This document shows, in pieces, positions 1-48,617 of a DNA stretch of 48,617 nt. The notes below the pieces were generated by a model, which did no database searches, had not been told where the DNA came from, and saw nothing but the letters and a program-made list of their open reading frames with translations. The DNA lies in the NCBI GenBank assembly GCA_016215205.1, contig JACRKU010000029.1, positions 1-48,617 of the forward strand. The letters are read 5' to 3'. The position numbers and the translations under genes were made by a program. The first letter of the stretch is position 1. Each line of letters starts with the position of its first letter. This DNA is from Candidatus Yonathbacteria bacterium. Its GTDB lineage: Bacteria; Patescibacteriota; Minisyncoccia; Phycocordibacterales; UBA1550.

Positions 1-2
1 CA

Positions 3-1682
3 AATCCGAAAAGCAAGGAACATTTTTTCTTTTTGGGGTTGCCGAGTGAAGCGAGGCAGTGGCGGAACGATACGAGCGTACGATTTAGTTTCAAGCCACC
101 ACGCGCTCCGCGCGTGCCTCATTCGGGATTCTGCTGGAAATAAGTCCGAACTTTTTGGTATAATGACCACCAAAGATGATTTTTTGTCAGCAAAGTGCTG
201 ATTTAGTTCGTAGATGACTCCTAATTTCGTGGTTCCAAATCCTTTACCACGCTCATACGGCACACCCTCGGGGAATACCAGCTTCTGGAACTTCGGTTGT
301 AGTTGTGGCACAAGGTCAAACCATTGTCGGCCAAGGTCGGTTATAAACTTGGTGGCATAAATTAACGCGGCCTCAATATCAAATTGCTCAATCCTTGCTT
401 CGCTTAGGGAAATCTTGGTAGTGGCAAATTCGTTCTCCATTTCTTCTTTACGTTCAACAAATTCCTCTTTGGTATAGGACCCGTCCTCTCGCATTTCGTA
501 GATACGTTTTTTCTTTGCCTCGATAAGCTCTAGTTGTTTTGTCCATTTCTCGGCTTCAAGTTCAAACTTCTTACCTTTCTCTTTCCACGCATCGAGTACG
601 CTCTCTTTAAATATCTGTAGCCAATTTTCTTTTGGTGTTATCCGTTCCAGATGAGCTAAGAACTCTTTTTCAAGTTCGAGTTTTGGTATGCCTTTGCCAA
701 ATACGGCACATTCTTTATTTAGGCAGTGGTAATAGGAATATCGGCCACCATTACCTCGAGGCGAGCTTCCGGTGAGTGCCCTCGAGCAAACTCCGCACAT
801 GACCGTTCTTCTAAGAGGAAAGGTTGGATTATATTTGTTGTACTTCATCATCGGCCTCTTTTTACCGGATCGGATAAGAAGAACCTGATACATTTCTTCT
901 TTCGTGATCATTGGCTTATGTTGACCATCGACGTCTTTGCCAGTCCACGGATTGGCAATTATGCCAGCATAAAACTTTAGGTGTTTGCTAAAGAGTCTGT
1001 CTATCAGCTGGGGAGTACTTTTCTTGCCGGTGATATCTTTCAAACCCCACTCATCTAGCTTGCGAGCTAGTCCTACTTGGGAGTGCAGTCCCATACCATA
1101 TTCTCTTAATCCTCGTTGAATGATTGGGAATATCTGCTCATGTGGCGGATCAGGTTGAGTCTTTTTCTCACCACGCTTCTTGAAGTTGGCACACTTATAT
1201 CCTATCGGTGGCTTCCATGGGAATATGCCTTGGTTGATTCGTGCCATCATTCCATCACTACAGCGTTGCTTACGTATTGCATTATCAAATTCGGCGATAC
1301 CGGCAAGGAATGTCTCTAATAATTTTGCTACAGGTTCATTGCCGATTGGCTCGGTAACGGAATGAAGGGTAACTCCATAGGTTGCGAGGATTTTTCTTAT
1401 GGCGAAGTGGTCATCGGCATTTCTAGCAAATCTATCTACACGCAAAACAACAAAGGCTTGGACCTTATCTTTATTCTTGCGACAAAATTCCAACGCCTCA
1501 AGAAATTTCTTTCGGTTCTGAAGACTCAAGTCTTTTGCGCTTTGGCCTTCCTCGCAAAAAACTAGGTCAATTTCAAGACCTTTTTCTTTGCAGTATTTTC
1601 GGCAAAGTTCCTCTTGGTGTTCCAGTGAGGTTCCTTTTACCTGTTCATCGCTTGATACTCTTGTGTAGATTACTGCTTTCAT
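3..1682 (-). CDS. Large serine recombinase (resolvase + recombinase + Zn-ribbon + coiled coil); open to the window edge, so absent from the ORF track
   Basis: Manual translation from ATG 1682: MKAVIYTRVSSDEQ (catalytic Y-x-R-V-S-S), LRVDRFARN, GIFPWKPPIGY, CGVC...HCLNKEC Zn ribbon, then KSSLV at 182-168. No in-frame stop in the stretches I translated, including 3-242. Confidence 0.92.
   Translation of the reverse strand, partial: MKAVIYTRVSSDEQVKGTSLEHQEELCRKYCKEKGLEIDLVFCEEGQSAKDLSLQNRKKFLEALEFCRKNKDKVQAFVVLRVDRFARNADDHFAIRKILATYGVTLHSVTEPIGNEPVAKLLETFLAGIAEFDNAIRKQRCSDGMMARINQGIFPWKPPIGYKCANFKKRGEKKTQPDPPHEQIFPIIQRGLREYGMGLHSQVGLARKLDEWGLKDITGKKSTPQLIDRLFSKHLKFYAGIIANPWTGKDVDGQHKPMITKEEMYQVLLIRSGKKRPMMKYNKYNPTFPLRRTVMCGVCSRALTGSSPRGNGGRYSYYHCLNKECAVFGKGIPKLELEKEFLAHLERITPKENWLQIFKESVLDAWKEKGKKFELEAEKWTKQLELIEAKKKRIYEMREDGSYTKEEFVERKEEMENEFATTKISLSEARIEQFDIEAALIYATKFITDLGRQWFDLVPQLQPKFQKLVFPEGVPYERGKGFGTTKLGVIYELNQHFADKKSSLVVIIPKSSDLFPAESRMRHARSAWWLETKSYARIVPPLPRFTRQPQKEKMFLAFRI
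156..164 (+). promoter_or_regulatory. Extended -10 promoter motif TGGTATAAT pointing at the left junction
   Basis: Perfect TGn-TATAAT; predicted start ~170-171. Confidence 0.5.
167..170. repeat. Candidate left attachment core (CCAC, context GACCACCA)
   Basis: Shared with GTCCACAA at 12107-12114; lies at integrase codon 505. Confidence 0.65.
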
Positions 1683-1755
1683 ATTTTTGTAAGGCCTAGA
1701 TTGCAAACACACCCTATACTATTTCTGTCGACAGGCTAAGCTCGGTTGCCCACAG

Positions 1756-2187
1756 CTACTTACTGGTGCTTTTCCGCTTTATTTTCTCTAGTATCTTTTC
1801 AAGCTCGAGATACTGCCCGGTGCCATCGGCTTCATCCTCCGGTTCTTTGTTCACTCCAGTTTTGCCAAAGCAGTAGTCGAGGATAGTTTTAGCGGCTCTG
1901 AATTTCATTGTATCTTTTTTACTTCCCATGAGGGCAATGATCATGGTAGCGGCCACCTCGACCTTTTTCTTAAATATACTATCGACCACTGAATCGCACA
2001 TTGCATTCGTTTCCTTTTCGTAAGCATCGTACTCGTCTTTGAGTAAGCCACTCGGGCGGAACCACCTTTTTACCGTCACCGGCGAGACTAGGAGTAATTG
2101 TGCTATTTCGGGATAGGAAAATCCCTCGTATTTGAGATGAACTGCTTTCTGGTATTTTTGATTTTTTATGTCTATTGTTTTTGTCAT
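1756..2187 (-). CDS. HTH protein resembling a phage terminase small subunit
   Basis: N-terminal HTH (GFSYPEIAQLLLVSPVTVKRWF) plus TerS-like helical motif AATMIIALMGS..DTMKFRAAKTILD..FGK. Confidence 0.5.
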   Translation of the reverse strand: MTKTIDIKNQKYQKAVHLKYEGFSYPEIAQLLLVSPVTVKRWFRPSGLLKDEYDAYEKETNAMCDSVVDSIFKKKVEVAATMIIALMGSKKDTMKFRAAKTILDYCFGKTGVNKEPEDEADGTGQYLELEKILEKIKRKSTSK

Positions 2188-2191
2188 ATGG

Positions 2192-2307
2192 GTATCATTT
2201 AGTATCGTTTGTGGTAATTAACTTTCTCGTTTTTGGTGTTAGTTAGTGTTAGTTGGTGTGAGTACTTTTCCTCAAAATGTTGCCGTTTGTTGCGGATTGT
2301 TGCCGAT
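2192..2307. repeat. Three arrays of 10-bp tandem repeats (candidate iterons/origin)
   Basis: GTATCATTTA/GTATCGTTTG (2192-2211); GTGTTAGTTA/GTGTTAGTTG/GTGTGAGTAC (2236-2265); TGTTGCCGTT/TGTTGCGGAT/TGTTGCCGAT (2278-2307). Confidence 0.75.
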
Positions 2308-3105
2308 TTAGCCACTTTCACCGGCTATTGTGAGGAGTGAGTTAAAATATGCACCCTTCTTTTGGATCGACCTTTCTGGACTATCACGCATGAGCTTGTA
2401 AGTTTGCTCAAGCTTGGCCAATCCATGCTTTCGGAGTGCTGAAAGCATGAAGCTCATATCAACTTCCTCTAGGTACCGAGCAATCTCAAGACACTTCTCC
2501 TCTTCAAAGGTTCTTGGACTGAAACTTCTTACGGGACGACGAGTCGATCGATTGTTTTTATTTTCTTTCTCGTTATCGTTCTTAGGACTTCTGCCAGACG
2601 AACTTTCAGAAGTGAAAGAAAACCTTTCTACCAAAGCATTTTTATCGCTTTCCAACTTCTGCCGAACATCACCTACTTCTGTCGGTGCCTCTGCCAGAGA
2701 TTGCTCATCAGTAGCGTCCACACTTCTGCCGGACTTCTGTTCAAAGCGATGTTCAATATACTTAAATGTGCCGTCGGATAAGGGATAATTGCCGATATCC
2801 ACATGGAACGAACTTCTGCGACCTTGTTGTCCAGCAAACCATACCCACTTCTTCCGCTTAAGGTTTAACATCAGCCGGTTGATATGGTTCTTGGAGTATT
2901 TCTCTTTGAAATCTTTTGAAAGACCGGCATAACTTACTTGGGCCCGGCCGTTCCGGGGATTGGCGTTGACCCAAAGCCAGACCAAAACCGAGTATTCTTC
3001 AAACTTCAAATAACCGTCTACAAGGGCGGTTTTAATGCTTCGGGGAAGCTTTACGTAGTCGTTATTGTCTATTTTGAAGGGTAGATTTTCCATATTCATA
3101 TTCAT
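2308..3105 (-). CDS. Putative replication initiator (N-terminal wHTH, low-complexity linker, small helical C-domain)
   Basis: YVKLPRSI..EEYSVLVWLWVNAN..SYAGLS..INRLMLNLKRKKWV wHTH and C-terminal SIQKKGAYFNSLL, typical of phage/plasmid Rep architecture. Confidence 0.55.
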   Translation of the reverse strand: MNMNMENLPFKIDNNDYVKLPRSIKTALVDGYLKFEEYSVLVWLWVNANPRNGRAQVSYAGLSKDFKEKYSKNHINRLMLNLKRKKWVWFAGQQGRRSSFHVDIGNYPLSDGTFKYIEHRFEQKSGRSVDATDEQSLAEAPTEVGDVRQKLESDKNALVERFSFTSESSSGRSPKNDNEKENKNNRSTRRPVRSFSPRTFEEEKCLEIARYLEEVDMSFMLSALRKHGLAKLEQTYKLMRDSPERSIQKKGAYFNSLLTIAGESG

Positions 3106-3120
3106 TCGGCCGGACCGGCT

Positions 3121-3384
3121 TTAATTCATCGCATCGTTATACATAAGCGATTTAAGTTCTTTAATGGCCGACACAAATTCCTTAGCGTTGACTTCGACCA
3201 AGCCCGCAAAGAAAGCGCTTACCAACTGGGGACGATCCGGTTCATTGGTAAAAATAAAATGAAACCGGCGTGAGTCGGCTTTGTCTATGCCCAGCAATCT
3301 ATATCCCTTGGCGACGAGAAAAGCGGCCGCGTAGAAGTCGCTGGTAGTAAAATTATTGTTGTCCGGCTGGTTTTTCATTTTCAT
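3121..3384 (-). CDS. DUF5659-like small protein
   Basis: FTTSDFYAAAFLVAKGYRL.GIDK...RFHFIF...FFAG.VEVNAKEF..AIKELK matches my recollection of this CPR-element family. Confidence 0.65.
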   Translation of the reverse strand: MKMKNQPDNNNFTTSDFYAAAFLVAKGYRLLGIDKADSRRFHFIFTNEPDRPQLVSAFFAGLVEVNAKEFVSAIKELKSLMYNDAMN

Positions 3385-3547
3385 TATCTTTAACTTCTTT
3401 TTCTTTCTTGGTTTTTATTCTTTCTGCGTGCCACTGTTCGAAGATGACTTCAGCGAGCATAAAAAATCCGTCTCTGATTTCCTCGATTTGTTTATCAGAG
3501 AGCTTGGGATCGTTAACCAATTCTTTTACCCGCTCGACGCTTAACAT
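3353..3547 (-). CDS. Small hypothetical element protein
   Basis: Likely start ATG 3547 (MLSVERVKELVNDPKLSDKQIEEIRD); overlaps the next gene in operon fashion. Confidence 0.55.
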   Translation of the reverse strand: MLSVERVKELVNDPKLSDKQIEEIRDGFFMLAEVIFEQWHAERIKTKKEKEVKDNENEKPAGQQ

Positions 3548-3678
3548 GTATTCATCGTATCGAGATGGGTGCGCCTCTTTACATACTCTTTCGCTGAATT
3601 TGCAACACAAAAAAGACGACTGTTTTAGTCGCTTCGGTAGAAACTTATTAACAAGTACCTTGAGAGTATCTTGCGATC

Positions 3679-4350
3679 CTATTCCTTTTTGAGAATTACA
3701 TTCGGATTAATCCGGTAGCCTGAATCCTGCCAGCCCACAATAAATTCGGATACTTTCAATTTCTTATGTACCATGCGCTTTATGGCCTGCACCGCACTTT
3801 GAACTGATTTGATACTTGAAAGATCAGTTAAATCAATTAGAGTTTTGGTCGGGATATACTTCCGGCTTGTCATCAAAGCCATAACAAGCTTCATTCGTCC
3901 GCTCGAGTTCTCCATACGGAAAGTATATTGGCTTTTAGGCTCACGATATAGTTCGCCGTCGGCTGATATGTAAACAGTGACCATTGGACCGGCCGGAGCT
4001 ACAGCTTTTTTCGTTAATGCCTCAGCTAAAGAAATGGCCGCTTGTCTGGCAAATGTTTTTATAAAATGTTCGTCATATTCAGTCAGTCCTTCAAACTTGC
4101 TTGTCCTGCGCTCTAAAAGTACACGAATACTTTTTACTTCATGTTTTGTTTCAACGATCTCCTTCGTCAGATCGATGATTGCTGATTCATTCTTTTCAAT
4201 AACCTTGTCAGCTTCAAGGATACCAGCCGATTCCAGCGATGACCGGAGTATATTTTTGGTATCCCCAATAGAAAAGGTATACCGGCTTTCTATTGCTACT
4301 TTTCTTCCTGTTGATGTGACAGGTTTAGTCTTTTTCATTTTCATACTCAT
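3679..4350 (-). CDS. Protein with C-terminal OmpR/PhoB-type winged-helix DNA-binding domain
   Basis: C-terminal KLVMALMTS.KYIPTKTL...SVQSAVQAIKR...FIVGWQDSGYRIN. Start is probably 4350, 4344 or 4338, downstream of the leftward promoter. Confidence 0.6.
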   Translation of the reverse strand: MSMKMKKTKPVTSTGRKVAIESRYTFSIGDTKNILRSSLESAGILEADKVIEKNESAIIDLTKEIVETKHEVKSIRVLLERRTSKFEGLTEYDEHFIKTFARQAAISLAEALTKKAVAPAGPMVTVYISADGELYREPKSQYTFRMENSSGRMKLVMALMTSRKYIPTKTLIDLTDLSSIKSVQSAVQAIKRMVHKKLKVSEFIVGWQDSGYRINPNVILKKE

Positions 4351-4366
4351 TTTTACTCTCAAAACC

Positions 4367-4417
4367 ATTATGACAAAAGACGGCGATTTTGACAATGAAC
4401 TTGGAAAGGGATAAAAT
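4367..4417. promoter_or_regulatory. Back-to-back sigma70 promoters with overlapping -35 boxes
   Basis: + strand: TTGACA(4389-94)-N17-TAAAAT(4412-17). - strand: TTGTCA(4395-90)-N17-CATAAT(4372-67). Confidence 0.7.
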
Positions 4418-4448
4418 GCTATCAAGACTAAAAAGTCAGTTTAATTTT

Positions 4449-4640
4449 ATGGCCGAAATCGAAAAACTTTTAACCATTGAGGAAATCGCCGAGATATTGC
4501 GAGTGCATACTCGCACCGTAACCCGATATATTGAATCGGGCCGGTTGAAGGCATCCAAGCTGGGAGTCTGGAGAATCAAACAGTCTGATCTGAATGCTTT
4601 TCTTGAGGAGACCAGTAACGTAAAGAAAAAGAAGAAATAA
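4449..4640 (+). CDS. Excisionase-family HTH_17/MerR-like DNA-binding protein
   Basis: LLTIEEIAEILRVHTRTVTRYIESGRLKASKLGVWRIKQSDL; ATG 4449 lies downstream of the promoter. Confidence 0.85.
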   Translation: MAEIEKLLTIEEIAEILRVHTRTVTRYIESGRLKASKLGVWRIKQSDLNAFLEETSNVKKKKK

Positions 4641-4643
4641 TAT

Positions 4644-6191
4644 ATGGCATCACTAAACTGGATTGGAAAAGAAGCTGTAGTAAACCACGATAAGGAGGTG
4701 CCTTTTAAGTTGCTGAAGAAGGTTAAGACAGCATCCGTTGGTGACAATTCTCAAAATCTTATAATCCACGGCGATAACTTGGAGGCCTTGAAGGCATTAA
4801 TGCCTCATTACTACGGCAAAATAAAGTGCATTTATATCGATCCACCTTATAACACTGGTAATGAGGGGTGGATATACAACGATAAAGTTAATTCTCCCAA
4901 AATCAAGCAGTGGCTCGGTAAGGTTGTTGGCCGAGAATCAGAAGATTTAACACGGCACGATAAATGGCTTTGTATGATCTATCCTAGGTTAAAACTGTTA
5001 AGAGATTTACTGACAGAGGATGGTTCTATCTTTGTTTCAATCGATGATAACGAGCACTGCAATCTACGGTTGGCCATGGACGATATCTTCGGGGAGATAA
5101 ATTTTGTAACGACCATAATTTGGCAGAAGAAATATACACAAAGTAACGATGCAAAGTATTTTTCAAATACGCACGACTTTATTATTTGTTATGCAAAAAA
5201 TAAAGAAAATAAGAATTTCAAAATAAACCTTCTGGCCAGAACAGAGGAACAAGATGCACGCTATAAAAATCCCGATAACGATCCTCGTGGAGTCTGGATG
5301 ACGCAACCTTTGCACGCAAAGAGTGGTACGGATAAAACATATGAGTTCACTTTCTCAAACGGTGTAAAGTGGAAACCACCCGCTGGCACGTTCCCTCGCT
5401 ATAGCATCAATACCCTAAAAGAAGCTGACGCTGGAGGCACAATTTGGTTTGGAAAAAATGGGAATGCTGTTCCTCGCCTTAAGAAATATCTTGCTGAAAT
5501 GAAGCAGGGCGTGATTCCTAAAACAATATGGTTATATGACGAAGTCGGAAGTAACGATGATGCCAAGCGAGCTATAAAACATCTTTTTGATGATAATCCT
5601 TTTGATTCTCCAAAACCTCCATCATTAATTAAGCAGATCATTAAACTTTCTAGTAATCCCGACGATACAGTTTTGGATTCGTTTGCTGGCTCTGGCACGA
5701 CTGGCCATGCGGTTTTGGAGTTGAATAAAGAGGATGGCGGTACTCGCAAATTTATCATGGTTGAGATGGAGGATGTGGTAGCAAAAAATATAACTGCTGA
5801 GAGAGTCAAAAGAGCAATTAAAAAATATGGTTACAAGGATGGTTTTGAATACTGCGAGCTCGACAAGCCACTTTTTAACGAACATGGCCAAATTGAAGAA
5901 ACTTGCGACTTTAGACAGTTTGCTACTTATATTTATTTTACTGAGACCCAAACGAATATAGACCCAAAGAAAATTGATGAGAATTTCATCGGCGAACTTG
6001 AGACAACCGAATATTATCTACTCTACAAAGGTAAGAATAAGAACGATCTTGATAAGTCATTTCTCAAAAAGATTAAGGATACCGATAGCAAGAAAGTGAT
6101 ATACGCAGACCGGTGTCTGATTGATGACGATACGCTCGCAAGACACAATATCGTCTTCAAGCAGATCCCTTATGAAGTAAAAGTCTACTAA
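4644..6191 (+). CDS. mod: Type III restriction-modification methyltransferase (N6-A, beta class)
   Basis: IIHGDNLEALK, motif IV IYIDPPYNTG, motif I VLDSFAGSGTT; directly upstream of res. Confidence 0.92.
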   Translation: MASLNWIGKEAVVNHDKEVPFKLLKKVKTASVGDNSQNLIIHGDNLEALKALMPHYYGKIKCIYIDPPYNTGNEGWIYNDKVNSPKIKQWLGKVVGRESEDLTRHDKWLCMIYPRLKLLRDLLTEDGSIFVSIDDNEHCNLRLAMDDIFGEINFVTTIIWQKKYTQSNDAKYFSNTHDFIICYAKNKENKNFKINLLARTEEQDARYKNPDNDPRGVWMTQPLHAKSGTDKTYEFTFSNGVKWKPPAGTFPRYSINTLKEADAGGTIWFGKNGNAVPRLKKYLAEMKQGVIPKTIWLYDEVGSNDDAKRAIKHLFDDNPFDSPKPPSLIKQIIKLSSNPDDTVLDSFAGSGTTGHAVLELNKEDGGTRKFIMVEMEDVVAKNITAERVKRAIKKYGYKDGFEYCELDKPLFNEHGQIEETCDFRQFATYIYFTETQTNIDPKKIDENFIGELETTEYYLLYKGKNKNDLDKSFLKKIKDTDSKKVIYADRCLIDDDTLARHNIVFKQIPYEVKVY

Positions 6192-6195
6192 TACT

Positions 6196-8463
6196 ATGGA
6201 ACTTAAAAAATACCAAAAAAATACATTAGAAACGCTCGAACAATTCTTGAAAGAACTGCGTAAGGCTGGCCTCAAGTATGCTTTTATGGGCATCACTGAA
6301 AAGCCCTATCATGCCGAGGCATTTGGTGAGGTTCCTTTTGTTTGTATTAAAATCCCAACCGGTGGTGGAAAGACCCTCGTAGGTTGCCATGCAATAGAGA
6401 AAATTATGACTGGCGCGCTCCATCATAAGTTGGACCGAGGGATAGTGCTTTGGTTTACGCCCTCTGAAGCAATCAAGACTCAAACACTCAAGAAGTTTAA
6501 AGACCGGAAAGACTGGCATCGTAGGGTTCTTGATGAAGCGTTTGATAACAGCGTAAAGGTATTTTCAAATGAAGAAGCATTGAGTATTCGCAAGGAAGAT
6601 GTAAACGATAATCTTTGCATCGTCATCTCCAGCCTTGAGGCGTTCCGCAAAGAAAAATCTCTCCAGAATAAGTACAAGGTGTATCAAGAAAACGGTACAC
6701 TCCTGACTCATTTTGAGAACATAGACGAGCCGGATTATCTTGAGCGTGACAGTGAAGGATCGGTAATTAATTCACTAGCAAACGTTGTCCGATTGAGTAA
6801 TCCGCTTATCGTGATCGATGAAGGTCATAAAACGACAACCAAACTATCAATTGATTTCCTGAAAGACTTAAATCCAAGCTTTATTGTTGAATATACCGCA
6901 ACACCACGCAGTGAGAGTAATATTCTGGTTGAGATTCATGCTTCAGAACTTAAGGATGAGCAGATGGTGAAAATTCCTATTGTGCTTGAGAGTTCGGCTC
7001 AATGGCAGAATTCAGTGACTAGAGGAATTGAGAAAAGGATTGAACTTGAGAAGGATGCTAAGAAAATTAAAGGAGAATATATTCGTCCGATTGCTCTATT
7101 GCAAGCACAGCCTAAGAGCAAAGACGGTCATACTGTTACCGTTGAACATATAAAAGATTTCTTGCTTGAACGAAAGATTTCAGCCGACGAAATTGCGATC
7201 AAGACTTCCGAGAAAAATGAACTTGAGGGAGTCGATCTCTTTAGTAAGAGTTGCAAAATTCGTTACATCATTACTGTCAATGCTTTGGCAGAAGGATGGG
7301 ACTGTTCCTTTGCTTATATTCTTGTCTCGGTTGCCAACCTTGGATCAAAGATTGCAGTTGAGCAGATTATCGGACGCATCATTCGTTTGCCTTATGCAAA
7401 AAGGAAAGCTAATGAAGACTTCAATAGGAGTTATGTCTTTGCTTCGGCAAGAGACTTTAACGAAGCGGCCGGTCAAATCATTTCCGGACTTGAAAGTAAC
7501 GGATACAGCAAGTCTGATCTTATCAGTGCCGACAAGAAAGATGCGACTTATGAGCTCGAAGCTAAAAAGGCCGTATCCGATGTGCTCAAGGTGCCGATGA
7601 TGGCCCTCGAAGGCGATCAGTTATCTTTTGAGGACTTGATTGGAAATGACTTTGAGCTTGCTAACCAAGATCATAAGTTCGAGTTCCAAATCCATTACGA
7701 TAATGATGGCAGAGCGATTATTGATATCCAGAAGGACAATGAGTGGATGCGTGGAGCCCAGATGTACTTGAAGTTGCGATACTCCGATAAAAACTATACA
7801 AAAAGTGAGCTGGTGCAGTGGCTGGATAAAAAACTGCGTTTTCCGTTACTCGAAAAATCAGACAAGGTGAGCTTTCTTGATAAAGCTATCGAGTATCAGC
7901 TTAAAACCCGTACTCTATCCGAACTATCCGTAAACCGTTACGTATTGGCTGATCGAATGAGCGAGTTTATTAATGGGGTTCTGGAAAAGTACGCAAAGGA
8001 AAAGTTTGATACGCTTTTACAAAAGAAGAAAATATCAACGAAGCCATTTGAGGCTTTCCCAAACACCATCTCTCTCAAACAGGCGGTGCCACAAGAATTC
8101 AATAGAAATTATTACGAGAAGATAGATAAGCTCAATGGTGAGGAGCTGAGTTTCGTCCAGCGTCTCGATCTGGACACTCTCCCCAACATTAAGTATTGGG
8201 TTCGTAGCCGAGAAAAGGTTGATCCGTTTTATATTCAGGGCTGGAAGCGAGGTAAGTTCTATCCCGATTTTATTGCGGTCACAAAGAAAGGTCAGATTAT
8301 AGCTCTAGAGTGGAAGGGTGCGGACCGGATCAGTAATGAAGATACAGCCTATAAGATAGAAATTGGAGAAGTATGGTCGAAGCTCGGTGGAGGAAAACTA
8401 CACTTTTTCTTAGTTCATACCGGGAATGTTGAAGAGACGCTAAGGGCGGTTAAGGAACTATAA
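6196..8463 (+). CDS. res: Type III restriction endonuclease subunit (SF2 helicase + PD-(D/E)xK nuclease)
   Basis: Walker A IPTGGGKT, VIDEGH, YTATP, LAEGWD, EQIIGRIIR, C-terminal FYPDF...LEWKG. Confidence 0.9.
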   Translation: MELKKYQKNTLETLEQFLKELRKAGLKYAFMGITEKPYHAEAFGEVPFVCIKIPTGGGKTLVGCHAIEKIMTGALHHKLDRGIVLWFTPSEAIKTQTLKKFKDRKDWHRRVLDEAFDNSVKVFSNEEALSIRKEDVNDNLCIVISSLEAFRKEKSLQNKYKVYQENGTLLTHFENIDEPDYLERDSEGSVINSLANVVRLSNPLIVIDEGHKTTTKLSIDFLKDLNPSFIVEYTATPRSESNILVEIHASELKDEQMVKIPIVLESSAQWQNSVTRGIEKRIELEKDAKKIKGEYIRPIALLQAQPKSKDGHTVTVEHIKDFLLERKISADEIAIKTSEKNELEGVDLFSKSCKIRYIITVNALAEGWDCSFAYILVSVANLGSKIAVEQIIGRIIRLPYAKRKANEDFNRSYVFASARDFNEAAGQIISGLESNGYSKSDLISADKKDATYELEAKKAVSDVLKVPMMALEGDQLSFEDLIGNDFELANQDHKFEFQIHYDNDGRAIIDIQKDNEWMRGAQMYLKLRYSDKNYTKSELVQWLDKKLRFPLLEKSDKVSFLDKAIEYQLKTRTLSELSVNRYVLADRMSEFINGVLEKYAKEKFDTLLQKKKISTKPFEAFPNTISLKQAVPQEFNRNYYEKIDKLNGEELSFVQRLDLDTLPNIKYWVRSREKVDPFYIQGWKRGKFYPDFIAVTKKGQIIALEWKGADRISNEDTAYKIEIGEVWSKLGGGKLHFFLVHTGNVEETLRAVKEL

Positions 8464-8477
8464 CTAGATGCCCAGAC

Positions 8478-11400
8478 ATGCTTAACAAACATGCTATTAG
8501 ATTCAAAGAATCCTTATCCGACTTCAGGATAATAACAGCAAACCTAGTGGTGCTGGTTAAAACCGCCTTTTTAGGTATTTTAAGTGCGGAAATTTGGGGC
8601 TTATCACTTGCCATCGCCTACAAGTTGAACGGATGGATTTCTTCCAATGACTATGAATATAAAGCAATAGCAGTTTGCGTTGCAGGTACTTTGTTTCTAG
8701 TCGCATACCTGCTGGCACGTGGAGTATTTGCTGACTCAAAGAAAATCATCCGAAGTTGCCGTATTGATGTGCTAATCATCTTCTGCTTCGGAATCTGGCT
8801 CAGTATTGCGTGGGGTGGTTTTCTATCGATATGGATTTCAAAGATCGTTTCCTCTGTTAACATTACTCAGATACTTACTATCCTTTCCGGACCTTTTATT
8901 TTGGGGACTCTAGTGATGGGACGGCAGTTGCTTTGGAAAGATAAGAAGACTGATTCTTCGCTAGTTACTGATATCGAGCTCAAGAGTAGAGATAACGATC
9001 TACTAAACTTTACGGGAAAAGCCAATGCATTTGCGGAGCGTGTATTCAACGGAGGATCACCAGAGAGCTTCGTGTTCGGGGTTGATGCTCCTTGGGGAAT
9101 AGGTAAATCAACTTTTATAAATTTCTGCAACGAGTACTGGGAGGAGAAGTACACAGACGGAGTGGTAGTTTATAAATTCAGTCCACTTCGATATTTGGGA
9201 TCGGCAAATTTGCTGGAGGTCTTTATTGATGGCTTGATACATGCCATTCAAAAGAATGCATTCATCCCTGAAATAAAACCCTTAATATCTCGCTACACTC
9301 GCTTACTCAAAGAGATAAAACGTTTTTCGCTATTCGGTTTTACTCTCCCGACCTTTGTAGTGGACTATACAGCCGACGAGGCATTCGACGACTTGAGTGC
9401 CGTTCTAAAACGATTTCCAAGGAAAGTCATTATAGTTATTGATGACTTGGATCGAATCAGTTTTGCAGAAATAAAAGACATACTGTTTGTTATAAGAAAA
9501 AGTTTTGCATTTCCGAATGTTTCGTACGTCATTTGTTATGACACAGAGAACATAGGCGTACTTGAAGCCGATTCTCCCGATGTTGAAAAGGTTGGTGAGT
9601 TTTTAGAAAAGTTTGTGAACATAAAAATCAGCTTGTACTTAGATAGAGAAGACTTGAAGAACTATGTGTCGGAGAATCTTGAGAGTGCACTCACTACGAG
9701 TATTGTCGATCCCTTGCCAGTGCGCCAGGCAATTGGAGGACTACTCGAGATATACGACTCGTCAATGTATCACAGGTATCTCCCTTTTATTGGTGATGTA
9801 AGAAAGTTGAAACGGCTCATCAATACCGTCATGATGTTTGACCTCCAGTCCACGGACTTTCAAAGTAGTGATTTTAATAAACGAGACTTGGTAAATCTTT
9901 TGCTCATCTATATCCATTACCCGAGCGTCTTTAGAAAGATTTATGATACTGAGACAAAGGGTGGTAGAGGATTTTTCTCATTGGTAATACCTTACGATGA
10001 AGGTTATCCGAAAGATGAAACAGGGACACGAGGAAGATCGTCATCTTCTGATTCTTCCTACAAGAATTCAACCCACTATCACGACTACTTAAAAGAGCTG
10101 GAATTTACTGAAGACACCCCTCAGCGTTTTCTTTTAGACCAAGTATTTAATGTGGACGTACGCTTGAAGACCGATAAAAACAGTCTCTATGGTAACGAAT
10201 ACGCTAACATAGATAAAATCCCAGACGATGTACGCACTTCGCTCGCCTGTTTTAACGGTGGTTGGACAAATGGCAGGAATCTTGAGACGTATTTGGATTT
10301 AATTGTGAACCTCTCAAAACCTGTCGATGTTGATCAACATAAATTTTATACTCAATGGAGAGATAAAATAATTAATAAAACAGTCACCATTGATACTGCG
10401 TTTGCAGATGAAAAGTTTACATATAGTGAGGGAGAGAACAGGAGAGAAAAGCTGTGGCGTATATTGGTGAACAACGCACGAGAATTGCCAAGTGATATTG
10501 CAAAAGAAATAATTACCTATCTTTTGAAGACAATACCCGAGTATTCCTTACTTGAAATGGGAGACCCAAATGTAGGAATGGGATTGCGACACAATTTGGA
10601 TTATTTCCTCACCAGACTACTGAACGATGCCGGATGGATTGATCCACAAGGTAAACATTCAAATAATGTTCAGCCCCACATCGCTGAAATTGCCGAATGG
10701 GTTTTTGGCGAAGGTAGACACGCAGGCAGTGGTGTACTCGCAACACTTTCAGAAGAAAATCGAGGTGTATTAGGAATCCACGACTTACTACTTTTTAGGT
10801 TATCTTGTAGCGCAGACCGTGGAGGCGACATCTTTGATTTATCTCGAGCCGTTGCAGAACACGCAAATCAGAACGCCCCCTCCGCAGGTTCTACAAGAGA
10901 TATCGCTCGTGAAGAGATGCGTGAGATATCCCAAAGGGTGTTCGAGATATTTAATACGAGATACATTCTTCCAAAGAAAAATATCTTTGCAGAAATTGAC
11001 GCTCTACAAACATCCAATCTCGTTGGTAAATATGACAACTTTCTTAAGCAGAAGATTACTGATGGCATATTCCAAGCTACGGACATAGACAAGAAATCCG
11101 TTGAGCTAAAAACTCGTGTGGGTGCTTTTATTCTGTACCAAATGGCGAACGCAGAAATCAATCTCGGAGCCGGATGCGGATTTTATGATCCTACCGGAAC
11201 TGAGGATAAGCACACCATCAGAGACTTAGTTAACGATTATCTTTTTGAACACTGCTTTGACCCAAAGAAAACTAAAAACACGGAATACTTCATTGACTAC
11301 TTGTTCAGAAACTTTGCTAGTGCATTTGCTTCTGCACGAGAAGATGGATTGAAATATATACCAAGTATTAATGAATTTATCAAAGTGTTGGATAAGGTGA

Positions 11401-11615
11401 AGCTTTCAACTTTTTGGCAGAAACATGGTACAACTTTCAAAAACCTTAAACTTGAGGATAAAGAAAAAGTCGTATTCGTGGGTAACGATGAAGCTTCGTA
11501 TAAAAAATATGTCCCCATGGTTTATAAAGTCTTAGACGATAACGTTACCGAAGTCACAAAAGTAGCCCCAACTTCTGTTGTGATTCCTGCTTCTAACCCT
11601 GTTATTGATGCCTAA
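8478..11615 (+). CDS. KAP-family P-loop NTPase with N-terminal transmembrane helices and a long uncharacterised C-terminus
   Basis: About 4 hydrophobic segments in the first 155 aa, Walker A GVDAPWGIGKST, Walker B VIDDLDR, FLEKFV and DVRKLKRLIN KAP motifs. Confidence 0.88.
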   Translation: MLNKHAIRFKESLSDFRIITANLVVLVKTAFLGILSAEIWGLSLAIAYKLNGWISSNDYEYKAIAVCVAGTLFLVAYLLARGVFADSKKIIRSCRIDVLIIFCFGIWLSIAWGGFLSIWISKIVSSVNITQILTILSGPFILGTLVMGRQLLWKDKKTDSSLVTDIELKSRDNDLLNFTGKANAFAERVFNGGSPESFVFGVDAPWGIGKSTFINFCNEYWEEKYTDGVVVYKFSPLRYLGSANLLEVFIDGLIHAIQKNAFIPEIKPLISRYTRLLKEIKRFSLFGFTLPTFVVDYTADEAFDDLSAVLKRFPRKVIIVIDDLDRISFAEIKDILFVIRKSFAFPNVSYVICYDTENIGVLEADSPDVEKVGEFLEKFVNIKISLYLDREDLKNYVSENLESALTTSIVDPLPVRQAIGGLLEIYDSSMYHRYLPFIGDVRKLKRLINTVMMFDLQSTDFQSSDFNKRDLVNLLLIYIHYPSVFRKIYDTETKGGRGFFSLVIPYDEGYPKDETGTRGRSSSSDSSYKNSTHYHDYLKELEFTEDTPQRFLLDQVFNVDVRLKTDKNSLYGNEYANIDKIPDDVRTSLACFNGGWTNGRNLETYLDLIVNLSKPVDVDQHKFYTQWRDKIINKTVTIDTAFADEKFTYSEGENRREKLWRILVNNARELPSDIAKEIITYLLKTIPEYSLLEMGDPNVGMGLRHNLDYFLTRLLNDAGWIDPQGKHSNNVQPHIAEIAEWVFGEGRHAGSGVLATLSEENRGVLGIHDLLLFRLSCSADRGGDIFDLSRAVAEHANQNAPSAGSTRDIAREEMREISQRVFEIFNTRYILPKKNIFAEIDALQTSNLVGKYDNFLKQKITDGIFQATDIDKKSVELKTRVGAFILYQMANAEINLGAGCGFYDPTGTEDKHTIRDLVNDYLFEHCFDPKKTKNTEYFIDYLFRNFASAFASAREDGLKYIPSINEFIKVLDKVKLSTFWQKHGTTFKNLKLEDKEKVVFVGNDEASYKKYVPMVYKVLDDNVTEVTKVAPTSVVIPASNPVIDA

Positions 11616-11616
11616 A

Positions 11617-11799
11617 ATGAAACGCCAGTTCAAAAAATTACCAGAAAGTATAGACCTGCAAAAAGCCGAAGAGATATTTTCGGACCGGTTAGCCGAGCTT
11701 ATTGTTATGACGCTGGATTATCAGTATGAGCAGAAGCTTAAAGCCAAGGCCGATCCAAAAGAAGATGTGTCGGGTGAGGAAAAAGTTAAGCAATTATGA
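11617..11799 (+). CDS. Small hypothetical protein
   Basis: ORF abutting the KAP stop; helical, charged (EEIFSDRLAELIVMTLD). Confidence 0.45.
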   Translation: MKRQFKKLPESIDLQKAEEIFSDRLAELIVMTLDYQYEQKLKAKADPKEDVSGEEKVKQL

Positions 11800-11808
11800 C
11801 TCAGTGTA

Positions 11809-11839
11809 ATTTGCTTAACATCGCTTGAGTTAAGCAAAT
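11809..11839. terminator. 11-bp inverted repeat (terminator or protein-binding site) ending the rightward operon
   Basis: ATTTGCTTAAC-N9-GTTAAGCAAAT. Confidence 0.5.
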
Positions 11840-12013
11840 CGTCCCACGCTCTCAAATTTGGTCTTACGGCTTGGACCGGGTGCAATAGGTGTCAAACATT
11901 TACTCTTGGCACAAAGCTCGCTACAAGGGCAACCAGTCGGGCAGAAAGCGGGTTAGTTAGAGTTGGTTCGGATGAGTACGTTCACAAGGGTCTCAAAATT
12001 CGCTACAATGGCA

Positions 12014-12108
12014 TTATATGGTAGCAAGCTGGGCTTCGTAAGCAGATTTTAGTTGGTGCCAGTCGTATAACTCTCGCATTATTTGGTTCCAGTTAATTTG
12101 TAAGTAGT
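12014..12108 (-). other. Detached 3' end of the integrase gene (31 codons + TAA) at the right boundary
   Basis: After GTG(12112-10) reads DYLQINWNQIMRELYDWHQLKSAYEAQLATI*; in frame with integrase KSSLV when the CCAC cores are joined. Confidence 0.7.
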
Positions 12109-12112
12109 CCAC
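12109..12112. repeat. Candidate right attachment core (CCAC)
   Basis: Partner of 167-170. Confidence 0.65.
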
Positions 12113-12158
12113 AACGGCAGGCGGTAATGCGAAAGCATTACCGCCTTTTGCCGTTGTG
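12110..12158. other. 21-bp GC-rich hairpin with GAAA tetraloop (terminator-like or small RNA)
   Basis: CACAACGGCA-GGCGGTAATGC-GAAA-GCATTACCGCC-TTT-TGCCGTTGTG. Confidence 0.75.
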
Positions 12159-12307
12159 AGACCCGAGGAGATTCGAAAGGCGCAGGCGTGTACACACAAT
12201 AGTCTGCTGTGTTTGCGAGACCATTTCTACAAAACTTGCATAATTTGAGGAAAACACTAATATGTAACTTAGGTATTGTACGTTTCAAAACAACCAAGGA
12301 GAACGCG

Positions 12308-13741
12308 ATGTCAGCCAAAAAAGAGGCGATGTTTGGGAAAATTGTTGCTTACAATGAACGCGACAAAAAATTGTTTGTACTCGACACCAACGTGCTTATG
12401 CACGATCCTGTCAGCATGTTCAGTTTTGACGAACATGACATTTATCTGCCGATGGTAACATTGGAAGAACTCGACCACAACAAGAAAGGCATGACCGAAG
12501 TTGCGCGCAACGCTCGTCAAGCAAGTCGTTTTCTGGACGACATTGTCAGCGGATATGAAGGAAAGATTGACGAAGGTTTTCCTTTGGCATCGCAAAATTC
12601 TCGCGCAACCGGCCGTCTGTTTTTGCAGACCAGCTTGATCGACAGCAATCTCCCCAGCTCTCTGCCAATCGGCAAAGCCGATAATCAGATTCTCGGAGTT
12701 GTGCTCCATCTGGCGAAAGAAAAAAAGAATAGGCAACAAGTTGTCTTGGTTACTAAAGACATCAACATGCGTATCAAGGCACGCGCACTTGGTCTTACAG
12801 CAGAAGATTACCGGAGCGACAAGGTGCTCGAGGATACAGACTTGCTTTACTCGGGTATGCGCGAACTGTCTCCGGACTTTTGGGAAAAACACGGCAAAGG
12901 CATGGAATCATGGACGAATGCCGGTAATACGTATTATCGCATCAAAGGACCTATGGTGGAGAGTCTCCTTGTTAATGAGTTTCTCTATCAGGAGAATGAT
13001 AAGCCGCTTTATCTTATCGTCAGGGATGTTAATGGCGCGAGCGCGGTGCTCTCAACAGTCAAAGATTACGCCCATGCTAAGAATAATGTTTGGGGTATCA
13101 ACACGCGCAATCGCGAGCAAAATTTCGCTCTCAATGCGCTCTTGAATCCGGATATTGATTTTGTCACATTGTTGGGTCAGGCCGGCACGGGTAAAACCTT
13201 GCTGACTCTGGCTGCAGGGTTACATCAAACACTGGAGACTAAAATTTATTCGGAAATCATTATGACCCGCGTCACGGTGCCGGTCGGGGAAGACATCGGT
13301 TTTTTGCCGGGTACCGAGGAAGAAAAAATGACACCGTGGATGGGCGCGCTAGAAGACAATCTGGATGTGCTTAATCATAATAGCGATGAGCGCGGCGATT
13401 GGGGGCGTGCCGCTACGCAAGACTTGATTCGTTCACGCTTAAAGATTAAATCGCTTAACTTTATGCGCGGACGGACATTTCTTGAAAAGTACCTCATTAT
13501 CGACGAGGCGCAGAACCTCACGCCAAAACAGATGAAAACTCTGATAACGCGTGCTGGTCCCGGTACGAAGGTGGTCTGTTTGGGTAACATTTCCCAGATT
13601 GACACGCCATACCTTACCGAAGGCAGTTCCGGGCTCACGTATGTCGTGGATCGTTTTAAGGGTTGGAAGCATAACGGCCATGTAACGCTCATGCGCGGCG
13701 AGCGTTCACGGCTGGCGGATTATGCCGCAGAAGCATTGTAA
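12308..13741 (+). CDS. PIN-domain PhoH-family ATPase
   Basis: PIN motif FVLDTNVLMHDP, VTKDINMRIKA, Walker A GQAGTGKT, RGRTF, IIDEAQN. AAGGAG SD at 12296-12301 supports ATG 12308. Confidence 0.92.
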   Translation: MSAKKEAMFGKIVAYNERDKKLFVLDTNVLMHDPVSMFSFDEHDIYLPMVTLEELDHNKKGMTEVARNARQASRFLDDIVSGYEGKIDEGFPLASQNSRATGRLFLQTSLIDSNLPSSLPIGKADNQILGVVLHLAKEKKNRQQVVLVTKDINMRIKARALGLTAEDYRSDKVLEDTDLLYSGMRELSPDFWEKHGKGMESWTNAGNTYYRIKGPMVESLLVNEFLYQENDKPLYLIVRDVNGASAVLSTVKDYAHAKNNVWGINTRNREQNFALNALLNPDIDFVTLLGQAGTGKTLLTLAAGLHQTLETKIYSEIIMTRVTVPVGEDIGFLPGTEEEKMTPWMGALEDNLDVLNHNSDERGDWGRAATQDLIRSRLKIKSLNFMRGRTFLEKYLIIDEAQNLTPKQMKTLITRAGPGTKVVCLGNISQIDTPYLTEGSSGLTYVVDRFKGWKHNGHVTLMRGERSRLADYAAEAL

Positions 13742-13758
13742 AAACATCATCACCAATC

Positions 13759-13792
13759 GCCCCGACTGTCAGCTGACAGGCGGGGCTTTTTT
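13759..13792 (+). terminator. Rho-independent terminator
   Basis: GCCCCG-A-CTGTCAGCTGACAG-G-CGGGGC followed by T6. Confidence 0.8.
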
Positions 13793-13892
13793 AATTTTGC
13801 AGTTCAAAACACCTTGCAAACCTTTAACTTTACATACTTGTGGTGGTATACTATATGTGTCGCACATCACCCGAAAAACATTTACCACATTT

Positions 13893-14909
13893 ATGAGTAT
13901 TTTTCAAAAATCAGCTGTCATCATCGCTCTCATTTTCACTGCCGTCGCCGGATATTGGTATTGGTCTTCCGGTACTGGAGTGCGGATAAACCGGAAATTT
14001 TCGCAATCTATTGTCATTGTGGACCCCGGCGGCGCGTCATTCGCGGAGCTTTTTCGCGGGTTTCAAGAAACACTGAAAGCCACCCACCCAGATTCCGCTT
14101 TGCTCTCTATTATTTATATGAATGCCGAAGGGAATCAAGAAAAACTAAAACAGTTTGTGAGTGAGGCTGTGTCGATGAACCCATCGCTCATCGCCACCGT
14201 TTCAAGTCCGCCTACACTTCAGGCACTCGGAGAAACAAAAGAAAGCAAGATTCCGATTCTTGCGGTTCTCGGCGACCCGACAAAACACGGATATATCACG
14301 TCGCTCCAAAGTTCCGGAATGAATCTCTCCGGTATTGCGCAACAATCAATCGAGCTTACACCAAAGCGGTTTGAGATTCTCAAAGAACTCGCGACGAAAG
14401 TAAAGAGGGTTGCGGTATTTTATGATACGACCTGCGGACCAACGAAAGAGGCGCGTCCGATTGCAAATGCCGCGGCGCCAAAGCTAGGTCTCGCGCTTGT
14501 TGAGTTTCCGCTCACGACACCCAGTCGTGATGACTTGAAAAAAGCGCTCTCGGTTGTGAACACAAAAGATTTTGACGCGATTATGTTTTATCCGCACGGT
14601 ACGCTCTTTTCAAAATCGGATCTTTTTCTCGCAAAAGCGAAAGAATTGAAACTCCCCATTGTTATGCCTGAAGAAGGCGCGCTTAAAGACGGCGCTGTCG
14701 CTTCATACGGTCCTAACTATTATTTCATCGGAAAACAACTTGCGCGTCAGGCTGAAAAAGTTTTGAACGGTGTCGACCCAAAGGATATTCCATTTGAACA
14801 AGCGGAGAATATTCAGTTGGTCATCGACTTAAAGAACGCAAAATTTTTGGATATTAAAATTCCAACAACAGTCCTTGAGCGCGCGGATAAGGTTGTTGAT
14901 GGACAATAG
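13893..14909 (+). CDS. ABC-type substrate-binding protein (ABC_sub_bind-like), membrane anchored
   Basis: N-terminal TM/signal, DPTKHGYITSL.SSGMNLSGI, GAVASYGPNY..IGKQLARQAEKVLNG.DPKDIPFEQ..IDLKNA. Start ATG 13893. Confidence 0.85.
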   Translation: MSIFQKSAVIIALIFTAVAGYWYWSSGTGVRINRKFSQSIVIVDPGGASFAELFRGFQETLKATHPDSALLSIIYMNAEGNQEKLKQFVSEAVSMNPSLIATVSSPPTLQALGETKESKIPILAVLGDPTKHGYITSLQSSGMNLSGIAQQSIELTPKRFEILKELATKVKRVAVFYDTTCGPTKEARPIANAAAPKLGLALVEFPLTTPSRDDLKKALSVVNTKDFDAIMFYPHGTLFSKSDLFLAKAKELKLPIVMPEEGALKDGAVASYGPNYYFIGKQLARQAEKVLNGVDPKDIPFEQAENIQLVIDLKNAKFLDIKIPTTVLERADKVVDGQ

Positions 14910-14933
14910 AGAAAAAAGAAGAATAACAAGAGC

Positions 14934-16418
14934 ATGCGATTTTACAAAAAGATATCTACTGCTTCAGGAGTCGCGTATATCGTGTTGGGTTTTTTGTTTG
15001 CGCTCGTCAACCTCGGGTGGTTCATTTATTTTTCACGCACATTGGATGGAAATATCAGAGATGAAGAACAACACGCCGCTCAAAAATCGGCGATTGCCGC
15101 ATCGACGTTTCTTGAGATGAAAAAATCAAACCTTGAGGTTATCGCGCGAGCCCTTTCCGATGATTTGTCAGACGCGCGTAACTACAATCTTGTATCAGGA
15201 CTTCTCCGTGAAAAGGATTATAATCGAGTGTTTCTTGCGGGTTTCAGCGGGGCGGAATTGTTCGTCGCCGATCGCGCACATACGGTGTTTCCCGAGGAAT
15301 ATGTATCAGTGCGCCTTACGGACGAGTTTACCACAGCAATTTCAGGGCAAGCGGCTTTCGGGCAAGTGCGAATTACGGATAGATTTGAGCCCGTCCTTAC
15401 AGTCGTTGTTCCCGTTGTCTCATCCACAGGAAAGATAATCGGTGCTCTTGGAGCCGAGCTTTCCGCGAAATCCGTTTTTGAATCAATCGGTACAGTAACG
15501 ATAAACGGTCGAGGTTCTGCGTATGTTGTTGACAACACGGGAGTGTTAATAGCGCACAAGGATGTGTCGCTCGTGCTCAAAAATACCAATTTTCTAAACC
15601 GCCTTGTCGTTTCGGAAACCCTTAAAAAAAGCGCGGATGTGAGTACAAACGCGAACGGCGGAGTTTATGTATATGATAATGAAGATGGTATTTCCATTCG
15701 CGGTGCGGGAGCATATGTTGAGAGCGCTCGGTTAGCGGTTATTTTTGAAGACCCAAAGAATCAAGCGGAACAACCACTCACCATCATTCGTTTACTTTTT
15801 GGTGCCGTAATTGGGGCCGTATTTCTCATAATCTTTATTCTTCGGAAAATCAATGTCAATCTTGCTCGCACAAGGACAATCCTCGAACAAGAACGAAATA
15901 AAGTTAGCGCGATTCTCGCATCAATCGGCGAAGGATTATTGGTGGCCGACAGAGAGGGCGCTGTTGTTCTTTCCAATAAAGTTGCATGGAACATCATAGG
16001 CCCGGGAGTGGAAGAGATAAACGGAATGAACCTGTTTGATGTTTTTCCTCTTTTCAAGAATGGCGTGTTAATTTCTAAAGAAGAACACTTGGCTACGGCT
16101 GTTATGAAAACAGGCAACCCAATCAGCAGTACTCTTTCCGACGGAATCTCATTTCGCAAAAAAGACGGCACCGATGTGCCGATTACAATGAATGCAACCC
16201 CGCTTCGGGAAGTAGGACTTGAAAGTGAAGCGGTGGCCGGAGTTATTGTCACATTCCGTGATGCGACGAATGAGAAGCGCCTTCAGGGGGAATTGGTGAG
16301 CCGTACCGATGAGGCGGAGCGCATGAACTCTTTTATGGTTGGTCGCGAATTAAAGATGGTAGAGTTGAAAGATAAAATTGCTCTTCTGGAGAAGGAGAGG
16401 GAGGATAAAATCGGTTAG
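14934..16418 (+). CDS. Membrane sensor: TM-dCache-TM-PAS-coiled coil, no catalytic output domain
   Basis: Two TM helices, Cache motifs (PVLTVVVPV, AYVVDNTGVLIAHKD), PAS (ILASIGEGLLVADREG..RKKDGTDVPITMNATP), ends with MVGRELKMVELK coil. Confidence 0.8.
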   Translation: MRFYKKISTASGVAYIVLGFLFALVNLGWFIYFSRTLDGNIRDEEQHAAQKSAIAASTFLEMKKSNLEVIARALSDDLSDARNYNLVSGLLREKDYNRVFLAGFSGAELFVADRAHTVFPEEYVSVRLTDEFTTAISGQAAFGQVRITDRFEPVLTVVVPVVSSTGKIIGALGAELSAKSVFESIGTVTINGRGSAYVVDNTGVLIAHKDVSLVLKNTNFLNRLVVSETLKKSADVSTNANGGVYVYDNEDGISIRGAGAYVESARLAVIFEDPKNQAEQPLTIIRLLFGAVIGAVFLIIFILRKINVNLARTRTILEQERNKVSAILASIGEGLLVADREGAVVLSNKVAWNIIGPGVEEINGMNLFDVFPLFKNGVLISKEEHLATAVMKTGNPISSTLSDGISFRKKDGTDVPITMNATPLREVGLESEAVAGVIVTFRDATNEKRLQGELVSRTDEAERMNSFMVGRELKMVELKDKIALLEKEREDKIG

Positions 16419-16606
16419 GCACGCTCCATTAGCGGCACTCGGCCGCTGTGAGAATGTATTCACTTTCACGCGCTCCTCGTTTGCTAATATAAGGGTAAAT
16501 ACAGCTTTTATTGCAATTTTCCCAAAATAATTCTACACTAAAAGGAGTCTTGAATTGTATCTTGCCGCTTCGTTCCTTAACTTTACAAAGATAGAGGAGG
16601 TGCGCC

Positions 16607-16951
16607 ATGGACGCAAATTTTAGCGTTTCAAAATGCAATCTTACCCTTTATTTTAATCCAAATGAAACGGGCGATGCATCGCTGTGCATGCAGATGTTTT
16701 TTGAAGAGAAAAAAAGCAAGGGTTACAGTGTTCCGAATTTTGAAGAAGACTTTTTTAGAAAATTTGCTAATTCAAGGAAGTCCGTTGGGCTCGTGTTTGA
16801 GTATGATGACATCGGTTTTGCCATCGGTTTCATCGAAGAGGTTCTTGATATGAAATATGAAAGTAACGGGAACAGCGGGGACATTGAAATGTTGGTACGT
16901 TTTTTACGCGAGATGGAACAGTGGTATTCGGGATATCATACGATCCATTAG
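16607..16951 (+). CDS. Hypothetical protein
   Basis: Strong SD GAGGAGG upstream, own terminator downstream; no recognised motif. Confidence 0.6.
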   Translation: MDANFSVSKCNLTLYFNPNETGDASLCMQMFFEEKKSKGYSVPNFEEDFFRKFANSRKSVGLVFEYDDIGFAIGFIEEVLDMKYESNGNSGDIEMLVRFLREMEQWYSGYHTIH

Positions 16952-16960
16952 TTGCATTAA

Positions 16961-16992
16961 AAAGCCCGAGCCGCAAACTCGGGTTTTTCTTT
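16961..16992 (+). terminator. Rho-independent terminator
   Basis: GCCCGAG-N7-CTCGGGT followed by T run. Confidence 0.65.
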
Positions 16993-17019
16993 TCCCTTTT
17001 TGTGCGGTAGAATATCCCC

Positions 17020-17982
17020 ATGTTCTCTACCTTCCTCACCCTCCTAGGTCTTAGCGTATTCGAGATTGTTTCAAGTATTGATAATGCGGTCGTGAATGCC
17101 GATGTGCTTTCGACGATGAAGAGTCGCCGCGCCCGCAGGTTTTTCCTCACATGGGGAATTCTTTTTGCTGTCTTTGGGGTGCGCGGATTTTTGCCATCGG
17201 TTGTTGTATTTTTGGCGGATCCGAGCATAGGCATATTTGGTGCGCTTCAGGCTATTTGGCAAACTAACTCCGGGGTGACGGCTGCTGTTCTCGCAGTAAC
17301 GCCTATGATAATGATTTCAGGTGGAATGTTCCTCATACTTCTCTGGGCGCATTGGCTTTTTATGGAGGATAAAAAATTCGGCCTTCCGCATGAATGGTAT
17401 GTGCAAAGATACGGAGCGGTATGGTTTTACTCTGTCGCGGCCGTTCTTTTGGCCGGGGTTATTTACGGGATTAATAATAGAATTTTTGAAAATCCAATGC
17501 ACCTCGCTCTTGCGGCGGCGGTCGGATTTAGTGTTTTCTTCATCACGCAAGGTTTCAAAGATAATGCAGAAAAAATTGAAGAGCGTTTAATAGCATCTGG
17601 CGAGCACAGCACTATGTCGGATTGGGCAAAAGTTTTTTTCCTTGAGGTGCTTGATGTCGCGTTTAGTATTGACGGCGTAATCGGCGCGTTTGCTTTTACG
17701 ACGGTAGTGCCGCTCATCCTCGTTGGTAACGGCATTGGCGCTATCGTGGTGCGCCAGCTGACGGTAATGAATGTAGACCGTATTCGCTCGTACAGCTATT
17801 TGAAAAATGGCGCTATGTACTCTATTGGTTTTCTGGGTCTTGTGATGGTTCTCGAAGCATTCGGCGCGCATATTCAAGCATGGGTTTCACCCGTGGTAAC
17901 TATCGGCGTTGTCGGATATTTCTTTTGGCGTTCTGTCGCGGAGAATAGATTGAATGGCAATATCCCCGATAAAATTGTATAA
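17020..17982 (+). CDS. DUF475/TerC-like integral membrane protein
   Basis: FEIVSSIDNAVVNADVL, FFLEVLDVAFSIDGVIGAFAF, YLKNGAMYSIG. Confidence 0.85.
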   Translation: MFSTFLTLLGLSVFEIVSSIDNAVVNADVLSTMKSRRARRFFLTWGILFAVFGVRGFLPSVVVFLADPSIGIFGALQAIWQTNSGVTAAVLAVTPMIMISGGMFLILLWAHWLFMEDKKFGLPHEWYVQRYGAVWFYSVAAVLLAGVIYGINNRIFENPMHLALAAAVGFSVFFITQGFKDNAEKIEERLIASGEHSTMSDWAKVFFLEVLDVAFSIDGVIGAFAFTTVVPLILVGNGIGAIVVRQLTVMNVDRIRSYSYLKNGAMYSIGFLGLVMVLEAFGAHIQAWVSPVVTIGVVGYFFWRSVAENRLNGNIPDKIV

Positions 17983-17991
17983 TTAGGTGAC

Positions 17992-19026
17992 ATGGGCTAC
18001 TCAAAATCAGAACTTTATTTTTTATTTGTGCTTCTCGCGGGAGCCGTCACTCTCGTTTTCTTTGTCTTTCAGCCGTTTCTCGGCGCGCTTATTCTGGCTG
18101 TTATTTTTGCAACGGTATTTTCTCCGGCTCATAAAAAAATCCTCTCTGTAACTCGCGAGAACAGGGGGTTGGCGGCGATTCTTGCCACCCTGTTCGTGCT
18201 TGTCATAATTGTTGTCCCGATTACTTTTTTAAGTATTCAAATTTTTAAAGAGGCAACACAACTGTATTCTTCGCTTGTAAACAATGGCGGAGCGGCCGGT
18301 CTTTCGCGGGAAATAGAGGGGTTCGTGCGCGGTTTCGGGTTTCTGTCCATTCCTGATGGCGCATTTGATTTTAGCCGGTATATCAAACAAGGCCTGAGCT
18401 TTTTGATTCAGAACTTGGACACGGTTTTTTCAAATGTCGCGAAAATAATGGTAGATATCTTTATTCTCCTCGTGGCGCTCTATTATTTGTTTAAAGATGG
18501 ACATAGTCTCAAAAAATCCGTCGTCGCGCTCTCGCCGCTTCAAGATATTTATGATGAAACAATTTTTCGCAAACTTGAGCTTGCGATAAATTCAGTGGTA
18601 CGCGGGAATATTTCCGTAGCGGTCACACAGGGGGTGCTCTCAACAATAGGACTTTTTATTTTTGGAGTTCCCAATCCCGTGCTTTGGGGCAGTGTTGCGG
18701 CAATAGCCGCGCTTGTTCCGGGTTTTGGCACATCTTTGGTTTTAGTCCCCGCTATTTTGTTCCTCTTTTTCTCTTCCGCAACAGCAGGAGCGGCAATAGG
18801 TCTTTTGGTGTGGTGGATTGTTGCGGTAAGTCTGGTGGATAATGTGTTGGGGCCAAGGATAGTCGGCCACGGGGTGCACCTTCATCCGTTTTTGATACTA
18901 CTCTCTATTCTCGGAGGTATTGCTTACTTCGGCGCTATTGGGTTTTTGTTCGGGCCGCTTATGCTTTCCCTACTATTTGCCCTCCTTGAAATTTATTCCA
19001 CGATTCGCGTTGCGCGCAATAAATAA
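17992..19026 (+). CDS. AI-2E family transporter
   Basis: Multi-TM; LYYLFKDG, LVPGFGT, DNVLGPRIVG..LHP, FGAIGFLFGP. Confidence 0.9.
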   Translation: MGYSKSELYFLFVLLAGAVTLVFFVFQPFLGALILAVIFATVFSPAHKKILSVTRENRGLAAILATLFVLVIIVVPITFLSIQIFKEATQLYSSLVNNGGAAGLSREIEGFVRGFGFLSIPDGAFDFSRYIKQGLSFLIQNLDTVFSNVAKIMVDIFILLVALYYLFKDGHSLKKSVVALSPLQDIYDETIFRKLELAINSVVRGNISVAVTQGVLSTIGLFIFGVPNPVLWGSVAAIAALVPGFGTSLVLVPAILFLFFSSATAGAAIGLLVWWIVAVSLVDNVLGPRIVGHGVHLHPFLILLSILGGIAYFGAIGFLFGPLMLSLLFALLEIYSTIRVARNK

Positions 19027-19028
19027 TT

Positions 19029-19430
19029 ATGAAAAAAATACTTCATTTTTTCGATAAACTGGAAGATAGTATACGCGCACTGCTTAGCAGGCACGATATT
19101 TTCTATGCTTTTATCGGCGGCATTGCAATGGTTCTCTTTTGGCGCGGGGTGTGGATGATTGCAGATACTATCACATTTTTGACTCCCGTTATTTCAATTT
19201 TTATAAGTGTTATCGTACTCCTAGCTACCGGACTTTTTGTATCATTTTTTGTCGGTGACAGAATCATTCTTTCGGGGCTTAAGAAAGATAAGAAATTCAA
19301 TGAAAAGGTGGCAGCTGAAGTAAAGACAGAGCTAGATACCCTGAAGGACATACAAAATAAGATGAACAACATAGAACAAGAATTAAAAATGATGAGAGCA
19401 GAAATGAAGAGCGGCGCTCCTTCAAAATAA
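19029..19430 (+). CDS. Hypothetical membrane protein with C-terminal coiled coil
   Basis: Two TM segments plus heptad tail; operonic spacing. Confidence 0.7.
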   Translation: MKKILHFFDKLEDSIRALLSRHDIFYAFIGGIAMVLFWRGVWMIADTITFLTPVISIFISVIVLLATGLFVSFFVGDRIILSGLKKDKKFNEKVAAEVKTELDTLKDIQNKMNNIEQELKMMRAEMKSGAPSK

Positions 19431-19897
19431 TGAATCCCGTTGCCGTTCTCGACAATCTCCGCAGTGTCTATAATGTAGGTTCTATTTTTCGCACCGCAAA
19501 CGCAGTCGGCATTAAAAAAATATATTTGTGCGGAACGACACCGACTCCGCTAGACAAAAAAGGGGAACGAAGAAAAGATTTTGCGAAAGTCGCGCTCGGC
19601 GCGGAAGACGCCGTGGCGTGGGAATACGCAGAAAGTGCTTTTGAATGCGTGCAAAAACTCAAAAAAGAAAACTACTATGTTATTTCTCTTGAACAGGGTG
19701 AAAATTCGGTTGATTACAAAGAAATAAAAATAAAAGAGAAAACAGCATTCATAATCGGCAATGAAGTTCTGGGGATTGCACCGGAAGTCCTCGCAGAAAG
19801 CAATGTGCTTGCGGAAATCCCGATGCTCGGCACCAAAGAATCGCTTAATGTTACCATTGCTTTTGGCGTTGCGGTGTATAGGATTTTGGGGGTTTAA
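19430..19897 (+). CDS. SpoU/TrmH-family RNA methyltransferase
   Basis: LDNLRSVYNVGSIFRTA, IIGNEVLGI, IPMLGTKESLNV. Confidence 0.9.
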   Translation: MNPVAVLDNLRSVYNVGSIFRTANAVGIKKIYLCGTTPTPLDKKGERRKDFAKVALGAEDAVAWEYAESAFECVQKLKKENYYVISLEQGENSVDYKEIKIKEKTAFIIGNEVLGIAPEVLAESNVLAEIPMLGTKESLNVTIAFGVAVYRILGV

Positions 19898-19905
19898 TGG
19901 TGTGC

Positions 19906-19934
19906 TTGACATAAAAAGTGTTCTGTGATATGCT
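19906..19934 (+). promoter_or_regulatory. sigma70 promoter
   Basis: TTGACA-N17-TATGCT with TG extension. Confidence 0.6.
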
Positions 19935-19986
19935 TGCTGAAGAATTACCGAACCTTTACTTTTAACCTTTTTCAGAGGAGAATGAA

Positions 19987-20262
19987 ATGACGTGGACAAT
20001 TGTGTTATATTCTTATGTGGCGTTGGTTATCGCGCTTTTGTTACTTATTGCCTACAACAAGGAACCGCTGTCTCCCCGCGAACAGATGGAAGAAAACAAT
20101 GAACAAGTCGAGGCGATAAGCCGCACCTACCGCAAAAAAGCTAAGCAAGGTATGTGGATGGCGCGATGGATTACTCTATTCTTGGTTGCCATCGCCATGA
20201 TTATGATTTACTCCGACGAGATAGCGGTATTTCTAAAGTGGTATATGACAGCTCGCTGGTGA
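19987..20262 (+). CDS. Small two-TM hypothetical protein
   Basis: GAGGAG SD, promoter upstream and terminator downstream (monocistronic). Confidence 0.6.
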   Translation: MTWTIVLYSYVALVIALLLLIAYNKEPLSPREQMEENNEQVEAISRTYRKKAKQGMWMARWITLFLVAIAMIMIYSDEIAVFLKWYMTARW

Positions 20263-20271
20263 TTAGTGCGT

Positions 20272-20309
20272 GAGCGCAATTCAGGTTTGACCTGAATTGC
20301 GCTCTTTTT
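20272..20309 (+). terminator. Rho-independent terminator (15-bp stem)
   Basis: GAGCGCAATTCAGGT-TTG-ACCTGAATTGCGCTC-T5. Confidence 0.85.
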
Positions 20310-20369
20310 ATGCTAGTGTTTATTATTGAAATCAACCCTAGTTTCTGCTAGAATGCAGACAATTTTAGT

Positions 20370-21113
20370 ATGGCAGAAAAAAGCATTCACATCTCCCTAT
20401 CGGCGGAAAAAATTGGCACCTTTTTGGGTATTTCAATCACAAACACTATGTTGATGAGTTTTGTGGTATTTGCGCTTTTGGCGACTCTTGCGTTTTTTGT
20501 GCGCAAAAACCTCGCGCTTATTCCCGGACGCCTACAGACTCTTGTCGAGACGCTCTTTGTTGGGATTCTTAATTATATGACGGAGACGCTTGGGGACGAA
20601 AAGCTTGCGCGCAAGCTTTTCCCGCTCATCCTCACTATTTTTCTTTTTATTTTTACGGCCAACATCGTCGAATTTACACCCGGAATCGGCAGTGCTGGTT
20701 TTTTTCACGCAAACGGCGAGTTTACTCCGATCCTGCGCTCGATGAACACCGATTTGAACACAACCCTCGCTCTCACGATTATTGCGTTCATTGTTATCGA
20801 GGTGGTCGGGGTGGCTACATTAGGCTTCTTCCAATATGGCAAGAAATTTGTTAATGTTAGTTCGGTCTTGGGGTTTATGGTGGGAATTATAGAGCTCTTT
20901 TCCGAGGTGGCGCGATTGGTGTCGTACTCGTTTCGTCTCTTCGGAAACATCTTTGCGGGAGAAGTGATGATTTTGGTCATTCAACATTTCGTACCGATGG
21001 TGCTCCCGGTTCCTATCATGCTCTTTGAGGTTTTCGTCGGGTTTATTCAGGCGGCAATCTTTGCGCTCCTCACACTCTTTTTTGTGAAGATTGCGATTAC
21101 CGAGGCGCATTAA
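20370..21113 (+). CDS. atpB: F0 subunit a
   Basis: LRSMNTDLN, SYSFRLFGNIFAGE, VGFIQAAIF. Confidence 0.96.
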   Translation: MAEKSIHISLSAEKIGTFLGISITNTMLMSFVVFALLATLAFFVRKNLALIPGRLQTLVETLFVGILNYMTETLGDEKLARKLFPLILTIFLFIFTANIVEFTPGIGSAGFFHANGEFTPILRSMNTDLNTTLALTIIAFIVIEVVGVATLGFFQYGKKFVNVSSVLGFMVGIIELFSEVARLVSYSFRLFGNIFAGEVMILVIQHFVPMVLPVPIMLFEVFVGFIQAAIFALLTLFFVKIAITEAH

Positions 21114-21121
21114 TAATTTAA

Positions 21122-21361
<240 letters not shown>

Positions 21362-21382
21362 TAAGAATTCCACACAGCCTTT

Positions 21383-21835
21383 ATGGAACAAATCGTTTCG
21401 GTATTTGGAATCAATTGGAAACTCCTCCTTATTCAAGGAGTGAATTTTGGCCTGCTTCTCGCGATTCTTTACAGGTTTCTTTATAAGCCGGTTCTCAAGA
21501 TGGTGGATGCGCGGCGCGCAAAGATTGAGAATGCGATTCGTAATGCCGAAAAAACAGAAATTGAGCTTGGTCTTGCGGAAATGGAAAAGGCGCGCGTTAT
21601 TAGCGAGGCAACAAAAAGGGGCGATGAGTTTATTCTGGCCTCTAAAAAACATGCAGAGACAGAAGAGCACACCATAATGCAGGCCGCCCACCGAAAGGCG
21701 GTGCATATTTTGAACGAAGCGGAACGCCGTGCCAACCGAGAGCACGACGAGATGATGCAAAAAGCCGAGCGTGAGGTCGCGCGCATGGCAATTCTTTCGG
21801 CGGAGAAAATCCTTCGTCATGGCGCAGTAAAATAA
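21383..21835 (+). CDS. atpF: F0 subunit b
   Basis: GINWKLLLIQGVNF..LYKPVLKMVDARR plus coiled coil. Confidence 0.93.
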   Translation: MEQIVSVFGINWKLLLIQGVNFGLLLAILYRFLYKPVLKMVDARRAKIENAIRNAEKTEIELGLAEMEKARVISEATKRGDEFILASKKHAETEEHTIMQAAHRKAVHILNEAERRANREHDEMMQKAEREVARMAILSAEKILRHGAVK

Positions 21836-21839
21836 AAAT

Positions 21840-22241
21840 ATGAAAGCATCATGGTACGCAGAAGCGCTCTATGCGGCGCTCTCAAAGAGAGCAACCGAGA
21901 GCGATTTTAAAAAAGTATTTGCCCGTTTTCGCAAAGTTGTTTCCAGTCGCGGGCACGACAGATTGTTTCCGTTTGTCACGCGCGAACTCGAAAAAATTGT
22001 TGCCCGCGAAAAAATCAAAAATGAAGTTGTATTGGTTACCGCCGATAATAAAAGCATAAGTAAGTGGTCGCATGCGTATGATCATTATGAAAAGGACGGG
22101 ATTATCCCAAAGGGCGCAAACCGTCGCGATGTCGTTGATGAATCAATTGTCGGAGGATTCCAAATTCGAACGAGAGACACTCTAATAGACGGCAGTTATA
22201 AAAAATCCCTCATCAATCTTTATCGCAAAATTACTAACTAA
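21840..22241 (+). CDS. atpH: F1 subunit delta (short)
   Basis: Position in operon; C-terminal [20 protein letters not shown] motif. Confidence 0.85.
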
Positions 22242-22249
22242 AACCATTC

Positions 22250-23818
22250 ATGAACACCATTCTTATAGAAAAAATCAGAAAAGAAATCGAAGCGTTTGAA
22301 CCGGAAACATCGGTCGAACGCGTGGGCACGGTGGTCAAAGCGGGCGACGGTATCGCCGAGATTGACGGACTTCAAGGCGCAATGATGGCGGAAATGGTTG
22401 TTTTTGAACCCGCCGGAAAAAAGGCGCTCAAAGATGCGCTCGATTTGGAACCTATCGTCGGCTTCGTGCTCAATCTTGAAGAAGATTTTGTTAAGGCCGT
22501 AATTTTGTCAGGAGCTGACCGTATCAGCGAGGGTATGGTTGTGAAAGGCACAGGAAAGACTCTTTCGATTGCCGTATCAAACAGCATGGTGGGCCGCGTG
22601 GTAAATGCCTTAGGTGTTCCCATCGACGGCAAGGGGGTAATAAAAGAAGATGAAAGGCTCCCTATCGAACGTATCGCTTTTGGCGTGATCGACCGTGCCG
22701 GAGTGGACACGCCTATCCACACTGGGATCAAAGCAATCGACTCAATGATTCCAATCGGGCGCGGGCAACGCGAGCTTATCATTGGTGACCGTGGCACCGG
22801 CAAGACCGCCATCGCGCTCGACACCATTTTAAACCAAATCACCGAGCCGAAAGAAACGCGCCCCATTTGTATCTATGTCGCCATCGGACAAAAAGAATCA
22901 AAGATTGCGCGAATCGTAGGCGAGCTTGAAGAGCGTGGCGCCATGGCGTACACAATCGTTGTTGTTGCTGGCGCATCAGAGGCAGCAGCGCTTCAGTACC
23001 TCGCTCCATTTACCGGCGCGACAATCGGTGAATTTTTTATGTTAAAAGGGAAAGACGCGCTCGTGATTTACGACGACCTTTCCAAGCACGCGGTCGCGTA
23101 TCGCCAGATGTCGCTCCTTCTCCGCCGTCCGCCGGGGCGCGAGGCATACCCGGGAGATATTTTTTATCTTCATTCGCGTCTTCTCGAGCGTGCCGCAAAA
23201 CTTTCAAAGAAACAGGGTGGCGGCTCACTTACCGCGCTCCCTATTATTGAAACACAGCAAGGCGATGTGTCCGCATATATTCCGACCAATGTGATTTCTA
23301 TTACAGACGGGCAAATTTATCTCGACACTGACCTTTTCAACAAAGGCATGCGTCCCGCTGTGAATGTGGGGCTCTCAGTGTCGCGCGTGGGGTCGGCTGC
23401 TCAGACAAAAGCGATGAAGAAAATTGCGGGTAAGATTCGCCTTGAGCTTGCGCAGTTTAGAGAACTTGAAGCATTTATGCAGTTTGCATCAGACCTCGAC
23501 AAAGAAACGAAAGAGCGCATCGAAAAAGGTCGCCGCCTTTCTGAGTTTTTGAAGCAGACAAATGGAAAGCCATTACCATTCGAGAAAGAAGTTATCGTTA
23601 TTTACGCGGGTATTTCTGGCGTTACCGACAAGGTAAAAGTCGAAGACATACTGCTTTTTGAATCCAAATTGATGGAGTATTTTGACCACCATGCCGGAGC
23701 TGTTGTTGACGCTATACGAAAAGACCGCGCAATTTCGGAGCCAACCGAAGCAAACCTCAAACTCGCACTCGCGGATTTTGTCACTTCGCATCCTGAGCTC
23801 TTTATTGCACACAAGTAA
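22250..23818 (+). CDS. atpA: F1 subunit alpha
   Basis: [29 protein letters not shown]. Confidence 0.98.
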
Positions 23819-23821
23819 ACC

Positions 23822-24748
23822 ATGTCATCCCTTCGCGCGATAAAAGGAAAAATACGCTCCGTTGAAAAGACCCATCAGGTTACAAAAGCCATGGAGGCGG
23901 TTTCCGGCGTAAAGATGCGCAAGGCGCAGATTGCGGCACTTGTCGCGCGCCCGTATGCGTTTGCAGCGTTTCGTATCTTGTCTCGCATTACGCGCTCGGT
24001 CGACATAGCTCGTCATCCGCTTGTTCGCGTCCGCCCAGTTCATCGCGTGCTCCTTGTGGTAGTCACGAGCGACAAAGGCCTCGCGGGCGGGCTGAACAGT
24101 GGCGCGACAAAATGCGCGCTTGCGGCGCTTGCCGAGCGCGGAATTCCACGCGAGAGCACAGGTATTCTTGCCATCGGTCGCAAAGGTGAAGAATTTTTCG
24201 CGCGGCGTGGATACCTTCTTGAAAAGCACATTCAAACGATGAAAGACGAAAGCTCCATCGGTGATTTTGCCGGCGTGGTGTCGTTGATTACTAAACTATT
24301 TATCGATGGTTCGTATGATGAATGTGTTCTCGTGTACACAAACTTTCGTTCGACATTTGAACAAGAGTCGGTTTCAAGGACGCTCCTTCCTCTTTCGGTT
24401 GAGGCGCTTGGCGAGATGATTAAAGGTATTGTTCCCGAGAAGGGCGCATTTGCAGAAGCAAATGCAAATGTTGAGAGTGCATCAATCTCTGCGGATTATT
24501 TATTTGAGCCGTCGCCCGAAGCGGTTTTTGAAACGCTTCTCCCGCGTCTTCTTGCTATTGAGCTCCACCATGCATTTCTCGAAGCAAAAGCATCAGAGCA
24601 TTCGGCGCGAATGGTCGCGATGCGGAATGCGTCGGATAAGGCAAGTGAAGTTACCTTTTCACTAACACGCGAATACAACAAAGCCCGCCAGTCGGCGATT
24701 ACGAGGGAAATGAGTGAGATTATCGGAGGGATTGAGGCGATGAAATAA
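23822..24748 (+). CDS. atpG: F1 subunit gamma
   Basis: TSDKGLAGGLN, SEHSARMVAM.NASD, YNKARQSAITRE. Confidence 0.97.
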   Translation: MSSLRAIKGKIRSVEKTHQVTKAMEAVSGVKMRKAQIAALVARPYAFAAFRILSRITRSVDIARHPLVRVRPVHRVLLVVVTSDKGLAGGLNSGATKCALAALAERGIPRESTGILAIGRKGEEFFARRGYLLEKHIQTMKDESSIGDFAGVVSLITKLFIDGSYDECVLVYTNFRSTFEQESVSRTLLPLSVEALGEMIKGIVPEKGAFAEANANVESASISADYLFEPSPEAVFETLLPRLLAIELHHAFLEAKASEHSARMVAMRNASDKASEVTFSLTREYNKARQSAITREMSEIIGGIEAMK

Positions 24749-24753
24749 AAACC

Positions 24754-24857
24754 GCTCGCTAAATTCTTTTTAGGGTACGACTTTTTTGAAGCTTAAAAAA
24801 GTCTGAAGTTTTCGCGCCGTCGCGCTCAAAACCCCCTAAAAAGCAATTTAGCTCGCT
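24754..24857. repeat. Multi-hairpin palindromic element (MITE/REP-like)
   Basis: Outer arms GCTAAATTCTTTTTAGGG (24758-75) and CCCTAAAAAGCAATTTAGC (24834-52) enclose two inner hairpins; GCTCGCT at both ends. Confidence 0.7.
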
Positions 24858-24966
24858 CAGAGAAAAGGATTGTGATATTAGCAAATACCCTTCTCCTAAA
24901 ACATGATAATTAGGTGTCAGGTACCTTTAATTTTTCTATAATCAACCATGATATAATTGCGATTGT

Positions 24967-25353
24967 ATGAAAAAAGATTTTCAAAAGTGGCATAAGAAAA
25001 AAGAATTTTTGCAGGATGAAAAGGCGAGACCGTTTTTTCATGAACGTGAAGTCTGGTTTTGTTCACTTGGTGAAAATGTTGGGTTTGAACAAGATGGAAG
25101 AGGTGAAGAATTTTTACGCCCCGTAGTTGTTATCAAAAAGTTTAACCAAGAAGTTTGTTGTGGTGTACCACTCACGAGAAACCAAAAGAATGGACAGTAT
25201 TATTTCTCGTTTTCTCTAGATGAAGAAACGAGCACAGCAATTCTTTTGCAAATTCGTCTTATAGACAGTAAGCGTTTGCAGTATAAACTCGGCGACCTTT
25301 CTGAGGCTGATTTTATTGAAATGAGAAAACGCCTCACACAATTGCTTGCGTAA
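24967..25353 (+). CDS. PemK/MazF-family endoribonuclease toxin (no adjacent antitoxin ORF)
   Basis: REVWFCSLGENVGFEQDG...RPVVVIKK..GVPLT...QIRLIDSKRL. Confidence 0.85.
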   Translation: MKKDFQKWHKKKEFLQDEKARPFFHEREVWFCSLGENVGFEQDGRGEEFLRPVVVIKKFNQEVCCGVPLTRNQKNGQYYFSFSLDEETSTAILLQIRLIDSKRLQYKLGDLSEADFIEMRKRLTQLLA

Positions 25354-25520
25354 AGCGTTGCTCTTTACCCCTTGCGGGGAGGGCCGAAGCCGTTTGTAGA
25401 TGCATTATATACTACCTGCGAAAGAATAGCAACCTTTATTGATTGAGTTGTCCACAGTCTAAAAGCCCATTATTTTCAGCTTGGTTTTTTGGGTAAAAAG
25501 TGATAGAGTTTTGACATTAA

Positions 25521-26918
<1,398 letters not shown>

Positions 26919-26922
26919 ATCT

Positions 26923-27159
26923 ATGATGAAACTCACGATAGCAAAAGTAGATGAAGTGCTTTTTAGAGGTGAAGCGGCTAGCTTATCGTGCACGGGTGCT
27001 TTGGGCGACCTGACCATTCTTCCTCATCACGCACCGCTTGTTACTCCGCTTAAAAAGGGTGAGCTTAAAATTGTTGATAATGAAGGGAAAGAAATCCGCA
27101 TCAGAATTGAAAGTGGGATCCTTGAAGTTGCCAGCAACGAAGTGACGGTGATTTTGTAG
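26923..27159 (+). CDS. atpC: F1 subunit epsilon, N-terminal beta-domain only
   Basis: GDLTILPHHAPLVT.LKKG..SGILEV; 78 aa with no helical hairpin. Confidence 0.9.
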   Translation: MMKLTIAKVDEVLFRGEAASLSCTGALGDLTILPHHAPLVTPLKKGELKIVDNEGKEIRIRIESGILEVASNEVTVIL

Positions 27160-27221
27160 AATTGACTTTTAATTGTTTTCAGGTAATGTTACAATTCAAC
27201 GTAGTTAAAACTAAACACACT

Positions 27222-27605
27222 ATGAACACAGTATTAAATAGAATATTCAGGAAGCCTCTGAAAAATAAGATTTCAAAAAAGGTAGATTTCTCTGCTATTT
27301 TAATGGTGTATAAATCACAAAATGGCGCATGGAGGGGCTTTGCTCATCCATATAATGTAACAACTGAATTTGATAATCGTGATAAAACAATCTCTGTTCT
27401 GAAAGAGCAAGTAGAGGCATATGAAGAAGGATTAAGAAAGTATAATAACCCAGAGCATTTGAGAAGTGTTCCTTTTTCAAACGTTGAGGATGAGCAAATG
27501 TTTAGTCGCCTAATACTTAGCGGCGGCCTATATAAGACCCTTCTTAATGAAGGGAAAATTACTGCCTCTGATTATTATGCCGAAACACAAAGAGTACAAG
27601 CTTAA
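27222..27605 (+). CDS. HicB-like antitoxin-fold protein
   Basis: ILMVYKSQNGAWRGFAHPYNVTTEFDNRDKTISVLKEQVEAYEE resembles the HicB beta-beta-beta-alpha pattern; AT-rich. Confidence 0.5.
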   Translation: MNTVLNRIFRKPLKNKISKKVDFSAILMVYKSQNGAWRGFAHPYNVTTEFDNRDKTISVLKEQVEAYEEGLRKYNNPEHLRSVPFSNVEDEQMFSRLILSGGLYKTLLNEGKITASDYYAETQRVQA

Positions 27606-27855
27606 GGAGTATGAGAAGGTGGTTGCAATTTTAGCAGCACAAAAAGGATTTACAATTAAAACCCATTTTCATAGTGGAAGTGCAGTTCGATTTGAGCTAT
27701 TTGTTGGGAAAGAAGAAAAACCGCGTAAAGTCTGGGTAATCCATACAAGTCACAAAAAGACTAGAAATGTATTATCTAGGGAAGATTACAGAAAACCTGA
27801 TTTAAACCTTGGTGTTGAGCCAGGGACGTTTTTGGCAACGCTAGAGACAATTTAA
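27577..27855 (+). CDS. HicA-like (dsRBD-fold) small basic protein
   Basis: helix-KGF..SGSAVRFELF..VWVIH..helix..LG..TFLATL; overlaps the upstream gene by 29 nt. Confidence 0.4.
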   Translation: MPKHKEYKLKEYEKVVAILAAQKGFTIKTHFHSGSAVRFELFVGKEEKPRKVWVIHTSHKKTRNVLSREDYRKPDLNLGVEPGTFLATLETI

Positions 27856-27867
27856 TGTCGATGATTT

Positions 27868-28440
27868 TTATTTTAGCGTTTTCAGAATTTTTGAAATCTT
27901 TTTGAAATCTTTTTTGAGCACTTCACGAAGCGAGCCGTTGTAAAGTGCGGCGGCGGGGTGGTAGAGAGGGAGGAAGTTGCGAGCTTTCCCGAAGTGATTG
28001 CCGGTGAGGAGGACGCCGTGGGCCTCAGAAATTTTCTCATCTGGAAAAAAGTGATTCATGGAGTGTCGCCCGAGGAATACGATGAGTGTCGGGTCAATCA
28101 ATTTTATTTCCTCTGCAAGCCACTCTGCACAGTCGGCAATTTCCTTTAGTGTAGGGTCGCGGTTTTCCGGCGGACGATACTTCACAATATTCGTAATATA
28201 AATATCTTCGCGTTTCATTTTTACGCTTTCAAGCATCTCTGCGAGAAACTTCCCCGCAGAGCCAATAAAAGGTCGCCCCTCTTTGTCCTCCTTGGCGCCC
28301 GGCGCCTCGCCGATGAATACTATCTGCGCATTCGTATTGCCGTCACCCGTCACGCCTTGCGTCGCAGTTTTCCGAAGCTCACATGTACACTCCGCAAGCC
28401 ATTTTGCGTGAATGTTTTTGAGTTCATTGGCTTTGTCCAT
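27868..28440 (-). CDS. udg: Uracil-DNA glycosylase family 4
   Basis: FIGEAPGAKED.EGRPFIG, YITNIVKYRPPENRDP, LYHPAAALY. Start ATG 28440. Confidence 0.93.
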   Translation of the reverse strand: MDKANELKNIHAKWLAECTCELRKTATQGVTGDGNTNAQIVFIGEAPGAKEDKEGRPFIGSAGKFLAEMLESVKMKREDIYITNIVKYRPPENRDPTLKEIADCAEWLAEEIKLIDPTLIVFLGRHSMNHFFPDEKISEAHGVLLTGNHFGKARNFLPLYHPAAALYNGSLREVLKKDFKKISKILKTLK

Positions 28441-28475
28441 AAGTCGATTGTAGCATATGATATAATTAAACAATT

Positions 28476-29252
28476 ATGGTAGTACAAAAATCAACAAAGA
28501 AGGCAAAAACAACCTCCTGGGGCGGTGTGGCGCATTGGTATGACAAACTTCTTGCGGATGATGACACCTATCAAGCGCGGGTCATTTTGCCGAATATTCT
28601 TCGCGCGATGGCGATTAAAAAGGGGGAGCGGGTCCTTGACCTTGCATGCGGGCAGGGGTTCTTTACGCAAGCGTTCTTTCATGAGGGTGCGCGTGCGACG
28701 GGTGTGGACTTGGGGAAGCAGCTCATCCTCATTGCAAAAAAACATTCACCAAAAGAGATTCAATATTTTACACAGTCCGTAGAAGACCTGTCGCTATTTG
28801 AAGACAATTCTTTTGATAAGATTACGATTGTGCTTGCGATTCAGAATATCGAAGCGCCCCACAAAGTTTTCAAAGAGTGCGCGCGCGTGCTTGTGTCCGG
28901 GGGCAAACTTTTTCTTGTGCTCAATCATCCTGCGTTCCGCATCCCAAAAGCGAGCGCATGGGGTTTTGATGAAGAGACAAAAATCCAATATCGTCGCATC
29001 GACCGCTATATGTCGGAATCAAAAGTGGAAATTGAAATGAATCCAAGCAAGCGTGACAGCAAGACAACCATTTCATTTCATCGTCCGCTTCAGTATTATT
29101 TCAAGACGCTCGCAAACAGCGGATTCACGGTGGCGCGTCTTGAAGAGTGGCTCTCGCACAGAGAAAGCGAAAAGGGTCCGCGTAAAGCGGCGGAGGACAG
29201 AGCGCGCAAAGAGGTCCCCCTCTTTCTCTTTCTTGAAATTATAAAAAAATAA
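28476..29252 (+). CDS. Class I SAM-dependent methyltransferase
   Basis: VLDLACGQG, TGVDLG, SFDKI. Confidence 0.88.
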   Translation: MVVQKSTKKAKTTSWGGVAHWYDKLLADDDTYQARVILPNILRAMAIKKGERVLDLACGQGFFTQAFFHEGARATGVDLGKQLILIAKKHSPKEIQYFTQSVEDLSLFEDNSFDKITIVLAIQNIEAPHKVFKECARVLVSGGKLFLVLNHPAFRIPKASAWGFDEETKIQYRRIDRYMSESKVEIEMNPSKRDSKTTISFHRPLQYYFKTLANSGFTVARLEEWLSHRESEKGPRKAAEDRARKEVPLFLFLEIIKK

Positions 29253-29256
29253 CAAA

Positions 29257-30234
29257 ATGTTCGGGTTAATATTAAATATTATTTTAGGAATTTTAGCGCT
29301 CGTGAGCGCGGGGGCGGGCGCATACACATATCTTGAACAAGCTGTCGGGCCTCGCGCTACGGTAGAGCAAGCCGCACAAAAGAAACCGGTTGTAATTTCC
29401 GCAACTTCGACAACATCGGGAGAAAAGAAAGCGGTTGTAAAAACTCCCGTTAAAACAAACGGCAGTCTTATGCCGAAAAAAGTAGTGGCATCCAAGACCA
29501 TTGTCACTCCCGGACCGCTTCGCAGGGCAACATCAACTCCCGTCGTGATAAATTCATTGGCACTCACCGTGCCGGGAGTTATTCAATATACAAATGATGC
29601 CCGAATGCAAAATGGCGCACTTTCCCCGCTTACGGAAAATCTCAACCTTGATCGCGACGCGCAGATGAAACTCGATGACATGTTTGCAAAGCAGTATTTT
29701 GAACACATATCGCCCTCTGGCGCCGGGCCGGCAGACCTTGCTAACGCAGTGGGCTATGCGTACGTGATCGTTGGAGAGAATCTCGCGCTCGGGGATTTTG
29801 GTTCGGACCAAGGCGTTGTGACTGCGTGGATGAATAGTCCGGGTCATCGGGCAAATATTTTAAAGCCACAATATCAAGAGATAGGGGTCGCGGTAGGAAA
29901 AGGAATGTATGAGGGACACGATACATGGATTGCGGTGCAGAGTTTTGGCATGCCACTGTCTTCGTGCCCGACCATTGATGTAAGTCTCAAGGCGCAAATT
30001 AATATGAACAACGGAGCGATTGCGAGATTGCGCTCCCTACTTGATGCGAAAAAAGCGCAGATTGATGCGACCCCAATAAATGATTCCAACTACAATGTGT
30101 ATGTAAATGAATTTAATGCCATCGTACCGCAGTATAATTCGCTTGTGGAAACCAACCGCGTTAATGTCGCAACCTATAATGCAGGGGTGCAGGCATTTAA
30201 TGCATGCATTAGCGCCGCCTCCAGTGCGACTTAG
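29257..30234 (+). CDS. Secreted CAP/SCP-domain protein
   Basis: N-terminal TM, YFEHISP, VGENLALG, AWMNSPGHRANIL. Confidence 0.9.
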   Translation: MFGLILNIILGILALVSAGAGAYTYLEQAVGPRATVEQAAQKKPVVISATSTTSGEKKAVVKTPVKTNGSLMPKKVVASKTIVTPGPLRRATSTPVVINSLALTVPGVIQYTNDARMQNGALSPLTENLNLDRDAQMKLDDMFAKQYFEHISPSGAGPADLANAVGYAYVIVGENLALGDFGSDQGVVTAWMNSPGHRANILKPQYQEIGVAVGKGMYEGHDTWIAVQSFGMPLSSCPTIDVSLKAQINMNNGAIARLRSLLDAKKAQIDATPINDSNYNVYVNEFNAIVPQYNSLVETNRVNVATYNAGVQAFNACISAASSAT

Positions 30235-30269
30235 TTTGTATTTTTAGATTTTTCTGCTAAACTCCCCCT

Positions 30270-30494
30270 ATGATAAAAGAATTTTTACTTAAACAAGTTA
30301 TTAAACGTCAGCTAAAAGGCGTGCCCGAGGCTGAAATTGACCGTATCATTGGTCTTGTGGAAAAGAACCCGGAGCTTTTCAAAAAGATTGGTGACGAGAT
30401 AAAGGCAAAGGTAAAAAGCGGTCGCTCAGAGCAGGCGGCTTCTATGGAGGTCATGAGGGCGCATCAGGGCGAACTTCAAAAAATACTAAAGTAA
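30270..30494 (+). CDS. Small helical hypothetical protein upstream of ychF
   Basis: TGCTAAACT -10 box 6 nt upstream; translational coupling to ychF. Confidence 0.7.
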   Translation: MIKEFLLKQVIKRQLKGVPEAEIDRIIGLVEKNPELFKKIGDEIKAKVKSGRSEQAASMEVMRAHQGELQKILK

Positions 30495-30495
30495 C

Positions 30496-31593
30496 ATGGC
30501 ACTCGCAATAGGCATCGTCGGGCTTCCAAATGTGGGCAAGTCCACACTTTTTAATGCCCTTACCAAAAAATCTGTCCCCGCGGAAAATTATCCGTTTTGC
30601 ACCATAGATCCGTCGGTGGGTGTGGTTGCGGTGCCTGACGAGCGTCTCCATAAGCTCGCGGAGTTTTCAAAAACACAAAAGACGATTCCGGCTGCTGTTG
30701 AGTTTGTGGATATTGCCGGACTTGTAAAAGGCGCATCAGAGGGGGAAGGTTTGGGTAATCAATTTCTCTCCCACATCCGCGAGACAGATGCGATAGCAGA
30801 GGTGGTGCGTATTTTTGAGGACGAGAACATCATACATGTGGACGGAAAAATCGATCCAGTATCTGACATTGAGACAATCAACCTAGAGCTCATTCTTGCT
30901 GATATGCAGACTGTTGCAAAACGTCTCGCAAACATTGAAAAGGATGTAAAGCGCGGGGACAAGGAAGCGATAAAAGAAAAAGAAATCCTTGCACGCGTGG
31001 AGGAAGCGCTTGAAGCTGGTTCGCTTTCGCAAGAGGTTTCTCTCAAAGAAGAAGAGCGCGCTATTTTGCGTACAATGCACTTGCTTACGATGAAGCCGAT
31101 TTTGTATGTATTAAATAAAAAAGCGGGCGGAAAAAATTTGGACGATATGAACGATCCGCGATACACGGCTCTTCTCGCGTATGTTAAGGCTCGCAAGGCG
31201 CACTATGTGATTGTGGATGCTGGAGTGGAGCACGAGCTCTCGCAATTTGAAGGTGAGGAAAAAGAAATGTTTCGCGCGGAGCTCGGTTCAAAAAATGATG
31301 GCATCAATGATCTCATTACCAAAGGTTATGAAATGCTTGGACTTGAGACTTATTTTACGACCGGCGAAAAAGAAACTCGCGCATGGACAATCAAAAAAGG
31401 AAGCACGGCACCGATGGCGGGAATGGCAATCCATACGGATTTCAAAGATAAGTTTATACGCGCGGAGATTATTTTTTGGAAAGACTTGCTTGATGCGGGC
31501 TCTTTTGTAAATGCGAAGGAAAAGGGGTTGCTAAGGATTGAAGGGAAAGAATATATTGTGAAGGATGGCGATGTGATTGAGTTTAGGGTTTAG
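30496..31593 (+). CDS. ychF: Redox-regulated ATPase YchF
   Basis: GLPNVGKSTLF, NYPFCTI, DIAGLVKGASEGEGLGNQFL, EYIVKDGD. Confidence 0.97.
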   Translation: MALAIGIVGLPNVGKSTLFNALTKKSVPAENYPFCTIDPSVGVVAVPDERLHKLAEFSKTQKTIPAAVEFVDIAGLVKGASEGEGLGNQFLSHIRETDAIAEVVRIFEDENIIHVDGKIDPVSDIETINLELILADMQTVAKRLANIEKDVKRGDKEAIKEKEILARVEEALEAGSLSQEVSLKEEERAILRTMHLLTMKPILYVLNKKAGGKNLDDMNDPRYTALLAYVKARKAHYVIVDAGVEHELSQFEGEEKEMFRAELGSKNDGINDLITKGYEMLGLETYFTTGEKETRAWTIKKGSTAPMAGMAIHTDFKDKFIRAEIIFWKDLLDAGSFVNAKEKGLLRIEGKEYIVKDGDVIEFRV

Positions 31594-31668
31594 GAAATAA
31601 TACAAAAAATAAAAAGAAATAAAAAGTCCTGGACTTTTTATTTCTTTTTATTTTTTGTATTATTTCCT
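31592..31668. terminator. 77-bp perfect inverted repeat (38-bp arms, 1-nt centre) between convergent genes
   Basis: Arms checked base by base. Confidence 0.85.
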
Positions 31669-32928
31669 GACGAATGCCTCCCTCGGGGAAAGCTTGGATG
31701 CGTTTCTGGATGGCCAGTATCCTGAAATCAAACCGATACATGAAGATAGAATAAGAGTTGTAATGGCAAACCAAGCCGGGGTTATAAAGAGCGTAAGCGC
31801 CTTACTTCCAAGGTTTGTCGAAAGTGTGCTCATAATGAAATTTATAAGCGCGCCGCCGCCCATACCGATACCGATTCCCATTACTCCTCCAAGAAATCCA
31901 ATCATAAAGGATTCCATAAGGAACAAATTTTGCACATCGCCGTCTGTCGCACCGAGCGACTTCATAACACCCACTTCATAAATACGCTCGAGGAACCCGA
32001 CAATCATAGTGTTGAACATTCCTATAGCTGACACAATGAGGGCTGCGGTACCGAAAACCAAAAGAACAGTAGTGATGGCGTTAGTAATCTTTTTTGCTTG
32101 ATTTACGAGGTCCACTTTTGCGCTGATGAGAAATCCCTCTTTTTCAAGTTTATCGCGAAGCGGCAGAACTGCATCCACATTTTTTGCTTTGATGAGCATG
32201 CTTTTAAAAGCAGTGGGTTCTTTAGAGACAGAAGAATATGGAATATAGGCAAGCGGCGGTTCTGTTTCATCGCTGATAATGCCGCGAATTTGAAGTTTTG
32301 AAACGAGCACTTCCTCTGACGTCTCATCTGGTTTGGGATAAGAAACTTTTCCCGTAACTTCTTTGCCAATAATACTCTGATCCGGTTTGAGTCCGAGTAG
32401 CTTGAGTGCTTGCGTCGAGAGGACTACTCCAGGAGTATCCTCGCTAAATACTTCTCCAAGGTCTGGTGAAACACCAGCCAATTTGAAGTATGAAGATTTA
32501 ACCACGCGTGTTATCGGAACGATGCCGGGAGCTCCGCCCTCAATGGACATTTCGCCGGAGAATTCTGCGACAGGACTGATCTTGTCAACTCCTTCATTAA
32601 GTCTAATCTCCGTCATTTTGGCGGAGTTTATAGCTTTTCCGCTCTCGGTCGGGTAGGACGCTTCGAGTGTCATCAGGGAATCTTCACCAGTGAGTAGGCT
32701 GCCAATCAAAATATATTGAAGACCATAACCGAGCGACACAAGAAATACGACTGTGCCGATGCCGACAGACATTCCGAGCACTGTTAATATAGTACGCGTG
32801 GGCTTTGTGCGAAAGACGCGGAATGAAAGCTTGAGAAGGTCCAACATCGAAAGACTGTGGTCGATCTTTACCTCAAATTTTTGCGGCGCGCTCGATTCTT
32901 CTTTTTGTTTTTCGGTGGTTGTTTCCAT
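31660..32928 (-). CDS. MacB/FtsX-family ABC permease
   Basis: RTILTVLGMSVGIG, ERIYEVGVMKSLGA..LFLMES, GLISGYWPS. Confidence 0.92.
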   Translation of the reverse strand: METTTEKQKEESSAPQKFEVKIDHSLSMLDLLKLSFRVFRTKPTRTILTVLGMSVGIGTVVFLVSLGYGLQYILIGSLLTGEDSLMTLEASYPTESGKAINSAKMTEIRLNEGVDKISPVAEFSGEMSIEGGAPGIVPITRVVKSSYFKLAGVSPDLGEVFSEDTPGVVLSTQALKLLGLKPDQSIIGKEVTGKVSYPKPDETSEEVLVSKLQIRGIISDETEPPLAYIPYSSVSKEPTAFKSMLIKAKNVDAVLPLRDKLEKEGFLISAKVDLVNQAKKITNAITTVLLVFGTAALIVSAIGMFNTMIVGFLERIYEVGVMKSLGATDGDVQNLFLMESFMIGFLGGVMGIGIGMGGGALINFIMSTLSTNLGSKALTLFITPAWFAITTLILSSCIGLISGYWPSRNASKLSPREAFVRK

Positions 32929-32936
32929 AAATTATT

Positions 32937-34238
32937 TTAGTGAAAGACTTGATAGTTCTTGCCTGTAAGAATTGTCTCGAGGCGCTCCGATGCGGCGCGT
33001 ACGGTGCCCAGCGCGAGCCCCACGCCAAAGTCTGCTCGTGAAAGTTCGAGTACTTGGCGGAAATTTTCAGGGCTGATTATATTGCGAAATCGATCTTCTA
33101 CCGCTTCGTCGAAGCGGGCGATTTGAACATCCGAAAGGATTCCTTTATAATCCTCGAGGAGCCACGCGCGCATTTTTACGACCTCTTCGTAGAGAGGGGT
33201 CTCAGGGTCTTTTTCCAGCTCGCGGTAAACATCCTCGATTCTTTTTCGGTTCTCAATAAGCTCCTCTATTGTAAGGGCGATTTTTCTCGCGCGTTGTTTC
33301 CAAAGGCCCGCCCCGCCGTCTTTGAACGGGCTGTCGAGAAAATCAATAAATGTCGGCGTGTTAATTTCTCCTGCGAGGCGTTTGGTAAGGAACATTTCAA
33401 AACGCTTTATCTCTTCACCGGAAAAGCCGCGCATCAGCATGTAGGAAAGCGATCGTGCCATTAGGCGCTCGGGGGTAATATCGGGGAACAGGTTGTGATA
33501 AAGATGTTCGGAGAGTGTTTTTTGCGCGGCTTGTTTCTTTTCCCTCTCTTCTTTTTTGATTACCTCGCCGTCTTTGAGATAGAAAATTGTCTTTGCATCG
33601 CGAAGGCTCCATGATTCGTGGGTAACCATAATAATCGTGCGACCGTCTTTTTCATTGAGCTCTTTCAAAAACTCGAGCGCTTTGTTTGCATTTTCCGAAT
33701 CGAGGTTTCCGAGAGGTTCATCGGCGATGATGAGCGGCGGGTTGTTGGAGAGCGCGCGAGCTATACTTACGCGTTGTTGTTGTCCACCCGAAAGGTCAGA
33801 TGGAAAACGCTCGGCGTATTTTGTCATACCGAAACGGGCGAGCAGTTTCATTGCTTCTTTTCTGCGACGTTCGACGTTGATGCCGAGGAACGCCATTGGA
33901 AGCGCGACATTGTCGAGGACTGTGAGCGAGGGAAGAAGGTTGAATTGTTGAAATATAATACCAACGCCAATTTGACGATAAACAGCGAGCTCCTTTTTTG
34001 AAAGACCGCGAAGGTCGCGTCCGTTGATGAGAACATGCCCAGACTCTGTATTTTCAGTTTCGATTCCGCCAATCAAATAGATGAGAGTTGTTTTACCGCA
34101 ACCTGACGGTCCGAAAAATGCCGCATATCCGCCACGCTCAATCTCAAGACTGACATCTTTCAATGCGTGCGCCTCCGACGGCTTGCCGCGATTGTAGTAG
34201 AAGTTTATATCTTCAAGTTTTACGAGTGGCGTGCTCAT
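32937..34238 (-). CDS. MacB/LolD-type ABC ATPase with ~200-aa C-terminal extension
   Basis: GPSGCGKT, LSGGQQQRV, IADEP, MVTHE. Confidence 0.92.
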   Translation of the reverse strand: MSTPLVKLEDINFYYNRGKPSEAHALKDVSLEIERGGYAAFFGPSGCGKTTLIYLIGGIETENTESGHVLINGRDLRGLSKKELAVYRQIGVGIIFQQFNLLPSLTVLDNVALPMAFLGINVERRRKEAMKLLARFGMTKYAERFPSDLSGGQQQRVSIARALSNNPPLIIADEPLGNLDSENANKALEFLKELNEKDGRTIIMVTHESWSLRDAKTIFYLKDGEVIKKEEREKKQAAQKTLSEHLYHNLFPDITPERLMARSLSYMLMRGFSGEEIKRFEMFLTKRLAGEINTPTFIDFLDSPFKDGGAGLWKQRARKIALTIEELIENRKRIEDVYRELEKDPETPLYEEVVKMRAWLLEDYKGILSDVQIARFDEAVEDRFRNIISPENFRQVLELSRADFGVGLALGTVRAASERLETILTGKNYQVFH

Positions 34239-34244
34239 TGTATT

Positions 34245-34685
34245 TTATTTGTGGGAAGCGTCAGTATCGAACGAATTAATGATTTTAAGTATGTCCTGCG
34301 GCATATTCTCGTCTTTTTTGAGATACATTTCCGCGCCGAGGGCGAGCGCTTTCTCGCGGTACTCTTCTTCGTTGTAACTTGAAAAAATAACGATGCGAAT
34401 CGCCTTCGTCTGCGGATCATTCTTGATGCGCTTAAGCATTGAAAACCCCGCCTCAGCGCTCGTTTCGGTTTTCCCGTTATTTACAAACGGCATTACGAGA
34501 CCCATAAAAATAATATCGGGACGCGTAGCCGGATTCTCGATGAAAACCAATGCCTCTTCTATGCGCCCGACCGTGGTGAGCTCGTATTTGTCGTCAAGCC
34601 TGTGAAGCCAAAACACATTTGAAAACATCAGGCGGACAATCTCGTTGTCATCAATAAGGAGAAGTTTCTTTTTGCGCGATTCCAT
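34245..34685 (-). CDS. Stand-alone response regulator receiver
   Basis: LLLIDDN, PDIIFMG (phospho-Asp position appears to be G rather than D), IVIFSS, YLKK. Confidence 0.8.
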   Translation of the reverse strand: MESRKKKLLLIDDNEIVRLMFSNVFWLHRLDDKYELTTVGRIEEALVFIENPATRPDIIFMGLVMPFVNNGKTETSAEAGFSMLKRIKNDPQTKAIRIVIFSSYNEEEYREKALALGAEMYLKKDENMPQDILKIINSFDTDASHK

Positions 34686-34772
34686 TACTCATCATTTTAC
34701 CATAGAGTGGTTTGGTAATGGAAGTATTTTTGATGGTTGCGCACTATGATTTTGTGGGGTACAATTGCGTAT

Positions 34773-35345
34773 ATGGAAACAAACATAACATCTGGAGTTC
34801 AAGCACCCACACGCCACCCGCTTTTTAAATGGATTCTCGTGGTCGGAATTGCCATTGTCGCCAATCTCTTTTTGAACTATGCGCTTGATGCGTTTTACCA
34901 AAGGCCGCTTTTTGAGACATTTTGTCCAAGCAAACAAGTAAATGTGCCTATCACAACGGAAAAAGCGTGCACCGATGTTGGCGGACAGTGGAACAGTGAC
35001 CCGTATCGCTATATTGAAGCGACGAAACCAATTCCCGCAGATGCGCCGAAGGGGTATTGCAATGAAAATTTTACCTGTCAGAAAGGTTTTGAGTCTGCCG
35101 ATAAGCTGTATCAAAGAAATGTGTTCATCGTGCTTGTAGCCGCGGGTACGGTATTTCTTGTCGGCAGTCTTTTTGCAACTGCGGTCGAGGCGGTAGCCCT
35201 CGGCTTCTCTCTTGCCGGAATTTTGTCGTTTATTATTGGAACAATGAGATACTGGTCAAGCATGGATGAACGTCTGCGTGTCGTGGTTCTCGGTCTCGCA
35301 CTCGCGGCGTTGGTGTGGGTTGGTATCAAAAAATTCAGAGACTAA
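34773..35345 (+). CDS. Membrane protein with a Cys-containing extracellular loop
   Basis: 4 TM segments, four loop cysteines; ATG 34773 follows a TACAAT box. Confidence 0.7.
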   Translation: METNITSGVQAPTRHPLFKWILVVGIAIVANLFLNYALDAFYQRPLFETFCPSKQVNVPITTEKACTDVGGQWNSDPYRYIEATKPIPADAPKGYCNENFTCQKGFESADKLYQRNVFIVLVAAGTVFLVGSLFATAVEAVALGFSLAGILSFIIGTMRYWSSMDERLRVVVLGLALAALVWVGIKKFRD

Positions 35346-35352
35346 TTTCACT

Positions 35353-37773
35353 ATGGCCGAAAAGTATGACCATAAGAAGGTAGAAAAAAAATGGCAGGCC
35401 ATTTGGGAGGCGGCGGGAATGTATCGTGCGGACGAAAAATCCGCGAAGCCGAAAAAATATGTGCTTGATATGTTCCCGTATCCGTCCGGCGATGGGCTAC
35501 ATGTGGGGCACGCGGAAAACTACACCGCGACCTGCATCTATTCGCGCTATATGCGCATGAAGGGATTTAATGTCCTTCATCCAATCGGATGGGACGCTTT
35601 TGGTTTGCCTGCCGAGAACTATGCCATTAAAACAAATGTGCATCCCGACGAGAGCACGCACAAGAACATTAAAACTTTTTCTGAGCAGATTAAGACACTC
35701 GGCATATCGTATGATTGGACGCGCGAGATAGACACTTCATCACCTGAGTACTACCGTTGGACTCAATGGTTCTTTCTTCTTTTATATAAAAACGGCTTCG
35801 CATATAAAAAGAAAGCAAAGGTAAACTGGTGCGATTCGTGCAAGACCGTGCTTGCAAACGAACAGGCCGAAGGCGGTGTTTGCGAGCGTTGTAAAAATAT
35901 GGTGGCGCAAAAAGACCTTGAGCAATGGTTTTTCAAAATTACGCATTTTGCAGAAGATTTAATAAAAGACCTTGATACAGTTGATTGGCCGTCATCAACT
36001 GTCGCTCAGCAACGCAACTGGATTGGCAAGAGCGAGGGTGTTGAGTTTGGAATGGATATTTCTGAAACCAATGAGTCAATCCGCGTTTATACCACACGCA
36101 TTGATACGGTATTTGGGATGACCTATGTTGTGCTCGCTCCAGAGCATCAGCTTGTTGAAAGGCTTCGCGCATTTATAAAAAATTCTGCAGAGGTTCTCGC
36201 ATACATTGAAACGACAAAGAAAAAGACTGAGCTTGAGCGCACGGAACTCGCGAAAGAAAAAACCGGAGTGAGACTAGATGGCTTGGAAGCAGTCAATCCG
36301 TTTACCGGCAAGCCCGTCCCTATATTCATTGCTGACTATGTGCTTGGGAACTATGGCACTGGCGCAGTGATGGCGGTCCCTGCGCACGACGAGCGTGATT
36401 TTCTATTTGCGAAGAAGTTTGATTTGCCCGTAGTGATGGTGGTATGTCCGCATTACCCATCACCAACTTGCCCTGTCCTTGACGAAGCATACACAGGAGA
36501 TGGCAAACTCGTGATGTCGGGAGAGTTTGACGGGTTAACATCGTCGGATGCGCGCGAACGGATGGCAGAGTGGCTGGAGAAAAAAGAAATTGGCTTCAAG
36601 AAAGTGAATTACAGACTTCGGGATTGGCTCGTATCGCGCCAGCGCTACTGGGGCGCGCCTATTCCTATTATCTACTGCACGATGTGCGGAGAGGTGCCTG
36701 TGCCGGAGGACAATCTTCCAGTGCTTCTTCCGAAAGATGTGGATTTTCGTCCGACCGGGGAGTCGCCGCTTGCGCTCTCAGAAAGTTTTCATAATGTTTC
36801 GTGTCCCAAATGCGGAATGAAAGCAAAACGCGAGTCAGACACGATGGACACTTTTGTGTGTTCAAGCTGGTACTACCTCCGCTTTGCAGACCCCAAAAAC
36901 AAAACGGCATTTGCGGGGAAGGGGGCGATGGAGAAATGGCTTCCCGTGGATATGTATATGGGGGGTGCGGAACACACGGTGCTACATCTCCTTTACGCGC
37001 GGTTTTTTACAAAGGTATTGAATTCGTTCGGGTTTGTTTCCTTCAAAGAACCATTCATGAAACTTCGCCATCAGGGAATGATCCTCGGCGCTGATGGACG
37101 AAAGATGTCAAAGTCACTTGGCAATGTGGAGAATCCAAATAAATATATTGAATCAGATGGCGCAGATGCGCTTCGCTTGTACGAAATGTTTATGGGCCCC
37201 CTTGCTGATATGAAGCCATGGAATCCAAACGGCATCATCGGCCCGCGGCGTTTCCTTGAGCGTGTGTGGCGATTGAAGCAAAAAGTTTTGAATACCGCTG
37301 ACGAAAAAGCAATCGACTCGGTGCTACACAAAACCATTAAAAAGGTCGGCGATGATATTGAAGAGTTTAGTTTCAACACCGCTATCTCTGCCATGATGAT
37401 TTTGGTAAATGAAATGGAAAAACTCGAAGTGATTTCAAAGGGTGCTTATGAAACTTTACTTCTCCTTCTTTCTCCGTTCGCGCCGCATATTACCGATGAG
37501 CTTTGGCACGATATCGGCAACACGAAATCAATTCACCTTGCTTCGTTCCCTGTGTTTGATTCGTCTAAGTGTATTGCGAGTGAAATCACGATTGCCATTC
37601 AGATTGGAGGCAAACTCCGCGGCACGATAGTAGTCGAGCGGGACACTCCAGAGGACACAATAAAAGGTCTGGTCCTTGCTCGTCCGGATATTGCAAAATG
37701 GGTGAACGGGAAGATTATAAAAAAGATTATTATGGTAAAAGGCAAGCTTCTCAATATCGTGGTAGGGGATTAA
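35353..37773 (+). CDS. leuS: Leucine--tRNA ligase
   Basis: MFPYPSGDGLHVGH (HIGH), KMSKS, WLVSRQRYWG. Start ATG 35353. Confidence 0.98.
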   Translation: MAEKYDHKKVEKKWQAIWEAAGMYRADEKSAKPKKYVLDMFPYPSGDGLHVGHAENYTATCIYSRYMRMKGFNVLHPIGWDAFGLPAENYAIKTNVHPDESTHKNIKTFSEQIKTLGISYDWTREIDTSSPEYYRWTQWFFLLLYKNGFAYKKKAKVNWCDSCKTVLANEQAEGGVCERCKNMVAQKDLEQWFFKITHFAEDLIKDLDTVDWPSSTVAQQRNWIGKSEGVEFGMDISETNESIRVYTTRIDTVFGMTYVVLAPEHQLVERLRAFIKNSAEVLAYIETTKKKTELERTELAKEKTGVRLDGLEAVNPFTGKPVPIFIADYVLGNYGTGAVMAVPAHDERDFLFAKKFDLPVVMVVCPHYPSPTCPVLDEAYTGDGKLVMSGEFDGLTSSDARERMAEWLEKKEIGFKKVNYRLRDWLVSRQRYWGAPIPIIYCTMCGEVPVPEDNLPVLLPKDVDFRPTGESPLALSESFHNVSCPKCGMKAKRESDTMDTFVCSSWYYLRFADPKNKTAFAGKGAMEKWLPVDMYMGGAEHTVLHLLYARFFTKVLNSFGFVSFKEPFMKLRHQGMILGADGRKMSKSLGNVENPNKYIESDGADALRLYEMFMGPLADMKPWNPNGIIGPRRFLERVWRLKQKVLNTADEKAIDSVLHKTIKKVGDDIEEFSFNTAISAMMILVNEMEKLEVISKGAYETLLLLLSPFAPHITDELWHDIGNTKSIHLASFPVFDSSKCIASEITIAIQIGGKLRGTIVVERDTPEDTIKGLVLARPDIAKWVNGKIIKKIIMVKGKLLNIVVGD

Positions 37774-37893
37774 AAGCTTATAAATAGGGGGTTTTTCGGG
37801 GAAATCCCCTAACAAACGGAAAAACCTTGACTTCCCACCCATTTAGTGATAAAAAGTAAATACTTAATATGATATTTTAACAGTTGATTACAT

Positions 37894-38922
37894 ATGTCCG
37901 CCATTACATTTAAACCAAAACAAGTCGTGAAGCGCCTTCTCTCGTCGCTTTCTCCGCGCGCCCTTGATGTTATGACAAAGCGTTACGGTCTTGGTGAAAA
38001 TGTTGACCGCATGACTCTGGAGGGCATTGGTAAGACTTACGGCATCACGCGCGAGCGCGTGCGTCAGATTGAAAACTTTGCATTAAGCGCCATCAAAAAA
38101 GCCGACGCGTTTAAAAAAGAAAATGCGGTGTTTGAAGAGTTGAACAAGCTCGTTGTTTCAATGGGCGGTGTGGTATGCGAAGAAGATTTCCTCATGCACG
38201 TTTCTAAAGACGCAAGCACGCAGAACCACCTCTTCTTTCTCCTTGTTCTCGGCGATCAGTTTAAGCGCGAAAAAGAAGATGAGAATTTTAGGCACCGATG
38301 GATTGTCGACGACAAGGTTTCTATGAAAGTGCATGACGCTATTCGCGAGCTTTACAAGACGCTTTCTCACGAGGATTTAGTTCCTGAGAGCGAAATTATC
38401 GCTTCATTCCTAAATCACTTGAAAGATGTTTCCGAGGAGTACAAAAATGAAGAGATTACCAAACGCTGGTTGTCACTCTCGAAAACTATCGCAAAGAACC
38501 CTCTTGGCGAATACGGCATGGCGGAATCGCACAATGTGAACGCCCGCGGAATGCGCGACTACGCATATTTGATTATCAGGAAGCAAGGATCTCCAATGCA
38601 CTTTACCGAAGTCGCAAAATCAATCACGCAAGTTTTTGGAAAGAAAGCCCATGTTGCTACTTGCCACAATGAGCTCATCAAGGATAATCGTTTCGTGCTC
38701 GTTGGTCGCGGTCTCTACGCGCTCTCGACATGGGGATACGAAAAAGGAGTGGTGAAGGATGTAATCGCAAAAGTTTTGAAAAAAGAAGGCGCGCTTACAA
38801 AAAAAGATATTATTGACCGCGTGCTCAAGGAGCGACATGTAAAAGAGAATACCGTATTTGTGAATCTTCAGGACACGAAAATGTTCAAAAAGACAAAGGA
38901 AGGGAAGTATGCGCTGGCGTAG
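37894..38922 (+). CDS. Sigma70 region-4 HTH fused to RNAP-delta/HARE-type HTH domains
   Basis: TLEGIGKTYGITRERVRQIE; PMHFTEVAKSI..HNELIKDNRFVLVGRGLYAL. Confidence 0.75.
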   Translation: MSAITFKPKQVVKRLLSSLSPRALDVMTKRYGLGENVDRMTLEGIGKTYGITRERVRQIENFALSAIKKADAFKKENAVFEELNKLVVSMGGVVCEEDFLMHVSKDASTQNHLFFLLVLGDQFKREKEDENFRHRWIVDDKVSMKVHDAIRELYKTLSHEDLVPESEIIASFLNHLKDVSEEYKNEEITKRWLSLSKTIAKNPLGEYGMAESHNVNARGMRDYAYLIIRKQGSPMHFTEVAKSITQVFGKKAHVATCHNELIKDNRFVLVGRGLYALSTWGYEKGVVKDVIAKVLKKEGALTKKDIIDRVLKERHVKENTVFVNLQDTKMFKKTKEGKYALA

Positions 38923-38983
38923 CGAATAAGAGAAAAGGCGCCGAGCACCGGTACCGGTGCTCGGCGCCTTTTCTCTTATTCGC
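38922..38983. terminator. 62-bp perfect loop-less palindrome
   Basis: GCGAATAAGAGAAAAGGCGCCGAGCACCGGT|ACCGGTGCTCGGCGCCTTTTCTCTTATTCGC. Confidence 0.85.
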
Positions 38984-39004
38984 GTTTGCTGTATGATATG
39001 AAAT

Positions 39005-40243
39005 ATGAGTTTATTTCAGTTTCTCGATTTTTCTGGACTCTATCAGGAGACCTCCTCAATCCTCTCTACATTTTTTTCATGGTTTCCGTATTGGGGGCCG
39101 CTCTTTCTCGGTTATTTGTTTGCGCATCAGTGGATGCACTATGTGCAGGGGCGTTACATGTCGCGCACCAATTGGATTTTACTTGAAGTGAAGCTTCCGA
39201 GAGAAATCCACAAGACTCCGCTTGCTATGGAGATTGTGTTGAACGCCCTGTATCAGTCATCAGGCAAGATGGTGTGGTGGGATAAATATTGGAAAGGGAA
39301 AGTAAAAGATTGGTTTTCTCTGGAAATGGTGTCTATTGACGGACACGTTAAATTTTTCATCCGCACTGGCGCATTTTACAAAAATGTTATTGAGGCGCAA
39401 CTTTACGCGCAGTATCCGGACATAGAGATACACGAAGTGCCGGACTATACGCGCTATGTCGACTATCGCGGCAAAGAGGGCGCATGGGAAATGATTGGCT
39501 CGGAATATACCCTTACAAAACCAGATGCCTACCCAATAAAAACGTATGTTGGCTACGGCATGGACAAAGAAGGCGTGAAAGAAGAGTTCAAAATTGACCC
39601 GCTTACTTCTATTATTGAATATCTAGGGTCTATCGGAAAAGACGAACAGGTCTGGATTCAAATACTCGTGCAATCTGCAAGCAAACGATACCACAAAGCG
39701 GATGGCACGATGGGCGACTGGAAAGATGAAGGAAAAGATTTGATTACAAAACTGACGAAGCGAGATAAAACAGCCAAGGAGGGCAATGCGTTTAAGATGC
39801 TTATGATGACCAAGGGAGAGAGTGAAGTGATCGCCGCAATAGAACGCAATATCGGTAAACTCGGTTTTGAGTGCGGAATTCGTGCCGCATATTTTGGAAA
39901 GAAAGACAAAGCAGATTTCAGCCACATCAAAGCACTCGGAGGAATTTTACGCCCCTTTACCTCAAACAACCTCAATGGGTTTAAGGGCGCTGACCAAACA
40001 TTCGGATGGGATTTTCCATGGGAAGATTATGATAAAATTCGCCTCACGCGGAAAAAGATAAAAATGTTTGAGGCGTATAAACAACGTTCGTGGTTTCATT
40101 TGCCACGCAAGCTGAAGCCGTTTGTTCTTACTACCGAAGAGCTCGCGACCATTTATCATTTCCCGGGCGGAGTTGCGCAGACACCTACATTTGGCCGCAT
40201 TCCATCGCGAAAAAGCGAAGCGCCAATCAATTTGCCAATTTAG
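39005..40243 (+). CDS. Conserved membrane-anchored hypothetical protein
   Basis: N-terminal TM; WFSLEMVSIDG..FFI, IEAQLYAQYPDIEI.EVPDY, EELATIYHFP. Resembles domains I recall near VirB4/VirD4-like genes in Parcubacteria. Confidence 0.65.
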   Translation: MSLFQFLDFSGLYQETSSILSTFFSWFPYWGPLFLGYLFAHQWMHYVQGRYMSRTNWILLEVKLPREIHKTPLAMEIVLNALYQSSGKMVWWDKYWKGKVKDWFSLEMVSIDGHVKFFIRTGAFYKNVIEAQLYAQYPDIEIHEVPDYTRYVDYRGKEGAWEMIGSEYTLTKPDAYPIKTYVGYGMDKEGVKEEFKIDPLTSIIEYLGSIGKDEQVWIQILVQSASKRYHKADGTMGDWKDEGKDLITKLTKRDKTAKEGNAFKMLMMTKGESEVIAAIERNIGKLGFECGIRAAYFGKKDKADFSHIKALGGILRPFTSNNLNGFKGADQTFGWDFPWEDYDKIRLTRKKIKMFEAYKQRSWFHLPRKLKPFVLTTEELATIYHFPGGVAQTPTFGRIPSRKSEAPINLPI

Positions 40244-40246
40244 TAT

Positions 40247-41278
40247 ATGGAAACGCCAACCACAGATGAACAAATGAAACAAGAAGAAATCGGCCGGTTT
40301 TCGGCAGTTCTTCTATCAGTGGGTATAGAGGAACGTTCGTCAAAAATTCTACTTTTTGTTGTATTGACCATTGTTTTTGTTTCCGCATTCGTTTCATTTC
40401 TCTTGCTCTCGCCGTTCGGTTTTCCAAAAGGAAATATAATTTCGATAAAAAGCGGCGCGTCGCTTAATGATGTGTCGCTCATGCTCAAAGGCGAAAATAT
40501 CATTCGCTCGCAAAATCTTTTTGAGTTTTGCGCAAAAATAGTGGGCGGGACAAAGCCAATTCTCGCGGGGCAATATTTATTTAAGGAACCGATTTCCGCT
40601 TGTGCTGTTGCGTATCGTATCGCGTACGGCATTTCGGGCATCCCCGCTGTCCGTGTAACTATTCCCGAAGGAATGTCCAATAAAGAAATCGCACTCTCGC
40701 TCGCGCCGAAACTTTCCAAATTTGACAGCGCATTTTTTATTGACTACGCTCGCGCAAAAGAAGGCTATCTTTTCCCCGATACATATTTTTTCACTGACAT
40801 GGTGGTTGCACAGGGCGTTCTGATGATAATGAATGACAATTTTAATAAAAAAATAGAACCGTGGAGCGGCGCTATTGAAGCGTCGGGGCGAACTCTCCGT
40901 GAGATTATTATTATGGCGTCAATTCTCGAAAAAGAAGCGACGACTGAAGAAGACAAAGCCATCGTTTCAGGGATTTTGTGGAAGAGAATTTCAAAAGGAA
41001 TACCACTCCAAGTTGATGCGGCATTTATGTATCTTTTGGGTAAAAAGTCGAGCGAGCTCTCCGCCGCCGATTTGCAGATAAAATCAGCATACAACACTTA
41101 TCGCAACAAGGGACTTCCAGCCGGACCTATCGGCAACCCGGGCATTGTCGCTATTCGCGCCGCGATACAGCCGACTGTTTCGCCGTATTTTTATTATCTT
41201 TCCGACAAAGACGGCATTATTCATTATGCAAAAACATTCAAAGAGCATATTGCAAATAAAGCGAAGTATTTGAAGTAA
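40247..41278 (+). CDS. mltG: Endolytic transglycosylase MltG
   Basis: VTIPEG, EGYLFPDTY, MASILEKE, LQVDA, YNTYRNKGLPAGPIGNPG. Confidence 0.95.
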   Translation: METPTTDEQMKQEEIGRFSAVLLSVGIEERSSKILLFVVLTIVFVSAFVSFLLLSPFGFPKGNIISIKSGASLNDVSLMLKGENIIRSQNLFEFCAKIVGGTKPILAGQYLFKEPISACAVAYRIAYGISGIPAVRVTIPEGMSNKEIALSLAPKLSKFDSAFFIDYARAKEGYLFPDTYFFTDMVVAQGVLMIMNDNFNKKIEPWSGAIEASGRTLREIIIMASILEKEATTEEDKAIVSGILWKRISKGIPLQVDAAFMYLLGKKSSELSAADLQIKSAYNTYRNKGLPAGPIGNPGIVAIRAAIQPTVSPYFYYLSDKDGIIHYAKTFKEHIANKAKYLK

Positions 41279-41303
41279 TTGGCAAGTATGGTAGTTTCGG
41301 TGT

Positions 41304-42413
41304 ATGGCAGTAAAGAAATTAAGAGGAAAAGTGTTCGTCGGAATGTCTGGCGGGGTAGACTCGTCGGTTTCTGCCGCGCTTTTACAAGAAGCTGGCTTTG
41401 ATGTCACTGGTGTTTTTATGAAAGTTTGGCAACCAGATTTTTTGCCTTGCACATGGCGCGAGGAAAAGCTTGATGCTATGCGTGTTTCAGCGACACTGGG
41501 AATTCCGCTTCTCACATGGGATTTTGAAAAGGAATACAAAGAAGGCGTTGCGGACTATATGATTCGCGAGTACAGGCAAGGCCGTACTCCAAACCCCGAT
41601 GTGATGTGTAACCGCGAGGTGAAGTTTGGGGCGTTCTTTCGTAGGGCAATGAAAGAAGGTGCGGACTTTGTGGCGACGGGGCATTACGCGCGCATCGCGC
41701 TAGTTGAAAGTGGAAAGTTAAAAGTTAAAAGTGGGGACTCAATATTCAGAATGCTAAAAGGGGTTGATGATGCGAAAGATCAATCGTATTTTTTGTGGAC
41801 ACTCAATCAGCCGCAACTCTCAAAAACTTTTTTTCCGATTGGCGGTTATAAAAAATCGCAGGTGCGCGCGCTCGCTAAAAAGTTTGAACTTCCTGTCGCA
41901 GAAAAAAAAGACAGCCAAGGGCTTTGCTTTATGGGCAAGCTTGATGTGAAAGATTTTCTCGCGCATTTTATAGAAGAGAAAGAGGGAAATGTGGTAAACG
42001 AAAAAGGAGAAATTATCGGCACGCACCGCGGCGCGCATTTTTACACTCTGGGCGAACGGCACGGGTTTACCGTTACAAAAAAAACCGCGGATGATACGCC
42101 GTTTTATATTATCGCAAAAGACCTTGGAGCGAACACCATTACTGTCGCGCACCAAGGAAGAAATCCGCTCCAGTGCGCCTCTCGGGATATTAAAGTATCG
42201 CAGGCAAATTTTTGCAAAGGGACTCTACCCGACATAGAAAAGAATTACACCGCGCAAGTGCGCTATCATGGCGAGCAGTATAAATGCAGAATCACTGACA
42301 TAAATGGAACCTCTTTTGTCTTGAAACTTGATAAGAAAGCTGTCTTTGACAGAGGACAGTCGATGGTTTTGTACGATGGCAATGAGTGTCTCGGTGGCGG
42401 CATTATTGAGTAA
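41304..42413 (+). CDS. mnmA: tRNA 2-thiouridine synthase MnmA
   Basis: GMSGGVDSSV, PNPDVMCNREVKF, ATGHYAR, KDQSYFL, DSQGLCF. Confidence 0.97.
   Translation: MAVKKLRGKVFVGMSGGVDSSVSAALLQEAGFDVTGVFMKVWQPDFLPCTWREEKLDAMRVSATLGIPLLTWDFEKEYKEGVADYMIREYRQGRTPNPDVMCNREVKFGAFFRRAMKEGADFVATGHYARIALVESGKLKVKSGDSIFRMLKGVDDAKDQSYFLWTLNQPQLSKTFFPIGGYKKSQVRALAKKFELPVAEKKDSQGLCFMGKLDVKDFLAHFIEEKEGNVVNEKGEIIGTHRGAHFYTLGERHGFTVTKKTADDTPFYIIAKDLGANTITVAHQGRNPLQCASRDIKVSQANFCKGTLPDIEKNYTAQVRYHGEQYKCRITDINGTSFVLKLDKKAVFDRGQSMVLYDGNECLGGGIIE
41701..41735 (+). repeat. Heptamer array (AAGTNNA) inside mnmA
   Basis: TAGTTGA AAGTGGA AAGTTAA AAGTTAA AAGTGGG. Confidence 0.7.
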
Positions 42414-42521
42414 ATTGAAACTGCGCATTAAATGTGCGACAATGAAAAGATGGACCCCAGTAGAACTTTCGCTACTTTTTTGGAAAGTTAAAGTTAACAT
42501 CAAAATGGTGAGATAATACTT

Positions 42522-43406
42522 ATGAATAATTTTAATAACAAAACTTCTAACGGGGCAGGCAAAACAGAGGAAGACGCGTGGGTTATAAAAAGCACGGGCG
42601 AGCGCGAGCGCTTTTCTCTAAACAAATTGCGCCGCTCGCTTACGCGCTCCGGCGCTGACGAGGAAACTATTGAGCGGATTATCGACCATATTGTTCCCGA
42701 GCTTCACGACGGGATGAAAACTTCGCAGATTTACAAGCACGCGTACTCCATTCTCAAGAAAAATAAATACCCTGTGGCTGTCCGATACTCTCTTCGCAAG
42801 GCGGTACTCGAGCTCGGGCCGAGCGGTTTTCCTTTTGAAAAATTTGTTGCGGAGGTTCTGCGCGGTAAGGGGTTTACCGCGCAGACGGGAATAATCCTTC
42901 CCGGATTTTGCGTTGCGCACGAAGTGGACGTGCTTATGGAAAAAGACAACCGCCATATTTTTGCGGAGTGCAAGTTTCATAACCAGCAGGGAATAAAAAC
43001 TGATGTGAAAGTCGCGCTCTATGTGCATGCGCGTTTTCTTGATTTGCAAAAAGGGCATGATGTCAAAGAAGTCAAAACGCCAAAAGTTCACGAAGGGTGG
43101 CTCATTACCAACACAAAGCTCACGCTTGATGCTATTGTCTACGCAAATTGCGCCGGACTCAATATCATCGGCTGGGATTATCCGGAAAAGGGGAATTTGC
43201 AAGACCTTATTTTGGAGACCGGGGTGCATCCGCTCACATTTCTCTCGACCCTCTCCGCGCGCGATAAAAACAGCCTCCTAGAGCAGGGAATCGTAATGTG
43301 TCGCGAGTTGAAAAACAGTTCAGCTCCCCTCAAATCAATCGGTTTTTCGGACGAGAAGATAAAAAATGTGGTGAATGAGGTTGATAAGGTTTGCCAGGGG
43401 TTTTAA
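42522..43406 (+). CDS. ATP-cone + PD-(D/E)xK (Mrr-like) nuclease protein
   Basis: VIKSTGERERFSLNKLRRSL ATP cone; GFPFEKFVAEVL, HEVDV..AECKFH nuclease core. Confidence 0.8.
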   Translation: MNNFNNKTSNGAGKTEEDAWVIKSTGERERFSLNKLRRSLTRSGADEETIERIIDHIVPELHDGMKTSQIYKHAYSILKKNKYPVAVRYSLRKAVLELGPSGFPFEKFVAEVLRGKGFTAQTGIILPGFCVAHEVDVLMEKDNRHIFAECKFHNQQGIKTDVKVALYVHARFLDLQKGHDVKEVKTPKVHEGWLITNTKLTLDAIVYANCAGLNIIGWDYPEKGNLQDLILETGVHPLTFLSTLSARDKNSLLEQGIVMCRELKNSSAPLKSIGFSDEKIKNVVNEVDKVCQGF

Positions 43407-43435
43407 AAGCAAAAGATATTTGGTATAATGAAACA

Positions 43436-43912
43436 ATGGATATCGCAACACTTTTTAGCAATCAGGATATTGAGATAATACTCAAACTTTTTATCGCGCT
43501 TTTGCTAGGTATGTCGCTCGGCATTGAGAGAGCGATTGCTGGGAAAACTGCGGGCATGCGCACATATGGTTTGGTTACGATGGGGTCCGCGCTCTTTGTA
43601 ATCGTTGGTGTCCTCGCATCGGGCGGATACGGCAATTCAGTCGCACTTAGCGAATCAACGCGTTTTACCGCGTCAATTATTTCAGGAATCGGTTTCATTG
43701 GCGCTGGTCTCATCTTTTTCAAAGATGCGAAAGTGAGCGGTATTACCACCGCGGCGGGGATTTGGGTCGCCGCCGGCATCGGCGTTGCAATCGGGTATGG
43801 ATTTTATATGTTGGCGGTTATTACCACGATATTCGCGTTGTTTGTTTTTACTTCTCTTTGGTATATCGAAAATAAAATAAAATCATTTGCGCGTCTTCCG
43901 GACGAAGAATAG
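43436..43912 (+). CDS. MgtC/SapB family membrane protein
   Basis: LGIERAIAGKTAGMRTY, GIGFIGAG, GITTAAGIW. Confidence 0.9.
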   Translation: MDIATLFSNQDIEIILKLFIALLLGMSLGIERAIAGKTAGMRTYGLVTMGSALFVIVGVLASGGYGNSVALSESTRFTASIISGIGFIGAGLIFFKDAKVSGITTAAGIWVAAGIGVAIGYGFYMLAVITTIFALFVFTSLWYIENKIKSFARLPDEE

Positions 43913-43977
43913 TTTTGGCGGCAAAGTAAATGTGTGTTTGTACCTGCTTTTAACTTTTAATTTTACAGACTAATTTT

Positions 43978-45765
43978 ATGGATTCACGAGAAATCAGACA
44001 GCGCTTCCTCGCTTTTTTTGAAAAGCGCGGACACGCAGTCATCCCTTCGTCATCACTCGTGCCCGAGAACGACCCCTCGGTGCTTTTTAATACTGCGGGA
44101 ATGCAACCGCTTGTGCCGTACCTTATGGGAACACCACACCCAAGCGGGAAGCGTCTCGCAAACAGCCAGAAGTGCGTGCGTACGCAGGATATCGAGGAAG
44201 TTGGCGACAAGACCCACGATACTTTTTTTGAAATGCTTGGCAATTGGTCGCTCGGCGACTACTTCAAAGAAGATGCCATCAAATGGAGTTTTGAATTTTT
44301 GACGTCAAAAGAAGAAGGGCTTGGTCTCGACCCTGCGCGTTTGTATGTGACGGTCTTTGAGGGCAATGACGACGCTCCGCGCGACGAAGAGGCGTTTGCG
44401 ATTTGGAAAAAATATATGCCCGAGAATCGCATTTATTTTATGTCCGCAAAGTCCAATTGGTGGAGTCCGGGCGACAACGGTCCGTGCGGTCCTGATACAG
44501 AAATGTTTTACGATGTTACCGAACGCGGGCTTGGTGATATGACGAAAGATGAGTATATGACGGCAGATAACCGTCAAGATATTGTCGAAATATGGAATGA
44601 TGTTTTTATGGAGTACGAGAAAAAGAGCGGAAGGGTTTCCGGCAGGCTTGCGATGAAAAATGTGGACACTGGCTCGGGGCTTGAGCGCGTCGTAATGGCA
44701 ACACAAGGAAAGGACAATGTGTTCTACACTGACCTTTTTCTGCCGATTATGCAAAAGATTGGAGACCTCGCGGCGGGTGGTCAGCCTACCGACGCAAAAA
44801 ACATTCGCGCGGCGCGCATCGTTGCCGACCATGTGCGTACGGGAGTGATGATGATTGCCGACGGCGTCCGACCTTCAAATACTGACCAAGGATATATTTT
44901 ACGCAGGCTTTTGCGCCGCGCTGTGCGTTATGCGGATATGCTCGGCGTGGGGAAAGGGATGCTTTCGGAGTTGGTGCCGATTATTGCCGAGAAATATAAG
45001 GGGATATACGATAATGTTTCAGCTATGGAAGGTGCTATCGTGAAAGAGATTTGGGAAGAGGAGGATAAGTTTAGAAAGACGCTTGAGCGCGGAACAAAGG
45101 AGCTCACGCGCCTTTTTGAGGAAAAGATTATTTCCGGAGAAGACGCATTCAGACTTTTTTCAACATATGGTTTTCCAATTGAAATGACCGAAGAGCTTGC
45201 AGCGGAGCAGGGGGTTTCTGTTGACCGCGCGCAATTTGATATTGAATTTAAAAAACATCAAGCGCTTTCTCGCGAGGGTAGCGGACAAAAGTTTAAGGGC
45301 GGGCTTGCGGATGCGAGCGAGAAAACAACTAAGCTCCACACAGCAACACATCTAATGCTTGCAGGGCTTCGCAAGTACTTGGGCGAGGGCGTGCACCAAG
45401 CGGGTTCCAATATTACGGAAGAGCGTTTGCGATTTGATTTTACATATCCGGAGAAGGTTCCGCGAGAAATTCTCGATAAAGTGGAGGCGTATGTAAATGA
45501 GGCAATCTCAAAAGGGTGCATGGTGTTGATTGAGCAAATGAAAAAAGAAGAAGCGAAAGCAAAAGGCGTTGAAGGAAGTTTTTGGGAAAAGTATCCTGAC
45601 GTGGTGAATGTGTATTCTGTCGTCGCTCCCGATGGCACCGCATACTCCGCCGAGCTTTGCGGAGGACCTCATGTAGAACAAACAAAGAACATGGGGCATT
45701 TCAAAATTATAAAAGAGGAGGCGTCGTCATCCGGCGTGCGCAGAATCAAAGCAGTTCTTGCCTAG
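43978..45765 (+). CDS. alaS: Alanine--tRNA ligase, short form without C-Ala domain
   Basis: FNTAGMQP, FFEMLGNWS.GDYFK, DTGSGLER, editing motifs HTATH and ELCGGPH; ends at GVRRIKA. Confidence 0.96.
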   Translation: MDSREIRQRFLAFFEKRGHAVIPSSSLVPENDPSVLFNTAGMQPLVPYLMGTPHPSGKRLANSQKCVRTQDIEEVGDKTHDTFFEMLGNWSLGDYFKEDAIKWSFEFLTSKEEGLGLDPARLYVTVFEGNDDAPRDEEAFAIWKKYMPENRIYFMSAKSNWWSPGDNGPCGPDTEMFYDVTERGLGDMTKDEYMTADNRQDIVEIWNDVFMEYEKKSGRVSGRLAMKNVDTGSGLERVVMATQGKDNVFYTDLFLPIMQKIGDLAAGGQPTDAKNIRAARIVADHVRTGVMMIADGVRPSNTDQGYILRRLLRRAVRYADMLGVGKGMLSELVPIIAEKYKGIYDNVSAMEGAIVKEIWEEEDKFRKTLERGTKELTRLFEEKIISGEDAFRLFSTYGFPIEMTEELAAEQGVSVDRAQFDIEFKKHQALSREGSGQKFKGGLADASEKTTKLHTATHLMLAGLRKYLGEGVHQAGSNITEERLRFDFTYPEKVPREILDKVEAYVNEAISKGCMVLIEQMKKEEAKAKGVEGSFWEKYPDVVNVYSVVAPDGTAYSAELCGGPHVEQTKNMGHFKIIKEEASSSGVRRIKAVLA

Positions 45766-45856
45766 TACGCACATTTATAGTATGATATTTTTAATAAGCT
45801 AATTTACAGATAAGTTCACGTCCAAGACGCGAATTTGCTAATTCGAATACGATCAT

Positions 45857-46171
45857 ATGACAACACAGGAACCAGATGTAACATTTCTTGAATACGTGGT
45901 AAAGGCACTCGTAGAACATCCCAGCGATGTAAAAGTAACGCGTGTGGTTGACGAGATGGGAGTGCTCATCACTCTCGATGTGAATCCCGGTGATATGGGT
46001 AAGATAATCGGGCGCGATGGCAACACCGCAAAAGCAATCCGCACGCTTCTCCGCGTGGTGGGAATGAAAAACAACGCGCGCGTGAATTTGAAGATTAGTG
46101 AGCCAGCAGGAGGAAAGAGCCACAGTGCAACGAAGACAGTGGAGGAAGTGATAAACGAGCTTAGGAGCTAA
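45857..46171 (+). CDS. khpA: KH-domain RNA-binding protein
   Basis: DMGKIIGRDGNTAKAIRTLL; upstream of trmD. Confidence 0.88.
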   Translation: MTTQEPDVTFLEYVVKALVEHPSDVKVTRVVDEMGVLITLDVNPGDMGKIIGRDGNTAKAIRTLLRVVGMKNNARVNLKISEPAGGKSHSATKTVEEVINELRS

Positions 46172-46182
46172 GCTCTAGTCAG

Positions 46183-46256
46183 AAGTAGAAAGTCCAAAGT
46201 TAAAAGTAGATGCATCTTGTATTTACTTTCGACCTTACACTTTTTACTTTATACTC
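46183..46256. repeat. Inverted pair of heptamer arrays (AAGTNNA x4 / TNNACTT-like x5)
   Basis: AAGTAGA AAGTCCA AAGTTAA AAGTAGA ... TTTACTT TCGACCT TACACTT TTTACTT TATACTC. Confidence 0.7.
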
Positions 46257-46261
46257 ATTTT

Positions 46262-46927
46262 ATGATTCGCTTCCATATCGTCACTATTTTTCCCGAAGCT
46301 GTGCGCCCATATATGGACGCGTCTATTCTTGGGCGCGCGCAAGAGGGGAAGCTCATCTCTATTTCGTATTATGACCCGCGCGCAAATGCGGGCAACAAAT
46401 GGGGGAAGGTGGATGATCGCCCCTATGCAGGCGGACCCGGCATGGTGATGACGGCAGAACCGCTCCTCCGCACGCTTGAAAAAATATCAAAGAGTATTGC
46501 GCGCCGCAAAACTGCGAAGACAAAGGTGATTTTATTTGCGCCAGGAGGGAAGCAGTTTACGAATGTATACGCGAAAGCGCTCGCGCAGAAATACACAGAC
46601 ATCGTGCTCATCGCTGGTCGCTATGAAGGCATTGATGCGCGCGTGAAGAAAATTTTTAAAACGGAAGAAGTTTCCGTGGGACCATTTGTGCTTACCGGCG
46701 GGGAAGTGCCGGCAATGGTGGTGGTAGACGCATGCGCCAGGCAGATTGAAGGTGTGCTTGGCAAGATGGAATCGCTCGAAGAAGAACGAACCGCCTCCCC
46801 CGAAATGTACACCCGCCCCGAAGTCCTCGAATGGAAAGGTAAAAAATACCGTGTCCCAAAAGTCCTCCTCGGCGGCGACCACAAGAAGATTGAAGAGTGG
46901 AAGGCTCAGAAACGTGGGGATAAGTAA
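46262..46927 (+). CDS. trmD: tRNA (guanine37-N1)-methyltransferase
   Basis: VDDRPYAGGPGMVM, AGRYEGID, SVGPFVLTGGE. Start ATG 46262. Confidence 0.97.
   Translation: MIRFHIVTIFPEAVRPYMDASILGRAQEGKLISISYYDPRANAGNKWGKVDDRPYAGGPGMVMTAEPLLRTLEKISKSIARRKTAKTKVILFAPGGKQFTNVYAKALAQKYTDIVLIAGRYEGIDARVKKIFKTEEVSVGPFVLTGGEVPAMVVVDACARQIEGVLGKMESLEEERTASPEMYTRPEVLEWKGKKYRVPKVLLGGDHKKIEEWKAQKRGDK
46880..46901 (+). repeat. 22-bp direct repeat, copy 1 (trmD 3' end)
   Basis: CACAAGAAGATTGAAGAGTGGA; 21/22 identical to 47883-47904. Confidence 0.85.
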
Positions 46928-46963
46928 CCTTCTCTTTATTTGATAACATGGTATAATTGCGAC

Positions 46964-47158
46964 GTGACAAGAAACACACTAAAAACCCTTGTTGGCACTG
47001 TTCAGGCTGGGCAAAAAGCCGTTGCCAGCTTATCTGCTCGCGAGAAAAACATACTGGAGAAGAAGTGGGATATTGAACATGCTTACTATTCAAGCGCACT
47101 TGAGGGAAGCAAGCTCGATCGCAAGGACTTCGATAAATTAGCTGAAAAAATTTCATAA
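46964..47158 (+). CDS. Fic inhibitory-helix (antitoxin-like) protein
   Basis: SSALEG fits the (S/T)xxxE(G/N) motif; GTG 46964 lies 6 nt after TGGTATAAT (alternative start 46940). Confidence 0.7.
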   Translation: MTRNTLKTLVGTVQAGQKAVASLSAREKNILEKKWDIEHAYYSSALEGSKLDRKDFDKLAEKIS

Positions 47159-47170
47159 TTAATTTCAGCG

Positions 47171-47818
47171 ATGCTTGTGAATCGTCCAGAGAATGAAGAG
47201 GAGCTACAAAAACGAGAAGCTGTCGGTGTAATACGAGCTTCTCGCTTTGTTCGTAGGTATGCACAGTCGCATAAGGAAATAACAGTAGCTACGATTTGTG
47301 CAATTCATAAAGAAATTTTTACAGAAGCATGGCCAGAGATAGCAGGAGTATATAGAGATGAAGAACTTTCAATTACTGACTCAGATTTGCTTTTGCCACA
47401 TCCTACTGAAGTGCTCGATCTTATGAAAGAACTTGATGTTCTGCTTAAAATTCATCTTGCTGAGCTTGAAGGGTGCGAAGGGCATATTCTTAATTTCCAA
47501 GTGGAAGTTACCGAGGAGGGACTCCTGTGTGTTGAAAGATTAATAAAGACGACCGCGTGGCTTCATCATGCAATCACAGCAATCCACCCGTTTCGAGAAG
47601 GGAACGGGAGAACCGCGCGACTTGCGGGTAATTTAATTCTTGAGCGTTATGGTCTCGTTGGTATTTCGGTAAAGATTGAAAAAGAAAACAAAAATGGATA
47701 TCGCAAAGCTTTGGCGCAAATAGATAAACGTGAGGATTATGAACCACTTGAGGCCATTATCTCGGACGGCATCATTGATAGATATCACGGTGTTGCGGTG
47801 AAGTATTACAATGCATAA
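47171..47818 (+). CDS. Fic-domain protein (canonical AMPylation motif)
   Basis: HPFREGNGRTAR; ICAIHKEI..AGVYRD. Confidence 0.92.
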   Translation: MLVNRPENEEELQKREAVGVIRASRFVRRYAQSHKEITVATICAIHKEIFTEAWPEIAGVYRDEELSITDSDLLLPHPTEVLDLMKELDVLLKIHLAELEGCEGHILNFQVEVTEEGLLCVERLIKTTAWLHHAITAIHPFREGNGRTARLAGNLILERYGLVGISVKIEKENKNGYRKALAQIDKREDYEPLEAIISDGIIDRYHGVAVKYYNA

Positions 47819-47854
47819 TGACGAAAAATATTGAGAATCAAAAAGGGCTCTTTG

Positions 47855-47930
47855 GGTGATTGGGCGGAGGTATTGTTTTAGTCACAAAAAGATTGAAGAG
47901 TGGAGGAAAGGGAAGCTGAATAAGGGTTAA
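47855..47930 (+). pseudogene. Decayed second trmD 3' end (contains repeat copy 2)
   Basis: Encodes EVLF../HKKIEEWRKGKLNKG*; 47883-47904 repeats 46880-46901. Confidence 0.6.
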
Positions 47931-47971
47931 ATATTGTTTGCCGTTATTTTTACGTTTGATATACTTATCCT

Positions 47972-48331
47972 ATGAAAAAAGCTGTAGCCAAAAAAGTAAC
48001 GATTGACGATTTGGCAGTGATGATGACCAAGGGTTTTAGTGATGTAAATAAGAAGATTGATAAGGATATAGATAACCTGGCTATTATGGTAGCAAAGGGT
48101 TTTGGAAGAGTTGACGAGAGGTTTAATAAAGTCGACGAGAGGTTTGATAAGGTTGACGAGAGAATTGACAAAGTTGAAAAAGATATTGCGGAAATGAAAG
48201 AAAATCTTGCGTCTACTCGTATGGATGTATTAGGTGTTGGGGATAAATTTGTTTCCATTTCCAGACATGATTTCAATTAGCATTTGATTCGCTTTAGCCT
48301 CTTAGAGCAAAAAGTTAAAGCAAAGAAGTAG
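47972..48331 (+). CDS. Heptad-repeat coiled-coil protein, interrupted by in-frame TAG at 48278-80
   Basis: 3 x 21-nt repeats (48110-48172, VDERFNK/VDERFDK/VDERIDK); the frame continues past the TAG as HLIRFSLLEQKVKAKK*. Confidence 0.65.
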
Positions 48332-48371
48332 AGTTACAAAAGGGTATCTGACCCCGTTTACCGTTTACGTT

Positions 48372-48495
48372 TATATGCGCCGCATCCCGGCGCACTTTTG
48401 GCGTGTTGGGGTTTTGTGAGTATGTCATATTTCCATTGTATGTATCGCGTCCAAGCTATTGAACCATTACGAAAGCATGAATAAGTTCACATACA
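48372..48495 (-). mobile_element. Possible truncated IS481-like transposon end plus first ~17 codons
   Basis: TGTATGT end at 48495 with an inverted copy at 48437-43; ATG 48428 reads MTYSQNPNTPKVRRDAA, reminiscent of CPR IS481-like transposase N-termini. Confidence 0.35.
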
Positions 48496-48617
48496 TATGA
48501 GAATTCTCTCTGGCCTAAAAACTGGCAAAAATGAGGATTTTCAACAAGTTCCAGAATACCCAAGGATTCATTTCCACGTATACTCATATTCTAAAAACAA
48601 GGAATATGAACGAAGAA

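Follow-up and report, generated by a model that had tools for sequence, protein, structure and literature searches.

A split large serine integrase gene on a Patescibacteria defence island, with a probable attachment site inside its own coding sequence

The window, by which we mean the whole 48,617-nt stretch of DNA analysed here, is an entire contig (C20) of an ultra-small bacterium of the Patescibacteria, and its positions 168-12112 form an integrative anti-phage defence island of 11.9 kb. At the left end, on the minus strand, lies a large serine integrase gene (codons 1-505, 168..1682), identified by PF00239, PF13408, homologue alignment and a structure match. It starts at 1682, reads ..FADKKSSLV and reaches Val505, a GTG at 170-168, past which 55 further open codons (VIIPKSSDLFPAESRM...) continue up to the contig end at base 3. 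The integrase agrees with its relatives as far as Val505, and the sequence beyond is junk. The 31 codons and stop that the gene lacks are found at a distance of 11.9 kb, likewise on the minus strand (12109..12014), where a GTG at 12112-12110 is followed by codons 506-536, DYLQINWNQIMRELYDWHQLKSAYEAQLATI, and by a TAA that ends at 12014. The two junctions of the window have only four nucleotides in common, GTGG on the integrase strand or CCAC on the plus strand (167..170 on the integrase side, 12109..12112 on the tail side); at tRNA-Ala loci the common sequence is GTGGAC. We place the crossover within GTGG at the Val505 codon, a resolution coarser than the exact 2 nt. Joining the pieces yields 505 + 31 = 536 aa. 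A first-pass annotation of the same DNA had given these coordinates for the split gene, which hold to the base, had noted CCAC at both ends, which we confirm, and had predicted that excision would produce a seamless 536-aa integrase with a stop, which the sequence supports.

The pairing of body and tail is unique within the genome. A profile of homologue tails, from which the window's own tail was excluded, retrieved the orphan tail at E = 8.8e-12 from a search space of 17,634 six-frame pieces covering the whole 611-kb genome, with the next match at E = 3.2, and a genome-wide count gave one integrase copy of this family and one tail copy. Next to the tail, 11616..12013 (minus strand) is non-coding, would come after the integrase stop in the circular form, and matches a related element in another genome (G001) at 71% over 133 nt.

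Between body and tail, four minus-strand genes encode a 143-aa helix-turn-helix protein resembling a terminase small subunit (1756..2187), a 265-aa protein with no family match (2308..3105), a DUF5659 protein that is also present in the related G001 element (3121..3384) and a 248-aa protein with no family match (3679..4425). They are followed on the plus strand by a Type III restriction-modification methyltransferase, Mod (4644..6191; PADLOC MTase_III, E 1e-187), a Type III restriction enzyme, Res (6196..8463; REase_III, E 2e-88), and a KAP-family P-loop NTPase of the PifA-like, abortive-infection type (8478..11615). These last three are the recognised defence cargo, with a small mobility module alongside; the related G001 element carries a Type I restriction-modification system. 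No recombination directionality factor (RDF) was identified in the element, whose small ORFs gave no informative family matches.

The integrase is a large serine integrase by its catalytic domain, its recombinase, zinc-ribbon and coiled-coil architecture and its simple att sites. Its domains run in the order resolvase catalytic domain, recombinase domain, zinc ribbon and coiled coil, with the cut after Val505. PF00239 covers residues 3-152 (E 8.7e-28), PF13408 matches residues 290-345 at 25.0 bits, slightly below the 25.3 cut-off, and PF07508 is found in homologues. The serine nucleophile lies in a YTRVSS motif in which S10 is invariant across 58 homologues, and sequence matches in the PDB were to 3guv and TP901-1. 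An AlphaFold model of a homologue (P0006) predicts long helices at 351-399 and 404-428, disorder at 498-509 (pLDDT < 50) and a helix at 511-531; in Foldseek the homologue model matched the full-length SPbeta integrase at E 1e-18, and also Bxb1, phiC31 and LI. No close relative of the integrase was found in viral contigs.

Coverage of the 536-aa join by homologues is bimodal, at 94% or at 98-100%. Among the best 120 homologues, 62 end in a ..V-D-x4-W-N-Q-I-I-x-E-L-x2-W tail, so that the W-N-Q-I..E-L..W ending foreseen in the first-pass annotation is exactly what intact homologues carry, and 51 leave the alignment at exactly the same Val, passing into antisense-tRNA peptides. The crossover Val itself is conserved in 117 of 121 sequences. 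Judged by sequence comparison, the WNQ tail is the ancestral C-terminus of the integrase. That first reading had proposed an attP inside the 3' end of the integrase gene, with integration swapping the C-terminus, and the homologues that break at the same Val support it. It had also named homologues ending like the 3-167 tail as evidence to the contrary: one such homologue (L012) does continue in this way, yet its tail is not a native end, because the L012 and window integrases are both fused to the same repeat.

The arrangement is found repeatedly. Five other elements likewise carry an orphan tail upstream of the integrase and on its strand, at distances of 18.8 kb (G001), 8.4 kb (L020), 7.2 kb (G357) and 9.2 kb (G265) in four of them; the fifth is G051, whose integrase is only 36% identical, and G028 is a weak further case. 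In every integrated element checked the orphan tail is still open. Hundreds of relatives whose insertion targets are tRNA-Ala genes have the split-gene layout in common. Searches of metagenome contigs for the exact attP and empty-site patterns returned 0 matches.

At the tRNA-joined loci examined, the tRNA was tRNA-Ala in seven of seven, and the normal attB of the integrase family is the 3' end of the tRNA-Ala gene (..GGTCCAC/..). Relatives inserted there leave the tRNA intact, the element providing the bases that follow ..GGTCCAC. The window contig has no tRNA gene and the assembly no tRNA-Ala gene anywhere; the window's sole tRNA-Ala trace is a trailer at the tail-side flank. On that side of the window, TGGAAC, the Trp-Asn codons of the tail (12086..12091, minus strand), begins 21 nt from the first G of GTGG, a spacing kept in other tail-side junctions and in intact genes. 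For the T-loop TCGAAC this start distance is 16 nt in five of the seven tRNA-Ala junctions listed, which places TGGAAC 5 bp further out. All 11 Asn codons compared are AAC, and the third base of neighbouring codons varies. These spacings suggest that the outer motif lies ~5 bp further out in attP than in attB half-sites, as in large serine integrases; for phiC31, a 5-bp attB register shift of the zinc ribbon domain has been reported (10.1101/2025.05.02.651858). The invariant W-N codons probably double as a recognition motif of the P' arm for the zinc ribbon domain. The P arm is without an obvious mirror of TGGAAC.

Both flanks of the element have relatives elsewhere. The right flank (12113..12185, plus strand) comprises a GAAA-capped terminator hairpin and then GAGACCCGAGGAGATTCGAA, an inverted copy of the tRNA-Ala 3' half, and the flank shows homology to what immediately follows tRNA-Ala(TGC) in three genomes of the same genus. 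The left flank (1..170, minus strand) is short, since the contig ends 167 nt past the integrase-side junction, and constitutes the outer end of CE, a conserved repeat of ~415-470 nt that occurs in dozens of Patescibacteria genomes, with identity in other genera of up to 100% over 117 nt. Its first ~50 nt encode WSLYQKVRTYFQQNPE and a stop in frame +1 relative to the integrase, which is the native tail of a second serine-recombinase family; 17 of 20 repeat copies encode ..LLYQ[AVI]RTYFQN[KR] and a stop, with synonymous Arg codons. The remainder is by fold and covariation a strongly structured non-coding arm that leaves the contig, for which no Rfam family reached the gathering score. The repeat meets three different integrases (those of the window, L012 and P0079) at one and the same base. 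The left flank is the tail-coding, P'-type end of a second serine-recombinase element, with its structured arm, and not plain chromosome.

Taken as a whole, the locus is very probably a defence island moved by a large serine integrase that belongs to a tRNA-Ala-targeting family and has its attP embedded in its own coding sequence. Crossover would occur in GTGG at the Val505 codon, within a stretch encoding a flexible linker, with codons ~496-505 (..FADKKSSL; 171..200, minus strand; disordered linker in the homologue model) as the P arm and codons 506-514 as the P' arm; at the tRNA-Ala attB the T-loop would offer TCGAAC 5 bp closer to the core, and the tRNA body would stay intact. Because the recombination site sits inside the integrase's own gene, integration would cut off the 31-residue helical tail: the first 505 codons would read into foreign DNA at one end and the last 31, a single amphipathic helix, would be parked with the stop at the other, both of which are seen in the window. 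Excision would rejoin the 505-codon body and the 31-codon tail, the free form then giving a tail-bearing and the integrated form a tail-less enzyme. According to the model, the crossover avoids folded protein, falling in a predicted disordered linker before a tail that is a single tethered helix. It is highly improbable that the orphan tail is instead all that is left of another integrase gene, now decayed, with no connection to the intact gene 11.9 kb away. Arrays and remnants do exist, as in the recombinase remnant of L012 and the further orphan tails, beyond the paired ones, in L068 and L008, but the homology of the tail begins at the very codon where the intact gene loses it and at the same 4-nt core, the tRNA-Ala trailer rather than an integrase lies directly upstream of the tail, the same exact pairing is found in at least five other elements, and the genome holds a single integrase of the family and a single tail. 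Even less credible is a chimeric contig joined at short repeats: the genome comes as a metagenome bin of 29 contigs, and this one ends within a repeat, but a 4-nt core is unable to mislead an assembler and the same architecture is present in independent NCBI, JGI, ENA and Logan assemblies. As to the effect of the swap, we lean slightly towards one that alters activity, for example integration proficiency or contact with a partner or RDF. The overlap of attP and gene end could quite conceivably be neutral compaction, with a dispensable tail helix, an equivalent tail-less enzyme and nothing regulated, in keeping with a crossover in a disordered linker, a tail outside the known catalytic, recombinase, zinc-ribbon and coiled-coil domains, a 505-codon frame that is intact in integrated copies (51 homologues) and tail conservation that is partly explicable at the DNA level (TGGAAC, always AAC). 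Against this, conservation extends far past the ~25-bp arm (E17, L18 and a second Trp ten residues on) while codons vary, the integrated elements keep their orphan tails open, the second family has a different conserved tail with synonymous Arg codons, the extreme C-terminus of phiC31 contacts the RDF, and an equivalent swap in phage Mx8 changes integrase behaviour (PMC6070905). A more specific version of an active tail swap, which we put forward only tentatively and hold to be rather unlikely, is that recombination alters the very enzyme that carries it out and thereby determines directionality, with no RDF or alongside one, the circular form being integration-proficient and the integrated, tail-less form differing in synapsis, partner-binding or stability; the same 27 bp would then serve as protein linker and helix start and as a tRNA T-arm mimic for the zinc ribbon domain. 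If true, this would be a clade-wide control principle of tRNA-targeting Patescibacteria serine integrases.

The surroundings of the split gene admit two readings as well. An empty site, ATAATGA-CCAC-AACGGCAG, had been predicted, and in L082, a genome of the same genus, the sequence runs collinear with the rebuilt site through the junction and has an identical hairpin stem; the predicted site is unlikely to be an untouched attB of the chromosome. The right half corresponds to the tRNA-Ala(TGC) trailer of this genus, and the left half is the P'-type end of a neighbouring element and encodes the tail of the second family one frame off. With a second-element P' end as left neighbour and a tRNA-Ala trailer as right neighbour, the window most likely belongs to a tandem array at a tRNA-Ala gene beyond the contig end; since that gene lies off the contig, we infer the array from its flanks. 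It is doubtful that a single element inserted directly into a secondary attB, with no tRNA-Ala nearby, where repeat and hairpin (..GGTATAATGACCAC/AACGGCAGG..) were once contiguous and resembled the tRNA-Ala site (G[A/T]CCAC/AAC), a proposal that concerns the left junction only and accepts the split integrase. Dozens of repeat copies end beside a terminator hairpin without any integrase, and both the collinearity of L082 and the meeting of three integrases with the repeat at one base speak for it. However, the repeat end belongs to another recombinase family, as coding tail and P'-type arm, and has its motif at attP spacing (21 nt) and not attB spacing (16 nt), and the site would therefore be an element junction; the hairpin and inverted T-arm copy are a tRNA-Ala trailer in the three same-genus genomes; and in L012, where the order is integrase, repeat, recombinase remnant and tRNA-Ala, the repeat belongs to an element that ends at tRNA-Ala. 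Excision of the island on its own would be non-canonical, pairing a P-O-P'-like site with a B-O-P' site.

The closest precedent is IntP/IntX of Myxococcus phage Mx8, a tyrosine integrase. According to PMC6070905 (citing Tojo 1996 and Magrini 1999), attP lies within the Mx8 integrase coding sequence, and the gene that results from integration is recombinant and has a new 3' end, the enzyme being altered and not destroyed. The crossover inside the coding sequence and the prophage form with a different C-terminus are shared; the Mx8 tyrosine recombinase differs in chemistry and site architecture from the large serine recombinase of the window, only 31 residues (one tethered helix) are exchanged here, and the trait occurs in hundreds of elements as against one phage. 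The window integrase is Mx8-like in layout and not a member of the Mx8 family. SSV-type "suicidal" integrases (PMC8371274) likewise have an att site inside the integrase gene, a compact module and a gene partitioned on integration, but they are tyrosine recombinases of archaeal viruses and plasmids, which that review calls exclusive to archaea, and their split inactivates the provirus copy, whereas here 505 of 536 codons, with all recognised domains, are contiguous. Integration-dependent immunity of the BPs type (PMC9934374, PMC3694055) also involves attP in a coding sequence, removal of a C-terminal segment, protein properties that change on integration and a 3' remnant parked at the other att site; there, however, the repressor is split rather than the integrase, the integrases are tyrosine-type and the removed part is a degradation tag. 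With phiC31, Bxb1, A118/LI and SPbeta SprA the window enzyme shares domain order and fold, short att sites, a very short core and a 5-bp attP/attB difference in the outer half-site motif, but their attP is intergenic, their directionality comes from a separate RDF protein and tRNA genes are not their usual targets; a catalogue paper of 6,207 large serine recombinases never mentions tRNA. In the literature we found no description of the attP-in-own-gene arrangement for serine integrases.

Large serine integrases are synthetic-biology workhorses for one-way DNA insertion, and what sets their direction is an active question in structural work. An enzyme that changes its own C-terminus at each integration and excision could reveal control of directionality or stability without a separate factor, and the clade is a source of defined attP/attB pairs targeting tRNA-Ala 3' ends. 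A single stretch of DNA may do double duty as protein linker and recombinase binding site, with Trp-Asn codons mimicking the tRNA T-loop at the attP register. For Patescibacteria, this points to a major path that brings defence systems into tRNA genes, where they stack up in arrays; for annotation, integrases of the clade will carry wrong tRNA-derived C-termini in nearly every genome. Weighing against the model, some integrases with intact tails occur on long chromosomal contigs, such as a 2.55-Mb contig of Ignavibacteriales and a 149-kb contig of Omnitrophota, which implies either an attP located elsewhere in those lineages or an inner position of these integrases in arrays; an array-like layout was seen in G396 and L068 only.

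The source genome is of the Patescibacteria type, 611 kb in 29 contigs, and the window is the whole of contig C20. On the minus strand, an ORF starting at 1682 encodes a large serine integrase with a resolvase catalytic domain (PF00239, E 8.7e-28) and a recombinase zinc ribbon (PF13408); it reads ..FADKKSSLV up to Val505 (GTG at 170-168), past which 55 low-complexity codons continue stop-free to the contig end. At 12112-12110 the same strand again has GTG, from which DYLQINWNQIMRELYDWHQLKSAYEAQLATI and the stop codon TAA extend to 12014, and CCAC stands on the plus strand at both 167-170 and 12109-12112. The first-pass annotation had proposed that the integrase is split by its own attachment site; re-reading both junctions, the GTG codons and the shared CCAC showed all of its coordinates to be correct, and joining the integrase to the distant tail gives the 536-aa protein it had predicted. 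A tail profile made with the window's own sequence left out, run against a six-frame translation of the whole genome, matches 12226..12017 (E = 8.8e-12; runner-up E = 3.2), and the genome holds one integrase and one tail of this family. Once circularised, the island (168-12112) would carry the join ..TCATCTTTG-GTGG-ACTACTTAC.. at attP, the element's own site. As read from the sequence, the enzyme encoded by the free form has 536 aa and ends in a tethered helix; in the integrated form, 505 residues are followed by foreign sequence. The cargo comprises the two genes of a Type III restriction-modification system and further genes for a PifA-like KAP NTPase, a terminase-small-like HTH protein and small uncharacterised proteins. 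The whole is a small integrative defence island. In a search for a viral origin, IMG/VR held no close relative, with identities of only 22-27% bar one partial 52% match.

A search of 5.8 billion proteins with the 536-aa join returned 615 matches, and C-termini were read for the best 120. Among these, coverage of the join is bimodal, at ~94% (ending near residue ~505) or at 98-100%. The predicted W-N-Q-I..EL..W ending of homologous recombinases was borne out in 62 of the best 120, which terminate in ..KSxLV-D-x4-W-N-Q-I-I-x-E-L-x2-W-Q-x-L.. as does the orphan piece; 51 of the 120 depart directly after the conserved Val into peptides of the DPRGIEP.. or DPTRFELVTSSLQMRR.. type, which are tRNA genes translated antisense. 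The Val at the switch point is kept in 117/121. The integrase ORF enters tRNA-Ala (anticodon TGC or CGC) in the 97% identical homologue P0002 and in six further loci, all inspected. On this comparison, the orphan tail is the ancestral end of the integrase protein.

The split recurs in other elements. Upstream of a cut integrase, and on its strand, an orphan tail lies in genome G001 (18.8 kb; integrase 78% identical, with a Type I RM system as cargo), in L020, a locus in a Saccharibacteria genome (8.4 kb), in genomes G357 (7.2 kb) and G265 (9.2 kb), in the ~7.8-kb element of genome G051 (~6.3 kb upstream), whose integrase is only 36% identical, and, as a weak match, in genome G028 (~4 kb). In all but G265, the tail-side junction is a variable flank and then GT(G/A)G-N17-TGGAAC; the tRNA trailer, which flanks the core on its far side, shows no conservation between elements. 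In the attB rebuilt for G001, ..GGTCCAC/AACATGG, the tRNA body is retained and the following bases come from the element. Two more large serine recombinases in the window's genome, 26% identical, are encoded at C4:2637-4280 and C26:2800-1226, and their ORFs enter the 3' ends of tRNA-Ser(gga) and tmRNA, respectively, by 12-19 nt. This recurrence, together with the C4 and C26 recombinases, argues that recombinases of this clade habitually have attP within their own gene, at the 3' ends of t(m)RNA genes, and that the window copy is no quirk. The core of the earlier interpretation is supported and extends to the whole clade. tRNA-Ser(gga) and tmRNA are each present in two copies in the bin, and the small contigs C4 and C26 may be strain variants.

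For the intact homologue P0006 (74% identical), AlphaFold modelling from an alignment of 58 sequences (mean pLDDT 79) gives residues 498-509 (..GDKSQLV/DFVRTS) a pLDDT < 50 and forms a single helix at 511-531. Since the former segment is modelled as disordered, crossover would take place within codons of a flexible linker, a stretch under little constraint at the protein level. A PDB sequence search with the C-terminal half of the integrase gave matches confined to the catalytic domain, so that a fold search was needed for this half; Foldseek aligned the whole P0006 model with the integrases SPbeta, Bxb1, phiC31 and LI at full length, with E values down to 2e-18. At the DNA level, tRNA-Ala integrase-side junctions read GTGGACC-N9-TCGAAC, where TCGAAC is the T-loop; counted from the first G, its start is at 16 nt in 5/7 junctions. 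The P' arm of the window is GTGGAC-N15-TGGAAC, with TGGAAC beginning at 21 nt, a spacing also present in other tail-side junctions and in intact genes. The Asn codon is AAC in 11/11 and the Glu and Leu codons in its vicinity vary freely, which points to a constraint acting at the DNA level. In phiC31, the register of the zinc ribbon domain is shifted by 5 bp between attP and attB (10.1101/2025.05.02.651858). We infer that the Trp-Asn codons serve as the P' recognition motif, imitating the T-loop of the tRNA in the register of attP; inspection of the P arm by eye found no mirror of TGGAAC.

Position 1-170, the left flank, is the outer end of a 415-470 nt repeat widespread in Patescibacteria, with other copies at L028:9996-10464, L058:51-465 and 2192-2606, and ~45 other loci; the translated read-through past Val505 matches 46 other Patescibacteria loci without the integrase. 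The repeat reaches 100% identity over 117 nt in other genera, is common at contig ends and in places forms perfect inverted pairs. It is strongly structured, its long helices being nested in one another, and at least one hairpin shows compensatory changes; G-U counts, biased by the prediction, favour the integrase strand by 140 vs 7, and the alifold energy is slightly better on the non-integrase strand (-70.2 vs -65.5). The repeat and left flank matched no Rfam family at gathering score, loose thresholds giving noise only, and ARAGORN found no tRNA in the left flank. In 17/20 copies the outer 45-50 nt encode (V)xLLYQ[AVI]RTYFQN[KR]-stop, with synonymous Arg codons (CGA, AGA, CGC) and aligned stops, and this ending is what a second family of serine recombinases natively carries as its conserved tail. 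In the window, the copy gives WSLYQKVRTYFQQNPE-stop in a frame shifted by one from that of the integrase, whose read-through is junk because the neighbour's tail sits in another frame; TCGGAC in this copy lies 21 nt out, a P'-type distance. Beyond the tail codons, the repeat may be a 3' UTR of the recombinase in circular form. At locus L012 the order is integrase (1-505), repeat, a 680-aa ORF, a recombinase remnant (zinc ribbon, E 0.004) and antisense tRNA-Ala.

The right flank (12113-12185) is homologous to DNA directly past tRNA-Ala(TGC) in three same-genus genomes, where the tRNA end ..GGGTCCAC is followed by the trailer AATAGCAGGCG.., a hairpin and the 3' half of the tRNA repeated in inverted orientation; in a fourth genome, G417, the same hairpin adjoins a repeat-like end, an arrangement collinear with that of the rebuilt junction. 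The simplest reading of both flanks would be a tandem array at tRNA-Ala, in the order trailer, tail, island, integrase (1-505), second element and tRNA-Ala, with the contig break falling inside the second element's repeat. A less likely rival is that the island inserted alone, with unrelated chromosome expected beyond a left flank that carries the tail codons of the second family. In the whole assembly (G000), ARAGORN found 39 tRNA genes, none for Ala or Pro; a tRNA cluster beside repeats is probably absent from it. Given a tandem array, the 'empty site' put forward earlier would be an element junction rather than a virgin attB, left if the island alone departed. Metagenome contigs gave 0 matches to a degenerate attP pattern and 0 to the exact rebuilt empty site, and no syntenic empty site was found upstream of the right-flank gene, which occurs in the same-genus genomes G416 and G410 in a different neighbourhood. 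A further candidate took the left flank for ordinary chromosomal DNA in which an outward-facing promoter, TGGTATAAT, drives a hairpin RNA; it was dropped, as these bases are antisense of the second family's conserved tail codons ..L-Y-Q...

Some tail-bearing homologues lie in long contigs, often adjoined by RuvC-like and coupling-protein genes, which hints that tail-bearing forms are mobilisable or conjugative elements. A RuvC-like gene lies upstream of the intact-tail relatives at loci L066, L099 and L100, and a TrwB/TraG-type coupling protein gene just downstream in L099 and further off within L067 and L068. A search for circular contigs with an intact integrase found no terminal overlaps in six short contigs. 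Arrays can account for part of the intact chromosomal integrases, since the element next in line supplies the tail to which an inner integrase is rejoined, and array-like layouts occur in genome G396 (tail, intact integrase and second recombinase, all on one strand) and at L068. In the latter, an orphan tail (13389-13499), nearly identical from VRASWKPIMQELKAWH on, lies 1.75 kb downstream of an intact integrase (10001-11635), and the P' arm is present in two copies, one on the gene and one on foreign DNA. A weaker second tail is seen at L008:10393-10548. For the intact integrases of Ignavibacteria and Omnitrophota, attP may lie elsewhere.

The tail swap may alter integrase activity. The overlap of attP and gene could be mere compaction, in keeping with every known integrase domain staying intact; for an effect of the tail, it counts that helix conservation runs past the DNA arm and that the second family retains a different conserved tail. 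By analogy, the extreme C-terminus of phiC31 integrase touches the recombination directionality factor, and the equivalent C-terminal swap in Mx8 alters integrase behaviour (PMC6070905). Mx8 IntP/IntX has the same layout as the window integrase, the Mx8 enzyme being a tyrosine recombinase, as are the archaeal 'suicidal' integrases, whose layout is more loosely alike (PMC8371274); in the mycobacteriophage switch, the gene parted is the repressor instead of the integrase (PMC9934374). The full-text literature, with most subscription journals outside coverage, yielded no serine integrase with such a layout, and a catalogue of 6,207 large serine recombinases nowhere mentions tRNA targets.

Several minor features were seen around these sites. 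TGGTATAAT (156-164) is extended -10-like and antisense of the L-Y-Q codons in the neighbouring element's recombinase tail, the equivalent TGGTACAAT in other repeat copies corresponding to these same codons; the promoter look of TGGTATAAT may be incidental, and its orientation would be antisense into the integrase. In two other genomes (L012, L043), tRNA-Ala(cgc) is a close neighbour of tRNA-Pro(cgg). The inverted tRNA 3'-half copy, GAGACCCGAGGAGAATCGAA, lies past the tRNA-Ala terminator hairpin at 12161-12185 and at loci L080, L081 and L083; T-arm, hairpin and inverted copy form a single very long inverted repeat, and the copy could be a scar of past recombination or a second, inverted half-site. 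Diverged partial repeat copies occur in the genome at C9:1346-1640, C14:24277-24385, C29:240-326 and C26:3023-3110, and past the C9 copy come ..GACACC and a perfect hairpin of 22 bp, with end and terminator arranged just as in the rebuilt junction. The ~400-nt non-coding stretch after the orphan-tail stop (11616-12013) is 71% identical over 133 nt to its equivalent in G001 (L007) and ends in a hairpin, ATTTGCTTAAC..GTTAAGCAAAT, in a position equivalent to the repeat arm of the second family.

Follow-up and report, generated by a model that had tools for sequence, protein, structure and literature searches.

An approximately 11.9-kb stretch of a Patescibacteria genome is a single integrated, site-specific mobile element, and we infer with moderate confidence, as the best-supported reading, that it behaves like a phage satellite. 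The island occupies positions 167-12112 of the window (the whole 48,617-nucleotide stretch of DNA that was analysed) and has a CCAC core on each end. Its sole phage part is a packaging gene whose relatives are found in phages of this phylum, and the island therefore probably spreads in borrowed capsids. Most known phage satellites come from Proteobacteria and Firmicutes (PMC10085698), and we found neither a published description of this island family nor literature tying phage satellites to Patescibacteria. The original prediction, made from the letters of the sequence, had suggested such a satellite family. The homology of its terminase small subunit (TerS), a recurring backbone and the existence of related phages speak for that suggestion, while the satellite lifestyle itself is still what we infer from them.

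The boundaries of the island were derived from homology breakpoints, not from direct repeats. At the left end, the alignment to the closest relative (L102, 84% identical) spans positions 167-3653 and ends exactly at 167, the first base of the left crossover core (attL, 167-170), and the flank of that relative is the 3' end of a tRNA-Ala(UGC) (ARAGORN). The right core (attR, 12109-12112) is a breakpoint in same-genus genomes: from exactly base 12109 onward the window matches two of them (G006:C2 and G008:C14), in which the matching DNA lies directly 3' of tRNA-Ala(UGC). The two breakpoints establish the predicted att cores as the true boundaries, and the large serine recombinase of the island placed it at a tRNA-Ala-type site. 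To the right of attR follows host DNA with a hairpin and PIN-PhoH, the first host genes starting at 12209; no tRNA or other RNA gene was found in the flank within the window, and the whole assembly is devoid of tRNA-Ala. An empty site sought through the PIN-PhoH neighbour in another genome (G009) was uninformative, given a rearrangement at that place. No long direct repeats that could serve as att sites were found at the island, as is expected for a recombinase of the serine type. Across the family, a tRNA 3' end borders the island in about 45 of 55 cases.

All genes named in the original prediction are present where it had placed them. The leftward operon runs from a regulator through a small ORF and the genes of a DUF5659 protein and a Rep-like protein (261 aa) to those of the TerS homologue (143 aa) and a large serine recombinase, and the rightward operon encodes an HTH_17 protein, a type III restriction-modification system and a KAP NTPase. 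Back-to-back promoter-like sites of both operons lie at 4367-4417 (top scan scores 11/12 on the plus strand and 10/12 with TG on the minus strand). Also as predicted, there are no capsid, portal, large terminase (TerL), tail, relaxase or T4SS genes between the att cores; profile searches including PHROG found no virion, lysis or conjugation genes within the island, and no primase or helicase domain occurs anywhere in it. Nor is a helper-sensing repressor, capsid-size or interference gene recognisable in the island, which counts against the satellite reading.

The packaging gene (1756-2187, minus strand) encodes a protein with an N-terminal HTH that matches phrog_2538 'terminase small subunit' (E=1.6e-8) over its full length (residues 9-137 versus profile positions 4-126 of 129), and same-slot orthologues of other islands also match this profile (6.5e-11, 8e-5 and 4e-5). 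It shares 39% identity with gp01 of Enterococcus phage IME197, which is encoded upstream of TerL and portal genes, and 41-45% full-length identity with Patescibacteria phage proteins encoded directly upstream of TerL. The PDB profile match is to the TerS 6w7t (E=0.0096, residues 32-133); a Foldseek search with the model of the protein gave 2ao9 as the best match, which was not significant. The AF2 monomer is of low confidence (pLDDT 60) and predicts an HTH, two further helices (a long one over 50-87 and another over 92-107) and a C-terminal helix, a pattern that would be compatible with TerS. Judged by homology, the protein has the HTH and the probable helical oligomerisation core that define a TerS. 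The full-length profile match and the identity with phage TerS thus uphold the predicted TerS-like gene as a genuine TerS homologue and not merely an HTH regulator.

Purifying selection acts on the island terS (dN/dS 0.07-0.26). The gene also reassorts without regard to recombinase type: among 574 island pairs with TerS at least 75% identical, the recombinases are less than 40% identical in 131. A role as recombinase-specific directionality factor is disfavoured by this free reassortment. The neighbour of terS in the island is the serine recombinase, not TerL; in the phage homologues (L059, L058, L092-L100, L151-L181 and IME197) TerL is the next gene after TerS. A terS without its TerL is the arrangement seen in satellites.

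The original prediction had ended the leftward operon with an integrase; it is indeed found there, as a serine recombinase and not a tyrosine integrase. The ORF (3-1712, minus strand) crosses attL and is open to the contig end without a stop. It matches Resolvase (9e-28), phrog_95 (7e-66, covering residues 7-439) and Zn_ribbon_recom (2.6e-5; 24.9 bits, slightly below the cut-off of 25.3). Large serine recombinases of the phiC31/Bxb1/A118 type are defined by N-terminal resolvase catalytic, recombinase and zinc-ribbon domains within about 500-600 aa; relatives of 559-584 aa have the Recombinase and Zn_ribbon_recom domains, the recombinase of L102 is 96.7% identical, and by its predicted domains the protein belongs to this type.

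The putative replication protein starts at a conserved MENLPF (2308-3093, minus strand) within an ORF of 265 aa (2308-3105) that is without Pfam or PHROG match. It belongs to a family of 400 representatives, and at least 179 homologues are 67-88% identical; the near identity of these proteins across distant families of the phylum implies horizontal spread. A deep profile of the family gave no significant match in Pfam or PDB, and no homology to known initiator families (Rep_3, DnaD-like, HTH_36) is detectable, the sub-threshold hints being HTH_36 (6 of 21 members, at best 0.0028) and Rep3_N (0.007, one member of 39). The AF2 model (pLDDT 56) has a winged-helix-like N-terminus and retrieved nothing significant in a fold search, and tblastn of the Rep-like and DUF5659 proteins against phages and plasmids returned nothing. 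The earlier assignment as Rep could therefore not be sustained, as Pfam, PHROG, PDB and fold searches detect no relative of known function. Next to the gene lies an intergenic region (2188-2307) with 10-bp-period repeat arrays at 2236-2263 and 2278-2308 (TRF), a candidate ori or pac. The motif of 2238-2268 is repeated at 11952-11982 and 12049-12063 in the non-coding right arm of the island (11800-12108). At the backbone position of the arrays, two other islands (L016 and L018) likewise have clustered repeats, though these differ in sequence.

The remaining backbone genes are also on the minus strand. The DUF5659 protein (3121-3384; PF18903, E=2.8e-13) is found in every complete island, and between it and the regulator lies an ORF of 85 aa (3353-3610), where relatives have one of 34-80 aa. 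The regulator, the operon's first gene, has about 223 aa (3679-4350), with a coiled coil and a probable C-terminal winged helix; its ORF spans 3679-4425 and the true start is probably 4350. Orthologues of 197-244 aa occur in all complete islands, and the one of L004 has a weak HTH_11 match; the regulator itself has no family match in Pfam or PHROG.

The rightward cargo operon is headed by a predicted HTH_17 DNA-binding protein (4389-4640, plus strand; PF12728, 6e-17), which had been labelled xis. Of 79 islands, 16 have a homologue, and these fall into at least four unrelated recombinase clusters; a role as cognate excisionase is rejected because the gene is optional and spread in this way; it is better described as an optional gene of the cargo operon. 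Behind it, on the same strand, are the type III restriction-modification system (4644-8463; Mod 4644-6191, PADLOC MTase_III 1e-187; Res 6196-8463, REase_III 2e-88) and a 1,045-aa PifA-like P-loop NTPase of the KAP family (8478-11615; KAP_NTPase 6e-37, PifA 5e-27).

The backbone occurs in the same order in more than 90 Patescibacteria loci (23 in genomes, 50 in metagenomes and about 18 on further contigs), a shared layout far beyond chance. The cargo differs between islands and consists mostly of defence genes, so that the survey of backbone neighbourhoods returned the constant backbone with swappable cargo that had been anticipated. A census gave 73 island-type and 40 phage-type loci and no intermediates.

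Phages with a related TerS, the proposed helpers, do exist in the same phylum. In two of them (G210:C2 and G315:C2) the TerS homologue is directly upstream of TerL (phrog_2), portal-like, MCP (phrog_1328) and tail fibre genes, and the TerS-bearing phages make up a conserved ParB-TerS-TerL-portal-capsid lineage of Patescibacteria. The phage-type TerS proteins form one clade, sister to the island clade at about 40-47% identity; this divergence counts against the satellite reading, in which the island TerS would have to fit a present-day TerL. Island and phage occur together once in the same MAG (L079 and L099, TerL confirmed) and once on the same 310-kb contig (L133 and L175), and there are groundwater and sludge samples with both types (among them the Ga0172379, Ga0209542 and Hainich ERZ12926xx sets). 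TerL of the related phage is present in 1 of 23 island-bearing genomes versus 2 of about 400 in a sample of the phylum, numbers that we regard as too few to be meaningful. The genome studied here has no TerL, portal, MCP or second TerS and no helper prophage; a phrog_2 match in it was a P-loop false positive that was also scored in control genomes. The predicted island circles and virome records did not materialise, which, like the missing helper in this genome, counts against the satellite reading: about 130 related contigs include no circular or permuted one, IMG/VR contains phage-type TerS only and no island record, and single-protein IMG/VR scans with TerS and the Rep-like protein returned nothing.

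As a phage satellite, the island would excise when a related phage infects or is induced, and would replicate from the repeat arrays by means of the Rep-like protein. Its TerS would then bind island DNA and recruit the phage large terminase, so that island DNA could enter helper capsids and reach new cells, where the recombinase would re-integrate it at a tRNA 3' end. The cargo, here the type III restriction-modification system and the KAP NTPase, may repay the host by blocking other phages.

The lack of circles and of any virome signal for the island, and the 22 of 23 island genomes without a helper, would suit an integrative and replicative element that is never packaged. Its TerS-like protein would have been co-opted for ordinary DNA binding, for instance to regulate an operon, to act in partition or at the origin, or to assist recombination, and the element would reach new cells in vesicles, by natural transformation or through generalised transduction. 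The generic sigma-70 region-4-like HTH at the N-terminus of the protein, the invariable position of terS just upstream of the recombinase and a family member that manages without TerS (L014) all agree with this account. We nevertheless think it unlikely, given that the TerS homology extends beyond the HTH to the whole protein, helical core and C-terminal tail included, that the free reassortment of TerS and recombinase is unlike a recombinase-specific directionality factor, and that we know of no function of TerS outside packaging.

The protein could also be a defence device, a decoy that poisons or misdirects the packaging motor of incoming phages while the island is transferred independently. 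This would be in keeping with the defence genes in the rest of the island and with a TerS that is related to the phage clade yet clearly diverged, and satellite TerS systems are known to disturb the packaging of their helper as a side activity (PMC6739421, PMC9618062). In known systems, however, interference and self-packaging are coupled, and here terS sits in the mobility operon beside rep and int instead of in the variable cargo operon, which makes the decoy improbable. Least probable, and disfavoured, are two further origins, the remnant of a decayed prophage and an integrative mobilisable element using conjugation: a phage-derived gene and an integrase are present, but a remnant would not show one and the same six-gene order throughout more than 90 loci from many lineages, with purifying selection acting and no structural-gene fragments, and no relaxase, oriT-type or T4SS gene was found that would point to mobilisation.

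Read as a satellite, the island is functionally PICI-like and not a member of the PICI family. It resembles PICIs of the SaPI type as a 10-15-kb island integrated at a fixed site that combines an integrase and a regulator with a putative replication function, its own TerS and accessory defence genes, and has no virion or lysis genes besides TerS. PICIs are not known to use integrases other than those of the tyrosine type, and the island has a large serine recombinase; no Stl- or AlpA-type master regulator is recognisable in its backbone, where the regulator is without family assignment and the HTH_17 gene of the cargo operon is optional, it has a 261-aa Rep-like protein without known relative in place of a primase/helicase replicase, and it is without capsid-morphogenesis or Ppi/Rpp genes. 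Apart from TerS the core genes are unrelated to those of PICIs, the hosts belong to the Patescibacteria, and mobilisation is putative. The PICI TerS turns the helper's TerL toward island DNA (PMC10085698, PMC6739421). Of the features by which SatelliteFinder recognises PICIs (PMC10085698), the island has the integrase and a TerS without other structural or lysis genes, and lacks the primase/replicase.

Large serine recombinases are also found in the PLEs of Vibrio cholerae and in VEIMEs, some of which have a TerS closest to that of co-occurring phages (PMC9618062, PMC10085698). The island shares with PLEs and VEIMEs (marine virion-encapsidated integrative mobile elements, module 3) this mode of integration, but no backbone genes were detected in common; the island family is marked by its targeting of a tRNA 3' end with the att site within the recombinase gene, and PLEs and VEIMEs have been seen in particles or induced by a known phage, whereas the island is known here from sequence alone. 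Tycheposons of Prochlorococcus (10.1101/2020.12.28.424599) are likewise small islands associated with tRNA genes that combine an integrase and a replication module with exchangeable cargo, and capsids or vesicles are the suspected carriers of these and similar tRNA-linked islands (same source). Their recombinases and replication proteins appear to be different.

Patescibacteria have very small genomes, and how defence genes are exchanged among them is therefore poorly understood. A conserved island with an orphan terS and swappable defence cargo, together with a candidate helper lineage, would make this exchange directly testable. The island also places DUF5659 and the Rep-like family (400 representatives), both of them orphans, in a function-linked context, and adds a set of tRNA-specific large serine integrases. 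More tentatively, we propose that it is a copy of the first recognised satellite family of Patescibacteria (CPR): phylum-wide, about 12 kb in size as judged from this island, with a fixed backbone (regulator, DUF5659, Rep-like protein, orphan TerS and tRNA-targeting serine recombinase), parasitising ParB-TerS-TerL phages and possibly a main vehicle for restriction and other defence systems among these tiny-genome symbionts. If so, the island would parasitise a virus whose own host is an episymbiont.

By sequence, the 143-aa HTH protein encoded at 1756–2187 on the reverse strand is a homologue of phage terminase small subunits (TerS), in line with the original prediction made from the DNA alone. 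Its match to phrog_2538 (terminase small subunit) spans the whole protein (1.6e-8), and the proteins that occupy its position in other islands also match this family (6.5e-11, 8e-5 and 4e-5). Identity to gp01 of Enterococcus phage IME197, encoded directly upstream of the TerL and portal genes, is 39% (tblastn), and residues 32–133 match the solved PaP3-type TerS 6w7t by profile (0.0096). AF2 gave a weak model (pLDDT 60), made up of an HTH, a pair of long helices and a helix at the C-terminus; its top Foldseek match, which is non-significant, is 2ao9, regarded as a prophage TerS. The most telling result for this homology-based identification is the phage context of relatives within the phylum. 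A search of 400 of its genomes found full-length homologues (41–45% identity) on contigs G210:C2 and G315:C2, in the order ParB-like, TerS, TerL (phrog_2), portal-like, major head protein (phrog_1328) and tail fibre, and remoter homologues adjoining TerL, portal and MCP genes in genome G377 and on contig G210:C3.

All genes listed in the original prediction were found in the window, contig C20 of a 611-kb genome (29 contigs, 95% complete). The leftward operon (reverse strand) encodes a regulator-like protein (3679–4350; coiled coil, probable winged helix), an 85-aa ORF (3353–3610), DUF5659 (3121–3384; 2.8e-13), a Rep-like protein without family (2308–3093), the TerS homologue and a large serine recombinase (3–1712; Resolvase 9e-28, phrog_95 7e-66). 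HTH_17 (4389–4640) heads the rightward operon (forward strand), followed by type III Mod, type III Res and a PifA-like KAP NTPase of 1,045 aa (8478–11615), and the region's two best-scoring promoter-like sites are arranged back to back between the operons (4367–4417). The NTPase start is 14 nt past the res stop, and its domain assignment is limited to about residues 183–453. Host genes (PIN-PhoH, ABC binding protein, ATP synthase) resume from 12209. By island proteins, the nearest named organisms are Candidatus Vogelbacteria, Nomurabacteria and Parcubacteria, all Patescibacteria.

The island integrates site-specifically through its serine recombinase. No long direct repeats were found at its ends, as expected with this enzyme class. 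The limits were taken from homology breakpoints. In the closest relative, locus L102 (recombinase 96.7% identical; DNA 84% identical to 167–3653), the alignment ends precisely at 167, beyond which lies the 3' end of a tRNA-Ala(UGC), antisense to the recombinase ORF. When the joined flanks were used as a query against genomes of the genus, G006:C2 and G008:C14 matched from the core on, at exactly 12109, directly 3' of tRNA-Ala(UGC). These comparisons place the island at 167–12112 (11,946 bp) with CCAC at each end, which bears out the att cores first proposed. The left end is only 166 bases from the contig start, and positions 1–166 are not tRNA-Ala; they belong to a multi-copy element of the genus, with five matches in genome G420 and others in G423, G426 and G430. 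This element contains an extended -10 box, TGGTATAAT, and a REP-like hairpin, CACGCGCTCCGCGCGTG (74–123), further copies of which lie on C9 and C14 of the same genome; in G426:C18 and G422:C18 it abuts CCAC and the hairpin directly. No tRNA-Ala gene was found anywhere in this assembly. The recombinase frame crosses attL and has no stop up to the contig end, so the integrated recombinase has a C-terminal tail encoded by the flank. In L102 (recombinase at 9272–10876) and about 45 other islands the frame likewise enters an antisense tRNA. Of 55 islands, about 45 have a recombinase gene whose end falls within a tRNA 3' end on the opposite strand, and the tRNA targeted (His, Asn/Gln, Ala, Lys or Phe) varies with recombinase cluster.

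The backbone recurs at 23 island-type loci from species genomes and at 50 from metagenomes. TerS-alignment scans recovered an identical order in all: regulator, small ORF, DUF5659, Rep-like, the protein at the TerS position (112–194 aa) and serine recombinase, the order kept on contigs that encode proteins closely related to the 143-aa protein and the Rep-like one. One family member, L014 (1–12843), has no terS between rep and recombinase. Hosts include Buchanan-, Falkow-, Komeili-, Yonath-, Magasanik-, Gottesman-, Vogel- and Saccharibacteria. The MAGs of several island or phage contigs (L071, L080, L085, L090, L093, L095 and L096) bear the names Gammaproteobacteria, Methyloversatilis, Verrucomicrobiales, Ignavibacteria or 'proteobacterium', which probably reflects errors of binning or labelling and not host range. 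Defence predominates in the cargo and is swapped between islands (type I/II/III RM, AbiEii, Fic, GmrSD, SNF2 helicases, RadC, AAA_14/DUF4143), and L014 carries thioredoxin, DsbD, CsoR and YHS-type redox/metal genes in its place.

HTH_17, taken for a xis, is not an obligatory part of the islands: 16 of 79 carry it, and these fall into at least four recombinase clusters, so that label is unsupported. A deep profile of the Rep-like family (400 representatives at 50% clustering) likewise yielded no Pfam or PDB relative, and the name 'Rep' therefore reflects the protein's position, its winged-helix-like N-terminus and the repeats next to it. The protein occurs in about 2% of the 400-genome phylum sample and scores nearly as high in a distant family of the phylum as here, and is thus horizontally mobile. 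Its residues 170–190 or so form a low-complexity stretch (GRSxKNDNEKENKNNRS), almost invariant in homologues, whose DNA (2547–2585) is 74% identical to intergenic 2204–2242. TRF confirmed the predicted repeats as two 10-bp-period arrays (2236–2263 and 2278–2308); other islands also have repeat clusters near the rep/terS/int junction, differing in sequence and position. The GTTAGTTAG..GTTGGT motif in the array between rep and terS (2238–2268) has two further copies in the island's non-coding right arm (11952–11982 and 12049–12063), and in an excised circle the two clusters would bracket terS and int, about 2.2 kb apart. The copies could be binding sites that the two clusters have in common, or their similarity could be fortuitous.

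A phage lineage with related TerS is present in the same hosts. In wider scans, species genomes yielded 10 phage-type loci, metagenomes 30 and IMG/VR 3, with no intermediates between island and phage types, and the phage TerS group in a single supported clade next to those of the islands. This (pro)phage lineage is strongly conserved in many Patescibacteria classes (L092–L100, L151–L181, L194–L196; for example, L059:7927–19124), its genes running MTase, ParB-like, TerS, TerL, portal, MCP, tail fibre; a length of 34–41 kb, about three island lengths, is seen in several of the contigs. Island and phage co-occur in one MAG (UBA12086; TerL confirmed), and island L133 and phage L175 share a 310-kb contig. 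Candidate helpers exist within the phylum, but TerL, portal and MCP genes are all absent from this genome, and the TerL of the related phage is missing from 22 of 23 genomes that carry an island.

We give about even chances to a phage satellite, in which, by analogy with SaPI-type PICIs (PMC10085698, PMC6739421, PMC9618062), helper infection would trigger excision and replication and the island TerS would steer the helper's TerL onto island DNA. The original interpretation is partly supported, by TerS homology, the conserved backbone and the related phage lineage. No circular or permuted contig was found among the related contigs examined, and IMG/VR contained no island and no Rep relative. 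An unpackaged island with an exapted TerS is rather unlikely, and its version with TerS as a recombinase-specific directionality factor is disfavoured because TerS is not bound to recombinase type: among 574 pairs of islands whose TerS reach 75% identity, recombinase identity is <40% in 131, and among 507 pairs whose recombinases reach 75%, TerS identity is <60% in 44. We regard a TerS decoy serving defence only as improbable, and a remnant or conjugative element as very improbable; the mobility operon is conserved and its orphan terS is under purifying selection (dN/dS 0.07–0.26), so the gene is not a relic.

Literature searches turned up no account of DUF5659, nor of any satellite from Patescibacteria. 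Serine recombinases are also found in PLEs and some marine VEIMEs, with which no shared backbone genes were detected. Known PICIs use a tyrosine integrase, whereas the island has a serine recombinase and neither a primase-replicase nor a capsid-morphogenesis gene; TerS is the sole homologous core gene. The island would be PICI-like in its working, yet it stands outside PICI membership.

Follow-up and report, generated by a model that had tools for sequence, protein, structure and literature searches.

Conserved, 10-bp phased repeat arrays behind a rep-like gene in an integrative element of Patescibacteria

Results

The element and its backbone

The window that we analysed is one whole contig (C20, 48.6 kb) of a 611-kb genome that is 95% complete in 29 contigs. 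Its left ~12 kb form an integrative element, whose minus strand encodes a large serine recombinase, a 143-aa HTH protein, a 265-aa rep-like protein, a DUF5659 protein and two more small genes. Beyond this backbone, the plus strand carries a divergent HTH_17 gene and then a restriction-modification system and ATPase cargo. Two near-consensus promoters lie back to back at 4367-4417 and have their -35 region in common (TTGACA-17-TAAAAT on the plus strand, TTGTCA-17-CATAAT with TG on the minus strand); this pair is likely where the element mainly switches between its backbone and cargo operons. The features that concern us are the following:

3..1682, minus strand: large serine recombinase (integrase; Pfam Resolvase, E 8.7e-28, and Zn_ribbon_recom)
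1707..1755, minus strand: conserved motif upstream of the integrase, CTGTGGGCAAC-N5-GCTTAGCYTGTC-N8-TAGTATAGGGTGT
1756..2187, minus strand: TerS-like gene of type TerS1, 143 aa, with an N-terminal HTH and a helical C-terminal part
2189..2211, minus strand: array 1, the 18-nt conserved box GATACTAAATGATACCCA, with two GATAC 10 nt apart
2233..2265, minus strand: array 2 (family A2), sense CACACCAACT AACACTAACT AACACC, core ACACYAA, 2.8 copies at period 10 in Tandem Repeats Finder (TRF)
2266..2277, minus strand: spacer between arrays 3 and 2, sense TTTTGAGGAAAAG
2278..2307, minus strand: array 3 (family A3), directly after the rep stop, sense ATCGGCAACA ATCCGCAACA AACGGCAACA, core GGCAAC, 3.1 copies in TRF
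2308..3105, minus strand: rep-like gene, 265 aa, with an N-terminal winged-helix domain, a disordered linker and a C-terminal four-helix domain
2587..2818, minus strand: in-gene iterons in the DNA that codes for the wing and the linker, six sense copies of CAGAAGT (consensus sGCAGAAGT) and one inverted copy
3121..3384, minus strand: DUF5659 gene, directly upstream of the rep-like gene (Pfam PF18903, E 2.8e-13)

To place the element among its relatives we fetched 104 related loci, 24 of them in genomes that span many CPR lineages and 80 in metagenomes; 88 of the loci are complete in the interval between rep and the integrase gene. Without exception they come from Patescibacteria (CPR) MAGs, from lineages that include Gottesman-, Vogel-, Nomura-, Falkow-, Magasanik-, Komeili-, Yonath- and Saccharibacteria. 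The gene order is the same in all of them: DUF5659, the rep-like gene, a variable slot, a conserved motif (CTGTGGGCAAC..GCTTAGCTTGTC..TAGTATAGGGTGT) and the integrase. Across the many CPR classes that carry this backbone the rep-like proteins are 58-88% identical; the family has 179 close relatives at 67-88% identity and, more widely, 327 clusters at 50% identity. DUF5659 adjoins rep in nearly all relatives, subfamilies at 28-44% identity included. The integrases fall into three unrelated serine-recombinase types (~29-34% mutual identity) that are freely combined with the rest of the element. We found no relatives of rep in IMG/VR or among annotated phages and plasmids, and no paper on this element family. 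The family is widespread in ultra-small bacteria and undescribed so far.

Two distant relatives depart from this plan, since their rep-like gene stands beside a tyrosine integrase in place of the serine recombinase. In one of them (L155) DUF5659 accompanies the rep-like gene; in the other (L156) the upstream gene is cut and has no Pfam record. Such pairings indicate that the replication module is older than the integration module and independent of it.

Phased repeats between rep and the TerS-like gene

The spacer between the 265-aa and the 143-aa genes measures 120 bp (2188-2307). An earlier note on this DNA had described three arrays of 10-mers in it, with exact 10-nt spacing, and they are present in the sequence as claimed. 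Read on the plus strand, they are:

2192-2211, plus strand reading: array 1, GTATCATTTA GTATCGTTTG, two copies
2236-2265, plus strand reading: array 2, GTGTTAGTTA GTGTTAGTTG GTGTGAGTAC, three copies
2278-2307, plus strand reading: array 3, TGTTGCCGTT TGTTGCGGAT TGTTGCCGAT, three copies

Array 3 indeed abuts the stop codon of the 265-aa gene (TAA, 2308-2310, minus strand), and array 1, in this first reading, ends 4 nt before the ATG (2185-2187) of the 143-aa gene. Arrays 2 and 3 keep a period of 10 with zero indels in TRF. For a period of 10 bp the spacer has an autocorrelation of 0.518, whereas 5000 dinucleotide shuffles gave 0.312 +/- 0.040 and never as high a value (z = 5.1). In fact, the spacer takes the first rank for 10-bp periodicity among 20,280 genome windows of 120 bp each, where the runners-up are A-rich low-complexity DNA. 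The pattern GCAACA-N4-GCAACA-N4-GCAACA occurs once in our window, with 0 expected, and a strict detector of triple 10-mers, run over ~250 kb of related loci, found arrays in the interval between rep and the integrase only.

Some details of the first description have to be revised. The repeats cover ~80 of the 120 nt and so do not fill the intergenic space, and the 10-mers are not wholly unrelated, since most units loosely fit NNNCAACNAA. Array 1, with two copies only, is a different kind of element from arrays 2 and 3.

Phased A-tracts were considered as a source of intrinsic bending and rejected: AA/TT power at 10-10.5 bp in the arrays of the window is not above that of shuffles.

A modular field under selection

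Arrays 2 and 3 belong to a modular field. Of the 88 complete relatives 38 (43%), spread over the Patescibacteria classes, have this field downstream of the winged-helix rep-like gene and ahead of the integrase. Up to six families of triple 10-mers make up this field, always in the same order and orientation: A3 (motif sGCAAYA), A2 (ACACYAA), A4 (AAACCC), A5 (TTACAG), A6 (TACAAC) and A7 (GATAAATRG). The A4 cassette in relatives, for example, reads AAAACCCNNN three times. Cassettes gain or lose whole 10-nt units, from 2 to 4, and are separated by conserved spacers such as TTTTGAGCAAAAA, which in the spacer between arrays 3 and 2 is invariant among ten TerS-less relatives (pi = 0). The A2 cassette recurs in ~30 related loci with 2-4 units and zero diversity at its core positions; the A3 cassette is conserved in ~25 relatives.

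Over the non-coding field of the ten TerS-less loci pi is 0.137, against 0.336 at the four-fold sites of rep (0.476 in the part encoding the N-terminal domain), and it falls to 0 at the core positions of the field. The field is thus under purifying selection. In all array families A and C abound on the sense strand and G is scarce (46% A, 26% C, 12% G); the sense RNA of the arrays is unstructured, with no match in Rfam. The arrangement in the window, A3x3-A2x3-A1-TerS1-Int1, is unique among the 88 loci and is a mosaic: the last codons of rep and the arrays match the TerS-less type, and the body of rep matches another group. Taken as a claim about DNA, then, the first description has stood: the arrays are real, conserved and selected DNA-level repeat sites of a mobile element, with array 1 tied to TerS1 and the field under selection.

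The arrays do not follow their neighbours

The earlier note had read the arrays as an iteron origin, a packaging (pac) site or both, bound by Rep or by the TerS-like protein, and had proposed that co-variation in homologous elements would tell. For arrays 2 and 3 this comparison came out against both readings. Arrays 2-7 are missing from 50 of the 88 relatives despite a nearly invariant Rep DNA-binding domain and, where they are present, array families change while the Rep N-domain stays almost constant. None of nine distant subfamilies sampled (28-44% identity) has triple 10-mer arrays downstream of rep. With respect to TerS, the arrays are present in 17 of 18 loci that lack any TerS-like gene and absent from 34 of 43 TerS1 loci, and the array families show no link to TerS type; nor do integrases predict them, as each of Int1-3 is found both with and without arrays.

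An unbiased screen of gene clusters found as its strongest association a negative one, between arrays and TerS1 (p = 1.8e-8, uncorrected for phylogeny and inflated, like all such association statistics here, by the non-independence of the loci). All-against-all clustering of 2,087 ORFs from 62 loci, upstream genes included, revealed no positive partner gene for the arrays; the sole positive matches were artefactual ORFs that overlap them. Since they co-vary with neither protein, arrays 2 and 3 would not be cognate to either neighbour, be it as iterons of the Rep-like protein or as a site of the TerS-like protein.

A box at the start of TerS1

Array 1 behaves differently. Its 18-nt box is found in 45/45 TerS1-bearing loci and in 0/53 others, and it ends 1 nt before the start codon of the TerS-like gene in the window and 1-2 nt before it in relatives. 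Copies of the box are on average 98.9% identical in pairwise comparison, while the adjoining ORF reaches 61% at its third codon positions. In 34 relatives the spacer between rep and TerS1 is only 21 nt long (AAGATACTAAATGATACCCAA), so that the box is essentially all of it. On sequence grounds, array 1 belongs to the TerS1 cassette and is strongly constrained, at the place where a ribosome-binding region would be. Most likely it would serve as a gene-specific leader box at the TerS1 start codon, that is, as an operator or a translation-control site. If the packaging reading holds anywhere in the spacer it is at array 1 at most, which co-occurs with TerS1 as a cognate pac site would, though the box is physically fused to the gene.

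The TerS-like protein itself matches phrog_2538 ("terminase small subunit") over its full length with an E of 1.6e-8 (1e-10 to 4e-11 for its relatives). Pfam reports Sigma70_r4_2, HTH_23 and Terminase_5 only, so the TerS assignment rests mainly on the HTH domain. The element has no large terminase or capsid gene. TerS1 lies downstream of the array field; genes of the TerS2 and TerS3 types lie upstream of it.

A promoter-like site, TTGTCA-16-TATCGT, runs antisense to the operon at 2181-2208 on the plus strand and overlaps both the TerS1 start and array 1. Relatives carry an equivalent (TTGCCA-16-TATCTT), and an RNA antisense to the 3' end of rep could be its product.

Repeats that do follow Rep lie inside its gene

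The Rep-like protein has no match in Pfam, PHROG or NCBIfam, and sequence and profile searches of the PDB were empty. From a deep alignment AF2 predicted a winged helix (aa 10-125) and a C-domain of four helices, joined by a disordered linker (~aa 126-190), with a pLDDT of 83.8; the model from a shallow alignment was poor (pLDDT 52.8) and had no structural matches. Foldseek neighbours are generic winged helices of the MarR/ArsR/PadR/TubR type.

Within this gene lies a second set of repeats. Seven of the ten CAGAAGT in the 48.6-kb window fall within 232 nt (2587-2818), six of them on the coding strand. These GCAGAAGT boxes, 6-7 copies in all, occupy all three reading frames (GRS, QK, TEV), and synonymous diversity is halved in the part of rep that bears them. 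Their positions are conserved in all relatives, down to 28% identity, with the last two copies ~68 nt apart family-wide. The motif, by contrast, changes with the Rep subfamily and its predicted recognition helix, reading GCAGAAGT, GCAGAACT, ACAGAGGT, TCACAGGT, TCACAACT or TCACAACC. The boxes at 2587-2818, inside the initiator gene, are thus likely the best candidate for an origin in the element. With Rep-matched repeats inside the gene and arrays that do not co-vary with Rep behind it, an origin reading of the arrays is unsupported.

The motif upstream of the integrase

Nearly all loci have the motif of 1707..1755, whichever of the three integrase types follows it, and it contains a GGGCAAC box that resembles an A3 unit. 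TerS-less relatives have an inverted A2 unit and an A3-like GGGCAAC box at this place, a hint of factors common to the arrays and the motif. Three identities for the motif were tried and rejected: a sigma-70 promoter (by hand no -35/-10 pair had an acceptable spacing, and a promoter search gave no match), attP (the motif is intact in integrated copies) and coding sequence (the reading frame is not conserved).

Discussion

We propose that the spacer combines two kinds of conserved cis-element, a TerS1 leader box and accessory cassettes of phased sites, with the Rep origin elsewhere, a reading that we would trust about as much as doubt. The backbone of the element consists of the DUF5659 gene, the winged-helix rep-like gene, a variable slot and the integrase, and in 43% of relatives the array field fills the slot. 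Each triplet would present its sites on the same face of the DNA, where about three copies of a small sequence-specific DNA-binding protein could stack head to tail. Arrays 2 and 3 might then be accessory sites, architectural or regulatory, that serve the terS-int module downstream, and the initiator's own iterons would reside inside rep, in the manner of lambda O/ori. Accessory, phased and putatively protein-binding sites are favoured because the arrays are selected, specific to one interval, modular, phased at 10 bp and devoid of RNA structure.

As a kind, phased direct-repeat arrays of mobile elements are already known; what is new here is a variant in an undescribed CPR element family. In TubR-tubC, ParR-parC, StbA-stbS and the X1-X1.5-X2 sites of lambda Xis, ~3-5 direct repeats of about one helical turn each carry a head-to-tail protein filament. 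One structural neighbour of the Rep-like N-domain is TubR itself, but binding to the arrays is only putative here. Unlike these systems, which use one family of boxes, our elements string up to six in series. Scans with Pfam, PHROG and NCBIfam found no ParA, ParM or TubZ among the genes of the element, which sets it apart from centromeres, and its arrays lie ~2 kb from the att junction, unlike the Xis sites.

Could it nevertheless be that the excised element starts its replication at the arrays, with the neighbouring Rep-like protein bound there as in SaPIs and PICIs? The resemblance is real: the element is small and integrative, has genes for an integrase, a Rep-like and a TerS-like protein, and bears short direct tandem repeats immediately behind a winged-helix gene. 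Moreover, the A3 units (CGGCAACA) have sGCA in common with the in-gene GGCAGAAGT boxes, and those of some relatives read CGGCAGTA. SaPI iterons, however, are specific to their Rep, whereas the arrays here are optional (38/88) and do not depend on Rep: the Rep DNA-binding domain is near-invariant, yet 50 of 88 relatives do without them, as do the distant subfamilies, and array families vary while Rep is unchanged. It is the repeats inside the gene that co-vary with Rep, and the agreement between A3 and in-gene boxes (5-6 of 9 positions) is within chance once shifts are allowed. The element differs from SaPIs and PICIs also in its integrase, a serine recombinase, and in that a primase-helicase domain and a capsid-remodelling gene were not found in it. 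The earlier note was thus right that tandem repeats abut the winged-helix gene, but the arrays are neither universal nor matched to Rep, and we consider an iteron origin at this place quite improbable.

The in-gene boxes, rather than the intergenic arrays, are what recalls lambda. There, too, an initiator whose DNA-binding domain is N-terminal and joined by a linker to a C-terminal domain has its boxes in the middle of its own gene (nt 349-433 of O, nt 288-519 here), and the boxes change with the type of initiator. This likeness is one of layout, since homology between the proteins is not detectable (hhalign probability 1%, E 0.053; no match to Pfam Phage_rep_O with 63 family members), and the boxes are irregularly spaced direct repeats of 8-9 nt here but 18-bp dyads in lambda.

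Packaging deserves somewhat more credit, although we still think it unlikely that a small terminase, be it that of the element, of a co-resident element or of a helper phage, recognises arrays 2 and 3 as pac-type sites. Multi-box phased pac sites are known from P1 and SPP1, and the P1 hexamer clusters and SPP1 pacL/pacR resemble our arrays in having several short phased boxes, in two clusters close to a small-terminase gene. The arrays adjoin TerS-like genes with PHROG matches to TerS (E 1e-8 to 4e-11), and array 1 is strictly linked to TerS1. Even the complementary distribution, with arrays in 17 of 18 TerS-less loci and none in 34 of 43 TerS1 loci, would make sense if elements without a TerS of their own were the ones to depend on arrays. 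Against this, the array families do not follow TerS type, unlike boxes read by a cognate terminase, and arrays occur in TerS-less elements; both count against the pac reading of arrays 2 and 3 in the form given by the earlier note. The TerS assignment comes mostly from an HTH domain, the element lacks capsid and large-terminase genes, rep relatives were not found in IMG/VR, and in contrast to P1 and SPP1 we identified neither packaging machinery nor a helper phage. Mimicry of a helper-phage pac had no support in viral collections either, as scans of IMG/VR for the A2 and A3 patterns returned unrelated tandem repeats only, with other flanks; in one viral contig that we checked, unrelated too, the A2/A3-like repeat overlaps the 3' end of a small ORF.

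If no partner is encoded in cis, it might be sought in other elements. The triplets could mimic the iterons of other Rep subfamilies, so as to titrate the initiators of competitors or to permit replication in trans. Arrays are indeed optional and combinatorial, a cis-encoded partner was not found, and some in-gene iterons look familiar: TCACAACT and TCACAACC resemble A6 TTACAAC and A2 CACCAACT, and TCACAGGT resembles A5 TTACAGTT. Nevertheless, across nine sampled subfamilies no in-gene iteron is identical to an array unit, matches at 6-7 of 8 positions between short A/C-rich motifs amount to weak similarity, and in-gene iterons are irregularly spaced whereas the arrays are strict 10-bp tandems, so we give this cross-talk little credence. 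Slightly broader, and still distinctly unlikely in our judgement, is the idea that the field is a combinatorial library of boxes for foreign Rep-type initiators or small terminases, with one "address" per cassette. If this were true, an element could choose whom to exclude, by decoy or incompatibility, or to exploit, by replication or packaging in trans, and array-bearing TerS-less elements would live as hyper-parasites on relatives that have TerS, or on CPR phages.

The arrays might also act in RNA, as a C-rich, G-poor and unstructured intercistronic stretch that loads Rho or serves as a translation leader and sets the polarity of terS-int expression. The C/G ratio of 2.2 and the weak folding (MFE -7.6 kcal/mol, where 120-nt windows of the operon have -22.7 +/- 6.0) fit this idea, as does the position of the arrays within an operon in which no promoter or terminator was found between rep and terS. 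An exact 10-nt tandem period with family-specific cores is, however, not expected of a rut site or a leader, and Rfam gave no match. A Rho-dependent terminator or rut site was rejected, because PF07497 was not found in the 95%-complete genome and was matched in control genomes. An RNA-level element thus appears scarcely credible to us.

Returning to the accessory phased sites that we prefer, what might they do? A regulatory or architectural role for arrays 2 and 3 is plausible, if tentatively so; a packaging-related role is rather doubtful; an accessory role in replication, such as copy control or incompatibility, is unlikely, and some other role is unlikely to about the same degree. Direct control of an int promoter would be less natural here than in TerS-less relatives, because ~480 nt, including the TerS gene, separate the arrays from the integrase control motif. 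The uniform A/C richness of the sense strand is not accounted for by a pure double-strand binding model; it could reflect a constraint at the level of RNA or single strands, or common ancestry of the units.

Mobile elements of Patescibacteria are almost unstudied, and the cis-acting anatomy of a widespread backbone is now defined, including a candidate origin inside the initiator gene with boxes matched to the protein. The optional triple 10-bp cassettes are mixed and matched in a pattern that suggests a specificity code. Should a protein that binds them come to light, the cassettes might account for compatibility, exclusion or hitch-hiking among islands that carry anti-phage cargo. For annotation, the lesson is a warning: not every repeat array behind a rep-like gene is an origin!

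Further observations at the ends of the element

Near the right end of the element (11926-12010) there is a degenerate look-alike of array 2 and its spacer (GGGTTAGTTAGAGTTGGTTCGGATGAGTAC...CTCAAAAT), with GGGCAAC and GGCAGAA boxes just upstream. As a second copy of array 2 (11950-12010) it was rejected, for the local alignment is marginal (score 39, against 25.3 +/- 3.6 and a maximum of 36 in shuffles).

At the left end, the open frame of the integrase (3-1712, minus strand) runs without a stop up to the start of the contig, and its homology to the integrases of relatives ends at ~167; integration thus seems to replace the C-terminal tail of the integrase. In the host flank left of the element (68-123), a ~50-nt stretch recurs at 1497-1546 of contig C9, at 24301-24344 of contig C14 and in a related locus (L011). 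It is a small repeat dispersed in the host and may have some connection with the integration target.

Follow-up and report, generated by a model that had tools for sequence, protein, structure and literature searches.

Membrane KAP NTPases have only recently been demonstrated to be anti-phage proteins. Proteins that combine transmembrane (TM) helices, a KAP NTPase and an uncharacterised C-terminal region protect against phages, a protection for which Walker B and this region are both required (PMC13552941). In EF_KAP, deletion of the C-terminal region abolishes defence, and the protein is reported not to act through abortive infection (PMC13552941). Tmn, which joins a TM P-loop NTPase to an ARM-like solenoid, senses RIIB of phage T2 and exports Mg2+ (PMC13001434). 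The gene studied here lies in a 48,617-nt stretch of DNA from a Candidatus Yonathbacteria bacterium (the window, meaning the whole stretch that was analysed). By analogy with these systems, its product most likely belongs to the single-protein membrane defence class demonstrated in 2026 (EF_KAP-type). We predict that it is probably a self-contained, single-protein anti-phage (or anti-mobile-element) NTPase of the cytoplasmic membrane, carried as island cargo in one cassette with a type III restriction-modification (R-M) system.

The gene (P0001; 8478..11615, + strand, stop codon counted in) starts with ATG and encodes 1045 aa. Hydropathy places an N-terminal membrane domain at aa 1-150 (8478..8927, + strand) with four TM-like segments at about residues 18-48, 62-82, 98-122 and 129-148, and the AF2 model has long helices over residues 2-152. 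Basic residues lie ahead of TM1, between TM2 and TM3 and behind TM4. On our own reading of this placement by the positive-inside rule, the remainder of the protein would be cytoplasmic. Glu38 in TM1 is conserved (72 of 74 full-length relatives), as is the motif S93-x-R95-x-D97 in the TM2-TM3 loop, in which S93 is retained in 72, R95 in all 74 and D97 in 73 of the relatives. [quoted passage not shown] Pfam KAP_NTPase (PF07693) matched residues 183-453 (E 5.8e-37) with 128 bits, where the threshold is 20, and the alignment spans positions 6-288 of the 293 in the profile. Walker A (GVDAPWGIGKST, residues 201-212, nt 9078-9113, + strand) and Walker B (VIIVIDDLDR, residues 317-326, nt 9426-9455, + strand) are unchanged in 74/74 full-length relatives, with K210, D322, D323, D325 and R326 invariant (74/74). 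The rest of the protein, aa 456-1045 (9843..11612, + strand), is an all-alpha region that is solenoid-like in the AF2 model and family-specific. An earlier sequence-only reading had described a 1045-aa protein with about four TM helices and a KAP NTPase starting 14 nt after the res stop, all of which was borne out. The tail was long and helical as that reading had it, but its length is 590 aa and not about 550 aa.

The founding description of the KAP family reportedly names, in its title, TM helices that interrupt the P-loop domain. Behind Walker A, neither the window protein nor 62 of the 74 relatives show any TM-like segment, and all four TM segments of the window protein precede the KAP domain. 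PifA, a founding KAP member, is also without inserted TM helices, so that such helices do not strictly define the family. Later authors place the TM helices of the KAP family outside the P-loop domain (PMC13001434). In the window protein as in EF_KAP, one gene codes for TM helices, a KAP NTPase and a large C-terminal region to which no known domain or structure could be matched, and both are associated with serine recombinases and mobile islands. Compared by description only, EF_KAP is the shorter protein (about 620 aa, tail 322 aa; window protein 1045 aa, tail 590 aa). One of its two TM helices is N-terminal and the other lies inside KAP, whereas the window protein has all four TM segments in front of a KAP domain that none of them interrupts. 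The recombinases also differ, being of the large serine type at the window family and small at EF_KAP. The suggestion that the system is possibly new was too strong, because single-gene membrane KAP NTPases with an uncharacterised C-terminal region are an already described defence class; by analogy, the window family would be a further, distinct family within that class, with a predicted function. We found no published phage-protection test of the 1045-aa KAP family in the literature. The abortive-infection label that had been attached to the protein is an assumption only, and EF_KAP, the tested analogue, is reported to behave otherwise.

Tmn is most likely the closest mechanistic analogue, as it too is a one-protein membrane P-loop NTPase whose C-terminal arm is a helical, ARM-like solenoid, and it likewise lacks a conserved partner in its operon. 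Tmn differs in belonging to the YobI family rather than KAP, in having two TM helices inserted inside its P-loop domain, and in its C-terminal region, which is variable in Tmn (where it is the proposed sensor) and conserved in the window family. Membership of Tmn/YobI was rejected, given that the window protein has no TM helix inside the domain and that the only PADLOC families matched at E<=0.1 were PifA, QatA and PDC-S20. PADLOC-DB presumably contains a Tmn model. PifA of the F plasmid, which excludes T7, shares the KAP domain: BLASTP aligned residues 152-485 with PifA 7-357 (22% identity, E 4e-13), the PADLOC PifA model matched the window protein (4.7e-27), and both are found on mobile elements. 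In PifA the KAP domain begins so early (at about residue 7-28) that no TM domain could precede it. Behind KAP the two proteins are unrelated (hhalign probability 0.13%), and in place of a pifC-like repressor the window has HTH_17, mod and res genes upstream. Orthology with PifA was rejected on the restriction of the BLASTP alignment to the KAP domain and on the unrelated C-terminal regions, and the pifC-pifA context is absent as well; the analogy drawn earlier with PifA thus holds for the shared domain and not beyond it.

QatA acts within a four-gene system (QatABCD). It has a KAP-type P-loop, and the window protein matched it with PADLOC (1.5e-8) and with NCBIfam over residues 174-282 (23.4 bits). 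We rejected membership, as this score stands against an NCBIfam cut-off of 600 and the neighbours are R-M and island genes instead of QatB, QatC and QatD. The best Foldseek match of the whole model was RdrA of RADAR (E 3.5e-5), followed by ORC/Cdc6, NOD2 and Apaf-1; the TM-scores of this type of match are low (0.22-0.27), so that only the NTPase core is comparable. RdrA, ORC, NOD2 and Apaf-1, which the NTPase resembles, are oligomerising proteins. RdrA and STAND/Avs proteins also have a three-part layout with a helical C-terminal domain, but they are soluble and use enzymatic effectors or partners such as RdrB. PADLOC, a check proposed beforehand, and NCBIfam both recognised only the KAP domain in the window protein, which counts against the defence reading.

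On the preferred reading, the cytoplasmic solenoid-like C-terminal domain would bind an infection-specific component, by analogy with Tmn, STAND/Avs and RdrA. Binding would switch the KAP NTPase and drive or rearrange an oligomer at the membrane. The N-terminal four-TM domain may then be turned into the output, with the buried Glu38 and the cytoplasmic S-x-R-x-D loop involved, and this output might be a leak or export of ions or solutes that halts phage replication. The R-M system would be a first, independent layer that is co-expressed and not mechanistically required. Some features of the family count against parts of this model. The TM domain is the fastest-evolving part of the protein (identity 0.33 within CPR and 0.17 between clades), which is unusual for a conserved effector and speaks against membrane output. 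The tail is conserved and not hypervariable by sequence comparison (mean identity 0.54 within CPR and 0.35 for CPR vs Pseudomonadota), and this counts against reading it as a sensor.

The C-terminal 590 aa were modelled as all-alpha, with pLDDT 87 and pTM 0.82 in a dedicated AF2 model. Searches of the tail (456-1045) in Pfam, PADLOC and NCBIfam gave zero matches, as did searches of the PDB by sequence and by profile. Foldseek of the dedicated model against PDB and BFVD returned nothing at E<=0.001; the best match had E 0.03 and TM<=0.2, and the weak matches were only to ARM/HEAT-type proteins. The earlier reading had recognised no nuclease, TIR or SIR2 motif in the tail. Many polar residues are invariant there, including R486, E492, N530, N593, N601, R704, D769, R774, R815, S818, Q819, N835 and Y903, and the cysteines at 591, 777, 900 and 926 are retained in 72-74 of 74 sequences. 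These residues would suit a sensor and equally a conserved site for catalysis or for a ligand or cofactor.

The roles of the two ends may also be the reverse of those proposed above, an unlikely alternative but the strongest of those that we weighed. The membrane domain would then be an anchor or a sensor of membrane events such as DNA injection, and the C-terminal domain would be the effector, with a new enzymatic or target-binding activity switched by the KAP NTPase. The authors of the EF_KAP study read their protein in such an effector-tail fashion, and the loss of defence on deletion of its C-terminal region favours this view (PMC13552941). So does the strong conservation of the tail, including its invariant polar residues and cysteines. 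Block 701-835 in particular (identity 0.62 within CPR and 0.44 between clades) exceeds the KAP domain (0.37) in its conservation between clades. The tail family comprises 341 clusters at 50% identity, nearly always in one architecture of about 1000 aa. A search for domain shuffling also supports an effector tail, since the best 150 matches of 1.84 billion representatives in a profile search had the same architecture only. The shorter tail matches in that search look like fragments. On the other side, the tail has no enzyme fold or motif and resembles, weakly, only ARM/HEAT-like proteins, and solenoids of the all-alpha type mostly serve as binding scaffolds. The charged residues conserved in the membrane domain (E38 and S-x-R-x-D) also argue that this domain is more than an anchor.

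A still less likely reading would make the family a distinct class of membrane immune receptor whose parts play unusual roles. In such a receptor the 590-aa domain, with a new fold and restricted to this architecture, might use C591, C777, C900, C926 and a dozen invariant polar residues as a cofactor or ligand site that reads a conserved signal of infection, such as a nucleotide or a DNA-end product of the sort that neighbouring restriction systems generate. The signal would gate, via the KAP NTPase, a four-TM conduit for ions or solutes, with Glu38 and the S-x-R-x-D loop as the gate.

The local operon raises the question of the R-M neighbours. A small HTH_17 DNA-binding gene leads it (4389..4640, + strand; Pfam HTH_17 E 6e-17 over residues 27-75). 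As listed, this ORF begins at TTG, and its real start may be further downstream. It is followed by the type III mod methyltransferase gene (4644..6191, + strand, 515 aa; Pfam N6_N4_Mtase 6.8e-45, PADLOC MTase_III 1.1e-187) and the type III res gene (6196..8463, + strand, 755 aa; Pfam ResIII 1.1e-13, PADLOC REase_III 1.8e-88). The res stop codon TAA at 8461-8463 leaves, as read from the sequence, a gap of 14 nt (8464..8477, + strand) before the KAP start, and the same 14-nt gap is present at locus L018. Only one near-consensus promoter (11/12 matches) was identified; it lies in front of HTH_17-mod-res-KAP at 4389-4417, and between it and the KAP gene there is no convincing terminator; co-transcription of the four genes is plausible on these grounds. 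Downstream, a 60-aa ORF (11617..11799, + strand) begins within TAAAATG, which contains both its ATG and the KAP stop codon. It had no match in Pfam and is conserved only in the near-identical L018 (98%), so it is not a family-wide partner.

It is improbable, in our view, that the KAP protein cooperates with the restriction system beside it or requires that system, whether by sensing restriction products or R-M failure or by holding R-M enzymes at a membrane entry site. The gap of 14 nt and the lone promoter upstream are what this idea would lead one to expect. The res-KAP-orf64 block has moreover moved as one unit, 95% identical, between islands that have diverged from each other: Res, KAP and orf64 are 97.6%, 98.5% and 98.4% identical to those of a second island, while the backbone proteins of the two islands share only 32-38% identity. 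HTH_17 genes also adjoin the KAP gene at L001, L011 and L013, and within the CPR clade R-M systems of varying type recur next to it together with large serine recombinases. However, the R-M system is type III and co-directional in the window, type III and divergent at L013, type IIG and divergent at L001 and type II at L011, and R-M genes are absent near KAP in many loci, including L004, L005 and most loci of Pseudomonadota and Paenibacillus. Type III res-like genes were neighbours in 7 of 81 loci, in differing orientation, and a consistent mod-res linkage was not found across the family. Defence genes also generally cluster without functional coupling. The earlier idea that the protein backs up the R-M barrier therefore does not describe a property of the family.

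Clustering of all ORFs of the 81 loci gave no conserved partner gene. The commonest neighbour family of the KAP homologues was the serine recombinases (17 loci), followed by N6_N4 methyltransferases (11 loci); components of Mrr, type I and type IIG R-M systems also recurred. The window itself carries a large serine recombinase of the cassette-bearing island (3..1712, - strand; Pfam Resolvase 9e-28 and Zn_ribbon_recom), which reaches the contig end. Similarity to a related genome (G015) begins near 12210, which puts the end of the island before that position, and the downstream PhoH/PIN gene is present in only 3 of 29 same-genus genomes. No tRNA or Rfam elements were found in the window. Full-length homologues also lie on four Burkholderia plasmids, next to integrases and an AIPR gene, and there were none among 50,697 phage records. 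The KAP gene was present in one of 61 related genomes (0 of 28 of the same genus, 0 of 32 of the same order), while relatives are encoded in 238 species genomes of Patescibacteria, Paenibacillaceae and many Pseudomonadota, and the KAP tree intermixes CPR phyla on short branches. These comparisons mark the gene as accessory and as mobile by horizontal transfer, including transfer between phyla. The claim that it is a stand-alone unit accordingly held up, the unit being mobile on serine-recombinase islands and plasmids.

As cargo of such elements, the gene could serve the element itself: it might keep out competing islands or plasmids, interfere with a helper phage or stabilise the island post-segregationally. 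We consider this quite improbable, as many homologues stand alone amid housekeeping genes and have no mobility gene closer than 8 kb; by sequence, such a function is also hard to tell from defence, with which it overlaps. The nearest neighbours in Pseudomonadota are mostly housekeeping genes, and the defence-island signal is therefore weak there, a point against the preferred reading. Those neighbours, and eukaryotic KAP NTPases such as Kidins220/ARMS, which are signalling scaffolds, would favour a housekeeping membrane scaffold or NTPase with no conflict role. Such a role is very improbable, as the gene is missing from all 60 related genomes searched, is patchy across phyla with horizontal transfer in its tree, and is carried on islands and plasmids.

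The family lends itself to study. It has about 340 clusters at 50% identity with a fixed architecture, in which the TM, KAP and tail parts are always inherited together; its tail is modelled confidently and has no known fold match, and its conserved residues suggest mutants. Cultivable Paenibacillus, Pseudomonas, Cupriavidus, Acidovorax and Marinobacter encode close relatives, so that function can be tested without CPR culture. At 3.1 kb within a 611-kb genome, the gene is a large investment, which points to an active exchange of defence cassettes among islands and to strong pressure from phages or mobile elements.

P0001, the 1045-aa product of an ORF with an ATG start (8478..11615, + strand), is rather likely to be a defence protein that stands alone, and by sequence it is a KAP NTPase outside every named system. 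Hydropathy analysis found four TM-like segments (about residues 18-48, 62-82, 98-122 and 129-148), and Pfam placed KAP_NTPase at residues 183-453 (E 5.8e-37). Basic residues lie ahead of TM1, between TM2 and TM3 and past TM4, so that by the positive-inside rule, in our own reading, the NTPase domain and the tail are predicted to be on the cytoplasmic side. All 74 full-length relatives keep Walker A (GVDAPWGIGKST) and Walker B (VIIVIDDLDR) unchanged, and P0001 is therefore presumably active as an NTPase. The full-length AF2 model (mean pLDDT 79.9) consists of long helices (2-152), an alpha/beta core (179-455) and an all-alpha region (468-1032). Foldseek matched it to RdrA of RADAR (E 3.5e-5, TM 0.22-0.27) and also to ORC/Cdc6, NOD2 and Apaf-1, and in these matches the comparable part of the model is the oligomerising NTPase core only. 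The tail modelled alone (residues 455-1045, from the cross-phylum alignment A3) reached a pLDDT of 87 and a pTM of 0.82. It had zero Foldseek matches in PDB and BFVD at E<=0.001, and its weak best matches were ARM/HEAT, importin or PUF solenoids (E 0.03, TM<=0.2). The isolated tail also found nothing in Pfam, the PDB sequence search or the PDB profile search. The sequence-only reading was right about the 1045-aa ORF, its TM helices and KAP NTPase, the 14-nt spacer behind res and a long helical tail with no recognised motif; it had put the tail at about 550 aa, and the length is 590 aa.

In PADLOC the PifA model matched P0001 (4.7e-27) via the KAP domain only, and no Tmn model was matched. BLASTP aligned P0001 152-485 with residues 7-357 of F-plasmid PifA at 22% identity and aligned nothing of the tail, and hhalign gave a probability of 0.13% when the C-terminal profile was compared with the C-terminus of PifA. 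The KAP domain of PifA begins at the N-terminus, and PifA therefore lacks the membrane domain that P0001 has. With only the KAP domain shared, the tails unrelated and the membrane domain missing in PifA, identity with PifA was ruled out. QatA was likewise rejected, with a score of 23 bits where the cut-off is 600. EF_KAP, a lone gene that blocks phages, encodes a KAP domain together with two TM helices and an uncharacterised region of 322 aa, and three metagenomic KAP fusions with different uncharacterised tails block phages too (PMC13552941, 2026). Protection requires Walker B and the tail, and for EF_KAP it is as strong at MOI 10 as at MOI 1, so that EF_KAP is not abortive (PMC13552941). A 2026 preprint describes SthRAP-12 of S. 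thermophilus, a protein resembling EF_KAP. The suggestion that P0001 was possibly new thus goes too far for the kind, since EF_KAP-type single-gene defence has been known since 2026 (PMC13552941). The P0001 family, a candidate addition to this kind, differs from it in topology, size and tail. The interpretation given by the sequence-only reading is borne out in part: abortive infection and a backup of the R-M barrier, which it also proposed, are putative roles.

Our preferred reading is that the solenoid tail would be a sensor, the KAP NTPase a switch or oligomeriser, and the 4-TM domain the output. The STAND-like domain order and the solenoid-like tail argue for it, as does the precedent of Tmn. 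This TM NTPase of the YobI family, whose solenoid arm is ARM-like, recognises T2 RIIB and exports Mg2+, leading to plasmolysis; Tmn variability is concentrated in the C-terminal arm (PMC13001434). It is also favoured by conserved charged residues of the membrane domain, namely E38 in TM1 (72/74 relatives) and S93, R95 and D97 in the cytoplasmic TM2-TM3 loop (72/74, 74/74 and 73/74). Conservation of the tail speaks against a simple version of this reading. Its mean identity is 0.54 inside CPR (Patescibacteria) and 0.35 between CPR and Pseudomonadota, and block 701-835 (0.62 and 0.44) exceeds the KAP domain (0.37) across clades. The TM domain evolves fastest (0.33 inside CPR, 0.17 between CPR and Pseudomonadota). 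Among the 74 relatives, numerous polar residues of the tail are invariant and four of its cysteines nearly so, namely C591 (nt 10248-10250), C777 (10806-10808), C900 (11175-11177) and C926 (11253-11255, all + strand). These are distant in sequence, are kept in 72-74 of the 74 members across phyla, and could form a putative metal or cofactor site. Because of these features, the reverse assignment, in which the tail would be an effector or cofactor-binding module, is a serious rival to the sensor-switch-output reading.

A word-indexed search found more than 170 full-length relatives (42-87% identity), almost all of them from Patescibacteria MAGs and named just 'P-loop NTPase fold protein'. When one genome per species was scanned, 238 turned out to encode a relative, with identities of 45-98% in CPR lineages, about 41% in Paenibacillus and Cohnella, and 31-34% over residues ~23-1027 in many Pseudomonadota, including Pseudomonas, Cupriavidus, Acidovorax, Variovorax, Comamonas, Marinobacter, Methylomonas, Zoogloea and Vreelandella. 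A tail-only profile matched 341 clusters among 1.84 billion representative proteins. The best 150 of these have the tail domain at ~450-1000 in a ~1000-aa protein, so the domain is specific to a fixed 4TM-KAP-tail architecture; shorter matches look like fragments. The host genome is CPR-typical (611 kb, 95% complete), and the KAP gene is present in 1/61 related genomes (same genus 0/28, same order 0/32). The KAP tree has one clade of CPR and Paenibacillaceae and one of Pseudomonadota. Sequences from different CPR phyla interleave on short branches, with for example ~0.17 substitutions per site between a Paceibacterota and a Saccharibacteria sequence, and beta- and gammaproteobacterial families are likewise intermixed. 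The gene is accessory and mobile. None of 50,697 phage records had a full-length homologue, and four Burkholderia plasmids (B. glumae) carry one, annotated 'KAP family NTPase', by integrases and an AIPR-family gene. This member (17572-20550 on NZ_CP100261.1, 30% identity) has site-specific integrases on one side and an imuABC cassette on the other, and genes of the FRG-domain and AIPR families are near.

The claim that the protein acts alone agrees with its neighbourhoods: clustering all ORFs of 81 loci gave no conserved neighbour, and the R-M partner is variable or absent. Within 8 kb of KAP in the CPR clade there are large serine recombinases (17 loci), N6_N4 methyltransferases (11) and type III res-like genes (7). 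Among two genes each side of KAP at 42 loci, the most frequent Pfam families were Resolvase/Recombinase 6 times, N6_N4_Mtase 5, Mrr_cat 3, and N6_Mtase, Eco57I, Methylase_S and ResIII twice each. KAP lies near a type IIG system and a divergent HTH_17 gene in L001, near a ParB-MTase and HNH in L002, and with methyltransferases in L003, where mod/ResIII is at the island's far end; R-M genes are absent nearby in L004 and L005, and Pseudomonadota loci have mostly housekeeping neighbours. The association with R-M is facultative family-wide.

In the window, KAP lies on a ~12 kb island with a large serine recombinase (3-1712, - strand; Pfam). It follows a small HTH_17 gene (4389-4640; Pfam 6e-17), mod (4644-6191; PADLOC MTase_III 1.1e-187) and res (6196-8463; REase_III 1.8e-88, Pfam ResIII), all on the + strand; the res stop (8461-8463) and the KAP ATG (8478) leave 14 nt. 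The only near-consensus sigma-70-like promoter within 4200-12400 is at 4389-4417 (11/12 matches), and no convincing terminator was found there between the four genes, which makes a single HTH-mod-res-KAP transcript plausible. HTH_17 genes also accompany R-M and KAP on the - strand in L001 (9759-9935), L011 (7741-7926) and L013 (7745-7990); the gene is co-directional with KAP in the window and divergent in the other CPR islands, and may be an R-M controller or a shared regulator. Just beyond the island is a PIN and PhoH fusion gene (12209-13741, +), patchy in its genus (3/29 genomes, and a ~75-residue partial match in one more).

A 60-aa ORF (11617-11799, +), a putative gene and possible KAP partner whose ATG overlaps the KAP stop (TAAAATG), has no Pfam match and is conserved only in L018, from Patescibacteria bacterium UBA6033. 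The two loci share a 6.3-kb block at 95% DNA identity (window 5666-11932, L018 5189-11455) covering the mod 3' part together with res, KAP and the 60-aa ORF. Protein identities are 97.6% for res, 98.5% for KAP and 98.4% for the ORF, whereas backbone proteins (recombinase, HTH/TerS-like, 248-aa) are only 32-38% identical. Thus res, KAP and the ORF move as one cassette in this lineage, and the contrast with the backbone points to a recent swap of a defence cassette between diverged islands. Mod is 65% identical, with DNA at 83% in the 5' part and 95% in the 3' part, and a central ~560 bp (window 5107-5666, L018 4612-5189) is unalignable. The target-recognition domain looks swapped, which would alter methylation and restriction specificity. 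Right after the cassette is a ~123-bp non-coding segment (window 11809-11931, L018 11332-11455). L018 has a second, 76% identical copy 7 kb further on (18375-18497), and the repeat may be island-end or att-related.
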